Shown piece after piece: positions 1 through 51,799 of a DNA stretch of 51,799 nucleotides. Positions within the stretch are counted from its first letter, which is position 1; every line of letters begins with the position of its first letter. The stretch is from a virus: the IMG/VR virus record IMGVR_UViG_3300025141_000053, positions 32,001 to 83,799 of that record; one strand, written 5' to 3'. The position numbers and the translations under genes were made by a program. The notes beneath the pieces were generated by a model that saw nothing but the letters and a program-made list of their open reading frames with translations, was not told the DNA's origin and did not search any database.

Positions 1-1
1 C

Positions 2-1423
2 AAAAGTACAATTACTTTTGATGGCGAACTTGTTAGGGGAGCTTTAGAAAAAAGTGCCAAACAGGTAAATAAGTCGGTTAAGGTTAATGGTTTTAGGCAG
101 GGTAAGGTTCCATTAAAAATTCTTGAGAACTTTCACCCGGAGAAGATTTCAGGTGGAGCCATGAATATGTTAATGGATGAAGGATTTCGCTTAACAGTTC
201 AAGAGAATAAGTTTATGCCATTAAGAGACCCAAAACTATTAAAAATTAATACTTATCCAGACAAAGAAGATGGTTTCGAGTTTGAATTAGAGATTGATGG
301 GATGTATGAAATTGATCCCATTGGTTATCTAAACATGAAACTTGAAGTTCCAAAATATAATGTTGATAAAAGTATTGACGAATATTTAAAATATTTAAAA
401 TCACAACATCCACAAATGGTAGAATCTGAAGAAGTACAAGATGGTTCTAATATTAAATGTGATTATTCCATTAGGTTGGGGGATGAACTTATTGGGGAAG
501 ATAAAGATCAAACTGTTCCGGTATATGATACAGAATTAACTATTTTCGGTTCTCAATTGCTTGGGGCCAAAAAGAACAGTTCAGTAGAATACGATTATGT
601 TTTACCAGAAAATTTCCCAAAAAATCCTGGAGAAAAAGTTACTATTGTTATAGACATAAAGGAAATTTTTGAAAGAAGAGACCCTGATCTTGAGGAACTT
701 GTTAAAAGTTTAGGAACCACTGAAGAAAAATTAATGGAATTTGCCAAGCATCAAGTTAATAGTTCTTTGGAAAATAATAAAATGTCAGTTCTCAATGAGC
801 AGATAGTTGATAAGTTAGTAGAAACAAATGAATTTGAGCCACCAGCGATATTAGTTGATGAGGAATTAAATATTATTAAAGCAGGTAATCAAAATCATTG
901 TGGCGAAAGATGTGGTGGTCATGATCATGGTCATCATGGTTGCGACGGAGATGGTTGTGGTGACAAATATAATTGTGAAAAAGAGGATTGTGATAGCAAG
1001 AGCGAAGATGAGGAATTAAGAAGTCAGGCAGAAAAAAGAGTAAAGTCTGCTTATATATTGAATAGAATATATAATATGGAAGCAGAGTTAGCCATAACAA
1101 AGGATGAAGTAAATAAATTTCTTGAAATGGAGGCACAATCACAAGGGACAACAAAACAAATTTTATTAAAGAAAATAAAAGAAAATAATGTTTATGATCA
1201 ATTTATTGGTAATTTAAGAAATAGAAAAATTATGTCTTTTATTATGTCTAATGCGACAATTACGGAAAGAGAAGAGGAGGAGACTCAGGTAGAGGAAACT
1301 CAGGTAGAGGAAACTCAGGTAGAGGAAACTCAGGTAGAGGAAACTCAGGTAGAGGAAACTCAGGTAGAGGAAACTCAGGTAGAGGAAACTCAAACAGATG
1401 GAGAAGAAAATGTCAGCAGTTGA
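2..1423 (+). CDS. tig: Trigger factor-like chaperone (5' end lies upstream of the window)
   Basis: The frame is open from nt 2, upstream of the track's ATG at 161, and reads ...KSVKVNGFRQGKVP, the GFRxGxxP ribosome-binding signature of trigger factor. An FKBP-like middle and a helical C domain (AEKRVKSAYILNRI) follow. It has a His/Cys-rich insert and an acidic repeat tail. Confidence 0.85.
   Translation, partial: KSTITFDGELVRGALEKSAKQVNKSVKVNGFRQGKVPLKILENFHPEKISGGAMNMLMDEGFRLTVQENKFMPLRDPKLLKINTYPDKEDGFEFELEIDGMYEIDPIGYLNMKLEVPKYNVDKSIDEYLKYLKSQHPQMVESEEVQDGSNIKCDYSIRLGDELIGEDKDQTVPVYDTELTIFGSQLLGAKKNSSVEYDYVLPENFPKNPGEKVTIVIDIKEIFERRDPDLEELVKSLGTTEEKLMEFAKHQVNSSLENNKMSVLNEQIVDKLVETNEFEPPAILVDEELNIIKAGNQNHCGERCGGHDHGHHGCDGDGCGDKYNCEKEDCDSKSEDEELRSQAEKRVKSAYILNRIYNMEAELAITKDEVNKFLEMEAQSQGTTKQILLKKIKENNVYDQFIGNLRNRKIMSFIMSNATITEREEEETQVEETQVEETQVEETQVEETQVEETQVEETQVEETQTDGEENVSS
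1277..1396 (+). repeat. 15-nt tandem repeat encoding (EETQV)7-EETQT
   Basis: gaggaaactcaggta units are directly visible: 7 full copies plus 1 degenerate. Confidence 0.97.
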
Positions 1424-1676
1424 ACTAGAAGGAATTGTGCCAGCAGAAGATTATCTGTTGGTGGAAAAGGTAGAAGAAACAGAAACAAGTAGTGGATTAA
1501 TAGTTTTATCATCAACATTAAATTTGGTAAGAATAATGGCCAGTAACATTCCAGGAGCAGAATATGATCCCGGCATTATAGGCATTCTATTTAAGGCACC
1601 AGAAAATGATCTTCGCAATGGTCAATATTTAACTCATAAGACAAATTTAATTGGAACAGCAAGCATAAAGGAGTAA
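1410..1676 (+). CDS. groES: GroES/Cpn10-like co-chaperonin
   Basis: IVPAEDYLLVEKVEETETSSGLIV matches the GroES N-terminal strand and mobile loop (P..D.(L/V)LV...E..T.SGLI). Size is 88 aa, with a GGAG SD before ATG 1410. Confidence 0.65.
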   Translation: MSAVELEGIVPAEDYLLVEKVEETETSSGLIVLSSTLNLVRIMASNIPGAEYDPGIIGILFKAPENDLRNGQYLTHKTNLIGTASIKE

Positions 1677-1679
1677 GAA

Positions 1680-1889
1680 ATGGCAGATTCAGTACAAGAA
1701 GTAAGAGGATTCGTAGTAAATAATTTTCAGGTAAAGCAAGATACTGTAAAGCTTGTTTTAGTTGCTGATAAGGATGATATTGGGTCAGGTTCTTTGACTC
1801 TTGGAGATGTCCTTACAGCATTAGAGATTCATGCTACATCAGAGGCTGATGTGGGTTTAGTAGTGGCACCAGCAGAACAGGGTGTTTAA
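1680..1889 (+). CDS. Hypothetical protein (69 aa)
   Basis: ORF with AGGAG SD, tightly packed with neighbours. Confidence 0.7.
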   Translation: MADSVQEVRGFVVNNFQVKQDTVKLVLVADKDDIGSGSLTLGDVLTALEIHATSEADVGLVVAPAEQGV

Positions 1890-2188
1890 TGGTTAACTTC
1901 TCTAAACAGAGAGTTAATACATGTGTTAAGTTTGCAAAAGCATTTAGTTATTCCCTTCCTATAAAAATTACTCATAATATAACCCAATATTTAAACCCAT
2001 ATGCCAAGGAAACTTGGCCTTTTAAGCATACCAATATGCTTAGAATGGATGGAAAGAAATTTTTAATAAATGGAATGGGTGATACACACATACTAACTGT
2101 TACAATAAGAAAAGACGCAACTCAACAAGATATTGATGCGTTAGACAAATCACTTGATTTATATATAGACTTTCAGAAAGGAAAATAA
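1889..2188 (+). CDS. Hypothetical protein (99 aa)
   Basis: ORF coupled to both neighbours by TAATG overlaps. Confidence 0.7.
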   Translation: MVNFSKQRVNTCVKFAKAFSYSLPIKITHNITQYLNPYAKETWPFKHTNMLRMDGKKFLINGMGDTHILTVTIRKDATQQDIDALDKSLDLYIDFQKGK

Positions 2189-5100
2189 TGGATTTCGTTC
2201 ATCTTCATACACATACAAGTTTAGGATCTATGTTAGATGCTATGACATCTGTCAAAGATTTATTTACAATGGCAAAGGCGGCAAATCAAAAAGCCATTGC
2301 TATTACAGAACATGGCACATTGGCATCTTGTTTAGATGCTTATAATATGTACAAAGAGACGGGAGTAAAATATATTCCTGGTATGGAAGCATATGTTACT
2401 GACACTTATGAGGGGAAAGTGGCAGAAACTGGAAGAAAAATAACAACTTATGAAAAACGTAGACATCTTGTATTATTAGCACAAAATGAAGAAGGATGGA
2501 AGAATTTACTCAAACTGTGTTATATTGGTTTTCAAAATCATTTAGTATTCATTGGAAGAGTTTGGCCAAGGATATCTATGGATGATCTATCTGAATATTC
2601 AGAAGGTATTATAGCAACAACGGCTTGTGCTTCTGGATACGTTGCTCAACCCTATCTTAATGAAGGTTATGAGGCTGCTGAGGAGAAATTAGATGTTCTT
2701 AGAAATATTTTCCCAGGAAGATTATTTTTGGAGCTTCAACCACACGCATTAAAGAATGAGAGAATTGATCAAGATGCTTTAAATACGGCAATGATCGAAT
2801 TACATGAAAAATATGATATTCCTTTAACAGTTGGTATTGATGTTCACTATAGAACACATGCAGCAGAGGAATATCATGATGTTTTATTGGCAATAAATGA
2901 TAAAAAAGCATTAGATGATCCAAGTAGACACAGATATGGAATTAGTGAGTTTTACTTTAAGACGCCCGAGCAGATTCATGATTTCTTATCTGAGAAATAT
3001 GGAGAAAAAATTGCGACGAAAGCAATTGCTGGAACTGTAGAAATTGCAGACATGTGTGAACCTCCAGATTATATGGAAACTATAGGACATAGACTTCCCC
3101 AATTTGATGTTAAGTCTAAGAGTGATTATGATGTTTTTATGGAATGGAAAAATCAGGAATTTCCAGAAATCGATGAAGACATTTCTTATATGAGATATAA
3201 GTGTATTGAGAATTTTAAAAAGAAATTTGGACATTTGAATAAAAAAGATCGTAGAGAGCGGTGGAATAGAGTTAAGAAAGAGGTTGCGGTTCTTGAATCA
3301 AATAAGTTCTCTTCATATATGTTAATTGTTTCTGATTTTATTAAGTGGGCGAAAGATAATGGAATCTTAGTTGGTGTTGGAAGAGGAAGTGATGGTGGAT
3401 GTATGGTCGCCTATCTTTTAGATATTCATGGAGTAGATCCAATTAAATATGGACTTCTATTTGAGAGATTTCAAAATGCTTATAAAACAGATTTACCAGA
3501 TATTGACACAGACTTTACTTCTGCGGGTCGTGATATCGTTATGGATTATGTTAGAAATAAATATGGGGCAGATCATTGTGCTCAAGTTTCAAACATTAAC
3601 ACATATACTGCCAAAAGTATTATTCCTGATTTAACTAGATCCATGAGAGTGCCAGATTATTGGAGAGTGTCGGCTCAAATTAAAGATGCTATTCCCTTGG
3701 AAGATGGCAATGGAAAGCCAATAAAGACATTAAAAGATGCTCTTGAAGCATCTAAGAAGTTGCGAGATTTTGCTGAAGTATACCCCAAATTAATGGAATA
3801 TGCTGCTGAAATTGTTGGTCTTGAAAAAGAGTTCAGCACTCACGCTGCTGCTATGGTTATTGCTAATGAGCCAATAATTAATTTTGCACCATTACGAGTT
3901 GATAAAAATGGTATGACGGCAACCCAGTATGAAAAGAATAGGAGTGAAAATGTTGGGCTTGCAAAAATGGACTTCTTAGCCATTTCAACACTTGATGTTA
4001 TTGATGAAACTTTTAGAAATATGAGAAAACTTGGGGTAAATACTCCAAAGAAAATGGAAGATATTCCTCTTAACGATGTTGAGACATATAAAATGATTCA
4101 AAAAGGTGATACAAAATGTATATTTCAGTTGGGTAAATCTGGCATGATGCAAAATCTATGTAAGAGGATTCGGCCAAATAAAATTTTAGATATTGCGATA
4201 GTTAATGCGTTAGGTCGTCCTTCATCAAAAGATGACAGAGATCCTTTTATTGAAAGAAGAAATGGCAAAAGGGCTGTTACATATTTACATCCAAGTCTTA
4301 AGTGTTTAGAAGAAACATATGGTATTTGTTTATTTGAAGAGCAACTTATGAGTGTCGCTAAAAATGTTGCAGGATGGGATCTTAACAAGGCAGATGGGCT
4401 AAGAAAGTATACTAAACTTAAGGGAAAAAAACCAGAGTTAGCAGAGCAACTTGAAATAGATTTTATTAAAGGGGCGATGGATACTCATGGAATGGAATAT
4501 GAATTAGCTCTTGAAATATGGAAAACGGTTGTTCAAAAATTCTCTGGATATGGTTTTAATAAAACTATCAATAAAGATACATTAATAATAACAGATGGTG
4601 GAATAAAAAAAGTACAAGATTGTTCCAATAAAGATTATGTATTTTGTGTTGACAATGATAGAGAAATTCAGAAAACTAAAATTGTAGATTTACATGATCA
4701 TGGAATAGTTCCATTATGGGAGGTAGAATTTGATGACGGAACTATTGAAAAATGCACACTTGATCACAAGTGGATTACCAATGAGGGGAAATTACCCCTC
4801 TGGGAAATCCTTGAAAGAGATAAGGGAGTATTTCGAATCAGCGAAATGGATTTGCAAAAGTTGCATGATAATTTTTCAGACACAAGAGAAAATGTATCAA
4901 CACAAAAGAAGTTGCTTGGCTCATCGAAGAAATGTAAAAACGGGATCATTGGCATTAAGGACTGTAGAATTTCTATGTGGGAAGAAACTGGAGATAACCC
5001 AAAAAGAAGCGAAGTTACATCGGAAAATATGCAAACAATGCATATTGAAAAGAAGGGAAATACGAAAAGTAACACGATCCCAGTCAAACAAGTCAAAAGA

Positions 5101-6675
5101 AATGAGAAATATCGCCTCAAAAACAGCAAAGATTACGTCAGCCAGGCCAGATATCCAAAAGCAAAGAGCGGCTGTATTACAAAAATGGAGAGAGGAACAC
5201 CCAGAGAAATTTATGGAGATAATGAGGAAGGGACAATGCTCTCCCAAAAGGTCCAAAATGGAACAGTGGATGGAACCAGGTTTACAAAAAATGGGATTCA
5301 AGAGAAATGTGATATTTTACTGCGGGAAGACACAAAAGCAAGTAGATTTTATAAATCGTCAAATGAAGGTAATAATAGAAATAGATGGACCTTGGCATTT
5401 TCTACCACTTCATGGGAAAGAAGTTTTAGAGAAAACACAGGGAAGAGATCGGATGTTGGAAAAAGAAATAATGAAAAGGGAGGAGTGGAAATTAATAAGA
5501 ATTTCTATGGAGAACTTCAAGACTTGTGGGAAAATTATTTCAAAGAAAAAATTGAATTCTTTAGAAAAAATAATAATGAAAAAAGATCAGAAAACCAAGA
5601 AGATAGTCGCTATAGGAAAATTATACGAATCAATTATATTGGAAAACAACAGGGTTATGATATTGAAGTAGAACACTCATCACATAATTTCCTATTGGCT
5701 TCTGGTTTTGCCACATCTAATTCTCACGCTATATTCTATTCTATTAATGGATATTATACAGCATATTTAAAAAGATATTTCCCAGCAGCATTTCTGGCTG
5801 CTAAATTAAAAATTGAGACACTTAAAAACTCTTTAACATCTCCAGAAGAAATTTCTTCAGCAAAAATGGAATGTAGAAGACTTGGAATCAAATATCTTCC
5901 ACCTGATATTAACAGAAGTAATAGTGGATATGAGGTTTTAGATGAAAAAACTATAGTTATGGGATTTTCAGCGATTAAGGGTCTTGGAGAAAAGGCTATT
6001 GATAATGTGGTAGAGAATCAACCTTACGAGTCTTTATCTGAATTCTTTGCTAAAACTCAAGGTAGACTTGTAAATAAGACAAGAGTTGAGGTTCTTGCTA
6101 AGGGTGGAGCTTTTGATTCTTTAAATTTAAGCAGAAAAGTAATTTGTGAAAATGCTGTAAAATTAAGAACAAAGGTTTCCAATTTCATTAGGAAAAAGGA
6201 AAAGAAGAAAGAAAATCCGCTAGATTACTTGGGTGAATTATCTTTTAAATTATCAGATGAAGAGTGGGACAGAGCAGAATTTTTAATTAAGGAACGAGAA
6301 GTTCTTGCTGAAGTTATTTCTGGATCACTGGGAGAATTATATCCTGGATTTTTTACTGGTATGTCTTCTCCAATTGCATCGATAAAGAGTATGCCAGAAA
6401 AGAACTCTGCTATGTTTGAGGTAATTGTTAAATCAGAATTAAGAGAATTTGTTATTAAAAAGAAAGGAAGGTGGCAGGGTAAAAAGATGGTCAAATACAA
6501 AATATCAGATCAATTTGGCGATGAAACAGAATTAACTGTTTGGCCAACAGATTATAATTTGGCCAAGAAAATGATAGTTGAGGGAGAACCTATTAAAATC
6601 ATTGCAGAAGTAAGTTTATTTGGCGGTGATAGATCTTTGGTGTTAAAAAGTTTTGAGAAATTTTACACTAAATAG
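2188..6675 (+). CDS. dnaE: DNA polymerase III alpha subunit (DnaE, family C) with intein
   Basis: PHP motifs HLHTH, ITEHG, GMEAY, HLVLLA; GRGS; LLFERF; catalytic PDIDTD; KMDFL; GYGFNK//SHA interrupted by an intein; LPPDINRS; C-terminal OB-like region. Confidence 0.97.
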   Translation: MDFVHLHTHTSLGSMLDAMTSVKDLFTMAKAANQKAIAITEHGTLASCLDAYNMYKETGVKYIPGMEAYVTDTYEGKVAETGRKITTYEKRRHLVLLAQNEEGWKNLLKLCYIGFQNHLVFIGRVWPRISMDDLSEYSEGIIATTACASGYVAQPYLNEGYEAAEEKLDVLRNIFPGRLFLELQPHALKNERIDQDALNTAMIELHEKYDIPLTVGIDVHYRTHAAEEYHDVLLAINDKKALDDPSRHRYGISEFYFKTPEQIHDFLSEKYGEKIATKAIAGTVEIADMCEPPDYMETIGHRLPQFDVKSKSDYDVFMEWKNQEFPEIDEDISYMRYKCIENFKKKFGHLNKKDRRERWNRVKKEVAVLESNKFSSYMLIVSDFIKWAKDNGILVGVGRGSDGGCMVAYLLDIHGVDPIKYGLLFERFQNAYKTDLPDIDTDFTSAGRDIVMDYVRNKYGADHCAQVSNINTYTAKSIIPDLTRSMRVPDYWRVSAQIKDAIPLEDGNGKPIKTLKDALEASKKLRDFAEVYPKLMEYAAEIVGLEKEFSTHAAAMVIANEPIINFAPLRVDKNGMTATQYEKNRSENVGLAKMDFLAISTLDVIDETFRNMRKLGVNTPKKMEDIPLNDVETYKMIQKGDTKCIFQLGKSGMMQNLCKRIRPNKILDIAIVNALGRPSSKDDRDPFIERRNGKRAVTYLHPSLKCLEETYGICLFEEQLMSVAKNVAGWDLNKADGLRKYTKLKGKKPELAEQLEIDFIKGAMDTHGMEYELALEIWKTVVQKFSGYGFNKTINKDTLIITDGGIKKVQDCSNKDYVFCVDNDREIQKTKIVDLHDHGIVPLWEVEFDDGTIEKCTLDHKWITNEGKLPLWEILERDKGVFRISEMDLQKLHDNFSDTRENVSTQKKLLGSSKKCKNGIIGIKDCRISMWEETGDNPKRSEVTSENMQTMHIEKKGNTKSNTIPVKQVKRNEKYRLKNSKDYVSQARYPKAKSGCITKMERGTPREIYGDNEEGTMLSQKVQNGTVDGTRFTKNGIQEKCDILLREDTKASRFYKSSNEGNNRNRWTLAFSTTSWERSFRENTGKRSDVGKRNNEKGGVEINKNFYGELQDLWENYFKEKIEFFRKNNNEKRSENQEDSRYRKIIRINYIGKQQGYDIEVEHSSHNFLLASGFATSNSHAIFYSINGYYTAYLKRYFPAAFLAAKLKIETLKNSLTSPEEISSAKMECRRLGIKYLPPDINRSNSGYEVLDEKTIVMGFSAIKGLGEKAIDNVVENQPYESLSEFFAKTQGRLVNKTRVEVLAKGGAFDSLNLSRKVICENAVKLRTKVSNFIRKKEKKKENPLDYLGELSFKLSDEEWDRAEFLIKEREVLAEVISGSLGELYPGFFTGMSSPIASIKSMPEKNSAMFEVIVKSELREFVIKKKGRWQGKKMVKYKISDQFGDETELTVWPTDYNLAKKMIVEGEPIKIIAEVSLFGGDRSLVLKSFEKFYTK
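4564..5721 (+). mobile_element. Intein in DnaE (386 aa, inserted at GFNK|SHA)
   Basis: Block A TINKDTLIIT, block B KCTLDHKWIT (TxxH), block F GYDIEVEHSSHNFLL, block G GFATSN followed by Ser(+1). Removing it restores the conserved GFNKSHA. Confidence 0.92.
4733..5671 (+). CDS. Putative homing endonuclease (Zn-finger + basic linker + Vsr/DUF559-like nuclease) in the +1 frame inside the intein
   Basis: C2H2-like CKSC..F.....YQHKRSC, then CKQC, a basic NUMOD-like stretch, and SKME...VDF...KVIIEIDGPWH...RD...WKLIRI typical of Vsr/DUF559 nucleases. GGGAGGT SD at 4718-4724, 8 nt before ATG 4733. Confidence 0.8.
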   Translation: MTELLKNAHLITSGLPMRGNYPSGKSLKEIREYFESAKWICKSCMIIFQTQEKMYQHKRSCLAHRRNVKTGSLALRTVEFLCGKKLEITQKEAKLHRKICKQCILKRREIRKVTRSQSNKSKEMRNIASKTAKITSARPDIQKQRAAVLQKWREEHPEKFMEIMRKGQCSPKRSKMEQWMEPGLQKMGFKRNVIFYCGKTQKQVDFINRQMKVIIEIDGPWHFLPLHGKEVLEKTQGRDRMLEKEIMKREEWKLIRISMENFKTCGKIISKKKLNSLEKIIMKKDQKTKKIVAIGKLYESIILENNRVMILK

Positions 6676-6696
6676 AAAATATACTAATATTTTTGC

Positions 6697-6724
6697 TTGA
6701 CAATTATTAATAAAAACTTATTAT
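6697..6724 (+). promoter_or_regulatory. Possible sigma70-type promoter TTGACA-N16-TATTAT
   Basis: Perfect -35 hexamer and 5/6 -10 in the gap after dnaE. The 16-nt spacer and AT-rich background make it uncertain. Confidence 0.3.
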
Positions 6725-6750
6725 TTAGTAAAAATAGGAAGGTGTTATAT

Positions 6751-7461
6751 ATGAAATGCTTTAATTGTAAAATAGAAATCCCGGCAACTTTTGAATTTGC
6801 CTTGTCTCAAAACAAATGTCCAGCATGTGGAGAAGAAATTCTTGATGAGGAAACTAGGGCACTTAAGGGTGATATTATAGAATATGTTGGAAGTTCTATT
6901 ACTTTACGGCCAGAAACTCTTGAAAAGTTGTCTATGATGTTGATAACAAGATATAATATACAAGGAATTTCTTCTAATGTACCTTATAAGAGAACTACTA
7001 ATACAAGAAAGGCATTAATTCAAGAAGTTTCAGAAGAAGTTGGAGAGGAAGTTGAAGAAGAAATATATGATGCTGAAGAAGAAATTAAGAAACTTCAAGA
7101 AAAAAGAGATAGGGAGATAGAGAATAAAGAGTTAGATGAGTTAAAGGGTGAAGCATTAAAAGAAGCACTAAAAGCAAAGTATAATCTAAGTTTTGGTGAG
7201 GAAGATGCTCCATCAAGAGGTCTTTCTGCTTCTATCTCCTCGACAGATTTTGATGAAACAGAGTTACCCAATGCTATAAGACAACGTATTGAAGTTGAAG
7301 AAGCAACAAAGTTATCGGCAAGTGATATGGCTACAGCCACAAGCAATGCTGATTTTGGAGATATAAATCCAATATTAGAAGCAGCACGTTTAAAAAATAA
7401 GGTAAAAACAGCCAGAGCAATGGAAGGTGGTGGAGATGCTTCTTTTAGGAGAACAGTGTGA
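6751..7461 (+). CDS. Zn-ribbon protein with acidic coiled-coil
   Basis: MKCFNC...KCPACG. ATG 6751 has an AGGAAGGTG SD and is a better start than the track's TTG 6697. Confidence 0.7.
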   Translation: MKCFNCKIEIPATFEFALSQNKCPACGEEILDEETRALKGDIIEYVGSSITLRPETLEKLSMMLITRYNIQGISSNVPYKRTTNTRKALIQEVSEEVGEEVEEEIYDAEEEIKKLQEKRDREIENKELDELKGEALKEALKAKYNLSFGEEDAPSRGLSASISSTDFDETELPNAIRQRIEVEEATKLSASDMATATSNADFGDINPILEAARLKNKVKTARAMEGGGDASFRRTV

Positions 7462-7739
7462 TAGTTCCAATTAATCATTTACCAGTTGAAATGACAAATG
7501 ATGAACATGATTATTTTCAACAATTATCTCAAAATTTAAGTGATAATGGAATCTCAATTTCAAATCAACTTAGAGGTGCTTTTGATGTTGACGAAAATGG
7601 AATTATACTTATTATTAAACCATTGCCCGGAAAACAAATTCAATGGGGAGTTTTATTTTTCCTACAAAATCTGATGATTAATCAGCGATTAAGAAAAATG
7701 GAAAATCTTATAGAAATTAATAAGGAGAAAGATGTCTAA
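7458..7739 (+). CDS. Hypothetical protein (93 aa)
   Basis: GTG start overlapping the upstream stop, with AGGAG SD. Confidence 0.65.
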   Translation: MIVPINHLPVEMTNDEHDYFQQLSQNLSDNGISISNQLRGAFDVDENGIILIIKPLPGKQIQWGVLFFLQNLMINQRLRKMENLIEINKEKDV

Positions 7740-8247
7740 AGTGTTAGAAAATTTATTTCCTGATAATTTTAATCTAGGTGATGTAAACTTAGATGAAATT
7801 CAGGAAATAACAAGACAAATACCGAGAGATGGCCATGTAGATTTAAATACTGCCGAAGATTTGGCAGTTCAATTTTTAAGAGGAGCTGATAGATGTGATG
7901 AATTTTACACCACAATTATTTGGCTTGTACAAGAAAAGGAGGACTACAGGAAGAAGATTTTTTCGGAAGCAGTATTATCAAGAGCAACGAGTGAGGGAGC
8001 AAAGAATATTTCAGAAAAGAAAATATATGCCGAGTCAGACTCCGAATATTTAGAGGCATGTAAGCAATATAATAAAATTATAGCCATAAAGAAATGGTTA
8101 GAAAATAAGAAGAGCAGCCTGGTCAGCGCACACTATCTCATGAAAGACATATTAAAAAGAGGTCACGAAGGTGCTGCTAGTTTCAGCGGCAGATCACGAC
8201 AAACACAAACAGAAATGTCTTGCGGAGAGCAAGGGTGGACAGACTAA
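7732..8247 (+). CDS. Helical protein, possibly a UvsY-like recombination mediator
   Basis: All-helical; EKKIYAESDSEY...KKWLENKKSSL...YLMK resembles the UvsY pattern. Lies just upstream of the SSB gene and near RecA. Confidence 0.4.
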   Translation: MSKVLENLFPDNFNLGDVNLDEIQEITRQIPRDGHVDLNTAEDLAVQFLRGADRCDEFYTTIIWLVQEKEDYRKKIFSEAVLSRATSEGAKNISEKKIYAESDSEYLEACKQYNKIIAIKKWLENKKSSLVSAHYLMKDILKRGHEGAASFSGRSRQTQTEMSCGEQGWTD

Positions 8248-8289
8248 TACAAACAAAAAAGTGTAATATACACAAAAAAGGAGACACGA

Positions 8290-8901
8290 ATGGAACACAA
8301 GACTGGAGAAACTAACTGGGGCGACACAAAAACTAGCGGTGGAAATGACTTTATTAACCTCGTAGAAGGCGAGAATAGGTTCAGAGTATCCACAAAACCT
8401 TATCAATTTGTCGTTCACTGGATCACAGATCCCTCTGGTGCCAAGAAAAAACTCAGATGTTCAACAAAGAATTGTCCTATTTGTCAGAATATGGACGTTA
8501 AGGCTCAGTATCGTTGGTATATCGGAGTGCTTGCTCGTAAGGGTGAAAAATCAAGTACTGGAATTCTAGAAATTTCTTCACAGATTATGACTGGAATTAA
8601 GGGACTTGTAGCAGATGACGATTGGGGCAACCCTAGCAATTATGATGTTGTAGTAACTCGTGGACCAAAGGGGACTAATCCTCTTTACACAGTTACTCCA
8701 AAGCCTCATAAGAAGCTTGCTAAGGCAGATCAGAAAATGGTCGAATCTTTTCTAGAAGATCTTGATCTTAGTAAGATGGTTGTGCCACCAACTGCTGAAA
8801 CTCTAACATCAAAATTAACTGAACTTGGATTTACTGATCTGGGGTCCGATGAGGATTCTAATGATAGTGATGAAGATACATTTAATTTCGAAAATGAGTA
8901 G
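8290..8901 (+). CDS. Single-stranded DNA-binding protein, T4 gp32-like
   Basis: FINLVEGENRFRV, C..KNCPIC Zn site, RWYIGV, DWGNPSNYDVVVTRGPKG..YTVTP, strongly acidic C-tail. Confidence 0.7.
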   Translation: MEHKTGETNWGDTKTSGGNDFINLVEGENRFRVSTKPYQFVVHWITDPSGAKKKLRCSTKNCPICQNMDVKAQYRWYIGVLARKGEKSSTGILEISSQIMTGIKGLVADDDWGNPSNYDVVVTRGPKGTNPLYTVTPKPHKKLAKADQKMVESFLEDLDLSKMVVPPTAETLTSKLTELGFTDLGSDEDSNDSDEDTFNFENE

Positions 8902-8906
8902 GATTT

Positions 8907-9005
8907 AAGAAAATGTGGGTAATAGCGAATCATGTTGATATAGTTAGGAGTTATTTCTTATGAGTAGCGGAAGAACCTTGACTATTACCCGCATTTTCTT
9001 TTTTA
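8907..9005 (+). ncRNA. Intergenic structured element: 19-bp terminal stem enclosing 56 nt, followed by a U-tract
   Basis: aagaaaatgtgggtaatag (8907-8925) pairs with ctattacccgcattttctt (8982-9000) with one G-U pair. Function unknown. Confidence 0.45.
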
Positions 9006-9015
9006 TGGAGACTAA

Positions 9016-9597
9016 ATGAAAAATTTTGAATCAACATTTTGGACCGAAACAGATAAGCCTGTTAGCGCAAATGCATCAATAAAGTTTGAGGGAGGAGTAA
9101 AATCTTCTAAGTTAATAAGAAATTTAATGAATTTGTGTTACAATTTCGGTATTGGTTTAACTTCTCCAATGTTGTCTCAAGATAACGAAGAACTTATGAT
9201 TTTTGGTTTAAAATTGATAATACCAGGAACTCAATATGCTAAAAAATATCATTATCATATGGAAAAATGTGTTTCCACTATCGAGGATTATTTAAAAGAA
9301 GTGGAAAAACAAATGGATTTTGTATCATTAGACATATCTATGTTTTCCAATTTTGATATGGGGGAAATTAATTTTGATTCTATTGCTAATCAGCGAGATA
9401 ATAAATATAATGGTTCTTGGCATAATTTTATAATTGATCTTACCAATAATAAGAAAATAAATGAAGTTAAGTTTGTGGAGAAGTGTATTGAATTTGAAGA
9501 AAAAAATAAGACAGATCTTGGAATTGTAAGTGGTCAAATAACTAGTTTACTTGCAATGAGTAAGTCTGGATTATTTAAATATGAAGAAAAGAATTAG
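9016..9597 (+). CDS. Hypothetical protein (193 aa)
   Basis: ORF with GGAG SD. Confidence 0.75.
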   Translation: MKNFESTFWTETDKPVSANASIKFEGGVKSSKLIRNLMNLCYNFGIGLTSPMLSQDNEELMIFGLKLIIPGTQYAKKYHYHMEKCVSTIEDYLKEVEKQMDFVSLDISMFSNFDMGEINFDSIANQRDNKYNGSWHNFIIDLTNNKKINEVKFVEKCIEFEEKNKTDLGIVSGQITSLLAMSKSGLFKYEEKN

Positions 9598-9605
9598 GAG
9601 AAAAT

Positions 9606-9788
9606 ATGGAAGAATTGGTTCTAACACTAAAGGGAAGTCGTCCTTGGTCGAAAGAAGAAGAAACAACCGCTTGTAAGATAAAAGTAAAAAGTGGAATGAC
9701 CAAAGAAGAATTTATTTATAAACTGCAAGATATGTTTGTTGTTGTATTAGAAAATGAAAATTCTATGATGGACAAAGATGATGAGTAA
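9606..9788 (+). CDS. Hypothetical protein (60 aa)
   Basis: ORF with AGGAG SD. Confidence 0.6.
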   Translation: MEELVLTLKGSRPWSKEEETTACKIKVKSGMTKEEFIYKLQDMFVVVLENENSMMDKDDE

Positions 9789-10419
9789 AGAAGAAGTCAC
9801 AAAAATATGGGGCAATATGGTTGGAGCCATATTGAAATATAATCGTACAAGAATTAGTATGCGAGATGAACTTGGCAAGTTGCTAGAAGAAGAAAATGAC
9901 TTATTGAGAAGAAAAGTAATTTTACTTTTTAAAAATCTTAGAGAATATGAAGATATTATTGAAGAAGAATGGTTATCTAATATTATACCAACAGAAATAG
10001 AACTTACTGCAGAATCTCTCACAACATTATTTGATAATGATTTTAAAAACATTGCTCCCATAGTAAAAACTGATGGGCCACTAGGATCATTAGAACCTGA
10101 GTGGACGGAGAAGATTCAAAAAGCAGATTCTCTATTGTCTGATCGTGATGAAGTAGAAAAAGACATGATTTTAAAGAATTCTCTTATGGAGTCTGCAACC
10201 CCAAGAGAATTCATGATAAATGTAATTAGTCAAATGCACAAACAAGATAATCAATATAAGGAAAACTCCGAGAATGGTTTTTATAGGAGATCTGATAAAA
10301 AAATGTCGGGAGTTGATGAACTTGCTGATGCTCTTCCACCCATTCCTGAAGAAAAACCATCTTTGAATCAGCTACAGTTTGATGCTGCTGGAGATAAATT
10401 TAATTTCGAAAATGAGTAA
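9778..10419 (+). CDS. Hypothetical acidic protein ending in the same FNFENE tail as the SSB
   Basis: ORF in operon; C-terminus DKFNFENE. Confidence 0.75.
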   Translation: MMSKEEVTKIWGNMVGAILKYNRTRISMRDELGKLLEEENDLLRRKVILLFKNLREYEDIIEEEWLSNIIPTEIELTAESLTTLFDNDFKNIAPIVKTDGPLGSLEPEWTEKIQKADSLLSDRDEVEKDMILKNSLMESATPREFMINVISQMHKQDNQYKENSENGFYRRSDKKMSGVDELADALPPIPEEKPSLNQLQFDAAGDKFNFENE

Positions 10420-11005
10420 AAAAATAAAGACAAAGAACGTCAAGAATATCTTGGAACCAATTACTCCCAATCATTGTATTTTGGGTTTAGATTGTAGTTC
10501 TTCTGTCTTAGGTTGGGGCCTCATAGATCCTGAAACAAAAAGACTTGTTGCTTATGGATATTATAATTTAGCATCTTCCAAATATGATATTTTAGAAAGA
10601 TTGAATTATCTTTATCAGATTATTAAGTTAACATGTGAAGAATTTTTACCAAAAACAGTTGTTATTGAAGAGATAATTAAGTTTATGAAAGGTCGTTCAA
10701 GTGCTGCGACGATTATTTCCTTGGCTTCTTTTAATAGAACAGCACTTCTTTCGGCATATCATTCTGTTGGTGATGTTCATCGCATGAATGTTAATACTAT
10801 AAGGAAATTAGTAAAAAATGCTTGTAAGTTAAAAAATAAGATTGCCAAAGAAGATATGCCTGATATTATAAAAGAATATCTTTATAATGATTTAAAATAT
10901 TATAAAAAGCGCACAACAGGTTGGACAGATCAGACTTATGATCAGGCAGACGGGATTGCGACGGCATGGGCTTATGTATTGGAGAATTATGCCAGTAATA
11001 AATAA
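10412..11005 (+). CDS. ruvC: RuvC-like Holliday junction resolvase
   Basis: ILGLDCSSSVLGWGLI (catalytic D), VVIEE (E) and DQADGIATAWA (D..D), the RNase H-fold pattern. ATG 10412 overlaps the upstream stop. Confidence 0.8.
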   Translation: MSKKIKTKNVKNILEPITPNHCILGLDCSSSVLGWGLIDPETKRLVAYGYYNLASSKYDILERLNYLYQIIKLTCEEFLPKTVVIEEIIKFMKGRSSAATIISLASFNRTALLSAYHSVGDVHRMNVNTIRKLVKNACKLKNKIAKEDMPDIIKEYLYNDLKYYKKRTTGWTDQTYDQADGIATAWAYVLENYASNK

Positions 11006-11195
11006 AAAGAAAGAAAATTCAGAACTTTTTGATTTGTTGATTGAAAGTTTGCCTCCATTAAAAAATATGCTTTATGAGGCATTTGTGAAAATGTATTATG
11101 AAGAATGTTTTCCATTTATAAAAGTATCAATTTCAAAAAATTCAAAAATAAGAAAATGGGGCGAGTATCCTGTTTGTGATGAGGATATTAAATAA
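10989..11195 (+). CDS. Hypothetical protein (68 aa)
   Basis: GGAG SD before ATG 10989; TAATG coupling to dnaJ. Confidence 0.5.
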   Translation: MPVINKKKENSELFDLLIESLPPLKNMLYEAFVKMYYEECFPFIKVSISKNSKIRKWGEYPVCDEDIK

Positions 11196-12124
11196 TGAAT
11201 CCATATAAAACTTTAGGTGTTAGCCAAGATGCTTCTGAAGATGATATCAAAAAAGCATTTAAGGAAAAAGCAAAAAAATGGCATCCAGATTTAAATAGGG
11301 GAAATGAAAAAGAGGCAGAAGAGAAATTTAAAAAGGTCAATGAGGCTTATCAGAGATTGACAAATAAGTCTCAGCCAAATAAGTCTCAGCCAAATTTGGA
11401 AGATGATTATAACCCATTTGCTGATTTCTTTAATAGGGATAGTTTAAATAGTATTAGGAATATTGGATATATATCTATTTCATTAGAAGAAGTTATGTCT
11501 GGGATTAATAAGACAATTGAAATAGTTCAAAATAAATCTTGTAAATCTTGTGATGGTGTGGGATTTAAATTGTCCGATGAAATTTGTCCGCATTGTAAAG
11601 GAACAGGCGGAACTCAAATAAATAGAGGTATTATGAGAATAATGACTCAATGTTCTCCTTGTCAGGCAACTGGGAAGAAAATCGAATCTATTTGTGGTTT
11701 TTGTAATGGAAATAAAACGTATTCTTCAACGGAAAAAATTGATGTTATAATTCCAAAGGGAGTTAAGCATGGTTCTATGATACAAATAAAAGATCATTAT
11801 GTTGCCACAATAACTCATGTACAACATTCTATTTTTAAAAGAACTAACAATCCATTAAATTTAATTCAGGTTGTTAATGTAGATTGGTTAGATTCTTTAT
11901 TAGGAAAGACATTAAAAATATCGACACTTGATGGTAATAAAAAATTGAAACTTAAACCCATCATACAACAAGACTCGACATTACGAATGAAAAAGAGTGG
12001 CTTAGTTGATGAGAGTGGTTTAAGAGGACATATGTTTGTTAAAGTACAAGTAAATATGCCTAAAAAATTAAGTGAGAAACAAATTAAATTATTAGAAGAA
12101 ATAAGGAGAGAGAATGACGAATGA
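11195..12124 (+). CDS. dnaJ: DnaJ (Hsp40) co-chaperone
   Basis: J domain with HPD (KWHPDLN); four CxxCxGxG-like repeats (CKSCDGVG, CPHCKGTG, CSPCQATG, CGFCNGNK); C-terminal domain ending PKKLSEKQ. Confidence 0.93.
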   Translation: MNPYKTLGVSQDASEDDIKKAFKEKAKKWHPDLNRGNEKEAEEKFKKVNEAYQRLTNKSQPNKSQPNLEDDYNPFADFFNRDSLNSIRNIGYISISLEEVMSGINKTIEIVQNKSCKSCDGVGFKLSDEICPHCKGTGGTQINRGIMRIMTQCSPCQATGKKIESICGFCNGNKTYSSTEKIDVIIPKGVKHGSMIQIKDHYVATITHVQHSIFKRTNNPLNLIQVVNVDWLDSLLGKTLKISTLDGNKKLKLKPIIQQDSTLRMKKSGLVDESGLRGHMFVKVQVNMPKKLSEKQIKLLEEIRRENDE

Positions 12125-13235
12125 AAATCCTGATACAATTGGATTAATGTCTGCTATGAAAGAGTTAAATAAGACTTTTGGAGACAGCGGATTATTTGCT
12201 GGGGATAGTGAAGGTATCGAGCCAGTAGATGCTATATCATCAGGAAGTCTAGTTGTAGACGATCTAATTGGGGTTGGTGGATATCCCAGAAGCAGATTTG
12301 TTCAATTTGCTGGCAAGGAAAGCAGCGGAAAAACTTTTATGTCAGTAATGGTTATTAAAGAGTGGCAGAAGAGGCATCCAAAAAATTGGGCACTTTTTAT
12401 TGATGCGGAATATACTTATGATGAATCTTGGTTTAGATCATTGGGTGTTGATACTAGTAGACTAATGGTATTTAAAGAGGCTAGTGCTGTTAAGATTTGG
12501 AATTTACTTTGTGGAGTTCCTAAGCAAAATAAGACTACCAAAAAGGTTACAACGACTCCAGGTTTGTTACAAAAAGTAATTGACGCAAGAAATAATGATG
12601 AAGATGATATTATGAAGTATTTGGGAGTTGTTGTATTAGATAGTGTTGCCAATATGAGTCCACCAATTGAAGAATCATCTGCTGTTGAAAAACAGAACAT
12701 GGCCCCAATGGCAAGGTTTTTATCTAATGGTTTAAGAAGACTAACACCACTTGTTGCCAAATCAAATGTATTATTTATTGGTTTAAATCATATTCATATT
12801 AACATTGGTCAGATGTATGGCGATCCCGAAACCACTTCTGGTGGTAGAGCTTGGAAGCACGCTTTATCGATGACAGTAAATTTTGCTGCCCAAAATCAAA
12901 AAGATAATTTAATAATAGATGATGAAACCCAAGATATAATTGGTCATAGGGTTAAATTAAAGATTCAAAAAAATAAATGTGCCCCGATTAAGTCAAGAGA
13001 TTGTGAGTTTGATATTAAATATGTTAAAGGCATTGTTAATAGACATTTGGAGGTAGGGGAGTTAGCAATTAAATACGGTGTAATAGAAAGACCCAATAAC
13101 GTCATGTATGAATATGACGATCAGAAATGGAAAGGACGAGACAATTTTCTTGATGCTCTTGAAGAAAATGAAGAGTTACAAAAAGAGCTTATAGAAAAAA
13201 TTAATGAAGTTGTAGAAACTAGGAGGAATAGTTAA
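12114..13235 (+). CDS. recA: RecA/UvsX recombinase
   Basis: ISSGSLVVDDLIGVGGYP, Walker A GKESSGKT, FIDAE, Walker B VVLDSVA, YGDPETTSGGRAWK, KNKCAP. Confidence 0.95.
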   Translation: MTNENPDTIGLMSAMKELNKTFGDSGLFAGDSEGIEPVDAISSGSLVVDDLIGVGGYPRSRFVQFAGKESSGKTFMSVMVIKEWQKRHPKNWALFIDAEYTYDESWFRSLGVDTSRLMVFKEASAVKIWNLLCGVPKQNKTTKKVTTTPGLLQKVIDARNNDEDDIMKYLGVVVLDSVANMSPPIEESSAVEKQNMAPMARFLSNGLRRLTPLVAKSNVLFIGLNHIHINIGQMYGDPETTSGGRAWKHALSMTVNFAAQNQKDNLIIDDETQDIIGHRVKLKIQKNKCAPIKSRDCEFDIKYVKGIVNRHLEVGELAIKYGVIERPNNVMYEYDDQKWKGRDNFLDALEENEELQKELIEKINEVVETRRNS

Positions 13236-13561
13236 TGTTAATGACATGTACAAACAAAGGATGCTTACAGTCAAATGAAGCAAAATTAAATAGAAGAACT
13301 AATGAGGTAATATGTGCTGAGTGTGGCCAAGAAATTGGGGGAATTACAGACACTTTTAAGAAGATTTTAGATAGTCAAGGTCAAATTATAAGAGCAGAAT
13401 CTAAGTCTATGTCAGTTCAGTGTAATTCTTGTAAGAAGAAGTGCGATATTGATATTAAAGAAAATAAACCACATTGTAGTTTATGTAGTGAAGAATTACA
13501 ACTATCTGATACCTTTTTTAATATGGTAAAAACTATGGTAGAAAAAGAGAGTAATGAATAA
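13235..13561 (+). CDS. Double Zn-ribbon protein
   Basis: CTNKGC..CAECG and CNSC..CSLC; overlaps the primase start. Confidence 0.65.
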   Translation: MLMTCTNKGCLQSNEAKLNRRTNEVICAECGQEIGGITDTFKKILDSQGQIIRAESKSMSVQCNSCKKKCDIDIKENKPHCSLCSEELQLSDTFFNMVKTMVEKESNE

Positions 13562-14261
13562 GACATTTGATAAATTTATAGACTTTTGTCATAAATCTTT
13601 ATTAGAAGATAGTAGAGGGTTAGGATATTTAAAGAAGTCAAGAAATCTTAATATTGATGTAATAAAAGAATTTTCTTTAGGGTTATTCCCTCAAGATATG
13701 CGTATTTTATTTAAGGCAGCAGATCCTAAAACACTTAGGAAGCTTAATATAATCAAAAATGCGTCACACAGTGTATTTAAAACTTGGGAAATAATTTTTC
13801 CTGTACGAGATAGTTTTGGTAATCCTGTCGCTTTGGCAGGAAGATTAATTGACAATAATCAGAAATTATCAAAATATATGAATACTCCATACCATAAAAG
13901 AAATTATTTATTCGGTTTGGATTTAGCAAAAAGAGAAATTCTTAAAAAAGATAAAGTTTATGTTGTTGAGGGATATTTTGATGTAATCAAAGCACACCAA
14001 CATAACATAAAAAATGTTGTTGGTGTTTGTAGTTCATTTTTAACCAAAAGACAATTGGCTTTATTGGGCAGATATACAAAAAATGTTGTTTTAATGTTAG
14101 ATAATGATGAGCCTGGCAAGAAGAACACATTGAAAATTTTATCAAGATTTCAAGAACTTTCTGGCACAAATATATCATCTATTAACCCCTTTTATTCTGA
14201 TACTAAAGATTTGGATGAATTTCTGGATAAATATGGACCAGAGAAATTAAAATTGAGGTAA
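13554..14261 (+). CDS. dnaG: DnaG-type primase catalytic core (no N-terminal Zn-binding domain)
   Basis: IIFPVRDSFGNPVALAGR, KYMNTP, TOPRIM VVEGYFDV, LMLDNDEPG, KDLDEFL. Confidence 0.88.
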   Translation: MNKTFDKFIDFCHKSLLEDSRGLGYLKKSRNLNIDVIKEFSLGLFPQDMRILFKAADPKTLRKLNIIKNASHSVFKTWEIIFPVRDSFGNPVALAGRLIDNNQKLSKYMNTPYHKRNYLFGLDLAKREILKKDKVYVVEGYFDVIKAHQHNIKNVVGVCSSFLTKRQLALLGRYTKNVVLMLDNDEPGKKNTLKILSRFQELSGTNISSINPFYSDTKDLDEFLDKYGPEKLKLR

Positions 14262-14265
14262 ATAG

Positions 14266-14697
14266 ATGGTAAAAAAAAATAAGTCAGACTCATATCAATA
14301 TAAAATTGTAGAAATTCCCATTGACCCTTCTTTATTAGGAGAATTTTCTAATAACGAGGGGCTTGGGGGTTTTCTACATATTTCTTCTCATTCGGAAGAA
14401 CATGACGAATTAAAGAAACAGTTATTAGTTGAGGTATATAGACTTATCTCAACTAAACTTACTGTAAGACAAGCCGAAGTAGTATATATGTTTTTAGAGG
14501 GAAAAACACAGATGGAAATTGCCAATGCTCTTGGAGTACATCAAACTTCTGTTCATAAGTGTTTGAAAGGTAACATAGATTACACTAATGGTAAAAAGAG
14601 ATATGGCGGTGCTATTAAGAAGTTAAGAAAACTTTGTACGAGTGATGATAATATTGGCTCCATATTGAAAAGAATGCAAGAATGTAAGTTCGAATAA
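14266..14697 (+). CDS. Sigma70 region-4-like HTH protein
   Basis: LTVRQAEVVYMFLEGKTQMEIANALGVHQTSVHK. Confidence 0.7.
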   Translation: MVKKNKSDSYQYKIVEIPIDPSLLGEFSNNEGLGGFLHISSHSEEHDELKKQLLVEVYRLISTKLTVRQAEVVYMFLEGKTQMEIANALGVHQTSVHKCLKGNIDYTNGKKRYGGAIKKLRKLCTSDDNIGSILKRMQECKFE

Positions 14698-14861
14698 TTT
14701 TTATTTTTTCAAATTACTAATTTTACAAGGCAGTAGTAGCTTTACTATCATATAACGCGATATATTTAATGTATGAATTTGTCTCATTTATACAGATTTT
14801 TTATTCAACCTATCAATAAGTTAGTATTATCTTGAATATTTTATTGATAGGAGTGTGTAAA

Positions 14862-16700
14862 ATGCTTGAAAATTTTGGTATAGACTATGAAAAAGTTTTA
14901 GAAAAACTAAGTGAAGATAAAGACATAAAACCAGTAAAGGGCAATGAAGATAAGATGATGCGAGTTGCTTTTGACTTTTTTAGATTGAAAGATGCTAATC
15001 CTGAGACATTATGGCAGGTTCAGAAGGCAGATGACGGACAAGAGTATTTAATGAGGACTTTTTCCGATGGCGAAGAAGAAGGATTAAAGGCTGAGTCAGA
15101 TTGGGACGTACAATTAAATAAAGAAGGGACAGACCTTACTATATATAAGTCTGATGTTCCAGTTCATAGAATGGATTTAAATAATATGAAAATAGGGCGC
15201 GATGAGTCTGAGGGCTTTCGCGCTTTTGTTTATGGTAAATTACAAAAAAATGATACTGATTTTTTACAGAAACTTGCTATGGAAATGCCCTTAACAAAGA
15301 TTTCTGCGCTTAAGGAGTCTGGTATTGTTGACCTAGATGAAGCCCGCACAAAGGCTGAGTGGGCTGTTTTAGACAAAATAAGAAAAAGTGCCAGAAAACT
15401 TACCAAAGATATCAAAATGACGATTTTGATTACTACTAAAGACTTGGATATTAGAGATAGGCTAACTCTAAACGATGTGGATGCTGTTATTGTTAAAGTT
15501 GGTCCTACCAGCACCGATGTAGATCCTAATAGGTTAGTTACTCCCAAAAATTATTATTCTTTTTTTAAAAAAAGAATAAATAGACCTTTGGGAAAAGGTT
15601 CTTGGCTATATAAAGATTCTTTTGGAATGAAAGATGAGTCTGGGAAAGAGGAAGAAATAAATCTTTCCCCATTTGGAAAGGAAGAGAGTGGTAATATAAC
15701 ATATCATTTTTTAGACAAGACTTCAATAGCCCAACTTAATAATGCTTTTGGTAGGATGAATCAATATTATAAATTTGATTGGCCACAACGGAAACCATAC
15801 ATGAAGACTGTTGGTAATGTACATAGTCTTATTGATTATTTTTTGGCAAACAAAAGAGAAAGGAAATCTGTTGCTAGAATACCAGATTACCGCAAATCTG
15901 CGTTGTATGCTGCTCTCAAAGAAGCAAAAAAAAAATCCAAACCTACAGATATGGCACCATTCTTACTACAAGTAGTTAGCCAAACTCTTACAAATCTGCG
16001 TGGCAAAAATCAAGGATATTGGGTAAAGAATCAATATGTTGGCGAAGTTCAAAAGATTCTAAAGAGAGAGCGTCTGTATAGGGGCATAGTGGATAGTATG
16101 TGGGGTCCAATGACTCGTAATGCTTGGAATGGTTTTATTAAAAAATATCCTAGTGCTGCCAAATGGGGAATGAAATCATATTCTGGAAAACAAAAACCAG
16201 AACATAGAGTTCTTATTTGGTTTACTGATAATCATGAGAGATTAAGTGGTAAACAGCAACAGCAAATAAGTCCAGAGCAAGTACAACAGATGAAAAAAGA
16301 GATAGGTCAAGGTGTTGGAAAAGCAACTGACTGGATTTCTAAACAATTCGGTGGTAAGAAACCGGCTGTGGCACCAACAGCAGTCACTAAGGTACCTGGT
16401 GCTGCCAGCAATGTTCCGGGTGGTAGAGCCCCTGCGGCAGCTGATGATCAGTGGTCTTTAGCATTTCAAAATCTCGAAATGAAGAAAAGTGCCAGAAAAC
16501 CGGGTGAAACAATGCCTATGCCTAAGAAAAAAGATGAAACTGACGAAGAGCATAAAAAACGCGAAGATAAAGAAACAGAAAAACAGAAGAAAAAGAATAA
16601 AGAGGTTCAAAAAAGAAAGCCTGGACAAACACGAAGAATAAAGTTTAAAAATTCTGAAGCGCAATGGGAACTTGCTTTTAGCAGTTTAAAAAAAAAGTAG
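14862..16700 (+). CDS. Multi-module putative virion protein containing a peptidoglycan-binding-like domain
   Basis: AGGAG SD before ATG 14862. VGEVQKILKRERLYRGIVDSMWGPMTRNAW resembles PG_binding_1. A W-x-L-A-F / KSARK-type motif recurs three times. Confidence 0.65.
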   Translation: MLENFGIDYEKVLEKLSEDKDIKPVKGNEDKMMRVAFDFFRLKDANPETLWQVQKADDGQEYLMRTFSDGEEEGLKAESDWDVQLNKEGTDLTIYKSDVPVHRMDLNNMKIGRDESEGFRAFVYGKLQKNDTDFLQKLAMEMPLTKISALKESGIVDLDEARTKAEWAVLDKIRKSARKLTKDIKMTILITTKDLDIRDRLTLNDVDAVIVKVGPTSTDVDPNRLVTPKNYYSFFKKRINRPLGKGSWLYKDSFGMKDESGKEEEINLSPFGKEESGNITYHFLDKTSIAQLNNAFGRMNQYYKFDWPQRKPYMKTVGNVHSLIDYFLANKRERKSVARIPDYRKSALYAALKEAKKKSKPTDMAPFLLQVVSQTLTNLRGKNQGYWVKNQYVGEVQKILKRERLYRGIVDSMWGPMTRNAWNGFIKKYPSAAKWGMKSYSGKQKPEHRVLIWFTDNHERLSGKQQQQISPEQVQQMKKEIGQGVGKATDWISKQFGGKKPAVAPTAVTKVPGAASNVPGGRAPAAADDQWSLAFQNLEMKKSARKPGETMPMPKKKDETDEEHKKREDKETEKQKKKNKEVQKRKPGQTRRIKFKNSEAQWELAFSSLKKK

Positions 16701-16987
16701 AAGCGGGCTCGCCAACTGCTGGTAAGCGGGGGGGACATAAGTCTCCGCCTAAGGGATACCCAAAGGATAAATCGCAATATGCAGATCCAAAGAATTATAA
16801 ATATCCATTAGATACAGAAAAACGTGTTAGGGCGGCACATAGTTATCTTTCGCAGAAAAAGAATCAAAAGGGATATTCATTAGCAGAAATAAGTACGATG
16901 ATGTCTAAAATTAAATCTGCTGGCAAGAAATATGACATTGAGTATTCTGAAGTAGATGATCAATATAAAAAAGCATTTCGTAGATAA
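16697..16987 (+). CDS. 96-aa DUF6582-like domain reached by -1 frameshift from the upstream gene (not in the ORF track)
   Basis: The -1 frame after TTA AAA AAA AAG TAG reads VEAGSPTAGKRGGHKSPPKGYPKDKSQYADPKNYKYPLDTEKRVRAAHSYLSQ...KIKSAGKKYDIEYS...RR*. It has no usable start codon of its own before the conserved part. Confidence 0.65.
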   Translation, partial: VEAGSPTAGKRGGHKSPPKGYPKDKSQYADPKNYKYPLDTEKRVRAAHSYLSQKKNQKGYSLAEISTMMSKIKSAGKKYDIEYSEVDDQYKKAFRR

Positions 16988-17082
16988 GTAGCAAGAGATA
17001 GTTATATTGGACAGGAATATAATTTTGAGCAATATATTAATAATTTTAAATAAATAAGAGAATTCTTTTTGGAGGAAAAGAT

Positions 17083-18729
17083 ATGACAAATATCAATAAC
17101 ATTAAAAGTGAGGCAGAGAGGCTTTTAAAAGAACTACAACGTGGCAATGAATATATTATTGCGGAAGTTGATAATAGAATGAGACAAGCAGTTGCTGAAT
17201 ATCCCAGAGATACAGTCATTCGTGCTGTGGCAGGTGTAATTGAAAAGATGGCAGACAGTGATCCTAGCAGAGTAATCTCTCAGGGAGAAATTGGTGATAT
17301 CTATAATAACCTTATAGGTTTGAACTCAAATACTCAATTTAGAGAGGCGTTAGGGGATTTTCTTAATACTAAAATTGAAAAAACATCTACCACCAATAAA
17401 GAGTTTATTTCTAAAAATAGAGATACTCAAGAAGGGTCTCTTGATGTATTAGCGGGAGTAGACAATGAATTAAAAATTTTATTTGAACAATCCGAAGATA
17501 AATATGATAGAGATAAAATTGCTCCAGCAAAACACAGAGTAGAATCTGAGTTATCAATGAATGGATTTAATAGAACTCGCACAAAGTTTGCCGGGGGAAA
17601 TTCCAAATTTTTAGTTTTTTCTTCAGACTTAGATACTAATAGGGGTGCTGTAAGAGTATATGTTCCTTGTGAGGCAGAAACAGATAGTCTTCCTTCAGTA
17701 TTTGTTGCTGGCGACCAATTTATGGAACTTAATGCAAGTAATATTCAAAACCATATTATAGAATCTGCTAATTTTAGAACACAACTGCCACCTGTTCATG
17801 CCATTCTACATTCACTTGACCTCTTAACTTCTCAAGCCGAAAAAACAATGCCAAAAGATGAATTTGATAAGATTGCCGGGAATATTCCTACAAGTAAAGA
17901 CATGCCACTTTCGGCACCATCTTTGCTTGGTCAAATGCCAGAAGGAAAGCCTGTTGGCATGATTGAAATGCCTAGAGTTGAAACTCCCGAGCCATTAAAA
18001 ATTCTTGCTAATGATTTAGAAGAACAAATGGTTGAGACTGCTTTAGACTTTCCACTTGTTTCAGTTAGAACTGCCAAAAAGATGTTAGTTGCTGAGATTA
18101 ATGCCATGGGATTTTCTGGAACACAAGTTAAAATTGCTGCACCAACCCAAGATGGGTTCATATGTGAGGCAATTATAAATTCTCCAAGTGGTAAAGTAAG
18201 TATAGAAGTTCCCATTGAGATGAAGCAAAATAGGCCATTAATGCCATCAGTTTTTGCCAAGAACGATCAAATATTTGATTTTGATGAGGGTTCTGTAAAA
18301 GCATTTGTTTCAAAAGGATCAAATAGAGACACATATATTAATAGAGATAATCAACTATTAGATGTTGATATTTCGAAATTACGTGATCTATTAGTTAAGT
18401 CAGCAATCGATAAAGATTTTGGAACTTGTGATGAGATCTTAGCAGTTGCTTCTGAAAGATTTGATGCTGTAACTTACAAAAATCTTATAACTGATTTTAA
18501 CTCCATTCTAAAAAATGCCAGCCTAACAACAGAAGAATCTTGTTGTTCAAGACAAATCAAAAGTCCTAATTCTATTTATAAATATTGCGGTCATTATAAT
18601 GTTCCATTACATGATGTTCTTCAAGATGATGGTGGAAATTGTTGTTTGAAAAAGACACACTATTCTCGCGAAGCTCAAAGATCTGAGGGAGCGATGTTTT
18701 CTAACGCAAGAGTTTTGATTAGCGAATAA
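17083..18729 (+). CDS. Hypothetical protein with an internally duplicated ~80-aa domain and Cys-rich C-terminus
   Basis: GGAGG SD; two copies of AK....E...GF......G.V...VP.E....PSVF. Confidence 0.8.
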   Translation: MTNINNIKSEAERLLKELQRGNEYIIAEVDNRMRQAVAEYPRDTVIRAVAGVIEKMADSDPSRVISQGEIGDIYNNLIGLNSNTQFREALGDFLNTKIEKTSTTNKEFISKNRDTQEGSLDVLAGVDNELKILFEQSEDKYDRDKIAPAKHRVESELSMNGFNRTRTKFAGGNSKFLVFSSDLDTNRGAVRVYVPCEAETDSLPSVFVAGDQFMELNASNIQNHIIESANFRTQLPPVHAILHSLDLLTSQAEKTMPKDEFDKIAGNIPTSKDMPLSAPSLLGQMPEGKPVGMIEMPRVETPEPLKILANDLEEQMVETALDFPLVSVRTAKKMLVAEINAMGFSGTQVKIAAPTQDGFICEAIINSPSGKVSIEVPIEMKQNRPLMPSVFAKNDQIFDFDEGSVKAFVSKGSNRDTYINRDNQLLDVDISKLRDLLVKSAIDKDFGTCDEILAVASERFDAVTYKNLITDFNSILKNASLTTEESCCSRQIKSPNSIYKYCGHYNVPLHDVLQDDGGNCCLKKTHYSREAQRSEGAMFSNARVLISE

Positions 18730-18747
18730 AATATGGAGGAAATTACA

Positions 18748-19392
18748 ATGAGTAATGAAAATAATGCATTAAAAGAGTTAATTGATTATGCTGATTATTT
18801 AGATAAAAGAGGATTTACTTCTATCGCCAATTTATTTGATTTTGCGGTTAATACTATTGCTAATATGAGAAAAAATACTAACATTATTAAGAGTTCTGAT
18901 AGCGCAAAAGTTATGATCGCGAAATGTGCTGATTACATGGATGATATGAATAGCGCAACAAGTGACATATTGGACAAAGTTTTAAAAATTGCTATTGAAG
19001 ATATCCCAGGAAGATATGGCCCAGTAAGTCAATTTGACAGACTAAAACATTCAGAGCAAGTTTATGATACTGAATCACCTGATAAAAAACAAGAAAAGAG
19101 AAAAAGAAGTGACGAGCCTAGTGTTAAGGGGTTCGGAGAGATGGGTTCGCATTTAAATACAAGATATTGTCCAGATCATCATGGTGTTCAAACAACTAGA
19201 ATTGGAGAAAGAGTATATCAGTGTCCACTAGATAAGAAGACTTATAATTATGAGACTGGATATACCAATTATCGAGGAGAAAATATTCCAGGTGGAAGCG
19301 TTGCTCACCAAACTCCTGAATCAAGTGATTATTTTGCAGCACCGTCAAGAATTTTTGACTCAAGAGAAAACTTAATGAATCCTCTTGTATAG
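18748..19392 (+). CDS. Hypothetical protein with two leader-type helical motifs and a C-terminal Zn-like site
   Basis: GGAGG SD before ATG 18748; LIDYADYLDKRGFTSIANLFD; CPDHHG...CPLD. Confidence 0.75.
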   Translation: MSNENNALKELIDYADYLDKRGFTSIANLFDFAVNTIANMRKNTNIIKSSDSAKVMIAKCADYMDDMNSATSDILDKVLKIAIEDIPGRYGPVSQFDRLKHSEQVYDTESPDKKQEKRKRSDEPSVKGFGEMGSHLNTRYCPDHHGVQTTRIGERVYQCPLDKKTYNYETGYTNYRGENIPGGSVAHQTPESSDYFAAPSRIFDSRENLMNPLV

Positions 19393-19399
19393 GTGAAAT

Positions 19400-20164
19400 A
19401 TGCCAAAAATAAAACCAGGTAGAAGACAGTTTGAAAAAATTTTATCACATCCAGATAGAAATTTGATTATTAGGCTATTGGCTCAAGGAAATGGTGTGAG
19501 GGCAATAGAGAATCTTTTAAAAGAAAAGTATCCAGATGATAAAAGTAAGACAATTACTTTTATGACATTACAGAAATTCAGAAAAGATTATATGGACTTA
19601 GATGCTGAAGCGTTGTCTCTTATAAAAAAAGAAGAAAAAGAAAAATTAGAAAAGAAAGAAGATGCTCAAATAGACAGGAAAATAAGAAATCTTCCAACTT
19701 ATAAACAAGTAATTGAGAACGCAAAAGAAGAACATATTGATATAAGAAGAACTCTTAAAAATCTAGAATTGGTAATTAATTCTAGAATGGAGACACTTTT
19801 TAATCTTGCGAATCAAGGAAAATTATCCCAAAAAAGAGAAGAGAACTTTTTGGGATATATGGAAAAGCAGCTATCTGTTTTAGAAAAATGGGGAAAATAT
19901 GTAGAAAAAATTGCTGATAAGACAGTACAAACTGATGTTAATATAACTGTAGTTCAAGATCAGGCTGTTTTAATAAGAGAGGCTATTTTAGAAACCTTAG
20001 ATGATGTTTCTCCAGAACTAAAAATAAAGTTTTTGGAAAATTTAAATAACAAGTTGGAAAATACTATTTTTAGAAAAAAGAAAACAACAAGTATTAAAAG
20101 TATTAGTGGCAGTGCTCATAAAATGTTAGATGAATATGTGGATGCGGAGATTTCTGATGACTGA
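19400..20164 (+). CDS. Hypothetical helical protein with N-terminal HTH-like region (terminase small subunit candidate)
   Basis: AGGTG SD; HTH-like N-terminus, coiled-coil and short beta segment (TDVNITVV). The function is inferred from architecture and region only. Confidence 0.35.
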   Translation: MPKIKPGRRQFEKILSHPDRNLIIRLLAQGNGVRAIENLLKEKYPDDKSKTITFMTLQKFRKDYMDLDAEALSLIKKEEKEKLEKKEDAQIDRKIRNLPTYKQVIENAKEEHIDIRRTLKNLELVINSRMETLFNLANQGKLSQKREENFLGYMEKQLSVLEKWGKYVEKIADKTVQTDVNITVVQDQAVLIREAILETLDDVSPELKIKFLENLNNKLENTIFRKKKTTSIKSISGSAHKMLDEYVDAEISDD

Positions 20165-21863
20165 TTACATACAAAGTGTCTTAGATGATATTTCTGATGA
20201 CGGGATGACTCCTGATTTATGGGATTTAGTAAATGAAGATATAGAAAATATGAAAGGAGTTGGGGTTTCTAATAAAAAAGAGAAGGCCCTTCTTTTTTAT
20301 ATAAGAAGATTTATGAATGATATTTTAGATGATTTTGGCACAAAAAGACAGCCTGGGATTACCAAAAAAGTTTTTGAAATGTTAAAAGATAAAGAAGATG
20401 TGAGCATAGATGATATAAAAAATGCTGTTTCGAGTTGTTTTAAAACGAAAAGAGCATACCCAAATACTACTGGTGTTTATAGAGAATATAATCACGACAA
20501 GGTTGATATTAATAAGTGGATTACTACAATGGCTAATATTAATCAATCTGAAGATGAAATAGGTACTTTAGAGCAACTAACTTCCAGTTGGAATGAAACA
20601 GAAAAATATAATTTCATTCAATGGATGAAATATTATGAGGAAAATAGTCATATGAAATATGGATTTGATAAAAAAGCTAATTATTTAAATTTTGTGTTTG
20701 ATCATGAAATGGAGCAAGCACTTAAAGATCCTGTGTTGGGACAAGAAGAAGAAGTGAAGGTAGAACCTGAAGTACAGATACCACAAAAACGCATTCAGAC
20801 ATTACAAGATTATAAAAAATCTTTGGTTAGTCGCCTCATGTCTGCTGAAAGATTATTGGCTAAATTTGTAGATGTTCTACCAGAGCAAAAGTGGCAATTT
20901 TTGTATGACACATTGACAAGACTTAAAGGTGAGGCCACACAACTAAAGGTAGCTCAGACTATAAATGATAGAGTAATAAGAGCCGCAAATATTTTTGATG
21001 ATAATGATTTTCAAGAGGGCGCTCAAGAATTGAGGAAAATAGCTGCTCCTGCGGGAAATATAGCAAAAAGAATTGAAAAAGCATTAGGTGGTGGTGAAGG
21101 CGCTGAAGAAGGTGCCGGTGCTGCTGATCTAGGCGATGATCTAATGGACATGCCTAACGAATTAGATTTGCCCGGTGGAGAGGCTGGCCCCGGTGGAGAG
21201 ACTCCTCCCATGGATGAACCTGCTCCTGATGAAGGACTTGACGCTCCTCCAGCGGGAGATGAGTTGGACGTGCCAGAACCTGACGGTGGAGAAGAGCCTT
21301 CTCCAGATGAGCCAGATTTGGATGTGCCAGAACCCACCACAGAAGAACCAGAATTAGATGTTTCGGAGCCAGCAGGAGCAGATAATCCTTTTGCTGGATC
21401 AAATCCGGAAGATGTTATTAATATTATAAATCCACTATTACAGAGTGCTCGTAGTAGAGTAAATGTTCGTATTCTAACAAAAGCAGATATGATGCTTGAG
21501 GGATTAGGTGTTGCCTCTTATCTCCCAGAGTTAAGTGAGGCAATAGGAAAACAAATAGAATGTGATAATTATATAGCAAACAGATTAGAAAAAATTATTG
21601 GGAAATTACAAGGAAGCAAGGGTGGGGACTCAGCAGCAGGAGCCCTACCCCCTTCAGCCCCAGCGCCTTCAGTAGATATGGGGGAAATAACTGGAGAAGA
21701 GACTCTTGACGTAGAGGAGCCTGAAGAGACTCTTGACGTAGAGGAACCAGAAGAAGCAGTCTTAGAAGAAGTCCCCGTAGAGGCTCCTAAAGCGCCTCCA
21801 GTTGCGGAAAAAGAAGAGAAGGTTCCTCCAACAAAGACACCTAAGGCTCCAGCAGAGGTATAA
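20157..21863 (+). CDS. Hypothetical protein with long acidic Pro/Gly-rich disordered regions
   Basis: GGAG SD before ATG 20157; LDVPEP/LDVEEP repeats, including a 27-nt duplication at 21696-21749. Confidence 0.8.
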   Translation: MTDYIQSVLDDISDDGMTPDLWDLVNEDIENMKGVGVSNKKEKALLFYIRRFMNDILDDFGTKRQPGITKKVFEMLKDKEDVSIDDIKNAVSSCFKTKRAYPNTTGVYREYNHDKVDINKWITTMANINQSEDEIGTLEQLTSSWNETEKYNFIQWMKYYEENSHMKYGFDKKANYLNFVFDHEMEQALKDPVLGQEEEVKVEPEVQIPQKRIQTLQDYKKSLVSRLMSAERLLAKFVDVLPEQKWQFLYDTLTRLKGEATQLKVAQTINDRVIRAANIFDDNDFQEGAQELRKIAAPAGNIAKRIEKALGGGEGAEEGAGAADLGDDLMDMPNELDLPGGEAGPGGETPPMDEPAPDEGLDAPPAGDELDVPEPDGGEEPSPDEPDLDVPEPTTEEPELDVSEPAGADNPFAGSNPEDVINIINPLLQSARSRVNVRILTKADMMLEGLGVASYLPELSEAIGKQIECDNYIANRLEKIIGKLQGSKGGDSAAGALPPSAPAPSVDMGEITGEETLDVEEPEETLDVEEPEEAVLEEVPVEAPKAPPVAEKEEKVPPTKTPKAPAEV

Positions 21864-21866
21864 TTT

Positions 21867-22634
21867 ATGAAGGTATCTCAATTATTGAAAACAGTATTTG
21901 AAATAGCAAAAACTAATAATTTAGCAACTCCATATATGGTAGGAGGAATACCAAGAGATATAGTTATGGGAAATAGTAATGATGTTGAAGATATTGATTT
22001 AACAACTGGCAATGAAGACTCTTTAGAACTAGTCAGATTATGTCATGAACATTGGCCAGAAACATCTTTTAAAGAGTTTAATGATGGTCATGCCTCATTA
22101 AATTTTAAAAATATTAAATTAGACTTCAGTAGTAATAAGATTGCCCCAGATATTGAGGAAAAATTAAAAGAACTTGGGATAAATGATCCAACAGATTTAC
22201 AAAAAGAAATTTATTCAAGAGATTTTACAATTAACACGTTGCTAAAACCCATTGATGACCTAAGTAAAGACATAATAGATGTTACTGGAAAGGGAATAGA
22301 TGATTGTAAGAATAAGATATTACGTGGCCCAATAAGCGGTGAATTTTCTTTTATAAATAGCCCTAATAGGATTGTTAGGGCTATTAGAATTGCTGTAAAA
22401 ATGGATTTGAAATTTAGCAAGGAAGTTGGAGAATCTATTAGAAGGCTTAAGAATCTATTAATGGATGTATCAGATAGATATATAAATAAAGAAATTAATA
22501 AAGCTTTAAGGGAAGATACAGAAAAAACGGTGGCTATTTTAGTAAATTATAAATTGTTGCCTATTCTGCCATTATCAAAAATGCTCACAAGAGAGTTGGC
22601 AAGACAGAGAATGGTACAACATATTTTAGATTAA
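21867..22634 (+). CDS. CCA-adding enzyme / poly(A) polymerase family (class II) nucleotidyltransferase
   Basis: YMVGGIPRDIVMG...DIDL (motif A), SRDFTIN (motif B), DVTGKGIDD (motif C), R..RAIRIA. Short, with no HD domain. Confidence 0.85.
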   Translation: MKVSQLLKTVFEIAKTNNLATPYMVGGIPRDIVMGNSNDVEDIDLTTGNEDSLELVRLCHEHWPETSFKEFNDGHASLNFKNIKLDFSSNKIAPDIEEKLKELGINDPTDLQKEIYSRDFTINTLLKPIDDLSKDIIDVTGKGIDDCKNKILRGPISGEFSFINSPNRIVRAIRIAVKMDLKFSKEVGESIRRLKNLLMDVSDRYINKEINKALREDTEKTVAILVNYKLLPILPLSKMLTRELARQRMVQHILD

Positions 22635-22640
22635 GGAGTA

Positions 22641-23165
22641 ATGATGAGAACTTTAAATGTAATGTTAAAAATTGCTGAAGAAATGATAAATAATAATGAT
22701 GTTAGGGGCTTAAGAGAATTATGCCAAAGTTATGAAGATCATGTATTAAAGATATTTAAAAAATCACATTTTGTCCCTGATGACAATTCGGATACTCCCA
22801 ATTTTTGGAAGCGCAATCTTGATTATGCTGGATATGAAAATTCACCATGGAGAGGAAGTATGGTTGATTTTATGAAGGAATTCCCAGGTGGATTAAGAGA
22901 TTGGGTTAAACACAGAGCAAAGGAAAAGGATAAAAGATTTAATTTACATTCGATAAAAGATTTTAATAAAAAATCTGGACAAGAAGTTATTAATTTGTTA
23001 AAAAATAATTTGTCAAAAACGGCAGAAAAATATGATCCTCAAAAATGGGGAAATGTAAGGGGGCTTCTTGCTCAGTATTCAGATGATGTAGAACTAGCTG
23101 CTTCTGATGCTGTTGAAGATATTGTAAGGTATGTTCAATTAATGAGGGAAAATAAAAGAAAATGA
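22641..23165 (+). CDS. Hypothetical protein (174 aa)
   Basis: AAGGAG SD; in operon. Confidence 0.75.
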   Translation: MMRTLNVMLKIAEEMINNNDVRGLRELCQSYEDHVLKIFKKSHFVPDDNSDTPNFWKRNLDYAGYENSPWRGSMVDFMKEFPGGLRDWVKHRAKEKDKRFNLHSIKDFNKKSGQEVINLLKNNLSKTAEKYDPQKWGNVRGLLAQYSDDVELAASDAVEDIVRYVQLMRENKRK

Positions 23166-23617
23166 AAAAAAGTGGATGGATAAAATCAAAAGGCTTTGGA
23201 GATGCGTGTCCTTTTGGTCTTCCAATAACACATTCTTGTAAGAATGCTGGAAAATCCACTTTAAGAATGTGTCCAATGGATTATGTTGAGGGCAAGGGCA
23301 AGAAAAAAGAAATAAAAAAAGCTAATAGAAGAGTCTATATATATCATAAAAGCGGTAAAAGATGTCCATTTGCTGTAAATATAATGGGCAAAAATAACGT
23401 AAATTGTGACTGGGGAGATGTTGGTCAAGGTGTCGGTGGTGCAGAGTTAACGGGAAGTCCGTTGTATCCAAGCACATTTGCTGGCATTGAAGGACTTTAT
23501 GGATTTCCTTTAGGCTTTTATGCTGATAATAATCAAAGTAGAAATACACCGTATGGCTTATTTTCATTACTTGGAGAAGAAAAAGAAGATGAAAATATCA
23601 AATATGGGTCGGATTAA
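23162..23617 (+). CDS. Hypothetical Cys/Gly-rich protein
   Basis: Overlaps the upstream stop; CPFG, CKN, CPM, CPF, CDWG. Confidence 0.75.
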   Translation: MKKSGWIKSKGFGDACPFGLPITHSCKNAGKSTLRMCPMDYVEGKGKKKEIKKANRRVYIYHKSGKRCPFAVNIMGKNNVNCDWGDVGQGVGGAELTGSPLYPSTFAGIEGLYGFPLGFYADNNQSRNTPYGLFSLLGEEKEDENIKYGSD

Positions 23618-23647
23618 TAATAAAAGCCATTAAAAAGGAGATTTAAA

Positions 23648-24142
23648 ATGTTTGAATTTATCTTGTTAGCCCCAGCAGTATCTGGAATTTCTCCAGCCGC
23701 ACTAGTTGGTGTTATTACAGGGCTAATTACTGTTTTATTAGTTCTTGCAAAAATATTAGAAAAGAAAGTATTTGGCAAGTCTGATGTAGAAATGCGTAAA
23801 AAAACTAACTTAACTGTTAATAAGAACAAAGAACTATTGGAAGAATTATTATTATCTGTTGGGAGAAATGAAAAACTTTGTATAAAGTGTTATGATCTTC
23901 ATAATGTAAAAGATGGTGATAATGTGCCATTATGGTATGTTACAAGTAATTTAAAAAAATTAATTGCAGAAGTTCACATAATGGTATCTGAGATGAAAAA
24001 AATTGTATCAGATACTGATGAAAATTCTGAAGAGATTTTGGCCAAACTTCCAGAATTAATTAATTCTAATCAAGCGATGACTTTGAGGCTGACAGATCTT
24101 ATTAGTTTATTAGAAAAACTGGCCAGTAAAATTTCTTCTTAG
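23648..24142 (+). CDS. Membrane-anchored protein (single N-terminal TM helix)
   Basis: AAGGAG SD; hydrophobic ALVGVITGLITVLLVLAKI followed by a coiled-coil. Confidence 0.7.
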   Translation: MFEFILLAPAVSGISPAALVGVITGLITVLLVLAKILEKKVFGKSDVEMRKKTNLTVNKNKELLEELLLSVGRNEKLCIKCYDLHNVKDGDNVPLWYVTSNLKKLIAEVHIMVSEMKKIVSDTDENSEEILAKLPELINSNQAMTLRLTDLISLLEKLASKISS

Positions 24143-24154
24143 GAGGGAAATAAT

Positions 24155-24316
24155 ATGTCTAATGAGGCAAAACAAATTATTAAGACTGCTTCTGATAAGA
24201 GAAAAAAACAAGAACGGCGAAAACGCCTTTTAGAGAGAATAGGGATTTGTATAAATACTCATAAAGCCCTAGAAGATAGAATTAAAAAATTAATAACATC
24301 GTTAGTGATTAACTAG
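24155..24316 (+). CDS. Small basic protein (53 aa, below the ORF-track cutoff)
   Basis: AGGAGG SD; MSNEAKQIIKTASDKRKKQERRKRLL...LVIN*; fills the gap exactly. Confidence 0.65.
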   Translation: MSNEAKQIIKTASDKRKKQERRKRLLERIGICINTHKALEDRIKKLITSLVIN

Positions 24317-24326
24317 GAGGAAATAA

Positions 24327-25112
24327 ATGTATTTCGATGAAGAGATTGCGGTAGAAGAAGACGGCAATGAAGAAAAAACTGTTGAGGAGCAAAAGCAAGA
24401 AACGAACTTTCTTAAAAGTAAGGACTCCAGACATCTATGCCAATATGTACATGATACTTTAGGCAGTCTTCCAGCAAAAGACCAATGGGGAAGTAGCCCA
24501 AGTCAATATCAACAAATGCTTGGAAGGCTAAATGCTTTAGATAGAAATATTTCTAAAGGTTTGGGTTCAGATCATGAAGGACATATTACTCAAGATCAGA
24601 TTCAATGGCTTGATGATGCGCGTGAACGCATTTATCAAATGTCAGATGATCTTCTAGATAGGGTAGAATCACTTCGTGCTGCCAGAGATGGACATATAAA
24701 AAATATTAGGCAAAGGCACAGAAAAAAAGCACATGATGATAATAAATGTGGAATTTGCACATCTGTATTATATGATGATGAGGAAGTTGGTCTTCCACTG
24801 TGCTTGTCTTGTTTAGATGATCGTCATGTGAATCAGACTCTTGTAAAAGAAGCAACAACTCCTCGCATACAGCTTGTAATGAGTCCGTTTGAGAGATCAA
24901 TTGTTGGAACACTTATTAATGCTACAGTTTCTGGTGGGCAAAACATAAATGAAGTTTATGGAAAGCTCAAGAAGAAGTATGGCTTTGATAAAAGAGAAGA
25001 GTTGGGGATTACTCAATTATTGACTGATCTTGGTTATCCAGTATATAAAGATCGTGTTTTGATGGATGATCAAGAGGGTAATGGGGAATGGATTAAAAAT
25101 TATCACGCATAA
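24327..25112 (+). CDS. Hypothetical protein with internal Zn ribbon
   Basis: AGGAGG SD; CGIC...CLSC flanked by KKA and KEA. Confidence 0.75.
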   Translation: MYFDEEIAVEEDGNEEKTVEEQKQETNFLKSKDSRHLCQYVHDTLGSLPAKDQWGSSPSQYQQMLGRLNALDRNISKGLGSDHEGHITQDQIQWLDDARERIYQMSDDLLDRVESLRAARDGHIKNIRQRHRKKAHDDNKCGICTSVLYDDEEVGLPLCLSCLDDRHVNQTLVKEATTPRIQLVMSPFERSIVGTLINATVSGGQNINEVYGKLKKKYGFDKREELGITQLLTDLGYPVYKDRVLMDDQEGNGEWIKNYHA

Positions 25113-25342
25113 TGAAACCCATAAAAAAAATCTCTGATCCTGATGGACAAAAACAAGAAGAAGAATCTTTAGAAGAGGTAAGAAAAAAAATGTCTAAAAT
25201 AGCGGCAAGTCAAGTATTTAATATGCTTGATTTGGCCAATTATTTTGATGCTTTGGGCGTAGATACTGATGATCCGGGATTATCAGCATATGCTGCTGAT
25301 ATGGATAATATTATAAGGAGAATGATTAAAAATGACTCATAG
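25112..25342 (+). CDS. Small protein carrying the leader-type motif
   Basis: TAATG coupling; MLDLANYFDALG. Confidence 0.65.
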   Translation: MKPIKKISDPDGQKQEEESLEEVRKKMSKIAASQVFNMLDLANYFDALGVDTDDPGLSAYAADMDNIIRRMIKNDS

Positions 25343-26066
25343 AGATTATGAATATATGAAGCCTTCAAAAATGCCTGAATGGATGAAGGATTTCGCTGAG
25401 AAGGAAGCCTTTGACAAAAAAGAGGGCAATTATATTGACCACATTAATGAAATATTACATCCAGAATCTAAGTTAACTACTGTTGACGCGATGGTTAGTG
25501 ATTTGCGTGAGAGAGTCGGCCTTGATATGTTAACTAAGGAAGCGGCTGGAGAAAAAATACTTTCTGAAATGAAGACAGCGAAAAATGTAATAATAAGTCT
25601 TATTGCTATGGCCAACGAATTAGATTCTCGGGGAAGACACAATGAGGCAAAAGCCATTGACAGAAAGATTCAGGCATTAGCAGAGAAATCTAAGAAAAAA
25701 GATGATAAGAGTACAGAAAAATCTGAAAAATCTGAAAAATCTGAAAAATCTGAGGAAGGCGAAGATGGTCTGGCAGGTATTGTTGATGATCCTAAGTTTC
25801 GTGGTATTTTGGAATTTATTGATAAGATTGTTGAGGGAAGAGGTGGAAAAGTAACATCTGTTTCTATACAAGCAATGATAGAGAACGAAAAAGGAATGAT
25901 CGTAGATCCAGAAGTACAAAAATATTTAGAAAATAAGATTAAAGCAGTGAGAGAAAACTCCCCAGACGTTGAAGAACATTCTGGACTATTTGGAGTTGAC
26001 ATACAAGAACAAGATAGAGACGCGAATAATCAAATGTTTCACATGCCAGAATCTAATATGAGTTAA
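25332..26066 (+). CDS. Hypothetical protein with internal leader-type motif and (EKS)4 repeat
   Basis: AAGGAG SD; LIAMANELDSRGRHNEAKAIDRKIQALA; 9-nt repeat at 25716-25751. Confidence 0.75.
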   Translation: MTHRDYEYMKPSKMPEWMKDFAEKEAFDKKEGNYIDHINEILHPESKLTTVDAMVSDLRERVGLDMLTKEAAGEKILSEMKTAKNVIISLIAMANELDSRGRHNEAKAIDRKIQALAEKSKKKDDKSTEKSEKSEKSEKSEEGEDGLAGIVDDPKFRGILEFIDKIVEGRGGKVTSVSIQAMIENEKGMIVDPEVQKYLENKIKAVRENSPDVEEHSGLFGVDIQEQDRDANNQMFHMPESNMS

Positions 26067-26070
26067 AAAA

Positions 26071-27036
26071 ATGATATTAAATTTAATAAAATTAGCAAAT
26101 AGATTAGATAGTTTAGGATACAGAAAAGAATCTGGAATTATAGATGTAATTATTAAAAGAGCATTAGATCCTCAAGTTAAGGCTTTAATAGAATCTGGGC
26201 AAGGATGGACATATGGTTGTCCTAGTTGTAATAGTCCAGTAGACATTGATAATAATGTATTTAGTAAATTTATGCCTGAGCCAATAGAATGTCCGAATTG
26301 TAATAATAGTTTTTCTCCTCATGATGCTGGTGCTAGTCGTAGAATAATGGGTCCGGGGAATATGAAGGGCATGAAAGAAGAGTTTGGTGAGCACGCATTA
26401 AGCGAACAAGAGAGTGGCCTTTGGACTGTTTATACACTTGGAGCTCCATTATTTGTTTTTGAAGGGAAAGCCAATGCTCAACAATTTATGAGATCGCTTA
26501 TGAAAGATCCTGGGCAATTTCTTCCAAAAGCGAAACAGTATGCTTTGGCACATGTTCTTAGAAAAGCGTTGGGCTGGTTCGGCACTGTTTTTCCTCCCGC
26601 ATCAAATCCATGGGGAGAAATAAATTGGGATGACCCAGAAACTTGGGACAAGGCAGAAGAACAGATGTGGAGAGATGCTAGGGTTGGTGCCTCGCATGAA
26701 AGAATTCCCCATAGTGATGTTGAGTTTTCTAAAAGACAGATTGACCCTGATGCGGTATTTGAAGATGCTATTGAAAAATCAACCAAGGTAGTGCCATGCG
26801 ATGTTCCTCTAGATAGTAGTGAGTATGTACATCATGGAGAATCTCCAGACAAGGGCCATAAGAAAAAACAAGAACAGTTAGTTGAAAAATTACCAAAAGA
26901 CGAAGATGGACTTTTGGAATCTTATGAAGTTCTTGATGAACATGGCGACAGAGTTAGGAGACAAGTTTTGCTGAGAGAAAAAATTAGGAATGAGGACAAG
27001 GATCCAGATAAACTTGCCGATGACATGAGGTGGTAA
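26071..27036 (+). CDS. Leader-bearing Zn-ribbon protein (paralog of 31483-32391)
   Basis: N-terminal MILNLIKLANRLDSLGYRKESGIIDVIIKRA; CPSC..CPNC..FSPHD; C-terminal DPDKLADDMRW. Confidence 0.8.
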   Translation: MILNLIKLANRLDSLGYRKESGIIDVIIKRALDPQVKALIESGQGWTYGCPSCNSPVDIDNNVFSKFMPEPIECPNCNNSFSPHDAGASRRIMGPGNMKGMKEEFGEHALSEQESGLWTVYTLGAPLFVFEGKANAQQFMRSLMKDPGQFLPKAKQYALAHVLRKALGWFGTVFPPASNPWGEINWDDPETWDKAEEQMWRDARVGASHERIPHSDVEFSKRQIDPDAVFEDAIEKSTKVVPCDVPLDSSEYVHHGESPDKGHKKKQEQLVEKLPKDEDGLLESYEVLDEHGDRVRRQVLLREKIRNEDKDPDKLADDMRW

Positions 27037-28878
27037 ATGTCAACAATCAATTCAGGAAAAGAAACATTTGATTGGTTAAAAAAAGAAGTTCTCAAGATAG
27101 ATCCAGTATCTTTTGCAGAAAATTATTTAACAATTGAAAACCGTAAATTTAAGATAACCAACAATGGTTGGAAATTTATGGCAGATCTATATAGACACAT
27201 TATATATGAAGCAATGTCTGATGACGGCAAACCTATTGTTATTGTCAAGGGTCGTCAGGTTGCTGCCACAACAATGGCAACCAATCTAGGTTGCTATTTA
27301 ATGGGTTCAGGAAATTATGGTATTAATGACAGACCACCTATTTCATTACTTCATGCATTTCCGCAACTTGAACTCATGTATGACTATGCAAAAGATAAAT
27401 TAGAAAAAACAATTCGTAATTCTACACCCCTCAAACATCCTACGAAGGCGGATAAAATTTTAGGATATATGGAGTTTATGAAAGATTCTGCGCGTGATGC
27501 GACAGATAGTTTAACATTCAAGCAATTCAAAGACGGAAATTCTTGGTGGTGTAACTCTATTGGCAATGAGGGCACAAGAGTTTTGGGTCGTCGTTTTGAT
27601 GGCATCTTTTTTGATGAGGTTCAGAAGATGACGGAAAAGGCTGTTGGTATTGCCAAGAAATGTCTAACATGGTCTCAATATGGTCCTGTTGGCGAAGGCT
27701 TTCAGGTTTATTTTGGAACACCAAGACATAAGAACTCATACTTTCATAAAATCTGGGAGAAATCTGATAAGAGATATTTTTTCTTAGGGTGTTGTGGATG
27801 TGGAGAATATTTTAAACTATATAACTCTAAAGAAACTGATGCTTGGGAAGAAATATGGCTTTACGAAATGGTCGTAAAATGTACTCATTGTGGAGAAGAA
27901 CAAAATAAACTAGAAGCTGTTGACAGGGGTAAGTGGATACCAACCGTGGAAGATCCGGAAAGTTGTAAATATACTGGTTTTCATTTTAATCAATTATATA
28001 TACCAATTTTTGCTAAAGAAACTGTCTTAAAAGAAAAACCGGAGAATTCGGCAGAAAACTCTGAAGTTACTTATATGAACGAAGTCCTTGGTGAATTCTA
28101 TTCTGGAGAAGGTCTTCCAATTACTTTTGACGAAATATATACTACTTGTAGAGATCCCGACAGACTTTGGACTCATCCGAAGCACATTATAACAAAACGT
28201 AAGTCTGTATTAGACAAAACACTATTTCTTGGATTTGACTGGGGCGGGAAACCAGACATTGAGGGCTCTAAAAGGGGCCAATCTTTTTCTGTTCTAACAG
28301 TGCTTGGAGTAGAACATGATGGATTATATCCTATTGAATATGCGACAAAACTTAAGAAACTTAAAATAGATGATAAAATTAAATTTGTTGAAGAGATGTT
28401 TAGGCTATATCGTCCAAGATTGGCAATGGGTGATATTGGTTATGCTGAAGATTTATCTATGGAACTAAAGTCTATTTTTGGTGATAAATATCAAACAGTA
28501 CGAAACTCTGCTTCTGTTGCTCATGGTGTTAAGTATCATTCAGATGAATTAGAAGTTGTTATTGATAAAGACAAGTGGTTGGGTGAAATGTTTGATAACT
28601 TTAGACGAGGGAAATTTCGTATTCCTTGGGCGAGTTATGAACAATTGGCTTGGTTTGTAGAACATTGTTGTTCTATGGAATCTAAAGATGTTGTGCGTGG
28701 TGGCGTGCCATATCAAATGTTTATAAAGGGAAAGGAACCAAATGATGGTTTGATGTCATTATTATGTGCTTATGTTGCTTATAAGTTTAACAAGACACAT
28801 GCTTTTAAGTTGAACCCAAATTCAATGAAGTCAAGTAAGTTAAGGCCAATTTTAGCCTATATGCCAAAACTTAAATAA
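27037..28878 (+). CDS. Terminase large subunit
   Basis: Variant Walker A IVKGRQVAATT, Walker B IFFDEVQ, coupling motif FGTP, lambda-gpA-like Zn insert (CCGC..CTHC), NEVLGEFY, nuclease LGFDWG, GDIGY, NDGLMS. Confidence 0.85.
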   Translation: MSTINSGKETFDWLKKEVLKIDPVSFAENYLTIENRKFKITNNGWKFMADLYRHIIYEAMSDDGKPIVIVKGRQVAATTMATNLGCYLMGSGNYGINDRPPISLLHAFPQLELMYDYAKDKLEKTIRNSTPLKHPTKADKILGYMEFMKDSARDATDSLTFKQFKDGNSWWCNSIGNEGTRVLGRRFDGIFFDEVQKMTEKAVGIAKKCLTWSQYGPVGEGFQVYFGTPRHKNSYFHKIWEKSDKRYFFLGCCGCGEYFKLYNSKETDAWEEIWLYEMVVKCTHCGEEQNKLEAVDRGKWIPTVEDPESCKYTGFHFNQLYIPIFAKETVLKEKPENSAENSEVTYMNEVLGEFYSGEGLPITFDEIYTTCRDPDRLWTHPKHIITKRKSVLDKTLFLGFDWGGKPDIEGSKRGQSFSVLTVLGVEHDGLYPIEYATKLKKLKIDDKIKFVEEMFRLYRPRLAMGDIGYAEDLSMELKSIFGDKYQTVRNSASVAHGVKYHSDELEVVIDKDKWLGEMFDNFRRGKFRIPWASYEQLAWFVEHCCSMESKDVVRGGVPYQMFIKGKEPNDGLMSLLCAYVAYKFNKTHAFKLNPNSMKSSKLRPILAYMPKLK

Positions 28879-28889
28879 GGGGAAATTAT

Positions 28890-29222
28890 ATGATATTAAA
28901 TTTAATAAAATTAGCAAAAGATTTAGATATTTTGGGGTATACCAAAGAATCTATTATTATTGATGGTCTTATAAAAGAAGCCCAAAATAAAATTATACTA
29001 ATAAAATTGTATGGTAGAATAATCATGAAAAAATATATTATTACAATTAGTACTGTGGATGATACTACTAAGGTGGGAAATGCTAAGAGTTTTAAGGGAA
29101 GTCAAGAACAAGTTGGCTTAGCTAAGCAGTATTTACAACAACTTATACAGAAATATCCGCAGGTAAAAATAGATCATGATTTGAGTTCAACATTAACACC
29201 TCAAATGTTTGGGATAAAGTAA
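28890..29222 (+). CDS. Small leader-bearing protein
   Basis: N-terminal MILNLIKLAKDLDILGYTKESIIIDGLIKEA; lies between terminase and portal. Confidence 0.7.
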   Translation: MILNLIKLAKDLDILGYTKESIIIDGLIKEAQNKIILIKLYGRIIMKKYIITISTVDDTTKVGNAKSFKGSQEQVGLAKQYLQQLIQKYPQVKIDHDLSSTLTPQMFGIK

Positions 29223-29231
29223 GGAGAAATT

Positions 29232-31223
29232 ATGAGAAGAGGATCAAGAGAAGTAAATAAAGGCGCAAATGATGTGGGCGAAATAAGAATTAGTCCAGAT
29301 GCATCTAGACAACTTTCTGATGTCAGGAGAAATATGATCCATAGAGATGTAGAAAGTGGTATAGTTGTTGAGTCAGGAAAAAACTATAATGGAAGTATGT
29401 TGAAAAAAAATATTGTTGCTGGTTCACAGAGCAATTCTAATTTGCCAGACATTGATCGCGGAGAATGGGATGAGCAAAGTGGACAAGTTGTTTCTAGAGG
29501 TTCTGGAAGACCATCTAATTATTTAAAAAAAACGGCACAAGCAGTTATTGCTAACAGCTCTTCTTTTAAAAAGCAAGCATCTATTTCTTCTACATCCAAT
29601 TCTTCTGGTTATTCTGGTGGGTCACATACTGATAGACTTGCACCAGAAGTATATTCCCCATTATTTACGATGGCGAATCTTAATTTGCCAAGAGATAGAA
29701 TTACTATTAATTCTTGGATTCGCAATTTCTATGACTTACATCCTATTGTAAGAAATTGTATTACATTACATGCGACATATCCAATTTCAAAATTAAATAT
29801 TAGATGTCACGACCAAAAGGTTGAGCAATTTTTTTCAGACATGGTTGAAGAAATGGATTTGCTTGGAACATTGGGCGAACTATCATTAGAATTCTGGAAG
29901 TTAGGTGAGGTTGTTCCTTATGCAGTTTTAGATGAAAATGAAAAAAAATGGAAAAGAATTAATATTTTAAATCCTGATTTTGTTCATGTTAAAAAAGCAG
30001 CAATTGGCGGCTATCCTATTATTTCTCTAAGACCTGACGAAGCACTAAAAAGATTAGTTATGAGCAGTCATCCTGCAGATCAACACATTAGATCTCAGAT
30101 TCCTGAAGAGATCATTCATCATGTTAGAAAAGGACAAAATATTCCTTTAGATAATTTCAATGCTTCTCATTTAAAAATGTTATCCAGCCCTTATGATATT
30201 CGTGGAACTTCAATTGTTGTATCATGTTTTAAGGATTTAATGCTTTTTGATAAGTTGAGGGAGGCAAAATTTGCTCAGGCAGATGGTCTTATAAACCCAA
30301 TTACATTAGTCAAGGTCGGTGGAAATGCTGAAGGTGAAGCGAGGCTGACTTCTGAAGATTTAGAAGAATGGCGTCAAATTATGGAAGAAGCACAGTATGA
30401 TAAAGATTTTAAAATTATTACTCATGCTGGTGTGGCCATTGAGCGCATTGGTGCTAATGGACAAATTATTGATGTTGCTGGAGACATTGAATTAATTATT
30501 AAGAATCTTTATACTGGATTAATGGTTCCTCAGGCTGTTGTTGATACAGAGAGTGCTGTTTATTCATCAGCATCTATTGGTCTTGAAGTATTGAGACAGA
30601 GATATTTCAATTTCCGTAATTTAATTGCAAAATGGTTAGTTAATAAAATTTTTGCTCCGATAAGTAAGATGAGAGGATTTTTCGAATATAAAGACGGGGA
30701 AAAGAAATTAATAATTCCTGAAGTTGAGTGGAATCACATGAATCTCTATGATCTTAGTGATTATGTACAAACAACTACAGGTCTTCTTTCTACACAACAA
30801 TGTTCATTACAGACTATATATAGAAGTATTGGATTAAATTATGAGGAAGAGAAGAGAAAGCAGAGAGAAGAAATGATCGATCTTGCAAAAAAACAAAGAG
30901 AAGAGCAGGCTTTGGCAAAATACTCACTTGAAGAGTTAAGATCTATGGATTCAAGTAAAGAGATTCAAGAAGCTTCTGAGGGCGAAAGACCTGGCGCAGC
31001 TGGAGCTGGAGCACCAGGGGCTGGTGGAGACATGGGCATGGGTGGAGACATGGGCGGCATGGGTGGAGACATGGGCGGCATGGGCGGAGACATGGGCGGC
31101 ATGGGCGGAGACATGGGAGGTGGAATGGGTGGAGAATTAGCACCACCTCCTTCTGGTGAGTTAGGCGGCGGTGGTGGAGGAATGAGTCCAGAGATGGGTC
31201 CAGGCGCAGCGCCCCCAATGTAG
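29232..31223 (+). CDS. Portal protein
   Basis: Downstream of TerL; FYDLHPIVRNCI, ILNPDFVHV, HLKMLSSPYDIRGTSIV, PITLVKVG, GLMVPQA, YSSASIGL, IPEVEW; Gly/Met/Pro-rich tail. Confidence 0.8.
   Translation: MRRGSREVNKGANDVGEIRISPDASRQLSDVRRNMIHRDVESGIVVESGKNYNGSMLKKNIVAGSQSNSNLPDIDRGEWDEQSGQVVSRGSGRPSNYLKKTAQAVIANSSSFKKQASISSTSNSSGYSGGSHTDRLAPEVYSPLFTMANLNLPRDRITINSWIRNFYDLHPIVRNCITLHATYPISKLNIRCHDQKVEQFFSDMVEEMDLLGTLGELSLEFWKLGEVVPYAVLDENEKKWKRINILNPDFVHVKKAAIGGYPIISLRPDEALKRLVMSSHPADQHIRSQIPEEIIHHVRKGQNIPLDNFNASHLKMLSSPYDIRGTSIVVSCFKDLMLFDKLREAKFAQADGLINPITLVKVGGNAEGEARLTSEDLEEWRQIMEEAQYDKDFKIITHAGVAIERIGANGQIIDVAGDIELIIKNLYTGLMVPQAVVDTESAVYSSASIGLEVLRQRYFNFRNLIAKWLVNKIFAPISKMRGFFEYKDGEKKLIIPEVEWNHMNLYDLSDYVQTTTGLLSTQQCSLQTIYRSIGLNYEEEKRKQREEMIDLAKKQREEQALAKYSLEELRSMDSSKEIQEASEGERPGAAGAGAPGAGGDMGMGGDMGGMGGDMGGMGGDMGGMGGDMGGGMGGELAPPPSGELGGGGGGMSPEMGPGAAPPM
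31023..31127 (+). repeat. ~21-nt tandem repeat encoding GGDMGGM in the portal tail
   Basis: Five GC-rich units (three exact 7-aa copies flanked by 6-aa and 8-aa variants). Confidence 0.95.
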
Positions 31224-31246
31224 AAATAATTTATTAAGGACAAATT

Positions 31247-31483
31247 GTGGAAGAAAAAACAGTACAAGAAATACAGAAAAAATACAAACAGCAACTGAGG
31301 CAATTGGAAGAAATAGGAAAAGTTGGAGATCCACATTTAATGAAAAAAGTAGATTCTCAGTTAAATCAAGAATATAAACAAATTCTTTCAGAATTTCATT
31401 TGATTTCTGCTAAATTATCCTTATTAAAGAAATTATGTGGTGAATCACAGAGATTGACAAAAAAAGCGATGAGGAGAAAATAA
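31247..31483 (+). CDS. Hypothetical coiled-coil protein (78 aa)
   Basis: GTG start with AAGGA SD; TAATG coupling downstream. Confidence 0.6.
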   Translation: MEEKTVQEIQKKYKQQLRQLEEIGKVGDPHLMKKVDSQLNQEYKQILSEFHLISAKLSLLKKLCGESQRLTKKAMRRK

Positions 31484-32391
31484 TGATAGTACAATTAACT
31501 AAACTAGCAAATAAATTAGATATTTTTGGCTATATAAAAGAATCTAAATTTATAGATAAGTTAATTAGAGAAGCTATTGATATGTCACTTGTTGAAAAGT
31601 TTAAAGAGGGATGGTCTCCTGCTTGTCCTAATCCAAGTTGTAATAAGCCTGTAGAATTAGATCCTTCAGTTTTTACTAAAATGTTTGTCCCAGATGAGAT
31701 TTGTCCACATTGTGGAAGAAATTTTTCTCCACATGATGTTGGAGCAGTTAGAAAAACTTATGATGATACTGGAATAAATGATAAAACTCCTTTTAGTAGT
31801 GGACTAACTAATGAAGAAAGGGGTCTTTGGGGATTTTACAGTAACGGATTTTCTTATTTTGTGTTTCGGGGTAAAAGTAATGCTGAACAATTTTTAAAAA
31901 GATGGAGAAGTGGTGGATATGATCATTACCTAGATCTTATAATTGAAGATACTTATAAAGATTTAGATTTTGATATTTCAAGAATTGCTGAATATACAAT
32001 TATGAGAAATATAGAACTTATGACGGGGCCTCCTTTGGGTGAATTGTCAGACGATGATAAAGAATATATTAAACGGCGTGTTGGTAATCCCGGTAAAATA
32101 CAGAGCGAGATTCAAGAAAAAACATCTAAGATTATACCATTACCAGATATTGATTTAGGTAGCTCGGCAATTGTTCCTCCTGGAGAAATGCCACAACTGG
32201 AACATTATAAAGCTTTACATGATTCTGAAGAAATATTGGATATTGAGGAAAAGGATGAAGTTTGGAAAGAAGAATTGGATGGTGTTTATGACACTTATGT
32301 AAAGCCACTAAGAAAAGAACTTACAAAAAGGCGTGAGGCGAGAGATAAGGGGATAGACCCTGATACATTGGCAGACGATAAAATTTGGTAG
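31483..32391 (+). CDS. Leader-bearing Zn-ribbon protein (paralog of 26071-27036)
   Basis: MIVQLTKLANKLDIFGYIKESKFIDKLIREA; CPNPSC..CPHC..FSPHD; C-terminal DPDTLADDKIW. Confidence 0.8.
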   Translation: MIVQLTKLANKLDIFGYIKESKFIDKLIREAIDMSLVEKFKEGWSPACPNPSCNKPVELDPSVFTKMFVPDEICPHCGRNFSPHDVGAVRKTYDDTGINDKTPFSSGLTNEERGLWGFYSNGFSYFVFRGKSNAEQFLKRWRSGGYDHYLDLIIEDTYKDLDFDISRIAEYTIMRNIELMTGPPLGELSDDDKEYIKRRVGNPGKIQSEIQEKTSKIIPLPDIDLGSSAIVPPGEMPQLEHYKALHDSEEILDIEEKDEVWKEELDGVYDTYVKPLRKELTKRREARDKGIDPDTLADDKIW

Positions 32392-32400
32392 GAGAAAACA

Positions 32401-33846
32401 ATGCTTACAATAAAACAGGCAAAACAATTTTCAGAAGTACTAGTAAAAAATGAATTATATAAAGATGCGAGTCATATAGATAAATATATTCTTTTGGCCA
32501 GTAACTCACCAATTGAAAAACATGCTGGCTTGTGGGATTGGGTAGGCGGGAAATTATCTGGTTGGTCCAAACGAATATTTTTTAAAAATTTCCGTCAAGC
32601 TTATTCTTTGGCAACTGAAATTCAGAAAGAATTGGATGATCACATGGGAAGAGTGGATGAGCAATTTGGCCAAACAAAAATGTATCTTGCCCGGCATGAC
32701 CTTATTAATTGGCAAAGGGCAATAGCTGAATTGGGCATCAATATCACTCCATCTGAGAGACTCGCAAATTTACAAAATAGATATAATGATTCCTTAAAAG
32801 AAATGAATAAGGGTGTTGGTCTCTTGAGTGATGAACAAAAAGAAGAATTAAAAAAAGAACAAAAAAAGCAGAAGAAACCTGCCCCATCAACTGAAACTCC
32901 AGGAGATACTACTCCCGTTGCTGAAGATGATTCTGCCGAAAAGTTAGATGAAATTCCAAGAATAAAAAATCCTGAAGAAATGACTGCAGATCAGTTAAAA
33001 CGTTTAAAAATGTTATTAGGTGCCCCAAGTGAGGATTATGCACGCTGGAATAGATCAATAATCTTCTATAATAAGAGGTATGCAACATCTGATTATTCAA
33101 ATGTTGCGAGAATAGCCATACCAAAAAAAGTTTTTGATTACCATGTTGATAACTCTCATTTTAATTCAATAACAAGAGATGATGGTAAAAAATATTTTAT
33201 GGTCAATCAGGCACCAAGTGCTAACTTGTCCAACGAATTAAAAAACACAGTTGCTGCCGAAAATATAATTAATGCTGCTTGGGTACAAGATGGAGAATTG
33301 ACGGATAAAGATGGAAATAGTTGGATTGAATTCGCCCAAGTAGATCGTTCTCAAGTTGACATGTTTCATGAAGATCTTGTTACACCAAAAACACCAGAGG
33401 AGGCTGTGAGGATCGAAAATACGGCAGATTACGAATTTTTTGAGGGTGATAGCGGTTCTATTTATTTACCGAGAAAGCAGTTTGAAGCAGGACTTTCTGA
33501 GGGGTTTGTCGAACTTACACCAGATGGAGATATTGGTCCTGTTAAGTTTGTTAAATTAGTTATTGACGCGGCTCATCCAGAGTGGAAAAATATTTTGCGA
33601 TGGAGGGGCAGAGACGGGAAAATTCTAAGATGTGAGTACGTATCAGATGATTGGATTAAAATTAATAAAATAACTGTCACCACAATGAAAAAAGAACTTG
33701 GGATAAGAACTCCATCTGACATGACTCCAGAAGTAGAGTCAGAGGTTGAATTAGAGGATATTGATGTTCCAGAATCGGAAGATGGGGAAGAATCCAAAAC
33801 CGCAAAAAGGCTTGATAAAATAATTGCATTAGCTATGATGATGTAG
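32401..33846 (+). CDS. Hypothetical putative virion protein with degenerate leader and C-terminal linker motif
   Basis: AGGAG SD; ...YKDASHIDKYILLA near the N-terminus; ends KTAKRLDKIIALAMMM. Confidence 0.75.
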   Translation: MLTIKQAKQFSEVLVKNELYKDASHIDKYILLASNSPIEKHAGLWDWVGGKLSGWSKRIFFKNFRQAYSLATEIQKELDDHMGRVDEQFGQTKMYLARHDLINWQRAIAELGINITPSERLANLQNRYNDSLKEMNKGVGLLSDEQKEELKKEQKKQKKPAPSTETPGDTTPVAEDDSAEKLDEIPRIKNPEEMTADQLKRLKMLLGAPSEDYARWNRSIIFYNKRYATSDYSNVARIAIPKKVFDYHVDNSHFNSITRDDGKKYFMVNQAPSANLSNELKNTVAAENIINAAWVQDGELTDKDGNSWIEFAQVDRSQVDMFHEDLVTPKTPEEAVRIENTADYEFFEGDSGSIYLPRKQFEAGLSEGFVELTPDGDIGPVKFVKLVIDAAHPEWKNILRWRGRDGKILRCEYVSDDWIKINKITVTTMKKELGIRTPSDMTPEVESEVELEDIDVPESEDGEESKTAKRLDKIIALAMMM

Positions 33847-33854
33847 GTGATAAG

Positions 33855-36800
33855 ATGATATCTAAAGTTACGGCGACAGATCTTGGCCAAATTGTAAATC
33901 TTCTGCAAAAACAATTGATGCCAGAAGAAACATCTCCTAAAACCAGTCCTCAAGAAACTGTTTCAAAAGAAACTATATTGAGACCGCTTCCTCTTGTTGA
34001 TACAAAATTAGCATATGATATTATTATTGGTTTAGAAACTGGTGGCAAATATGCTGTTGGAGATCTTGAGACTGGCTATGGATTGGTGGGAAACCAACTA
34101 TCAGCTTTTTCTAGACACCTATCAAAAGATCCACTATCTGAGAAAGTAACTGGAATAAGTTCTTCTGATTATAAAACAATTGGAAGTGCCCATGGTAATG
34201 CTTGTAGGGCACTGAGAAAAATAGATTATTGGAAAGAGGTTCCAATTGATCAAGATGCTGTCGAATCTTATTTTAAAAATAATCCTCGAAAATATAGACG
34301 GAAGGTTTTAAAATATACTTTACCAAATGGCGAAGCTATTATTGCCAAAAAGAAAGATGGTGGCTGGAAAGGATATGGTGTTGATTATAGTAAATTAAGT
34401 GGCTACATGAAAATAACTCCTGAGTCAAAGTCTAAAATCAATCGCATTGTTAGTAGATATATTACTGGCAATGTTAACTTAAGTGCTATAGCCAAATTAA
34501 AAGCTTCCCAAGATCATCCAGAACTTTATAAAAAATTTGATGATACATTTACTGATGCAAAAAAAGTAAGAAAAAATAAATCATTAATGGCATTATGTGA
34601 GAGAATGGCGCAAAGAGATTTCTCTGGCCGCATAAATTCTGTAGTTAAAATGGTTCAAAAATATGGATATGATGTTTCCAACTCACAAGCCTATAATATT
34701 TATCAACTAATAGCAATAGCAAATGCTAGTGGCCTTGGCCGACTTAGTAGATTCTTAAAAAACAAACAAACTTTTTCTGAAGGCCACTTATATTATTTAA
34801 AAAGGGCAAATCCTGCCATTCAAAAGAAAACTGGTATTTCAACACAAATGCCTCCGAATGGTGGGTTGGCTGGTTTTAAACAAAAGACAGCAATGATATC
34901 AAAGAGAGCAATTATGAAATCAATTCCTTTCCCACAAGATTATGTAGAGTCAATTAAGAATGGCCAGCGAACATTTACCATAAGACTTGAAGATTATGGT
35001 GTAGAGCCTGGTGATACTGTACAAGCTATTACAGATGCTGGTGCTCACTTCTGTGATCTTTCTATAGAAGAAGTAAAAAAAATGACTCCATATAAAATAG
35101 GGAAAGACATAAGTGAACCATTAGGACTTGATTTAGAGGAGAAGTTTAAATTTCAGCCCGAAGTAGAAAATTTCTTTGTTATTAAATTTTACAATCCTAA
35201 TATAAAATATGCTTCTGATAATAAACATATTGTGGTGGATGATGGGGCAGAATTTTTAATTAATGCGTTACATATATTAGATTCTTCTTTTTCAAATTGG
35301 GAAAAGTATATGGATTTTGAATATGACATTATAGAAAATTTTTCTTTATATCGTGTAAAATTTATAATTATATTAGATGATTTGCCAAATAATTTTATTA
35401 ATCTGAGTCCCTTATTTAGACAAGATATTTTCTCAAGAACAACTCATGAAGATCATTACATACAAGTATCGTCTTATATAAGGCAAGGAGAAACGGAAAA
35501 ATTTTCTGAAATTGTAGATATTTTATATAATATAATAGAAAAATCTATATCAAATCAAAAAACAATTATACAAAAATTTATTAAAACAATAGCATCTATT
35601 ATTTCTGATAATGATTATCATAAAGATGATGTTTACTCTGTAGTAGACCCGTTTTCAGTTTTTAATAGATCTAAAATAATTGTTCCTAAATCTAGTTTTG
35701 TTTTTAAATTGAGCGAATTTAATCTACTTCCTCAAGAAAGAGAAGTGTTTAATTTACATTTGGGCGAAGAAAAATCTAAAGAGACAGATTTTAAAATTTA
35801 TTCTAATAATGGCAAATCAATATTTATTATCTCATTAGAATATCCTGATGTAAAATATATTGATGAAAAAAAACAAAAAGAAAATGTTTTAGGGCAAAAA
35901 AAGAAAAATAAATTAATTGGTTTAAATACTGAAATGATGGATCATATCATAAAAGTTATGGGTAATAAGATTAAATCATTTAATAATGATGGTGTTAAAC
36001 CTGGTTTTGTTACAAAAGTATCAGAGTTATATCATGATCCATTTGGCGCTTCTGGAAAATTTTTTAACCAAGATATAGAAATTTTATTTCGCCTAGAAGA
36101 TAATCAAAAAGCAGCATATGAGGGGCTTTATAATAGCAAAAAGAAAACAATTTCTATTTGGATCCCAGAAGAAAACATAGATTATGAGAAAATAGAATCC
36201 CTGTTAGAACATGAATTAGCTCATAGCGGAGAAGTTGTTTCTGGAGACCCGAGTGCAAGTAAATATATTGGCCCAGATAGAAATTTTATGGCATATTTAC
36301 ATAATAAAAATGAAATAAATGCCAGGTGGGGACAAATACTATTATCTTTAAGAAGAGATGGGTTATCAAAACACCATTTAGATTTATTTATGCGTGAAAG
36401 AGAAAGAATGACCGAGAAAGAAGAAGAAATATTTATGGAACAAGTTCGTGGCAGGGTAGAAAAAAACGCAAGAACAATTTTAGAAGCTATCAATGAGGGT
36501 CATAATTCTGTAGATATGATTTATAAAGTATTAAATGGTAGATTTACAAAAAGAGCAATTGAGACATACATAGATCATCTTAGGGGAGATGGTTTTTTAA
36601 GTAATGCCTCTCGTTTAGATAAAATCAAAAAACTTGCCACACAAACATATAGTGATAGAAATGATAATACATATAATGTTGATGAACTTATTAAAATAAC
36701 AAAAGACAATAAAATTACTGATGAGCCAATTAAAAAGTTCAAAAAAAATCTTAAGAAAAAAATGTGGGAAGATTCTGATGATAATGAAATTTCCTTACAA

Positions 36801-39800
36801 GATGTATTGGATAATAAATCTAAATATAGAAAAGAATCTTCTAGGATAAAAGAAGTTGATCTCAAATATCCGATATTGGTATATAAAGATACGGTTGTTG
36901 ATGGAAATCATAGATTATCTAAAGCATTTGACGAAGAAAAAGAAACTATTAAGGTTAGATATGTTACCAATAAACAAATGGAAAAATGTTTAGAAAAGGA
37001 GATAGATTTCCCTAAGTCAGAACACAAAGATATTAAAAAACAATTAAAAGAGCGGGGACATATATACACAACTCGTGTTGATAAAGATTATGGAAAATAT
37101 AAAGAAGGTGACATACTAACATCTCCATTTGGAACATTAAGAGTTAAAGATGTTGATAAATATAATAAGTTAGAAGATCATCCACATCTAGATGAATTGA
37201 CCGATAAAAATAAAGAGGATATTGGAAAACACAAATACGAATATATAAAACTTATAAGAAAAGAATCAGAAAGGATGAGGTTGATTTCGAAGGTCGCTGA
37301 AGATATAAGTAAAAAAGATGATATCGAGAAAATAATTGATGATTTAAATCCTGATATTGTTATTGATGCAGATATTGTGAATGATATAATTTTAGAATTA
37401 TCATTTGAGAGCGATTATAAAGATTTTATAGACTTATCTGATGTTGTTACTGGTTTAAACAATAACGAAGCATCAGTAATGGTAAAAGAGCATAAAGCAA
37501 TAGTTAGTCTTATTGGCAGAAATGGGTTTTCTCCAGATTTAATAAGAAAGGCTGCGGCAAACATAAACAGTGCTTTTAAAAAATCAAAATTAAACCAAGA
37601 AGCTATAATGGTTAAGATTTGGGCCAAAGTGTTTGGGTCTGTATCATTTGGCTATGGTGTAAAAGATGAACACTATTCTTTTAAGCTTTCTAGTGGTCCA
37701 TTTAGAAGATCACTAAAAATATTATTTCCTGAAAATCCCACAACGCTGTCTTTGTCTGAATTAAATGTTGATGACTCAAAAAAAAGAGAATTTGGGGAAC
37801 ACATATCGAAGATTTTGGGATATGGAATAGTATTCAAGAATTTTAGGATATCAATTGAGGGTGATTACGTAATTCTACTTTGTGTCCCTGATATGAAAAG
37901 CTCTAACTATATTAGTTTAAGGGAACAAAGAAAAAATATTTTAGAGCAAAAAGAAAAAAACCTTAGTGATATTGGGATGAATGAAGATAAGTTTAATGAG
38001 TTATTAGAAAGGACAAAGGCTTATTATAATAGTTTTGAATATGATGAATATACTGCAGAGCCGATAGATGAAGATCATCCTTCAACGCCATTGGAAAAAA
38101 TTTGGAGTGATCCCTATGGCGCAGCCGGGAAATTTTTTAACAAAAACACTAAAATAGTTTTGGCATTTCACGAAAGAACTAAAAATAATGGAAAATATTC
38201 TGGAAAATATTTGCCTGATGAAAATTTAATTGTTGCTTATATTTCAGAAAACGACCATGTAGATTTGGCTATGATTGAATCTATTATAGAGCATGAATTA
38301 GTTCATAGTGGGCAAGGAGATTTTAGTGGATATATTAGTTCTGAAGAAAATAGTTTAATATATCTTTTAAATAAAAGTGAAATAGATGCCAGATGGGGAG
38401 AAATATTATTTAGTTTAAGAAAACATGGTCCTAGCCCTATTTATTATGGGTTGGTTAGTGATGAACGCAAAAGAATGACCAATCAAGAAAAAGATGTGTT
38501 TGATGAGTGTATTAAAAAAATAAGATCAAAATATCAAAATATTATTCTGGAAACAATAAATGAAGGGCATAACTCTATTGATATGGCATATGAGGCACTT
38601 GAAAGAAAATTCTCTAAGAAGGCAATAATGAAATATTTTGATGAGTTAGAATTTAATCATTTGATAGATACTGCCTCTCGCCTAGACCATATTAAAAAAC
38701 TTGCTTTTGGTGGAAAAGACCAGAAAATATTATATCACGTTGGTCCAAGGCCAGCCGAACCTAAGCCTTATAAACATAATATAGAAAAAGGATGGACTAG
38801 ATATTTTAAGGAAGATGGTGAACATAAAGTCATAAATTATGAACGTGCAGTATTTTTAACAAATAACTGGAAAAAGGTTTGGCAAAATCACGGTATTCAC
38901 GGAAATATTTACATATATAAAATTCCCATGGCCATGATAAAAGAGTCTGGTGGCATACAGAAATATGATTGGGCGACCGAAATTATATTTGATGAGAATT
39001 TATGGAATAAATATAAGAAAGATGTTGTTTTTGTTGGATCTATAGATGAACAAAAAGCAGAAGAAATAATGAAAGACTATTTTGAAACACGGCCAGGGAT
39101 TGGCAAAAAGCAATTAGAGAGAGAGATGGAAGATGTAGTTGATAGGCTTTTATCTGGCGAGGCAAATATAGAATCATATTCTTACTTTTCTAATGATCGT
39201 CTAAATACAATAAAAGATATGTTAAATAAAAAAAATGCTGGCGAGGAAATAGTCTCTCTTATTGATCGTATATTAAGAGTGAATGCCATTTACCAAAATA
39301 TCGATGACAGGGAAGCATCTAGGATTGATAGAATAAAAAAAATAGCCAATTTTCCAAATGAATTATTGGAGAAATTAGATGATATTAATTATGGATTGGT
39401 AACAACAGATGACGAGGAACTATCTCAAGAAAAAATGGATTCATTAGACGATGAGAATGTTGATTGGTGGAAAAATGGAGATAATATTAAGTTATTGACC
39501 ACAGAAGAGACATTAGATAGAAATATTGGAAGTTGTTATGAGCAAAGTCTTCTAGAATATAAACTATTGGATGAGGCTGGATATGACCCAATAATGGTAT
39601 TTGTTAATCCAGAAGATGGTGAGGGCAATGGGCACAGTGCTATCTTTTATAGTGAAGGAGATGAATGGTATTGGATAGAACATTCTTGGGGTGATCAACG
39701 GGGAATCCATGGACCTTATGATAATATAAATGACGGAATAGATATTATGATAGAAAAAATGTCGATGGGATGGAAAAATGTTACTAAATATTATTTAAAT

Positions 39801-42800
39801 AAAGATATGGATCCTTCTCTAATACTAGACAAAGAAGGATTGACTTATAAAGATTTTAAAACTCAAGGTTTGAAGGGAGCATCAATAGAGAATGTAGAAG
39901 AATATTGTAACGATGCTAAAGTAGGCTCAAGGCTTGACTTAATAAAGAAAGTTGCCAGAAGAATTAGTATACTATATTTACAAAAAAAATACAAACATGT
40001 TTATAAGCATATTGCTGATGAGTTAATAAGTGTGGGGAGATCTTCTAATAATTCTAAATTTTTTGACAATGATGATGATGCATTAGCTGCTTTGAGCCGG
40101 CCACCTGAAATTATACGAAGATATTTAAATGATAAACTTCCAAAAGATGTTATTGTAGAAGTTTATGATGATGGTATGGAGGATACGTTTTATTTGGGAC
40201 CGAGAGGCGGATATTTAGAAAAACCAATTAGTGGAAGATGGATTCATGTAAGTTGTCTTCCAAGGGGAAAAAATTTAGACAATTATCTTCGTAAATTTTT
40301 AAATATAGACAATCATGTTTGTTTTTCTTCGGTCGGAAATCAATCTGGAGATGAACTTTATGTAGAGGGAAGAACTGACCAATTTTTTGCAATCATTATG
40401 GATGGGGAGGCAGACGGGGCTTTTGGCCATGATGTTTATTCTGATATTGATGAGTGGACAAATAGAAGATGTATTTCTGGTTTGACTAAAAATAAGCGAA
40501 AGCCTCCCGAGACTATTTTTGAGGCTTGGGTTATCCCGAAACAATCAAAATTTGTTTGTATTGTTTCAAATATAGATTCTATTATAAAAGAAGCCGAAGA
40601 ACTTGGGATTAATATAGTTAAAAGTAGTCCAATTGGGTTTGGAAGGAGTGATAACGAAATAGATAAAACTGATTTGACTTATGAGGATAGTGTTGAACTA
40701 GAAAATGAACTAGAAGAAACAGATAAGTGGATGGATAAGGCTCAAGAATATGATTCTGATTATTATAGAAAACCAAAGAAAAATAAGTCTATAGTCGAGG
40801 AAGACGAGGAAGATTCATGGGAAGATTACGTCGAAATATCTGGATCAAGATTTGACCAGATTAACAAGTTAGCAGTTTCCCCAGAAAAACCTTCTGGTAT
40901 TTTAACGCCGCCAGAAGATAAAGTAAAAATGGTATCTGATTATATTCGTAAACATTTCTATCCAGCATTATTTTCACATTGGGGAAATTGGAAAGAAAAA
41001 TCAAATTTTATATTGAAAGAACTTAATGATGCCAAAAAACAATTGGAGCAAGACAAAAATGCTTTGCCATCAATCTGGATAAAAAGAGAAAAAACCAATT
41101 TGACCATTGATAAAAAAGAAACTAGTTGGTCGCTTTTTGGGAATGGAAAATTTCTAGATATTAAATTTTTATCAGCAGGTAATATAGATTTTAAAGAAAA
41201 AATTATAGATATAATTGACAAAGAAGAGAAGTCTTTGCGAGAGGATTTTGAGTGGGCTGGAAAAGTTCCACAAGAAAAAATTGATATTTTAAAAGAATAT
41301 GCCAATGGCCAAACTATTACTTTGCCAAATACAAAAGATTTTAATTTTGAAATAGACAATTATCCTATAATGATAAGAGTTGTTTTTGATCCTACAGCAA
41401 GAACACATTATCATTCAAGAGATTTTGTTGGATATATAATACTTGGATCACATTCATTTTCGCCATATCAAACAAATCAACAATATTTCTTTGAAGCACT
41501 TCGTGCTATCCCACATGAATTTACACATGTAATGCAAGATATTCTTGCCAAAAAACTAGGTAAAGAGAGACATGAGGTTGGTTTGTCTTCTTCTAGAATA
41601 GGTGATAAACCAGAGCATCATTTGAAACCACATGAATTTAAAACAAACTTAGTAACTACTATAGAAGATATTAAACAAAATTTATTACAATATCCTTCCG
41701 ATGAGAGAGGGGAAATCCTCAAAATGAGATTGGCAGTTATTCCTTCAGAAAATAATTATGGACCTTGGAATTTAACACATGATAGGACAATGGTTTTATT
41801 AAAAAAAGATGCTCCTATAAAATGGAAAAAAGCGGTCAAGGAAGTATATCAGGCAGTTGAAAATTTATTACAAGACAAAGTTGCCCAGAGGCTTAATCAG
41901 ATAAGAAAACTAGCACAAAGAAGCAAGTACGAAATACTTATTGGATATCTTATAAATATATTAAATGATATGAATGTATCGAAGTCAGAAGTTATTATTG
42001 GAGGAAGTGGAATTCTTGGCGCTTTAGGATTAAAATCTGTTGGCGATTTAGATATTACCATTCCGGATAAAAAAGCATGGAGACGGATATCACAACATCC
42101 TAATGGTATTGTGGATGAAATTCGCCCAGGAAATCCTAGAGTTAGATTTGATTTTCCAGAAGGTGAGTTAGAAATATTTACTGGGCCATGGAAAGTTGAC
42201 GAAAGAGATTTTGCTGAAAATATGCTATTAACAGATGTAGAGGGAATTAGTCATTGGAGTCCAGAGCATACGCTAGAATGGAAACAGATGATGAACAGAC
42301 CAAAAGACCAGAGCGATATTGAATTACTTGAAGGTTTAAATAAAAAATCTTCAAGACTTGATAAATTAGCAAATGAAATTACATATCTTAATCAAAAAGA
42401 ACAAGAAGAAAATGTTTTATATGATAAAAAAATGAAGAGAAATGTTGGATTAAATGAAAAATATATTTCTTCTCTTATTAATGGAACAAAATCATTTTAC
42501 AAAAATATAAATGAAGAGTACAAAAAATTGGGGATAGATGAATATAATCCTAAATCAACATATGATATTTCAAGTAGTCATCCATATCTTTATGTTGGAG
42601 ATATATATTTTGACCCATATGGAACATCAACAAAATTTTCAGACCCTACCCTTAAATTATATTTTATAAAGTTAGATCCTATGGCTGTAAGTAAAATCTG
42701 GGGCAATATGCCAAGAGTTGGTTATGGTGGAATATGTGGAGGAGACAAAATATTAGTTATGATTCCTGATTTCGACAATGTTGATTTGTCGAAAATAGAA

Positions 42801-45800
42801 TCTACTCTTGAACATGAATCAACACATGGGGGCTTAATCTCTTATCCAAAATATACGTCGATAGAAGATGGCGAAGAAAAGTATATGAGACAACACATAG
42901 AAGTAGATGCCAGATGGGCTGAGTTATTAAGAATTCTTAGACGATATGGTCCAGGAGATTATTTAACAAAGATTAAAAATTTAGAACTGGCAACTTTAAT
43001 AGATGTCGATGACAAGAAAAAATATAATGAACAGTTTAATAATATAGTAAATAAATATGCTGATATTATTTTAAATACTATTAATGAGGGATATAACTCA
43101 CCTGAAATGGTATATAAAGTATTAGATCGCAAGTTTACATTAGAGGCAATTAAGAAATATTTTGATTACTTAAAAGAAAAAGGGTTAATGAGTTATGCGT
43201 CAAGATTTGATAAGATATATAAATTAGCAGGAATCAGAGAAAATCTTATAAAAAAATATCCTGATTTAAAAAAATATATTTTAGAAGTAGCACACAAAAT
43301 CGATAAAAGATATCTAACATGGTTTACGAAACAACTTGTAAATTTTGAGAATAAACAAAGTGGCGCTGTACGATTATATGATTATATTACAGAATTTAAA
43401 AATCATCAGCAATTGTTGGAAAATAAAGATTTGTATCAATACAATTTCCAGTCTTTGCAAAAAGCTATTTCTGAAATAAAGAAACAGAAACATGAGGCGC
43501 GGGAAGTTGCAAAACAATATTTTGAGTTGTTAAAACAAAAAAGGGAAGAATATCGTAATTTAAATATGGATAGAAAAGAGATAAGATCAAAATCATATGA
43601 AGATGGGAGAAGATTTCTTAATAATATAGAACCTAAATCATTTCAGAGTTTTGTGAGACAAGAAATAAGTAAAGTTATTGAAGAAAGAGAGAGATTAAGA
43701 GGAAAGGAGAAAACGGCAAGAGAAAATTCTGATGTTATTTTTGAAGATGAGAACTATTTAGTAATATTGCCAGGAACAGAGCAGGCTTCTAAATATTTTG
43801 GTTCTGGGACACAATGGTGTACAGCGACAGAAGAAAATAATATGTTTGTAGTTTATTCTTTGGAAAATGTATATCTGTATTATATTTTAAATAAGGAAAA
43901 TGATGATAAACATGCTTATACAATTACTAAATATAATGATCAGATTGACGTAGACATTCGTGATATTGTTGATTTTCAAATAGATGAAGCAACTCTTAGT
44001 AAAGCACTTGGAAAATATTATGATAAGATAATTCCTATTATTAATAGAGATAATGAAGGTCGCAAGGAAACAAAATTCAAGGAAATAATTAAAACTATGT
44101 CTCCAACACAATTAAAAATAGAATTGGAAAACTTAGATATATCTCAGAAAATAATCCAATATGACTACTTAGAAGATTTTTCTAGAAATATGGAAACGAG
44201 AAAGTATTGTACAAGTCAATTAAAACTTTTTGCTACAAGAATAGCAACACATGATTGGACTAAAGCTGACTTGTTTTATGCGTATGGGTTAGATAAAAAG
44301 TATCCCGAATTACATGATTTATTAATCGAGACAATAGCGGAAGGCCCAGAACCAGAATTCTTTTTTGATATAGGAGGCTTGAGCGAGAAATATCCTAAGC
44401 TAGCAAGAATAATACTTGAAAGAATGTCTAATTCTGGAAATATAGCATTCTTTTATTCAAAACTACATGAAAAATATCCCGAATATATCAGTGAAAATTT
44501 GGCTTATAGTCTTTTACACGACATTGAAGTAAGTTATTTGTTTTTTAGATTGGGCTTGCATAAGAAGTATCCTAAAGTAGTTGAAGATAGTTCAGAAGTT
44601 TTCTTGTCTAATAGTCATGATATGAGAGAATTATATTTAGAATATAAAATATATAATATTATACCAAATATTGCTCCAGAAATAATAAAAAGTGGTTTGG
44701 ATAATGGGTATGAAAACTATTTTCGCTTTAATGTTTATGAAGATCCCAGATATAGACATTACGGAGAAGAATATTTAAAAAAATATATAAATGAAGAGGA
44801 TTCTTGGTATCTTGAGGAATTATTTGAAAAACATAATTTGTACGATATTTACCCCAATATATTAAATAATGTAAAAGGGGCTAATGAAAAAAGTGCTTTT
44901 AAGATTAGATTAAATAAAAAAGTAGCATCAAGATTTGATAAGATATATAAATTGGCAAACTCCATTTCTTTATATCATTATGCCCCAAAAGAAGCCTATG
45001 AAGATATAAAAGAAAAAGGGTTAATGAGTTATGCGTCAAGATTTGATTTAATTAATAAGATAGCATCAGGAGATAGCACCAACTATCCAGAAGAACTATT
45101 AGAAAAAATGGATGATATTGATTATGGGTTGGTTACAATAGATGATGAAGAACTATCTCCGAAAAAAATGGATTCAATGGATGCCAAGAATGTTGATTGG
45201 TGGCAAGAGGGAAATAATATTAAATTATTGACTACAGAAGAGACATTAGATAGAAATATTGGCAGCTGTTACGAGCAAAGTCTTTTAGAATATAAATTAT
45301 TAAGTGAAAGTGGATATGATCCAATAATGATATTTATTCGGCCAAAAGATGGTGAGGGTAACGGACATAGTGCTGTTTTTTACAATGAGGAAGATGGATG
45401 GTATTGGATAGAACATTCATGGCATGACCAAAAGGGGATTCATGGACCTTATGAAAACATGAATAATGGGATAGATATTGTAATAGAAAAAATGTCTATG
45501 GATTGGAGAGATGTGACTAAATATTATCTAAATAAAAATATGAACATTTCTTCCATATTAGATAAGAAGAATCTGACATATAATGATTTCCAGACTCAAG
45601 GTTTGAGGGGTGCCTCATTAGAAAATATAGATACAGAATTTTATTTATATCATTATAGTCCAAAAGATGTAAGAAAAGATATAGAAGAAAGTGGTTTGAA
45701 GTCTCCATATGGATTAATTGACGATAATGACTATAAAGAACGTATAGAAAATTATAGAGATCGTACAGCAGAAACAATGGGTGTTCCCAAATCTAAAGTA

Positions 45801-46307
45801 ACTTATGAAGATGTTTTGGAAGGTTTAGAAAAAAGGCGTGAAGCAATGTTTGATGGTGAGGGAGGATCAAGAGCCCTATCTGTTCTTTTAGAGCCTATTC
45901 CTACTAATATTAAAGGAATAAATAAAGATATTAAAGAATATGCTGAAGAACATGATCTTTATAATATTGATTTTGTGGCAGCAGTAAGAGATGGAGTTAT
46001 AGAAAAGGCATCAATCGTAGAAGAAAAAGTGCGAAGTGAGCGCCCAGTTGAATTAGAAGATTTTATAACAGAACTAAAGGGCTCAAGAATTAAGGAAGAT
46101 CAATGGAAAGAAAAGGGGAAATTCTATTTTTCTGGTAAAGCACATGCCATGTTAGTTTTAAAAGATGGTATTTTGCCAAGCAAATATATATACAGAATTG
46201 AACATAAGCCAAGTACAAAAGATGCCAGAAAGGAAGAAATAGTGGAACTGATGACAGATGATGAGTTAGTTGAGACATATAATAATCTTATCGGAGAAAA
46301 TTCATGA
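33855..46307 (+). CDS. Giant polyvalent protein (4150 aa): SLT/lysozyme-like, ASCH, four HExxH zincin, ParB-N-like, ART-like, two transglutaminase-like, nucleotidyltransferase and PcfJ-like modules separated by repeated linkers
   Basis: LETGG..YGLVGNQ..ANASG; SIKNGQRTFTIR (ASCH, ~34914); HELAH 36210, HELVH 38292, HEFTH 41514, HESTH 42813; YPILV..VVDGNHRL; LYHVG..VFLT; GSCYEQS..GHSA..WYWIEHSW twice; IIGGSG..GDLDI..RPKDQSD; ASKYFGSGTQWCTA; LYHYSP..IEESGL. Confidence 0.85.
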   Translation: MISKVTATDLGQIVNLLQKQLMPEETSPKTSPQETVSKETILRPLPLVDTKLAYDIIIGLETGGKYAVGDLETGYGLVGNQLSAFSRHLSKDPLSEKVTGISSSDYKTIGSAHGNACRALRKIDYWKEVPIDQDAVESYFKNNPRKYRRKVLKYTLPNGEAIIAKKKDGGWKGYGVDYSKLSGYMKITPESKSKINRIVSRYITGNVNLSAIAKLKASQDHPELYKKFDDTFTDAKKVRKNKSLMALCERMAQRDFSGRINSVVKMVQKYGYDVSNSQAYNIYQLIAIANASGLGRLSRFLKNKQTFSEGHLYYLKRANPAIQKKTGISTQMPPNGGLAGFKQKTAMISKRAIMKSIPFPQDYVESIKNGQRTFTIRLEDYGVEPGDTVQAITDAGAHFCDLSIEEVKKMTPYKIGKDISEPLGLDLEEKFKFQPEVENFFVIKFYNPNIKYASDNKHIVVDDGAEFLINALHILDSSFSNWEKYMDFEYDIIENFSLYRVKFIIILDDLPNNFINLSPLFRQDIFSRTTHEDHYIQVSSYIRQGETEKFSEIVDILYNIIEKSISNQKTIIQKFIKTIASIISDNDYHKDDVYSVVDPFSVFNRSKIIVPKSSFVFKLSEFNLLPQEREVFNLHLGEEKSKETDFKIYSNNGKSIFIISLEYPDVKYIDEKKQKENVLGQKKKNKLIGLNTEMMDHIIKVMGNKIKSFNNDGVKPGFVTKVSELYHDPFGASGKFFNQDIEILFRLEDNQKAAYEGLYNSKKKTISIWIPEENIDYEKIESLLEHELAHSGEVVSGDPSASKYIGPDRNFMAYLHNKNEINARWGQILLSLRRDGLSKHHLDLFMRERERMTEKEEEIFMEQVRGRVEKNARTILEAINEGHNSVDMIYKVLNGRFTKRAIETYIDHLRGDGFLSNASRLDKIKKLATQTYSDRNDNTYNVDELIKITKDNKITDEPIKKFKKNLKKKMWEDSDDNEISLQDVLDNKSKYRKESSRIKEVDLKYPILVYKDTVVDGNHRLSKAFDEEKETIKVRYVTNKQMEKCLEKEIDFPKSEHKDIKKQLKERGHIYTTRVDKDYGKYKEGDILTSPFGTLRVKDVDKYNKLEDHPHLDELTDKNKEDIGKHKYEYIKLIRKESERMRLISKVAEDISKKDDIEKIIDDLNPDIVIDADIVNDIILELSFESDYKDFIDLSDVVTGLNNNEASVMVKEHKAIVSLIGRNGFSPDLIRKAAANINSAFKKSKLNQEAIMVKIWAKVFGSVSFGYGVKDEHYSFKLSSGPFRRSLKILFPENPTTLSLSELNVDDSKKREFGEHISKILGYGIVFKNFRISIEGDYVILLCVPDMKSSNYISLREQRKNILEQKEKNLSDIGMNEDKFNELLERTKAYYNSFEYDEYTAEPIDEDHPSTPLEKIWSDPYGAAGKFFNKNTKIVLAFHERTKNNGKYSGKYLPDENLIVAYISENDHVDLAMIESIIEHELVHSGQGDFSGYISSEENSLIYLLNKSEIDARWGEILFSLRKHGPSPIYYGLVSDERKRMTNQEKDVFDECIKKIRSKYQNIILETINEGHNSIDMAYEALERKFSKKAIMKYFDELEFNHLIDTASRLDHIKKLAFGGKDQKILYHVGPRPAEPKPYKHNIEKGWTRYFKEDGEHKVINYERAVFLTNNWKKVWQNHGIHGNIYIYKIPMAMIKESGGIQKYDWATEIIFDENLWNKYKKDVVFVGSIDEQKAEEIMKDYFETRPGIGKKQLEREMEDVVDRLLSGEANIESYSYFSNDRLNTIKDMLNKKNAGEEIVSLIDRILRVNAIYQNIDDREASRIDRIKKIANFPNELLEKLDDINYGLVTTDDEELSQEKMDSLDDENVDWWKNGDNIKLLTTEETLDRNIGSCYEQSLLEYKLLDEAGYDPIMVFVNPEDGEGNGHSAIFYSEGDEWYWIEHSWGDQRGIHGPYDNINDGIDIMIEKMSMGWKNVTKYYLNKDMDPSLILDKEGLTYKDFKTQGLKGASIENVEEYCNDAKVGSRLDLIKKVARRISILYLQKKYKHVYKHIADELISVGRSSNNSKFFDNDDDALAALSRPPEIIRRYLNDKLPKDVIVEVYDDGMEDTFYLGPRGGYLEKPISGRWIHVSCLPRGKNLDNYLRKFLNIDNHVCFSSVGNQSGDELYVEGRTDQFFAIIMDGEADGAFGHDVYSDIDEWTNRRCISGLTKNKRKPPETIFEAWVIPKQSKFVCIVSNIDSIIKEAEELGINIVKSSPIGFGRSDNEIDKTDLTYEDSVELENELEETDKWMDKAQEYDSDYYRKPKKNKSIVEEDEEDSWEDYVEISGSRFDQINKLAVSPEKPSGILTPPEDKVKMVSDYIRKHFYPALFSHWGNWKEKSNFILKELNDAKKQLEQDKNALPSIWIKREKTNLTIDKKETSWSLFGNGKFLDIKFLSAGNIDFKEKIIDIIDKEEKSLREDFEWAGKVPQEKIDILKEYANGQTITLPNTKDFNFEIDNYPIMIRVVFDPTARTHYHSRDFVGYIILGSHSFSPYQTNQQYFFEALRAIPHEFTHVMQDILAKKLGKERHEVGLSSSRIGDKPEHHLKPHEFKTNLVTTIEDIKQNLLQYPSDERGEILKMRLAVIPSENNYGPWNLTHDRTMVLLKKDAPIKWKKAVKEVYQAVENLLQDKVAQRLNQIRKLAQRSKYEILIGYLINILNDMNVSKSEVIIGGSGILGALGLKSVGDLDITIPDKKAWRRISQHPNGIVDEIRPGNPRVRFDFPEGELEIFTGPWKVDERDFAENMLLTDVEGISHWSPEHTLEWKQMMNRPKDQSDIELLEGLNKKSSRLDKLANEITYLNQKEQEENVLYDKKMKRNVGLNEKYISSLINGTKSFYKNINEEYKKLGIDEYNPKSTYDISSSHPYLYVGDIYFDPYGTSTKFSDPTLKLYFIKLDPMAVSKIWGNMPRVGYGGICGGDKILVMIPDFDNVDLSKIESTLEHESTHGGLISYPKYTSIEDGEEKYMRQHIEVDARWAELLRILRRYGPGDYLTKIKNLELATLIDVDDKKKYNEQFNNIVNKYADIILNTINEGYNSPEMVYKVLDRKFTLEAIKKYFDYLKEKGLMSYASRFDKIYKLAGIRENLIKKYPDLKKYILEVAHKIDKRYLTWFTKQLVNFENKQSGAVRLYDYITEFKNHQQLLENKDLYQYNFQSLQKAISEIKKQKHEAREVAKQYFELLKQKREEYRNLNMDRKEIRSKSYEDGRRFLNNIEPKSFQSFVRQEISKVIEERERLRGKEKTARENSDVIFEDENYLVILPGTEQASKYFGSGTQWCTATEENNMFVVYSLENVYLYYILNKENDDKHAYTITKYNDQIDVDIRDIVDFQIDEATLSKALGKYYDKIIPIINRDNEGRKETKFKEIIKTMSPTQLKIELENLDISQKIIQYDYLEDFSRNMETRKYCTSQLKLFATRIATHDWTKADLFYAYGLDKKYPELHDLLIETIAEGPEPEFFFDIGGLSEKYPKLARIILERMSNSGNIAFFYSKLHEKYPEYISENLAYSLLHDIEVSYLFFRLGLHKKYPKVVEDSSEVFLSNSHDMRELYLEYKIYNIIPNIAPEIIKSGLDNGYENYFRFNVYEDPRYRHYGEEYLKKYINEEDSWYLEELFEKHNLYDIYPNILNNVKGANEKSAFKIRLNKKVASRFDKIYKLANSISLYHYAPKEAYEDIKEKGLMSYASRFDLINKIASGDSTNYPEELLEKMDDIDYGLVTIDDEELSPKKMDSMDAKNVDWWQEGNNIKLLTTEETLDRNIGSCYEQSLLEYKLLSESGYDPIMIFIRPKDGEGNGHSAVFYNEEDGWYWIEHSWHDQKGIHGPYENMNNGIDIVIEKMSMDWRDVTKYYLNKNMNISSILDKKNLTYNDFQTQGLRGASLENIDTEFYLYHYSPKDVRKDIEESGLKSPYGLIDDNDYKERIENYRDRTAETMGVPKSKVTYEDVLEGLEKRREAMFDGEGGSRALSVLLEPIPTNIKGINKDIKEYAEEHDLYNIDFVAAVRDGVIEKASIVEEKVRSERPVELEDFITELKGSRIKEDQWKEKGKFYFSGKAHAMLVLKDGILPSKYIYRIEHKPSTKDARKEEIVELMTDDELVETYNNLIGENS

Positions 46308-49300
46308 AAAAAGAAAAATTATTAGATCTTGTAAAAAATGAAATGAAGAAAAGAAAAATTGATGTGTCTCAAAATGTTGATGATAACTATCGTACACAAT
46401 TTGATGGACAGCTTTGGGGTAAAGATTTTCAAGATCCAGAAACCGGATTATATGGTGATCCTCCTTCTGGAGATAGTGGGGTTATTACTAATCCTCCACC
46501 AATGGGGATGTTTTCCACAAGAACTGCTCAGAAACTTCTTGAAAGAATATGGACATTCGGAGAATTATGTAAGTTTGCTGTTGAAGATGATGAAGAAGAA
46601 GATGTAAATATTATAGATGTAGAAACAGTTGAGGAAGATTTAGAAGTAGATGAAGAAGGCGTCGTTGAACCAAAGCCATTTTCTCCTAAAAAAATAGTAG
46701 AATATATTCCTGCGCCACAACCGGCTAAAGCAATATCTTCAGAGGAGACTGAGGATTTCACATATGTTAAAAAGCCCCAAGTGAAAGAGGTTATAGAAGA
46801 GCCGGTAGTAGAAGAGGAAAAGACTGAAGAAGAGCCGGTAGTAGAAGAGGAAAAGACTGAAGAAGAGCCGGTAGTAGAAGAGGAAAAGACTGAAGAAGAA
46901 TTAAAAAAGGAATTGAAAGACCAAGAACTTCAGGAACAACTGGCGTCATTTTTAGAAGATCTCGATGACGAAGACTCTGACGATTCGGAAATTGATGACG
47001 ACAATCCTCTAAATAGTATGACGTTTGATGATTCCATTCCTGAATATATATCTGAGGAAGAAATTGAAAAACGCAGAGTTTATATGGAAAAAGTACATGG
47101 CATTCATGGAAGAAGTTATGCTGGATATTCTGAACTTATGAAAAGCGAATTTGGTTTGATTCCAGTAGACCAGCCAACTTTAGGAGACAAGAGAGAAGAG
47201 TTGAGTGACTTACCAGATGAAGAGACCGATCATTATTTTAACAAGAAAACACTTGGATCTCGTGAGGCGATTGATGAGTTATTTAGTTTGGGTACTACTT
47301 GGAGAGAACTGGGTAGACGATTAAAAGAAAATCCTGATTTTATATCATATCGTATTTTGCCAATGTTAACATTAATAGTTGGGAAAAGTGTTATAAAGAA
47401 AATTGTTAATTCTAGATATTTCTCGAAAGACCATAGTTCCATTTTCATAAGAGGTGTTAAGATACCTGTGGGAACAATTTGGATATATGGTCCTGGAATC
47501 AAAATACAGAGACCCGCACCAGAAGTTATTATTTTTGCACAAAAAGAAATACCTAAAATTTTAAAAGTTTATTTAGAAAATGGCTCGTCAAGCCCGCCCA
47601 AGGCTCCGATAATGGGCTATTTAACTAAGGCATTAGTAAATAACTTAAGCAACCATTTAGTAAGAGATACGGGAAATACTGTCTTAAAAACCAGACCAAC
47701 TTGCTCATTTTGTAATTTAAATAGAGGAAAAATTACAACTGACATGAAGTATGAGGGAGGATCTGGAAAGAAGCCATTGGAACCTGTTAGTCGAGGAAAA
47801 TATTTCTGTCCAAGATGCTATCAATATATCAGACATATGGAAAATAAGATGGATGAATTTAAAAAAGAGATGGACGAGACAAAATATATAATTGAACAGG
47901 CTCGTGCTTCTAATATGTTAGAAGTGGCAGAAGATCGGGAAGTTGTGTTAGCAGGACAAGAGCATAAAATGAAGGCCCTGGCTGACAGACATTGGGCTGC
48001 TAAAATATTTGCTAGACCGTCGAGGCAGCATATTGTTTGTCCAGAAGATTCATGTAGCGGTAGACAGAAAACTATAAATAATGAATATATGCCATCAAGA
48101 ATTCCTATTTCTTGTGTACACTGGGATCATCCATATTTTAGTGCGATTGACACAGAAACAAAAATGCAGGTAGAAAAAAAATTACTTACTTTTGGTGTTC
48201 AACCACCAGTTCAAACAGCAGATGATGCTCAAGTAGATGTTCCAAAAGATAGAATAAATTATAAAAATGTATTCATGGCTCCAGAAATATTATCTGAAGT
48301 TCCATTTAAGTGCCCATTTTGTTTTAATGTTTTCACGCCAAATTCGGCAAAAAATAAGGCAAATGGATGGGGTGGTTTGTTTATCAGACCAAGAGTTATT
48401 AAGTGGAATGAACCAGAACCATTTACTTTTCTTGATGAATGGGAAAACTTACAACCTTCTGCAGAAAAAGGAAATGAGGAAAATGATAAAAAGACACATT
48501 TTATTATTCCCCAACATTTTATTGAGTTGCTATTATTTGAGTTGACAAGACAAAGTAATAGTGTAAATACTAGACTCATATCAATGTCTCAAAAGAAATT
48601 ACCACCACAAAAAGAAATATCTGAACTTAAAAGGATGGGAAAATTGCTTGATGGTATTATTTCAAAAATTCATAATGATTTAAAATATCCAGAAAAAGAA
48701 TCGAAATTTGTCAACTCTTTTGGTAAATGGTTCTTTTTTAGAAGAGAAACTGGCGGCACGAAGAAGGACACCGACTTATATCCAATTTTTTCAAGCATAG
48801 TTGCTGATGACTTAGACTCTGTTGTAGATAATTTCGAAAGTGTAAAAGGAAATGAGACAGAGATAATGAAAGAGTTGGAAGAAAAACTTGGCCCCGGATT
48901 GACATTTGGAGGATTTAGAGGTGCGGCAAATGTGCTAAATAATATCCCTCAATTTGGAAATGTTAAAAAATCCCAATTAAGACCATATTTTGGTTTTGTT
49001 GGCCAAGTAGATGGCAATGGTATTGTTAGAGTGCCAGGTGTTATAGGCAACAAAAAATTTAAAACAGAAAATATAATTATCGGTGATGTGCTTTTTGCCA
49101 AGAATCTTGGAAATGATTGCCCCAACAAAGTTGTAAGTTTCAAGCCAGATTTATTTTCTGGAGAATTTTTAGATAGAAAACTAATTACAGTATTTTCTAG
49201 AAAAGTAGACATGAGCAGATTTTTTGATGTTAGTAAAGAGATCATGGAACAAATTGAAGAAATGAGAAAGAAATATGTTCGTGCTGGAACTCCAACAGGA

Positions 49301-51799
49301 GATCATTTCACAAAGCAACCAAAGCTTTTTACATTATTTGTATTACAACAGCACAGAAATGAAGAGAATATAAAAGAATTGCTTGAAAATATGAATGAAA
49401 TTTATTCTGCTGGACCTGTACGTGGATTTAGAGCAAGAGCCGCTGATGCTTATTTTAGAAAATGTTTAGAAAAGGCCATAGAGAAGTACAAACTTCCAGA
49501 AGATGATATCACATTAGAAGAGGGAAATTACGTATATGTTTATTGTATGTTTGTAAACAGACAAAATATGTCCAGAAAATACTTTTATAATATTTCTGGA
49601 AGACTTGGTTCTGGTACAAGAATAACAGAAAAATTATATAGTGATGCTAATAATGAATTATATAAGAGAATGAAAAATCCTGAGCATAAAAATAATGAAT
49701 GGTTTAATGGATATTTAAAAACTTTAGAATTATATGGGATAGATCCACCAGATATTTCTCTTCCAAAAAATACAGTTGAAGAAGTTATAAAAAGTGAGTC
49801 TTCATTGAAAAATAGATTTGTAAGATCCTCTTTGAAACAATATAAACAAAAAAGGGATTTTGACCATCAAGGACGTAAAGGTAGTATTGTAAAAACATTA
49901 AAAACTTTTAACAGGCTTGGTGCTAAAACTTTCAATGTAAAACGTTTTGTTTTAAATAAAAAAGCTTCTATGATTCAAAATCCGCCATTATTAGAAAATA
50001 AGATTTTGGATTGGGCCGTTAACTATTTCAATTATAGAGTAAAAGAAGAATGTGAAGTTATCATGGGCATGAGAAAAGACCCTGATTTTTTTGAGAAACA
50101 ATTAAAAATTTTGATTAAAACATATTCTGTTGATAATATTGACAATATAGATCTAACTATCCCAAAACATCATATTTCTTTTTATAAAAACATAAAAACT
50201 GAAAAAGGAAATGTTGCTGGAGAAGTTACAAAAAAAGAAATAGTTTTTTCTCCTACACATAATTTTCTAAATTGCATCACTAATATAGCACATTATCGGC
50301 CTAATAAGATGCTTTATTTTAATAAAGTAGAGGACGCGTTAGAAACTCTAAATAAGTTACTTCTAGACGAGCTTTTTCAAAGCGATATATATTTTGGTGA
50401 TTTTCAATTAAATGTTATTAACGATTTTTCAGTTTCAGAAATTTACAATTTGGTAAAAAATGCTAAATTAGAAGAACATGAGAAAAGAATAGAAATTAAT
50501 GACAGCATTTTATCTGGATGGAAATATTCTTATAACGCCCCTGTTAAAGGTAACTTATTTGTGAAAATTTTAGAAAAAAAAGGTAAGGCATCGGTAAGTT
50601 CAGAAATAGGAAAATCATTTCCAGCAACCCTTAAAATTCCAATTTTAACTTATAAATATGATGTTTTTATTGACCGACAAAAAGGAGAGTTTACAAATCC
50701 TCCTACGGTAGAAAAATATTTAAAATCATTAGAAGATTTTAAAGATATTGTTATTCATGAAATAATGCATGTTTCTCAACATATTTTACAGGACACTAAG
50801 TTTGATGTTGTAAGTCGCAAAATTAAGCATAAGGACTCTGACTCTGATACCATGAGGGCGTTTTTTGGAAAGGAAAGGGCCCATTTGGAGCGTGATATAG
50901 AGTTTTTTCCAGACATTTTTTCACTTTCAAGACTATATGAAAGCGTAGAAGAAGTTTTAAAGCGCGATGATATGAAAAAATTATTAGAAAAAGATCCTGA
51001 AAGATGGAGGGAGTTTGTAAAGCAATTATATAAACAAATGGATGAGTTGGGAAAGTCAACTAAAATGGAGTCAAAATATTCTATAAAAGAGGCTTTAAAT
51101 ACTAGAAGAAGTAAAGTAAAAATTGCTGCCAAGAAATATTCTAGTATGATTGAAAAAATAGTAAATTCTTCTTTAACCCAATATAAATCCAAACGGGATT
51201 TTAATGAAACATTAGAGCCTGAAGGAAAAGAATATAAAGATAAAAATAAATATAGATTTGTAATTCAAGACCATTTTGCTGATAAAGCTGGACGCCATTT
51301 TGATTTAAGGTTAGAAAATAATGAAGGAACGTTATCGAGTTGGGCAATACCAAAGCATAAATTGCCTAGCGGAAAAGCAAAACTCTTGGCTGTAAAAACT
51401 GAAGATCATCCAATTTCTTATAATAAATTTGAGGGAGAAATCCCAAATGGATATGGTAAAGGACATATGAAGATTTATGATTCTGGAAATTATGAAGAGA
51501 TTGAGTCTAAAAAAGATAGTATTATTTTCAAATTAAACGGAAAAAAAGAAACGGGCTCATATACATTATTTAATACTGATGAAAGTCAGTGGTTAATAAT
51601 GCAACATAAAAAAGAAAAAGAAGCATCTCGGTTTGATCAAATATATAAGTTGGCCGTTCCTTCTGATGCTAGAGTTTTAGAAAATATAAATCTAAAAAAA
51701 TTAAAGGAGAGCAATCCTCTAACACCAAATGGGGATGAATTACAAAATTATTATTCAAAAATGAATGAAATGGCCAAGTCTGGTCCAGAATATTCTAAA
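46304..51799 (+). CDS. Second giant modular protein (>1832 aa, 3'-truncated; not in the ORF track) with Zn fingers, an HExxH module and a LigD 3'-phosphoesterase domain
   Basis: ATGA overlap with the upstream stop and GGAG SD. The same frame reads sensibly at the start, middle and end, and no terminated ORF is listed in this frame. CSFC..CPRC, CPFC; HEIMH 50756-50770; YKSKRDFNETLEP..FVIQDHFA..HFDLRLE..SWAIPK..LAVKTEDHP..FEGEIPNGYGKG (~51180-51600); linker EASRFDQIYKLA. Confidence 0.85.
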   Translation, partial: MKKEKLLDLVKNEMKKRKIDVSQNVDDNYRTQFDGQLWGKDFQDPETGLYGDPPSGDSGVITNPPPMGMFSTRTAQKLLERIWTFGELCKFAVEDDEEEDVNIIDVETVEEDLEVDEEGVVEPKPFSPKKIVEYIPAPQPAKAISSEETEDFTYVKKPQVKEVIEEPVVEEEKTEEEPVVEEEKTEEEPVVEEEKTEEELKKELKDQELQEQLASFLEDLDDEDSDDSEIDDDNPLNSMTFDDSIPEYISEEEIEKRRVYMEKVHGIHGRSYAGYSELMKSEFGLIPVDQPTLGDKREELSDLPDEETDHYFNKKTLGSREAIDELFSLGTTWRELGRRLKENPDFISYRILPMLTLIVGKSVIKKIVNSRYFSKDHSSIFIRGVKIPVGTIWIYGPGIKIQRPAPEVIIFAQKEIPKILKVYLENGSSSPPKAPIMGYLTKALVNNLSNHLVRDTGNTVLKTRPTCSFCNLNRGKITTDMKYEGGSGKKPLEPVSRGKYFCPRCYQYIRHMENKMDEFKKEMDETKYIIEQARASNMLEVAEDREVVLAGQEHKMKALADRHWAAKIFARPSRQHIVCPEDSCSGRQKTINNEYMPSRIPISCVHWDHPYFSAIDTETKMQVEKKLLTFGVQPPVQTADDAQVDVPKDRINYKNVFMAPEILSEVPFKCPFCFNVFTPNSAKNKANGWGGLFIRPRVIKWNEPEPFTFLDEWENLQPSAEKGNEENDKKTHFIIPQHFIELLLFELTRQSNSVNTRLISMSQKKLPPQKEISELKRMGKLLDGIISKIHNDLKYPEKESKFVNSFGKWFFFRRETGGTKKDTDLYPIFSSIVADDLDSVVDNFESVKGNETEIMKELEEKLGPGLTFGGFRGAANVLNNIPQFGNVKKSQLRPYFGFVGQVDGNGIVRVPGVIGNKKFKTENIIIGDVLFAKNLGNDCPNKVVSFKPDLFSGEFLDRKLITVFSRKVDMSRFFDVSKEIMEQIEEMRKKYVRAGTPTGDHFTKQPKLFTLFVLQQHRNEENIKELLENMNEIYSAGPVRGFRARAADAYFRKCLEKAIEKYKLPEDDITLEEGNYVYVYCMFVNRQNMSRKYFYNISGRLGSGTRITEKLYSDANNELYKRMKNPEHKNNEWFNGYLKTLELYGIDPPDISLPKNTVEEVIKSESSLKNRFVRSSLKQYKQKRDFDHQGRKGSIVKTLKTFNRLGAKTFNVKRFVLNKKASMIQNPPLLENKILDWAVNYFNYRVKEECEVIMGMRKDPDFFEKQLKILIKTYSVDNIDNIDLTIPKHHISFYKNIKTEKGNVAGEVTKKEIVFSPTHNFLNCITNIAHYRPNKMLYFNKVEDALETLNKLLLDELFQSDIYFGDFQLNVINDFSVSEIYNLVKNAKLEEHEKRIEINDSILSGWKYSYNAPVKGNLFVKILEKKGKASVSSEIGKSFPATLKIPILTYKYDVFIDRQKGEFTNPPTVEKYLKSLEDFKDIVIHEIMHVSQHILQDTKFDVVSRKIKHKDSDSDTMRAFFGKERAHLERDIEFFPDIFSLSRLYESVEEVLKRDDMKKLLEKDPERWREFVKQLYKQMDELGKSTKMESKYSIKEALNTRRSKVKIAAKKYSSMIEKIVNSSLTQYKSKRDFNETLEPEGKEYKDKNKYRFVIQDHFADKAGRHFDLRLENNEGTLSSWAIPKHKLPSGKAKLLAVKTEDHPISYNKFEGEIPNGYGKGHMKIYDSGNYEEIESKKDSIIFKLNGKKETGSYTLFNTDESQWLIMQHKKEKEASRFDQIYKLAVPSDARVLENINLKKLKESNPLTPNGDELQNYYSKMNEMAKSGPEYSK
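46796..46894 (+). repeat. 33-nt perfect tandem repeat x3 encoding EEPVVEEEKTE
   Basis: gaagagccggtagtagaagaggaaaagactgaa occurs three times. Confidence 0.97.

What the first reader, a model, noticed from the sequence alone, without database searches (positions are those of the whole stretch)
16686..16987. Probable programmed -1 ribosomal frameshift adding a hidden DUF6582-like domain
Seen: the gene ends T TTA AAA AAA AAG TAG, so the A AAA AAG heptamer directly precedes the stop. A GC-rich island follows that can fold (gcgg-ggggg-ac ataa gtc-tccgc, ~16726-16748; also ctcgc..gcggg). The -1 frame stays open for 96 codons and encodes YADPKNYKYPLDTEKRVRAAHSY...KIKSAGKKYDI, which I recognise as DUF6582-like, and it has no start/SD of its own. 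Known: A AAA AAG is the E. coli dnaX slippery site and is stimulated by 3' structure. Inference: short and long isoforms of a putative virion protein, outside the usual tail-chaperone context.
Basis: partly seen in the sequence, partly recalled or inferred. Interest (0 to 1): 0.72.

Follow-up and report, generated by a model that had tools for sequence, protein, structure and literature searches.

The report
Out-of-frame last module behind poly-A run
In an uncultured marine phage, the last domain of a modular "beads-on-a-string" protein sits one base out of frame behind a run of nine A's, so it can be made only if the RNA polymerase or the ribosome slips there; this is a real example of a known trick, but it is not shown to be deliberately programmed.

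Summary
Gene 14862-16700 ends TTA AAA AAA AAG TAG, with A9 at 16688-16696. The -1 frame then stays open for 96 codons with no usable start and encodes an intact DUF6582 domain (PF20223, 57.9 bits).

Two relatives (P0005; P0173 = L025) carry the same module in frame at the same linker junction. The window is exactly one A short of that state.

The module's dN/dS against L025 is 0.10 at dS about 1, the same as neighbouring genes. It is therefore either still translated or only very recently cut off.

A9 is identical in JGI and ENA assemblies, so an assembly error is unlikely.

The specific dnaX-like reading is not supported. The 3' hairpins are not significant and the stable one lies 31 nt away. 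The GC island simply encodes a conserved Gly/Pro-rich peptide. No upstream SD-like element exists. The arrangement is not conserved: relatives have the module fused or as a separately called ORF, and 79 wider family members lack it.

A sister lineage has another start-less module behind the same linker run, which is A8 in one strain and A9 in another.

My best reading is a slippage-prone tract giving a minor long isoform, with RNA polymerase and/or the ribosome slipping. A phase-variable or recent indel is the main rival.

This scan has reported similar poly-A junctions on other genomes.

The parts
14862..16700 (+). Carrier gene, 0 frame, 612 aa (P0003). The ATG at 14862 is the start shared by all relatives (MLENFG...); a TTG at 14832 is an unlikely alternative.
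14862..15395 (+). Conserved N-terminal domain (aa 1-178). The family has 307 clusters at 50% identity, and the domain is always at residue 1. The AF2 model has pLDDT 84, with no informative fold match.
15926..15935 (+). A10 run inside the same gene, read in frame (KEAKKKSK). It shows that long A-runs are tolerated and are assembled consistently.
15996..16235 (+). Module resembling a peptidoglycan-binding repeat (aa 379-458). It recurs in P0004 and twice in L002.
   Evidence: SleB PG-binding domain, E 0.023: weak
16446..16487 (+). Linker motif 1, DQWSLAFQNLEMKK.
16659..16697 (+). Linker motif 2, AQWELAFSSLKKK. Its KKK is encoded by the A-run.
16688..16697 (+). Slippage tract A9-G, with the heptamer A_AAA_AAG at 16691-16697. 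One more A would put the DUF6582 module in frame.
16698..16700 (+). 0-frame TAG stop directly after the tract.
16697..16987 (+). -1 frame ORF, 96 codons plus TAA, with no start codon. This is the terminal 'bead'.
16769..16951 (+). DUF6582 (PF20223) core, residues 25-85 of the -1 product.
16955..16984 (+). Truncated third linker, DDQYKKAFRR, cut by the TAA. Relatives continue ...AFRRLELKK.
16707..16749 (+). Two predicted RNA hairpins (16707-16727 weak; 16728-16749 GC-rich). They are not significant against shuffles.

Best explanation
The gene encodes a modular 'beads-on-a-string' phage protein. It has a conserved N-terminal domain followed by exchangeable modules. The modules are joined by a 14-residue linker, (D/E)Q(W/Y)..AF..L(E/N).KK.

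The Lys-Lys-Lys of the last linker is encoded by a homopolymer, because this 33% GC genome writes 75% of its Lys codons as AAA. In this phage the run is A9, one base short of the in-frame length. The 0 frame therefore stops at once, giving a 612-aa short form that ends at a linker. Some distant family members end naturally in the same way. The last bead, DUF6582, lies in the -1 frame.

I think a minority of molecules is extended into that bead by slippage on A9-G. Either the bacterial RNA polymerase adds one A to the mRNA, or the ribosome slips -1 on A_AAA_AAG with the adjacent stop as a pause. I cannot say which contributes more. Both routes give the same product, ...SSLKKK-VEAGSPTAGK... (708 aa).

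Shown here: the anatomy, the in-frame homologues, purifying selection on the module, the reproducibility of A9, and the length polymorphism of the equivalent run in a sister lineage.

Inferred: that slippage really occurs here, how efficient it is, and that the short:long ratio matters. I regard it as a derived, lineage-specific state (a tolerated or exploited one-base indel in a slippery tract), not an anciently conserved recoding signal.

The role of the DUF6582 bead is unknown. Elsewhere it sits between the prohead protease and the scaffold or capsid, so a role inside the procapsid is my guess.
For: - In-frame fusions of the same module at the same linker: P0005 (...LELKKK-IAGLPTTGK..., 84% identical) and P0173/L025/L026 (...LELKK-ESGSPAAGK..., 86% identical).
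- At the DNA level the window differs from L025 at the junction by +5 nt (A9 against A7, plus 3 nt), so it is one A short of in frame.
- dN/dS of the module, window against L025, is 0.097 (bootstrap 0.03-0.22) at dS 0.97. The N-terminal domain gives 0.108 and the next gene 0.096.
- All 22 family-invariant residues are kept.
- No start codon is available to the ORF.
- A9 is identical in a JGI contig (L001, 7.8 kb, 100% identical) and in an ENA MEGAHIT contig from another project (L028). The exact 612-aa product is on 6 contigs.
- A second case exists in a sister lineage. L004 has GTA A9 G followed by a different 98-codon start-less module in the -1 frame.
[quoted passage not shown] C. rodentium tssM1 has the same architecture, with an A-run, a stop and the C-terminal domain out of frame, and makes two length variants (PMC4256274).
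- A short form ending at the linker is natural in distant members: L022/L023 end ...LSKK* at TCA AAA AAA TAG with nothing behind.
Against: - The arrangement is not conserved. The nearest relatives with this module have it in frame (P0005, P0173) or as a separately called 102-aa ORF 41 nt downstream (P0007). None of 79 wider family members has a start-less out-of-frame module.
- In L002/L005 the equivalent run is A8, so their module needs +1 or -2, not -1. That fits a drifting tract as well as it fits a programmed one.
- No significant 3' structure is at the right distance, L004 has none at all, and there is no upstream SD-like element or Rfam frameshift element.
- The low dN/dS cannot exclude a very recent frameshift, because the in-frame ancestor was under selection.
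- The host, its tRNA-Lys set and its polymerase are unknown, and the window has no tRNA genes.
- No RNA or protein data exist.
Confidence: 0.5

Rival explanations
1. Recent or phase-variable DNA-level indel. The linker's poly-A tract is hypermutable during replication. A9 is simply an 'off' state that removes the terminal bead, on the way either to decay or to reverting, with no functionally relevant long isoform from A9 genomes. Diversity, if any, lies between genomes (A8/A9/A10 sub-populations) and not between molecules.
For: - Sister strains L002/L005 (A8) and L004 (A9) are 100% identical for 1,500 nt on each side of the run.
- Over 8.2 kb they differ by 53 substitutions, and this run is the only indel that is not a multiple of three. 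The three other shared homopolymers of 8 or more have equal lengths.
- In-frame relatives show that the fused state is ancestral or common.
- The arrangement is derived and lineage-specific.
- Short forms ending at a linker are viable elsewhere.
- Hypermutable homopolymer switches in phage genes are a known kind; I name the Campylobacter phage poly-G tracts from my own knowledge.
Against: - No 'on' (in-frame) allele was seen in either lineage: the window lineage is A9 in every contig, and the sister lineage is A8 or A9.
- Three lineages (window, L002/L004, and possibly the P0004 contig) have an intact terminal module out of frame. That is a coincidence if such states are short-lived.
- The module shows no relaxation of constraint (omega 0.10).
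- An A9 tract would slip during expression to some extent in any case (PMC5009743).
Confidence: 0.28
2. One reading: a dedicated dnaX-type programmed -1 ribosomal frameshift on A_AAA_AAG. It would be stimulated by the downstream GC-rich hairpins and would set a fixed short:long ratio.
For: - A perfect A_AAA_AAG heptamer lies in the 0 frame with a stop directly 3'.
- The same A9-G with a -1 module occurs in L004.
- The local fold (-22 kcal/mol in 60 nt) is somewhat stronger than in the in-frame relative L025 (-15.6).
- In bacteria with a single tRNA-Lys this heptamer is highly shift-prone (PMC5009743).
Against: - The fold is not significant (z -1.5 to -2.0; 15-16 of 200 shuffles as good).
- The stable stem starts 31 nt after the heptamer. 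The usual spacing of 5-9 nt is from my own knowledge.
- The GC island is explained by the conserved peptide it encodes.
- L004 has no downstream structure (-1.0 kcal/mol).
- There is no SD-like stimulator upstream and no Rfam element.
- L002/L005 need +1 or -2.
- The window's genes hold 37 in-frame A_AAA_AAR heptamers, so the motif is not selected against or specific.
Confidence: 0.12
3. Assembly or sequencing error. The true genome has A10 and a single 708-aa ORF.
For: Long homopolymers are error-prone, and one extra A gives a clean fusion that matches the in-frame relatives.
Against: - A9 is identical in a JGI contig (L001) and in an ENA MEGAHIT contig from another project (L028). The exact 612-aa product is on 6 contigs.
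- The A10 run at 15926-15935 in the same gene is assembled in frame.
- Between L002 and L004 only the junction run varies, not the other homopolymers.
Confidence: 0.05
4. The DUF6582 ORF is translated on its own, by re-initiation or from a non-canonical start, as a small stand-alone protein. Many DUF6582 proteins elsewhere are like this.
For: - Stand-alone DUF6582 proteins of 95-130 aa with their own Met are common (P0008-P0024).
- In the P0004 contig a 102-aa DUF6582 gene is called separately.
Against: - In the window there is no ATG/GTG/TTG, and no CTG/ATT/ATA/ATC in frame, before the conserved core starts. The first ATG is at codon 67.
- There is no SD upstream.
- The -1 frame opens only 5 codons before the run.
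Confidence: 0.03

Closest known systems
Citrobacter rodentium tssM1 / Yersinia pseudotuberculosis tssM3 transcriptional frameshifting (Gueguen et al. 2014, PMC4256274)
   Same: A poly-A run lies directly before the stop of a truncated gene. The missing C-terminal domain is encoded out of frame just downstream without its own start. Orthologues elsewhere are single in-frame ORFs. Two length variants are expected.
   Different: The run is A11 there and A9 here. There the slippage, both isoforms and the importance of their ratio were shown experimentally; here nothing is measured. That is a bacterial secretion-system gene, and this is a modular phage protein of unknown function.
E. coli dnaX tau/gamma programmed -1 ribosomal frameshift (as reviewed in PMC5009743)
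   Same: The slippery heptamer A_AAA_AAG is identical, and one gene gives two products.
   Different: dnaX has an upstream SD-like element and a strong stem-loop at the proper spacing, and there the frameshift makes the SHORT product. Here no significant stimulators were found, the shift would make the LONG product, and relatives do not conserve the arrangement.
Thermus thermophilus dnaX transcriptional slippage on a 9-nt A/T run (PMC5009743)
   Same: The run is exactly 9 bases, the length at which bacterial RNA polymerase slips efficiently. Heterogeneous mRNAs would be translated normally.
   Different: In Thermus the genomic frame encodes the long form and slippage gives the short one; here it is the reverse. 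The host polymerase is unknown.
Hypermutable homopolymer (poly-G) phase switches in Campylobacter phage receptor-binding genes
   Same: A homopolymer at a module junction of a phage gene differs in length between otherwise identical genomes (seen here in the sister lineage, L002 against L004).
   Different: The tract is poly-A, not poly-G. No in-frame 'on' allele was observed. The gene is not a fibre or receptor-binding gene.
Lambda G/GT-type tail assembly chaperone frameshift
   Same: A phage gene gains a C-terminal extension through a -1 shift.
   Different: The genomic context is wrong (between the replication genes and unknown genes, 10 kb upstream of the terminase), the proteins are unrelated, and there is no conservation across relatives.

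Membership tests
DUF6582 (Pfam PF20223) | HMM score above the gathering threshold | tested here: met
   57.9 bits against 27.3, E 1.3e-15, profile positions 22-82 of 83.
DUF6582 (Pfam PF20223) | Conserved core residues retained (H..PPKGYP...YADP..(Y/F)KYP...VRAA..Y...KNQ.GYS) | tested here: met
   All 22 invariant columns of a 12-member alignment are kept. The AF2 model of the core has pLDDT 86-91.
dnaX-type programmed -1 ribosomal frameshift | X_XXY_YYZ heptamer in the 0 frame with a coding -1 ORF behind it | tested here: met
   A_AAA_AAG at 16691-16697, followed by 96 open -1 codons that encode a Pfam domain.
dnaX-type programmed -1 ribosomal frameshift | Stimulatory RNA structure a few nucleotides 3' of the heptamer | tested here: inconclusive
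   A weak hairpin starts 10 nt downstream and the stable one 31 nt downstream. The z-score is -1.5 to -2.0. L004 has no structure.
dnaX-type programmed -1 ribosomal frameshift | Upstream SD-like stimulator | tested here: not met
   The 42 nt upstream hold no GGAGG-like stretch, only GGGA about 21 nt away (sequence read).
dnaX-type programmed -1 ribosomal frameshift | Site and frame arrangement conserved in diverged relatives | tested here: not met
   The module is in frame in P0005 and P0173 and a separate ORF in the P0004 contig. The run is A8 (needing +1 or -2) in L002/L005. The arrangement is absent from 79 wider family loci. Only L004 shares A9-G with a -1 module, and that is a different module.
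Transcriptional-slippage genes (T. thermophilus dnaX, C. rodentium tssM1) | Homopolymeric A/T run of about 9 or more at the frame junction | tested here: met
   A9 at 16688-16696. The length criterion is from PMC5009743.
Transcriptional-slippage genes (T. thermophilus dnaX, C. rodentium tssM1) | One added base restores an ORF that orthologues encode in one frame | tested here: met
   A10 would give ...LKKKVEAGSPTAGK..., aligned to the in-frame P0005 and P0173 junctions.
Transcriptional-slippage genes (T. thermophilus dnaX, C. rodentium tssM1) | Heterogeneous mRNA population and two protein isoforms | not testable with these tools
   No transcript or proteome data are available for this uncultured phage.
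Phase-variable homopolymer switch | Tract length differs between otherwise identical genomes | tested here: inconclusive
   Met in the sister lineage: L002/L005 have A8 and L004 has A9, with identical flanks, and it is the only frame-changing indel. Not seen in the window lineage, where all contigs are A9. Consensus assemblies hide minority alleles.
Phase-variable homopolymer switch | Both in-frame (on) and out-of-frame (off) alleles occur in one lineage | tested here: not met
   No in-frame allele was found in the window lineage or in the L002/L004 lineage.
Tail assembly chaperone G/GT frameshift | Position between the major tail protein and tape-measure genes | tested here: not met
   The gene follows RecA, DnaG primase and an HTH/sigma-like gene. 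The large terminase is 10 kb downstream.

The most novel reading that the evidence does not exclude
The Lys-run of the conserved linker is a built-in slippage or phase switch of a modular phage 'cargo' protein. By slipping on the linker's poly-A tract, the phage sets what fraction of the carrier receives the terminal DUF6582 bead. In other phages that domain lies between the prohead protease and the scaffold or capsid, so it may act as a procapsid-targeting tag. The frameshift would then dose how much of the carrier, with its peptidoglycan-binding-like module, is packaged into the head for delivery. The same linker switch would be reused with different terminal beads in sister phages (L004).
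Probability: 0.12. Interest if true: 0.7.

Novelty: new member of a known kind. Interest (0 to 1): 0.4.

Why it matters
If the long isoform is really made, gene callers miss a whole conserved domain here. The database holds only the 612-aa product, plus one miscalled ORF predicted under TAG=Q. The true product set of this phage would then include a 708-aa fusion.

It would add a phage example of poly-A slippage outside the tail-chaperone genes. It would also link DUF6582, a domain of unknown function that recurs next to prohead proteases, to a modular protein.

More generally, AAA-rich Lys linkers in AT-rich phages create slippery junctions at the exact points where modules are exchanged. That is a simple route to variable C-termini. 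If the A9 state is only a recent indel, the case is an ordinary frameshifted gene end.

Tried and rejected
- **`phages` collection.** tblastn of the carrier protein found no match.
- **DNA of the ENA contigs for P0005, P0004 and P0007.** It could not be fetched because the sample files are too large. I therefore could not read the junction DNA of P0005, or the 41-nt spacer before P0007. Whether P0007's 'M' is a real start or the TTG/Leu of the conserved AG(L/S)PT stays open.
- **P0006.** This 107-aa ORF with its own Met looked like evidence for an independent start. Its contig (L028) is identical to the window, and the ORF exists only if TAG is read as Q. It is a gene-calling artefact.
- **TAG reassignment.** I considered that the upstream stop might be read through. 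It leads into the wrong frame, not the DUF6582 frame.
- **Fold searches.** The DUF6582 model had no PDB match by Foldseek (best E 4.4). The N-terminal domain model had no PDB match by Foldseek and only weak PH-like partial similarities by VIA-align (Z 5.0 or less over about 50 residues). In BFVD it matched one uncharacterised phage protein. Neither search gave a function.
- **Pfam and PHROGs on the carrier and on the L002 terminal module.** No hits.
- **Relatives of the L002/L004 terminal module in viral contigs.** Only the source contig came back, so no dN/dS test was possible for that module.
- **Rfam scan of 16500-17150.** No frameshift element.
- **Promoter and terminator scan.** Nothing above chance.
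- **Literature.** No paper in the library mentions DUF6582.
- **T4-type L-x-E protease site.** I considered that the linker might be one, but the position varies (E, N, D, Q), so I dropped the idea.
Full report
**1. The observation**

The sequence is as described. Gene 14862-16700 ends AGC AGT TTA AAA AAA AAG TAG. A9 is at 16688-16696, G at 16697 and TAG at 16698-16700. The heptamer A_AAA_AAG lies in the 0 frame.

The -1 frame is closed by a TAG at 16679-16681 and is then open from 16682 to 16987. From 16697 it encodes 96 residues (P0001). These match Pfam DUF6582 at 57.9 bits against a cutoff of 27.3. The ORF has no ATG, GTG or TTG before its codons 67-68, and no near-cognate start before the conserved core.

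As a control I counted in-frame X_XXY_YYZ heptamers in the window's genes. There are 222, of which 37 are A_AAA_AAR. The -1 frame behind them stays open for a median of 5 codons, a 90th percentile of 16, and at most 25 elsewhere, against 96 here. Slippery heptamers are therefore commonplace in this genome (33% GC; Lys is 75% AAA). What is exceptional is the long, domain-coding, start-less ORF.

**2. What the gene is**

The window is a marine phage. Upstream lie a trigger factor, a Pol III alpha, a RuvC-like gene, DnaJ, RecA, DnaG primase and a small HTH/sigma-like gene. The large terminase is 10 kb downstream.

The carrier's first roughly 175 residues define a large family: 307 clusters at 50% identity, always at the N-terminus. 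In 79 viral contigs of up to 470 kb, most members are N-domain-only proteins of about 153 aa, followed by a conserved gene of about 540 aa.

In the window's subclade the N-domain is followed by a chain of modules. They are separated by a 14-residue linker, (D/E)Q(W/Y)..AF..L(E/N).KK. The modules differ from phage to phage:

| Protein or locus | Length (aa) |
|---|---|
| Window | 612 |
| P0005 | 724 |
| P0004 | 835 |
| P0173 | 1,214 |
| P0025 | 1,471 |
| L004 | 1,524 |
| L002 | 1,672 |

One window module (aa 379-458) weakly resembles a peptidoglycan-binding repeat (SleB, E 0.023). Neither the N-domain nor DUF6582 has an informative fold match.

**3. The -1 ORF belongs to this protein**

Two members of the subclade carry the same DUF6582 module in frame, directly after a linker:
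- P0005 reads ...AFQKLELKKK-IAGLPTTGKSGGHKSPP... and is 84% identical.
- P0173 reads ...AFRRLELKK-ESGSPAAGKSGGHKSPP... and is 86% identical. There the module is flanked by linkers on both sides.

The window reads ...AFSSLKKK* in the 0 frame and VEAGSPTAGKRGGHKSPP... in the -1 frame.

DNA is available for P0173 (L025, L026). It reads TTA AAA AAA GAA TCG GGC, which is A7 and in frame. The window is 5 nt longer at the junction, with two more A and three other bases, so it is exactly one A short of in frame.

A third arrangement exists. In the P0004 contigs a 102-aa DUF6582 ORF (P0007) is called separately, 41 nt after the stop and also in the -1 frame. I could not read that DNA.

**4. Is the module alive?**

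All 22 invariant positions of the module family are kept.

| Region, window against L025 | dN/dS |
|---|---|
| DUF6582 module | 0.097 (bootstrap 0.03-0.22; dS 0.97; 32 synonymous and 20 non-synonymous differences) |
| N-terminal domain | 0.108 |
| Next gene | 0.096 |

Either the module is still translated, or the frameshift is very recent.

**5. Is A9 real?**

The exact 612-aa product is on 6 contigs. A JGI contig (L001) is identical to the window over 7.8 kb. A 645-bp ENA contig from another project and assembler (L028) is identical too, including A9. The A10 run at 15926-15935 in the same gene is in frame. I put an assembly error at about 5%. All these contigs are one population, however, so they say nothing about evolutionary persistence.

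**6. The specific dnaX-like model**

The region after the stop folds into a weak hairpin (16707-16727) and a GC-rich one (16728-16749). The energy is not distinguishable from shuffles (z -1.5 and -1.7; -2.0 with mononucleotide shuffles). The stable stem starts 31 nt after the heptamer.

The GC-rich island encodes the Gly/Pro/Ala-rich peptide that is conserved in the in-frame relatives. Their DNA is equally GC-rich.

There is no SD-like sequence within about 20 nt upstream and no Rfam element. The only potential stimulator is the adjacent stop, a 'shifty stop' in the term of Weiss et al. 1987, listed in PMC5009743.

**7. The sister lineage**

In L004 the last linker...AFSRLDVKKK, is written GTA A9 G. 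A different 98-codon start-less module follows in the -1 frame. In L002/L005 the run is A8 and the same module is in the +1 frame.

The strains differ by 53 substitutions over 8.2 kb. They are identical for 1.5 kb on each side of the run. This run is their only indel that is not a multiple of three, and the other long homopolymers have equal lengths.

So the linker's Lys-run does change length at the DNA level, and in both states the terminal module is out of frame.
- This argues against a tuned -1 ribosomal signal, because A8 needs a different shift.
- It is compatible with RNA-polymerase slippage, which gives a ladder of transcript lengths.
- It is also compatible with a phase-variable or drifting tract.

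**8. Mechanism**

Established knowledge (PMC5009743):
- A_AAA_AAG is the most shift-prone -1 heptamer in E. coli, owing to its single tRNA-Lys. About half of bacteria have only one.
- Bacterial RNA polymerase slips with high efficiency on runs of 9 A or T, yielding mRNAs with extra bases.

C. rodentium tssM1 has the same architecture, with an A-run, a stop and an out-of-frame C-terminal domain. It makes two required length variants by transcriptional slippage (PMC4256274).

Both routes give the same protein here, ...SSLKKKVEAGSPTAGK.... I therefore commit to slippage on the A9-G tract producing a minor long isoform, with confidence 0.5. I do not assign it to the polymerase or the ribosome.

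The rivals are:

| Rival | Confidence |
|---|---|
| Recent or phase-variable DNA indel with no relevant long isoform | 0.28 |
| Strictly ribosomal, structure-stimulated PRF | 0.12 |
| Assembly error | 0.05 |
| Independent translation of the ORF | 0.03 |

**9. Function of the bead**

Near relatives of this DUF6582 module in the protein search are stand-alone proteins of 95-130 aa. In other viral contigs the domain lies between a prohead protease (Peptidase_S78 or Mu-like_Pro) and the scaffold-like or major-capsid parts of fusion proteins. That places the domain in head assembly.

The end of the carrier's N-domain (KESGIVDLDEARTKA) resembles the shared leader of a head-region protein of this phage (KESGIIDVIIKRA at gene 26071). 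Together with the weak PG-binding-like module, this makes a capsid-packaged, cell-wall-directed protein a reasonable guess and no more.

**10. Novelty**

This is a new example of a known kind: a poly-A junction with an out-of-frame C-terminal domain. The scan has reported similar A9-A11 junctions in other genomes. Conservation, the hallmark of programmed recoding, is lacking here.

The more unusual aspect is the beaded architecture itself. Its linker Lys-runs are both the points of module exchange and slippery tracts.

Noticed in passing
window 14862-16987; L002:6001-11019; L004:2101-6675; L025:526-4170; L024:2501-6916: The carrier gene family is a 'beads-on-a-string' protein. A conserved N-domain of about 175 aa is followed by modules that differ between close relatives. 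The modules are separated by a conserved 14-aa linker, (D/E)Q(W/Y)..AF..L(E/N).KK. Lengths range from 612 to 1,672 aa with the same neighbours.
   Followed up: partly
L029-L107 (79 viral contigs, up to 472 kb): The N-terminal domain is widespread in large and jumbo phages. There it is a stand-alone protein of about 153 aa ending ...KYPELV, always followed by a conserved gene of about 540 aa, the homologue of window 17083-18729. Neither has a Pfam or PHROG family.
   Followed up: partly
L013:2541-5246; L019:2742-4409; L021:2823-5168; L012:204-1496: In other phages DUF6582 is embedded in prohead protease (Peptidase_S78 or Mu-like_Pro) - DUF6582 - coiled coil - (major capsid) fusion proteins. The domain of unknown function is therefore tied to head assembly.
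   Followed up: partly
window 15996-16235: A module with the motif ...VQKIL...G.VDS.WGP.TRNAWN.F... recurs in P0004 and twice in L002. It weakly matches the peptidoglycan-binding domain of the SleB cortex-lytic enzyme (E 0.023). Pfam does not detect it.
   Followed up: partly
window 15312-15380 (carrier aa 151-173) and 26071-26170: The end of the carrier's N-domain (ISALKESGIVDLDEARTKA) shares KESGI(I/V)D...(K/R).A with the N-terminal leader of the head-region protein at 26071. These are the only two hits of that motif among the window's proteins. P0004 has the carrier motif twice.
   Followed up: partly
L024:6873-7064: In relative L024 the 3' end of the carrier gene is replaced by different sequence. 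A 63-aa CxxC...CxxC (zinc-ribbon-like) ORF with its own ATG overlaps the gene end in the +1 frame. The 3' end of this gene is a hot spot for module turnover.
   Followed up: no
L028:33-356 (= window 16664-16987): A public gene call (P0006, 107 aa) for the DUF6582 ORF exists only because a 645-bp contig was translated with TAG=Q. It is a gene-calling artefact that nonetheless put the hidden domain into protein databases.
   Followed up: yes
window 17030-17082; L002 and L024 upstream of the ~550-aa gene: The intergenic stretch before the next gene (...TATATTAATAATTTT(A/G)AATAA...TTCTTTTTGGAGGAAAAGATATG) is nearly identical in relatives whose coding regions have diverged by about 20-25% at the protein level. 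It is probably a conserved regulatory or ribosome-binding region.
   Followed up: no
L002:7616 against L004: The copy number of a 21-nt repeat encoding AKKPAAG varies between the sister strains (a 42-nt in-frame indel) inside an Ala/Pro/Lys-rich spacer of the carrier gene.
   Followed up: no

Follow-up and report, generated by a model that had tools for sequence, protein, structure and literature searches.

In a giant marine phage, three genes that flank the large terminase and the portal begin with the same 31-residue module. Judged from sequence, this leader is a member of an undescribed, virus-only module family of ~31 residues that occurs on hundreds of unrelated phage proteins, and the likeness among its copies is far beyond chance (E-values of 2e-16 to 2e-13 on the contig, and 708 matching protein clusters in the database). 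The module probably docks its carriers to a common partner. Our best guess for the destination of these carriers, an unproven one, is the capsid. The source contig, about 21% complete, comes from a relative of Bacillus phage G with a genome of ~400 kb, and the window is the whole stretch of 51,799 nucleotides of this contig that was analysed. The capsid gene of the phage lies past the contig end.

The initial annotation described a common leader at the start of the genes at 26071, 28890 and 31483, and our comparison bears this out. Pairwise identities between the three leaders are 23/31, 18/31 and 20/31, the genes at 26071 and 28890 are identical over their first 29 nt, and the body of the 28890 protein is indeed unrelated to the other two, which it matches over residues 1–33 only. 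The first gene, orf26071 (26071-27036), encodes a zinc-ribbon protein of 321 aa and abuts the large terminase from directly upstream. The second, orf28890 (28890-29222, 110 aa), lies between terminase and portal and has a metagenomic homologue of 109 aa (P0020), and the third, orf31483 (31483-32391, 302 aa), lies downstream of the portal. The proteins of orf26071 and orf31483 are paralogues with 47% identity across residues 1–142. A search for related loci with orf26071 as query gave no match. We also considered orf31483 as a relative of the phage G protease gp19, which was ruled out, as the two are not related.

Three further copies are additional to those first listed (Table 1). In orf25332 the module is followed by a Lys/Glu/Ser-rich low-complexity stretch, an arrangement kept in relatives as proteins of 397–412 aa. 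The divergent copy in orf18733 sits on a protein of no known family, for which a comparison with PHROGs gave no match. The third copy opens a 723-aa CCA-adding-type enzyme, whose gene lies upstream of the window. In the source contig, the same 31 residues are thus found on at least five unrelated bodies.

Table 1. Module copies, linker-like sites and head genes. Positions refer to the window unless contig coordinates are indicated.
Feature	Position	Strand	Remarks
Module copy at N-terminus of 723-aa CCA-adding-type/HD enzyme	contig 10408-10503		E 4e-9
Divergent module copy, residues 13-42 of orf18733 (219 aa)	18769..18858	+	E 9.9e-5
Module copy within orf25332 (244 aa)	25590..25691	+	family profile E 1.8e-7
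Module copy 1	26071..26163	+	first 31 residues of orf26071; family profile E 2.4e-16
Large terminase	27037..28878	+	PF05876 4.8e-15; phrog_675 4e-55
Module copy 2	28890..28982	+	first 31 residues of orf28890; family profile E 1.7e-13
Portal protein	29232..31223	+	phrog_16240 2.3e-55; 34.6% identity with Bacillus phage G portal
Module copy 3	31483..31575	+	first 31 residues of orf31483; family profile E 4.8e-14
ASHIDKYILLA, residues 23-33 of orf32401	32467..32499	+	helix-2- or linker-like
AKRLDKIIALA, linker-like	33802..33834	+	ends three residues short of orf32401 C-terminus
Nine full linker copies and a short form	36606..45065	+	within 4150-aa ORF 33855-46307; full copies start at 36606, 38673, 39315, 39924, 40842, 41883, 43197, 44925 and 45033, short form at 42348
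Linker copy ASRFDQIYKLA	51623..51655	+	next giant ORF (46304 to window end)

The database matches (E ≤ 1e-3) share the consensus MIkeLIKLANhLDxxGxxKEAdx(L/I/V)DxIIKxa. Copies and carriers were counted in the best 151 of the 708 clusters, which hold 203 copies. Most of these copies (132) are N-terminal and start at residues 1–6, and the other 71 are internal (56) or near the C-terminus (15). Moreover, 44 of these 151 carriers contain two or three copies, often one per end, with low-complexity spacers between them. A signal confined to the N-terminus is not supported by these counts. Its portability, in contrast, is confirmed, as 132 database carriers fall into 105 unrelated body groups. These bodies have almost no match in Pfam or PHROGs. 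Most are acidic (median pI 5.0) and a membrane-like segment occurs in only 8/132, properties that do not discriminate between the explanations considered below.

The module itself had no match in Pfam, PHROGs or PDB sequences, nor in 50,697 phage records, so that no cultured phage with the module was found, and the motif strings turned up nothing relevant in the literature. A stringent DNA pattern of the module matched 12 times in IMG/VR and not once in 596 Gb of genome sequence from 185,579 bacterial and archaeal species. Hence, the possibility raised at the outset that the motif belongs to a cellular protein or curated domain finds no counterpart in Pfam, PDB sequences or cellular genomes.

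In line with the helical hairpin that had been suggested, AlphaFold2 with 143 sequences predicted two helices (residues 2–14 and about 18–32; mean pLDDT 93.7) with a Gly turn at positions 15–17 between them. Helix 1 has a wide hydrophobic face, and for the 26071 family the prediction extends helix 2 to residue 41. Searches of the PDB and BFVD with the hairpin model returned generic hairpins only. The nearest PDB shapes, which include Rop chains, reached a TM of about 0.75 and were not significant (E > 2). The ESM Atlas yielded unnamed viral clusters only, and a model of the 26071 family (mean pLDDT 67) had no match in the PDB. Co-folding of two module copies, based on a 143-row alignment and run without controls, gave a score of 0.02, which is not evidence either way.

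Near-complete relatives, phages of 200–400 kb, carry 8–22 module copies per genome, mostly in small-gene arrays far from the head genes; these arrays comprise up to 12–13 tagged small genes. The placement of the tag around terminase and portal is kept in syntenic relatives (L006-L012). Enrichment in structural regions is not supported in a 94%-complete relative of 316 kb (G001), where only 2 of the 14 significant copies lie near the terminase. Nine of these 14 form an array 95–110 kb from the terminase, beside a DNA ligase, and the ORFs of major capsid protein, portal and protease are all without a copy. Pfam searches of the neighbours of this array and of the head-region ORFs identified DNA ligase and DUF192 only, and a comparison of the array neighbours with phages by tblastn was uninformative. 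Other carriers adjoin helicase, ligase or metabolic genes.

The leader peptide is under purifying selection and co-varies within genomes, as comparison of aligned leaders and their codons shows. In L006, two different proteins have leaders that are identical at 29/31 residues even though they differ by 7 synonymous codons, and these leaders are nearer to each other than to the leaders of their orthologues in the window. Such co-variation within a genome, despite synonymous changes, suggests a shared, phage-encoded partner.

The initial annotation also aligned the end of the leader with a linker in the polyprotein encoded downstream, and here the picture is mixed. The linker follows the pattern [AG][SQ]R[LIF][DN]xIxK[LIV]A. 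This 11-residue element has 10 occurrences and is specific to the sublineage of the source phage. With the linker matrix, the copies in the 4150-aa ORF scored 29–36 bits each, against ≤18 bits elsewhere. Sequence inspection of this ORF pointed to three HExxH zincin-like modules, two transglutaminase-like modules, a ParB-like DGNHR motif and an ASCH domain, although every Pfam score was below its curated cut-off. The linkers are placed at the module borders of this zincin-containing multidomain protein, and in the next giant ORF a LigD phosphoesterase domain lies just upstream of the linker copy. Close relatives have only 1–2 linkers in 2,800 residues of polyprotein, and in G001 no linker motif was found. 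A search of phage G with the linker profile gave no match, but was probably too coarse for 13 residues.

The gapless alignment of leader and linker does exist (6/12 identical), but it is weak for the leaders of the window, which ranked only 77th, 480th and below 533rd of 28,798 windows with the linker matrix. Likewise, comparing the profiles of leader and linker with hhalign gave a probability of 1.7%. At the family level the likeness is suggestive: among 26 registers, module positions 21–31 score best with the linker matrix, and 36% of 143 copies lie above the 99.9th percentile of the background. In the reverse test, the helix-2 profile placed 8 of 12 linker-like sites among the top 27 of 28,798 windows, and the linkers are in its top 0.1–1%. 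We estimate an effective p of about 0.02–0.1, because the copies are not independent, and unrelated amphipathic helices reach the same score range. Helix 2 is the closest likeness to the repeated linker on the contig, and a link between the two is only suggestive.

A related case is orf32401, which had been thought to open with a degenerate module copy. The module profile did not detect it (E > 2), and there is no significant copy at this position. What stands is that the last 11 residues of this opening resemble helix 2 or the linker, ranking 12th of 28,798 windows with the linker matrix and 32nd with the helix-2 matrix. The N-terminus is kept in relatives, as is the linker-like site near the C-terminus (KRVDKIIALAMMT), which scored 18 bits and ranked 11th with the linker matrix and 4th with the helix-2 matrix.

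How can these observations be explained? Tentatively, the best explanation is that the module is a virus-restricted hairpin docking tag, which would most likely direct its carriers to the head during assembly. Its conserved face (L5, L8/A9, L12, D13, G16, K19, E20, D25, I27/I28, K29) would bind a single phage-encoded partner and thereby bring diverse cargo to one place, with multi-copy carriers acting as cross-linkers or scaffolds. At the head, internal or ejected proteins might be loaded by analogy with the capsid-targeting sequence of T4. We suggest this destination because tagged genes surround terminase and portal in the source lineage and are found a short way upstream of a giant multidomain protein of a kind predicted to be packaged, and because, elsewhere, arrays of small and diverse genes recalling T4 internal-protein loci are headed by the tag. 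Against the head argues that most copies in G001 are far from head genes and that carriers occur by helicase, ligase and metabolic genes. A broader version of the docking tag, which we consider rather doubtful, is that the giants related to phage G use the hairpin as a universal address tag on 10–20 proteins per genome, all of which, enzymes included, would be loaded into capsids and co-injected. Multi-tag proteins would then form an internal scaffold, and the helix-2-like linkers would be matching docking or processing sites. The cargo does include an enzyme, the 723-aa CCA-adding/HD protein.

Alternatively, the hairpins might join each other or a phage hub inside the cell, building a viral factory or condensate-like network that involves no capsid; proteins with one tag would act as clients, and those with several tags and long low-complexity spacers as cross-linkers. 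The many carriers with two or three copies, often one per end, would fit such a network, as would the carriers beside replication and repair genes, including the tRNA CCA-adding-type enzyme. The wide hydrophobic face of helix 1 suggests packing on more than one helix, and the nearest, non-significant PDB shapes pair into four-helix bundles (Rop). Yet, there is no positive evidence of self-association, and the kept placement around terminase and portal would be left unexplained. We deem an intracellular network unlikely. We rate lower the possibility that the leader is a cleavable propeptide, in which helix 2 (A-x-x-L-D-x-I-x-K-x-A) is a protease site that also cuts the polyprotein linkers. A prohead protease like gp19 of phage G, or the zincin domains of the polyprotein, would then cut after residue 31. 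Both the reverse test and the preferred register of the linker matrix agree with this idea, as do the linker-like motifs kept at both ends of orf32401 and the linkers at module borders of a zincin-containing protein, a type for which autoprocessing has been proposed (PMC5512222). However, the removal after a terminal Ala that had been predicted is not supported by position 31, where just 70 of 143 copies (49%) have Ala and 13% have Ser, the residue found there in close relatives (LIKHS, LIKES). No invariant motif occurs at or after the module end in the 143 copies, and no convincing motif is common to the leader end and the N-terminus of the capsid protein in G001, G003 and phage G. Linker motifs are missing from tag-rich relatives (none in G001) and few in close relatives, the leaders of the window perform poorly against linker matrix and profile, and unrelated helices score alike. 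A simple N-terminal signal that is cleaved off is hard to square with internal, C-terminal and repeated copies, and cutting at internal or C-terminal copies would split the carriers. Protease removal of the tag is not supported. Least probable, in our view very unlikely, is an effector tag by which the hairpin binds a host protein and the arrays serve as take-over or anti-defence batteries against one hub. The arrays of small genes that diversify fast but keep a constant N-terminus agree with such effectors, as does the restriction of the module to viruses. In contrast, the lineage-specific co-variation of all leaders within a genome is better explained by a phage partner that evolves fast than by a conserved hub of the host, and neither the placement by terminase and portal nor the multi-copy carriers would be explained.

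A conserved, folded, virus-only tag on more than 100 unrelated bodies is without description in the libraries searched. If it serves in loading or assembly, sequence alone would mark the proteins that uncultured giants deliver or co-assemble, offering a handle on otherwise unannotatable 'dark' genes and a compact tag for packaging foreign proteins. Should it be a universal address tag, it would constitute a modular cargo-loading system far larger than that of T4. Even without a capsid destination, a common docking module implies an unrecognised hub in the infection biology of megaphages.

Several known systems resemble parts of this picture. Polyvalent proteins of phages and conjugative elements are multidomain proteins with a zincin peptidase, for which packaging and self-processing were predicted (Iyer, Burroughs, Anand, de Souza, Aravind, 2017; PMC5512222). 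The ORF at 33855-46307 and the next ORF may share this multidomain architecture. The word 'linker' occurs 0 times in the text of PMC5512222, so the repeated linker motif is apparently not described there; an 11-residue linker repeated 10 times in the source sublineage sets our proteins apart. Rop/Rom and RIIa-type docking or dimerisation hairpins are alpha-hairpins of similar size, but the module has no sequence relation to them and the shape matches were not significant. Encapsulin cargo-loading peptides and the encapsulation peptides of microcompartments are short, terminal helical tags that bind one shell protein. They too occur at either end, sometimes repeated, on unrelated cargo; unlike these peptides of cellular compartments, the module is virus-only, longer and folded as a hairpin. 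The scaffolding protein of P22 binds coat protein through a C-terminal helix-loop-helix inside an HK97-fold shell, in one protein only. Its coat-binding hairpin likewise has two helices, about 30–40 residues and conserved charged residues, whereas the module is a portable, mostly N-terminal family without a sequence match in a PDB profile search. The capsid-targeting sequence of T4 is about 10–19 residues long, strictly N-terminal, ends in a gp21 cleavage motif (L/I-x-E) and is removed. In contrast, the module is a 31-residue folded hairpin that can also be internal, C-terminal or multi-copy, with no sequence likeness to the T4 signal and no fixed cleavage motif, and the leader proteins matched neither this signal nor a family holding it in Pfam, PHROGs or the 50,697 phage records. 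Yet, as with the signal of the internal proteins IPI-III and Alt (Mullaney & Black, 1996, as cited in PMC10052503), a mostly N-terminal tag is common to unrelated proteins that are small for the most part, and some of the tagged genes form variable arrays at a distance from the head genes. Cargo loading for injection is, by analogy, the idea that might unite them.

The initial annotation had noticed that orf26071, orf28890 and orf31483 share a ~31-residue N-terminal leader. This observation is largely real, and the phenomenon is far larger than was first seen. All three ORFs begin with the sequences quoted (leader identities 23/31, 18/31 and 20/31), and the initial 29 nt are the same in 26071 and 28890. 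Likeness of the 28890 protein to the other two, which are paralogues, is confined to residues 1–33, and its body is indeed unrelated. When a nine-sequence leader profile was compared with 1.84 billion representative proteins, 708 matched at E ≤ 1e-3. In the best 151 of these 708, 132 copies of the module start at residues 1–6, 56 are internal and 15 lie near the C-terminus. In 44 of the 151 there are two or three copies, in many cases one at either terminus, separated by low-complexity spacers.

An ungapped alignment of 143 copies gave the consensus M-I-[KN]-[EK]-L-I-K-L-A-N-[HK]-L-D-x-x-G-[LFY]-x-K-E-A-[DN]-[YF]-[LIV]-D-x-[IL]-I-K-x-A, with near-invariant L5, L12, D13, G16, E20 and D25 and conservation ending at about position 31. 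From this alignment, AlphaFold2 predicted a helix (2–14), a turn and a second helix (18–32) with a mean pLDDT of 93.7. A shallower model covering the entire 26071 family showed the same hairpin, with helix 2 extending to residue 41. The bodies behind the module are highly diverse: with modules masked, 132 carriers fell into 105 BLAST groups (92 singletons), almost unrecognised by Pfam and PHROGs. Hence, the description as a portable helical hairpin tag holds. Pfam EF-hand matches occur in a few carriers, and the ends of three carriers (P0008, P0014, P0015) run from the hairpin through a poly-Lys stretch into an EF-hand-like loop, e.g. LDENKNGKIDSEDF.

The initial annotation would have been refuted by a match to a known unrelated domain of cellular proteins, but the module is not a known cellular domain. 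A stringent back-translated pattern matched 12 times in IMG/VR and not once in 596 Gb of genomes from bacteria and archaea, and no match was found in Pfam, PHROGs, PDB sequences or 50,697 phage records. It was also absent from the literature searched for the motif.

The window covers bases 32001–83799 of an 83.8-kb IMG/VR virus contig (21% complete according to CheckV; full genome probably ~400 kb); GC content is ~33%, and all genes lie on the + strand. Six significant module copies were found on the contig with the deep profile, the three leaders and three others (see table). One of the latter is on a PolyA_pol/HD enzyme encoded in the replication region that precedes the window. A second, smaller tRNA-nucleotidyltransferase/PolyA_pol-like protein (255 aa; 21867–22634) lacks the tag carried by the larger one (G000:C1:10402-12573). 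The degenerate copy proposed at the start of orf32401 was not significant, and candidate copies at 20157 and 25112 were not confirmed either.

Module copies and associated features (window coordinates unless stated)
Feature	Position	Strand	Basis
Divergent module copy, residues 13–42 of orf18733	18769–18858	+	deep profile
Internal module copy, orf25332	25590–25691	+	deep profile
723-aa PolyA_pol/HD (CCA-adding-type) enzyme with module at its N-terminus	contig 10402–12573	+	deep profile
Large terminase	27037–28878	+	ORF
Portal	29232–31223	+	ORF
Giant ORF: three HExxH zincin-like and two transglutaminase-like modules, DGNHR (ParB-like) motif, ASCH domain	33855–46307	+	
ORFs with second N-terminal motif in relative G001 (G001 coordinates)	53385–53690, 156262–156630, 157162–157824, 161296–161709, 39998–43321, 45864–46757		

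Placement by the head genes was supported locally. In the syntenic contigs L006–L012, three genes flanking the terminase and portal carry the same leader: one, before the terminase, encodes a protein of 328 aa, and the other two, after the portal, encode proteins of 271/278 aa and 331 aa. The protein upstream again has an internal copy. In the window, the terminase start codon directly follows orf26071. Members of the 26071/31483 family share a conserved C-terminal tail of acidic and aromatic residues, (V/I)DPDxLADDx(R/I)W (26980–27033, 32335–32388), which is partly invariant across six homologues and looks like a docking peptide. The portal has a repetitive Gly/Met/Asp-rich tail (30950–31220; GGDMGGM repeats) that relatives' portals lack.

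The placement is not family-wide, however. The larger IMG/VR relatives G001 (316 kb, 94% complete), G003 and G004 have terminase (44% identity) and portal (58%) in common with the contig. A capsid protein 55% identical to gp27 of Bacillus phage G, the nearest cultured phage by portal (34.6% identity), is present in G001 and G003, and all three encode a gp19-like protease inside a long ORF (up to ~1,100 aa). In G001 (C1:39998-43321) and G003 (C1:~147425) this prohead protease domain lies within a ~1,100-aa ORF; the phage G version is a 300-aa protein. In the present phage, the capsid and protease genes are located past the contig end. Profile matches at E ≤ 1 numbered 17 in G001, 22 in G002, 11 in G003 and 8 in G004. 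A separate scan of G001 found 14 significant copies, none on the capsid protein, protease ORF, portal or terminase; two lie 1–8 kb upstream of the terminase, and nine occur at the starts of small genes clustered at 144–162 kb beside a DNA ligase. Elsewhere, 13 copies are packed inside 9 kb of G002 and 12 into one 13-kb IMG/VR locus, and other carriers neighbour helicase, or MoxR/CobT, SOD and exonuclease genes. Because copies in relatives are mostly in such settings, head-region placement is a trait of the sublineage, not of the family. G001 also has a second recurrent N-terminal motif (M-K-K-I-A-S-K-R-N-Y-N-L-I-K-N-A / MIKKVSYSS / MRKISYRSS), which is found on the 1108-aa ORF that holds the protease and, in one case, immediately after the hairpin.

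Selection acts on the leader peptide rather than the DNA: synonymous differences between leaders are common. For instance, two L006 proteins, of 271 aa and 331 aa, have leaders identical at 29/31 residues with 7 synonymous differences, and these two leaders are closer to each other than either is to the leader of its orthologue in the window. Leaders within one genome drift together, as expected if they share one partner encoded by that genome. An alternative explanation is recent duplication inside genomes.

We tentatively favour a docking tag that would bring diverse cargo to one phage-encoded partner, with the assembling head as the most likely destination. This reading draws on where the tagged genes lie in this lineage, on the giant multidomain protein next to them, on the parallel with T4 internal-protein loci, on the restriction to viruses and on co-variation within genomes. 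Against it, relatives' copies are mostly remote from head genes, and some carriers have a replication context. A role in an intracellular assembly network is a less likely explanation, and a host-directed tag is improbable. Somewhere between these two in likelihood is a propeptide recognised by a protease that would also recognise the linkers, the repeated 11-residue motifs of the giant ORF; here the repeated, internal and C-terminal copies are unfavourable, and the same copies argue for a binding module over a mere cleavable signal. Removal after Ala31, as originally proposed, found no support: this position is Ala in only 49% of the 143 copies, and Ala or Ser in L006–L012.

The linker, [AG][SQ]R[LIF][DN]xIxK[LIV]A, occurs nine times in full and once in a short form in the giant ORF (4150 aa), and once more in the next ORF, which has a LigD phosphoesterase domain. 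These copies score 29–36 bits on the linker matrix and all else ≤18 bits; next in rank are two sites in orf32401, its C-terminus and residues 23–33, both kept in relatives. The claim that the leader end equals the linker is weak for the window's own leaders, which ranked only 77th, 480th and >533rd and were negative in hhalign, but is suggestive at the family level. Register 21–31 is the best of 26 registers, 36% of module copies exceed the 99.9th background percentile, and a matrix from positions 21–31 places 8 of 12 linker-like sites within the top 27 of 28,798 windows. Helix 2 and linker have the pattern A-x-x-[LIF]-D-x-I-x-K-x-A in common. We estimate p ~0.02–0.1 for this likeness, a test that amounts to about one comparison because both sets are families; unrelated amphipathic helices reach the same score range. 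Tag and linker are not obligatorily coupled, since none of these linkers was found in tag-rich relatives and close relatives have one or two. Taken whole, the proposal of a capsid-targeting leader that is cleaved after Ala and equals the linker is a hypothesis on which the evidence is divided.

In domain make-up, the giant ORF, whose Pfam scores all lie below the curated cut-offs, resembles the polyvalent proteins of Iyer et al. (PMC5512222), for which packaging and processing by their own zincin domains were predicted; the word 'linker' is absent from the text of that paper. The ORF is internally duplicated, with a linker at the end of each zincin module. In phage G (NC_023719.1, 4754–18253), several head-region proteins start with a basic motif resembling the linker SRLDKIKKLA: gp5 LSRIKKI, gp9 LTRLKKIKQL, gp10 MKKSRLKKV, gp13 MKRLISKTA, gp17 LKRLIKK and gp20 MSKKISRLKKTA. 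These starts may represent an N-terminal signal in a cultured relative.

Follow-up and report, generated by a model that had tools for sequence, protein, structure and literature searches.

A recurrent 11-residue motif at the module junctions of giant polyvalent proteins in an uncultured marine phage

An 11-residue motif with the consensus (A/G)-S-R-(F/L/I)-D-x-I-x-K-(L/I/V)-A recurs at the junctions between modules of giant polyvalent proteins encoded in a 51,799-nt stretch of phage DNA (hereafter the window; positions 32,001 to 83,799 of IMG/VR record IMGVR_UViG_3300025141_000053). The source is an uncultured marine giant phage with a genome of roughly 400 kb, of which the 84-kb fragment represents 21% according to CheckV. 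The motif is a real feature and has apparently not been described before: no published description of this linker was found, as the earlier note on this DNA had supposed, and the text of PMC5512222, the account of polyvalent proteins of phages and conjugative elements by Iyer, Burroughs, Anand, de Souza and Aravind (2017), uses the word 'linker' 0 times. Our best reading, which is a tentative one, is that the motif serves as a helix for docking or incorporation and, in addition, marks the places of recombination; cleavage is a serious rival.

The motif and the modules it separates

All 13 copies that had been picked out from the letters alone were recovered on the plus strand, with starts from 36606 to 51623 plus one at 33802 (Table 1). 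A regular expression applied to all six reading frames returned 12 strict matches, in the window and in the whole 83,799-base record alike. Every one was confined to three adjacent genes (32401-33846, 33855-46307 and 46304-51799), with none elsewhere in the 84-kb record. When the three proteins were shuffled 5000 times each, the mean number of matches was 0.0008 and the maximum 1, against 12 observed. A hidden Markov model (HMM) built from the copies, a scan that the earlier note had suggested, placed 11 of them at 9.6-19 bits, compared to 6.8 bits for the best background match; together with the shuffles, this separation rules out a chance origin. A profile made from 27 copies was then searched against 1.84 billion (1.84e9) representative proteins and matched only 7, each a giant protein from this clade. 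By this count the clade is rare, and its phage is uncultured.

Among 48 unique copies from nine giant proteins, R3, I7 and K9 are near-invariant, S2 and D5 form a helix-capping pattern (helix N-cap, S-x-x-D), and the four positions past the motif show no residue preference. A periodicity of 100 degrees per residue gives the motif a high hydrophobic moment, and one of 160 a low value. The copies differ synonymously (Ser TCT/TCA; Arg CGT/CGC/CGG/AGA/AGG; Leu TTA/CTT/CTA/TTG), and therefore selection acts on the peptide and not only on the DNA. Decay or shortening of a copy has in every case spared its final K-(L/I/V)-A, at the junction. The copy at 37266 is taken to be decayed, rather than a chance match, because in P0005 the same module is followed by a canonical copy. 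That the motif is merely the end of one duplicated domain is excluded, as it flanks at least 10 unrelated segment families.

Table 1. Genes, modules and motif copies (linkers) in the window; scores in bits are those of the HMM.
Feature	Position	Strand	Score or support
P0003, conserved 481-aa protein upstream of giant gene	32401..33846	+	five orthologues aligned; AlphaFold2 model
Motif copy at P0003 C-terminus, 3 residues before stop codon	33802..33834	+	9.6 bits
P0001, 4150-aa polyvalent protein	33855..46307	+	
Linker 1, behind first zincin-A module	36606..36638	+	15.0 bits
ParB-N-like module, 209 aa, D-G-N-H-R motif	36639..37265	+	phrog_17560, E 5e-11
Decayed linker	37266..37298	+	4.1 bits (background level)
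Linker behind second zincin-A module	38673..38705	+	15.4 bits
Linker	39315..39347	+	9.9 bits
Linker behind transglutaminase-like module	39924..39956	+	12.4 bits
Linker following acidic stretch	40842..40874	+	15.6 bits
Linker ahead of nucleotidyltransferase-like module	41883..41915	+	9.9 bits
Nucleotidyltransferase-like module, 141 aa	41916..42338	+	end-to-end alignment with P0005 2009-2152
Shortened linker, 8 residues (middle three deleted, K-L-A kept)	42348..42371	+	
Third zincin-A module: HExxH and winged-helix-like end	42372..43196	+	pLDDT 70-93
Linker, modelled as short isolated helix	43197..43229	+	17.5 bits
Linker	44925..44957	+	HMM match; homology-block edge
25-aa module stub between two linkers	44958..45032	+	same stub also in P0007
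Linker	45033..45065	+	14.4 bits
P0002, second giant protein, incomplete at record end	46304..51799	+	
LigD 3'-phosphoesterase module	51266..51571	+	Pfam E 4.5e-24, PDB E 3e-25
Linker ahead of PcfJ-like module	51623..51655	+	19.0 bits

The proposal that these genes encode giant multi-module polyvalent proteins was borne out by P0001, by P0012 (at least 2393 aa, the full form of P0002) and by at least 12 independent segments; in P0005, P0006 and P0011, P0002 is fused to a P0001-like part. The proposed enzyme content held up in part. The LigD phosphoesterase is solidly supported by both Pfam and PDB, and five HExxH motifs are present in P0001 and P0002 at the sequence level. Matches to transglutaminase-like, ASCH and DUF2268 domains fall below Pfam cut-offs, the nucleotidyltransferase module resembles terminal uridylyltransferases, ANT(2'') and MenT only weakly in fold (Z 5-6), and an ART-like domain was supported by no tool. 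The ParB-N assignment is based on a match to a PHROG family without known function and on the D-G-N-H-R motif; this module shows end-to-end homology to modules of P0005, P0006 and P0011. PcfJ (PF14284) is recorded in relatives, and the first 48 residues of the module lie within the window (51656-51799). A sequence search of P0001 against the PDB gave no match.

Zincin-A ends directly in a linker in all three of its copies in P0001, and also in copies in P0005, P0010 and P0011. AlphaFold2 models the zincin-A domain with confidence (pLDDT 70-93) and the linker as a short helix after a coil (pLDDT <50), free and away from the zincin cleft. Such low-confidence isolated helices agree with the expectation that linkers would lie outside folded domains. 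Searches for stand-alone zincin-A homologues found none, those for shorter homologues of residues 1600-3200 found only one fragment, and no locus contained small ORFs homologous to the polyprotein modules.

Module borders and gene neighbourhood

In marine metagenomes, approximately nine related giant proteins have their modules separated by the motif. The stretches between linkers match counterparts in these relatives over their full length, but in a different order, and at least 12 of them align independently. In 13-23% of cases a BLAST alignment ends no more than 5 residues from a linker, compared to 2-4% at random, which exceeds all 1000 random draws. Three DNA homology blocks start from 1 nt before to 18 nt after the first base of a linker: one, a 188-nt block 100% identical to a relative (L003), begins at 44924, one base 5′ of the first codon of the 44925 linker, and the other two begin inside linkers. 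DNA homology to other giants begins inside the 43197 linker. Thus the alignment ends, the end-to-end segments, the models and the edges of the DNA blocks agree with the earlier placing of the motif at module boundaries.

Moreover, a 41-nt exact repeat is found between two linkers, and the second half of the motif changes together with the module that follows it. The 25-aa stub at 44958..45032 is a recombination scar. One junction in P0006 lacks the motif, with K-I-A alone left. A search for relatives of the P0002 core gave no confirmed locus in IMG/VR or the JGI metagenomes; the DNA pattern of the linker-PcfJ junction was found in one IMG/VR locus and four metagenome loci, one of which (L009, from sediment) carries no other motif copy and is probably a chance match.

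The genes bearing the motif lie in the head-morphogenesis block, directly behind terminase and portal: the gene for a 302-aa protein comes next, then P0003 and the giant genes, and four relatives share this order. The P0003 and P0001 genes are 8 nt apart and in different frames, and a fusion of the two through frameshifting was considered as a reading. The phage also encodes a DNA polymerase and a UvsX-like recombinase.

P0003 begins with a helical N-domain, continues through an acidic disordered stretch and an alpha/beta domain, and ends in a terminal helix on a disordered tether. Across its five orthologues R-x-D-K-I-x-A-L-A is invariant and the stretch before the motif is variable; AlphaFold2 predicts an isolated helix at 466-480 behind a disordered region at 433-465, a tether of 33 residues. 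Fold searches with P0003, in which the alpha/beta domain was barely sampled, returned only generic helical-bundle matches (Z ≤8.6) and nothing below E 1e-3 in a viral library. The motif is also located at the extreme C-terminus of P0005 and P0013 and at the N-terminus of P0007, the latter in two independent metagenomes. In addition, many small head-block proteins carry a two-helix tag whose second helix has the same consensus as the motif. The tag is found at N-terminal, internal and C-terminal positions and is therefore better explained as an interaction module than as a propeptide.

Docking, cleavage or spacer

We suggest that the giant genes encode virion-associated polyvalent (multi-effector) proteins, each a string of independently folding modules, in which most junctions carry one portable, N-capped amphipathic helix of 11 residues. 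The helix would be a protein-protein docking element, a single-helix version of the two-helix tag of the head block, and may tie each module to a common partner in head assembly (scaffold or core, shell or portal), so that docked cargo would be built into the prohead. Docking does not require cleavage beside the helix, although such cleavage may come later, as it does for the T4 capsid-targeting sequence. Since the same peptide, in partly identical DNA, is present at every junction, the helix would also be a site at which modules are exchanged by recombination. We infer the docking function, the identity of the partner and, from gene position only, encapsidation.

A binding helix fits better than a bare cut site because 11 residues are conserved, with an N-cap and no downstream preference. 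It is also favoured because the P0003 tail has been kept 3 residues from the C-terminus in five orthologues, because some giants start or end with the motif, and because the short K-x-A core is not enriched outside linkers. This core, [ILVM]-x-K-h-A, occurs 0.86 times per 1000 aa in replication ORFs, 1.09 times in small head-block ORFs, and once in the giants outside linkers; the idea of pervasive K-x-A sites in late genes is therefore unsupported. Against docking, one tag would suffice to load a chain, whereas 12 copies are under selection, a number easier to account for if the modules come apart at some point. The retention of K-(L/I/V)-A looks like a protease P3-P1 site, and a conserved motif on the N side followed by free residues is also the pattern of viral polyprotein cleavage sites.

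It was proposed in the earlier note that the giants are cut in the head after K-x-A, and we consider it unlikely that a prohead maturation protease alone accounts for the motif by cutting after K-(L/I/V)-A in the prohead to give a dozen or more ejected effectors. The protease gene is absent from this 84-kb fragment, itself 21% complete; in a syntenic relative (L001/L004) the giant gene is followed ~5.7 kb downstream by the gene for a 1315-aa protein that begins with a prohead-protease domain (phrog_18299, E 5.7e-11; NCBIfam NF045541, E 5.6e-8), which speaks for such processing. In the 10 kb that follow this protease gene, PHROGs did not recognise the clade's major capsid protein. Cleavage would also suit the presence of the motif at nearly every module junction, each copy under selection, and the persistence of K-h-A in decayed and shortened copies, and it has a precedent in the ejection proteins of SPN3US (PMC10052503). 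However, neither the portal nor the protease-scaffold protein nor any other head-block ORF contains the full motif, and the short core is found in replication proteins at chance-level frequency. Moreover, a capped helix of 11 residues would be an unusual site, as proteases usually bind extended chains, and a cut in P0003 would shed just three residues, yet this tail is invariant. A lead on cleavage after alanine comes from herpesvirus assemblin, which has the same fold as HK97-type prohead proteases and cuts after Ala.

Alternatively, the embedded zincin-like metallopeptidase modules could cut the motif, in cis or trans, before packaging or after injection. Five HExxH modules are present in two proteins, the zincin-A copies run straight into the linker, and PMC5512222 predicts that such peptidases process polyvalent proteins. 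We regard this as improbable: the modelled linker is neither in nor near the zincin cleft, and a fold search with the zincin-A model did not confirm a zincin fold, its match list being filled by the nucleotidyltransferase and winged-helix parts. Furthermore, N4 virion RNA polymerase and ArdC have such a peptidase domain, yet are uncleaved (PMC5512222), and the P0003 tail and the terminal copies are equally awkward here.

The recombination data would be accommodated by a stable helical spacer, retained for being neutral to folding and with no binding or cleavage role, whose shared coding sequence enables module swaps in the manner of VENN, the demarcation motif of CdiA toxins. The cassette shared with a different giant gene and the two blocks starting inside linkers, the exact repeat between linkers, the co-variation with the downstream module, the P0006 junction that works without the motif and the recombinase of the phage are all consistent with this. 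However, the peptide is kept despite synonymous differences, pointing to selection on the peptide and not on DNA identity, and a spacer explains neither the invariant copy that ends P0003 nor the related tag carried by many unrelated head proteins. We think a pure spacer improbable. A further possibility, doubtful but more plausible to us than cleavage alone, joins docking and cutting. These would be true polyproteins of a dsDNA phage, in which the prohead protease or the zincin modules recognise the helix and cut after K-(L/I/V)-A, releasing a dozen or more effectors, each with a C-terminal docking helix, in a combined address-and-cut grammar.

Relation to known systems

Many phages and plasmids are believed to open their attack with polyvalent proteins, and how chains of ten or more enzymes are packed, delivered and possibly disassembled has remained a matter of prediction since 2017. 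The proteins described here resemble them in their very large size and in being encoded beside head genes, with delivery alongside the DNA predicted, and apparently also in their mix of conflict-related enzyme modules (candidate zincin-like peptidase, ParB-like, nucleotidyltransferase and PcfJ modules, and DNA-end-processing domains). They differ in that PMC5512222 has no conserved junction peptide, whereas here the same 11-residue helix is found at nearly every junction and at the termini of neighbouring proteins. Since this peptide is short, defined and repeated, questions of binding, cleavage and loading become testable with small constructs.

Prohead processing in T4, phiKZ, 201phi2-1 and SPN3US likewise involves short repeated motifs in head-internal proteins and a protease gene nearby (here, in a relative). 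The sites are three residues ending in Glu (L/I-x-E for T4 gp21; A/S/G-x-E for phiKZ and SPN3US), and SPN3US ejection proteins are cut at such a three-residue motif, sometimes at several sites (PMC10052503). Those cuts mainly remove N-terminal propeptides; the helix reported here is 11 residues long, ends in Ala and lies between whole enzyme modules. The capsid-targeting sequence of T4 internal proteins and Alt is closer in one respect, being a short amphipathic peptide that directs unrelated cargo to the prohead core; comparably, P0007 begins with the motif and small head proteins bear a related N-terminal leader. Unlike the motif, it is strictly N-terminal and removed, and there is no sequence similarity. 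Here 47 of the 48 unique giant-protein copies, all except that of P0007, and the P0003 copy are internal or C-terminal, with up to 12 repeats per chain.

The coat-binding helices of P22 and herpesvirus scaffolds and the cargo-loading peptides of encapsulins dock a protein inside an HK97-fold shell via a tethered end peptide. P0003, with a conserved end peptide behind a variable disordered tether, matches this architecture in its model, with no homology implied; repetition inside a polyprotein has no counterpart there. Lastly, among polymorphic toxins, VENN in CdiA and DPxGL in Rhs are short conserved peptides at the border of an exchangeable module, with recombination junctions at the motif, and the Rhs demarcation motif is also a self-cleavage site. 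The linkers likewise border exchangeable modules with breakpoints at a conserved peptide, a likeness of function only, with no sequence relation. VENN and DPxGL occur as one motif per protein before one variable toxin tip, whereas here the motif is repeated along phage virion-module proteins. Such arsenals may evolve by exchange of whole modules at a shared junction sequence, as exemplified by the 188-nt cassette that is identical between different giant genes.

The linker motif and its distribution

Every copy of the 11-residue motif (A/G)-S-R-(F/L/I)-D-x-I-x-K-(L/I/V)-A that the earlier note had listed is present at its position. Six-frame translation of the whole record, searched with the strict expression, gave 12 copies, all within the genes for the two giant polyvalent ORFs (P0001, P0002) and for P0003, the protein upstream of P0001; 5000 shuffles of these three proteins gave a mean of 0.0008 matches. 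An HMM built from the copies, as the note had suggested, scored 11 of them at 9.6-19 bits, against a background maximum of 6.8 bits. The copy at 37266 scored at background level, and since the same junction in the relative P0005 holds a canonical copy it is a decayed one. Three middle residues are missing from the copy at 42348. Codons for Ser, Arg, Leu, Ile and Ala vary from copy to copy, so the conserved entity is the peptide. The 48 unique copies give the consensus A-S-R-(F/L)-D-x-I-x-K-L-A (R3, 44/48; I7, 47/48; K9, 47/48; S2, 37/48), with no residue preference at the next four positions.

Giants of the P0001/P0002 type are polyvalent proteins, a kind already known. Relatives were found in marine metagenomes (P0005, 4583 aa; P0006, 2896 aa; P0007, 3332 aa; P0010; P0011, 3824 aa; P0013), with a further one in loci L007/L010, and the motif is common to all of them. 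A 27-copy profile searched against 1.84 billion representative proteins recovered only seven proteins, all belonging to this set. The motif is genuine, yet limited to one rare clade; literature searches found no account of the junction helix or its distribution.

Gene setting and module borders

The window is the 51.8-kb terminal part of an IMG/VR virus record of 83.8 kb, whose CheckV completeness of 21% implies a phage genome of ~400 kb. Its large ORFs lie on the + strand without exception. Four related metagenome loci (L001, L002, L005 and L010) share the order terminase, portal, P0003-like protein, giant.

Features of the window and of related loci (window coordinates unless a locus is named)
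Feature	Position	Strand	Remarks
Pol III alpha-type DNA polymerase		+	encoded in window
UvsX-like recombinase		+	encoded in window
Large terminase	27037-28878	+	
Portal	29232-31223	+	663 aa; no Hint/intein or LAGLIDADG insert
302-aa protein	between portal and P0003	+	
P0003	32401-33846	+	481 aa
P0001	33855-46307	+	4150-aa ORF
P0001 N-terminal domain	33960-35220		residues about 38-456
P0002	46304-51799	+	second giant ORF, continues past record end; full form is P0012, at least 2393 aa
P0002 core	46370-49870		residues about 23-1187; ~1150 residues
Three tandem 33-nt repeats	46779-46899		encode acidic E/P/V-rich stretch near P0002 start
P0002 phosphoesterase	51266-51571		no ligase domain or Prim-Pol
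N-terminal leaders	26071-26100, 28890-28920, 31483-31512		31 residues; genes 26071, 28890, 31483
Relative's portal gene	L001:3691-7917		1408 aa; Hint/intein and LAGLIDADG matches
PcfJ-like fragments	L001:18742-19200		directly after relative's giant gene
Two-unit small proteins	L004:15260-15655, L004:5814-6356		head block
P0009	L004:6369-7805		478 aa, between giant and protease genes
P0011	L005:4604-16078		

Segments between motifs are mostly 138-565 aa long and match those of relatives end to end (209/209, 141/141, 274/275 and 295/295 residues). Module order varies among the giants, a ParB-like module preceding one zincin unit in P0001 and following it in P0005. Of the BLAST alignment ends, 13-23% lie no more than 5 residues from a motif, compared with 2-4% at random, which exceeds all 1000 random draws. 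The motif marks module borders, in agreement with its earlier placing. Several domains also follow one another with no motif between them in the 1773-residue core of P0012 and within residues 1-917 of P0001. One junction of P0006 retains only K-I-A, the rest of the motif being lost, so the motif is dispensable for folding. At the DNA level, 44924-45111 matches a stretch of another giant gene (L003) at 100% identity, the block beginning one base ahead of a linker's first codon; two more blocks, of 87-92% identity, begin 18 nt and 4 nt inside linkers.

Structure and role of the linker

S-x-x-D is a helix N-capping pattern, and the hydrophobic moment of the motif is high as a helix and low as a strand. 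In an AlphaFold2 model of P0001 residues 2670-3200 (alignment of 7 sequences), the domain of zincin-A, an HExxH module found three times in P0001, is confident (pLDDT 70-93) and is followed by coil and then a short linker helix with pLDDT below 50. As the earlier note's domain-boundary reading would predict, the modelled linker lies outside the fold, and it is probably mobile. The nucleotidyltransferase part of the model was poor and its fold match weak (Z 5-6).

The model of P0003 starts with a helical domain, continues through a disordered acidic stretch into an alpha/beta domain, and closes with a disordered 33-residue tether and an isolated terminal helix, the motif itself. Five P0003 orthologues retain R-x-D-K-I-x-A-L-A plus three residues at the extreme end, and the tether is variable in length and sequence among them. 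P0005 and P0013 end 4-5 residues past a motif, and P0007, seen in two independent metagenomes, begins with one. In L004, the two-helix unit that forms the N-terminal leaders of the window recurs on at least six of the small head-block proteins, where it is N-terminal, internal or C-terminal. Its second helix shows the consensus of the linker, as D-x-I-x-K-x-A in every case and as A-S-x-h-D-x-h-h-K-x-A in one.

The earlier note had envisaged head polyproteins cut at the linkers by a prohead protease. No protease gene was found on this fragment. In the relative L001/L004, a prohead-protease domain (phrog_18299, E 5.7e-11; NF045541, E 5.6e-8) forms the N-terminal part of a 1315-aa protein whose gene lies ~5.7 kb downstream of the giant; the rest of that protein is long, charged and scaffold-like. 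The giants themselves carry five HExxH modules, and polyvalent proteins have been predicted to self-process through such peptidase modules (Iyer et al., PMC5512222). P0003 and the giants apart, the full motif is absent from the portal, the protease-scaffold protein and every other head-block ORF; the short motif core is not enriched outside linkers, and PHROGs recognised no major capsid protein of the clade in the 10 kb that follow the relative's protease gene.

We tentatively favour a docking helix, whether or not a cut follows later. A primary role in cleavage, taking both kinds of protease together, is the somewhat less probable reading; taken singly, the prohead protease is an unlikely agent and the embedded zincins are more doubtful still. 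Cleavage would fit the presence of a motif at almost every junction, the selection on each copy, the K-h-A kept by decayed copies, the candidate proteases at hand and the precedent of phiKZ-type phages (PMC10052503). The 11 conserved residues form a capped amphipathic helix, the residues past the motif are unconstrained, invariant copies lie 3-5 residues from protein ends, on disordered tethers, and the motif shows kinship with a tag placed anywhere in many head proteins, all of which favour docking. A recombination role is shown as a pattern, but by itself it leaves the selection on the peptide unexplained; that the motif is a spacer or recombination element alone is improbable.

Other modules and head-block proteins

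The leaders of three window genes open with L-x-K-L-A (residues 5-9), the latter half of the linker, and N-R/K-L-D, which resembles the linker's first half, comes directly after; by sequence, the leader is like a linker junction with its halves permuted. Two small L004 proteins are made up almost solely of a pair of two-helix tags, one protein also having a Cys-rich tail; such proteins make poor candidates for propeptides and are more easily interpreted as interaction modules. P0009, which has a tail rich in Gly/Ser/Asp and an H-E-G-A-H motif, may be a further head-block metallopeptidase.

In the P0001 N-terminal domain, which is kept by four relatives, an E-T-G...G-Y-G-L-V-G-N-Q pattern is reminiscent of lytic transglycosylases in phage proteins that are ejected; Pfam gave the domain no match to back this. 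The P0002 core, kept in P0005, P0006 and P0011 and holding several Cys-x-x-Cys pairs, is the largest linker-free block in every case and gave no family or structure match. The PcfJ-like repeat-module fragments of L001 are out of frame, and a perfect copy of the linker (23.3 bits) closes them; they represent a module in decay or else a frameshifted extension. Lastly, P0011 combines in a single chain a complete LigD-type set for end joining, made up of an ATP-dependent ligase domain, Prim-Pol and phosphoesterase, a DNA-end repair kit that, if packaged, would be an unusual cargo.
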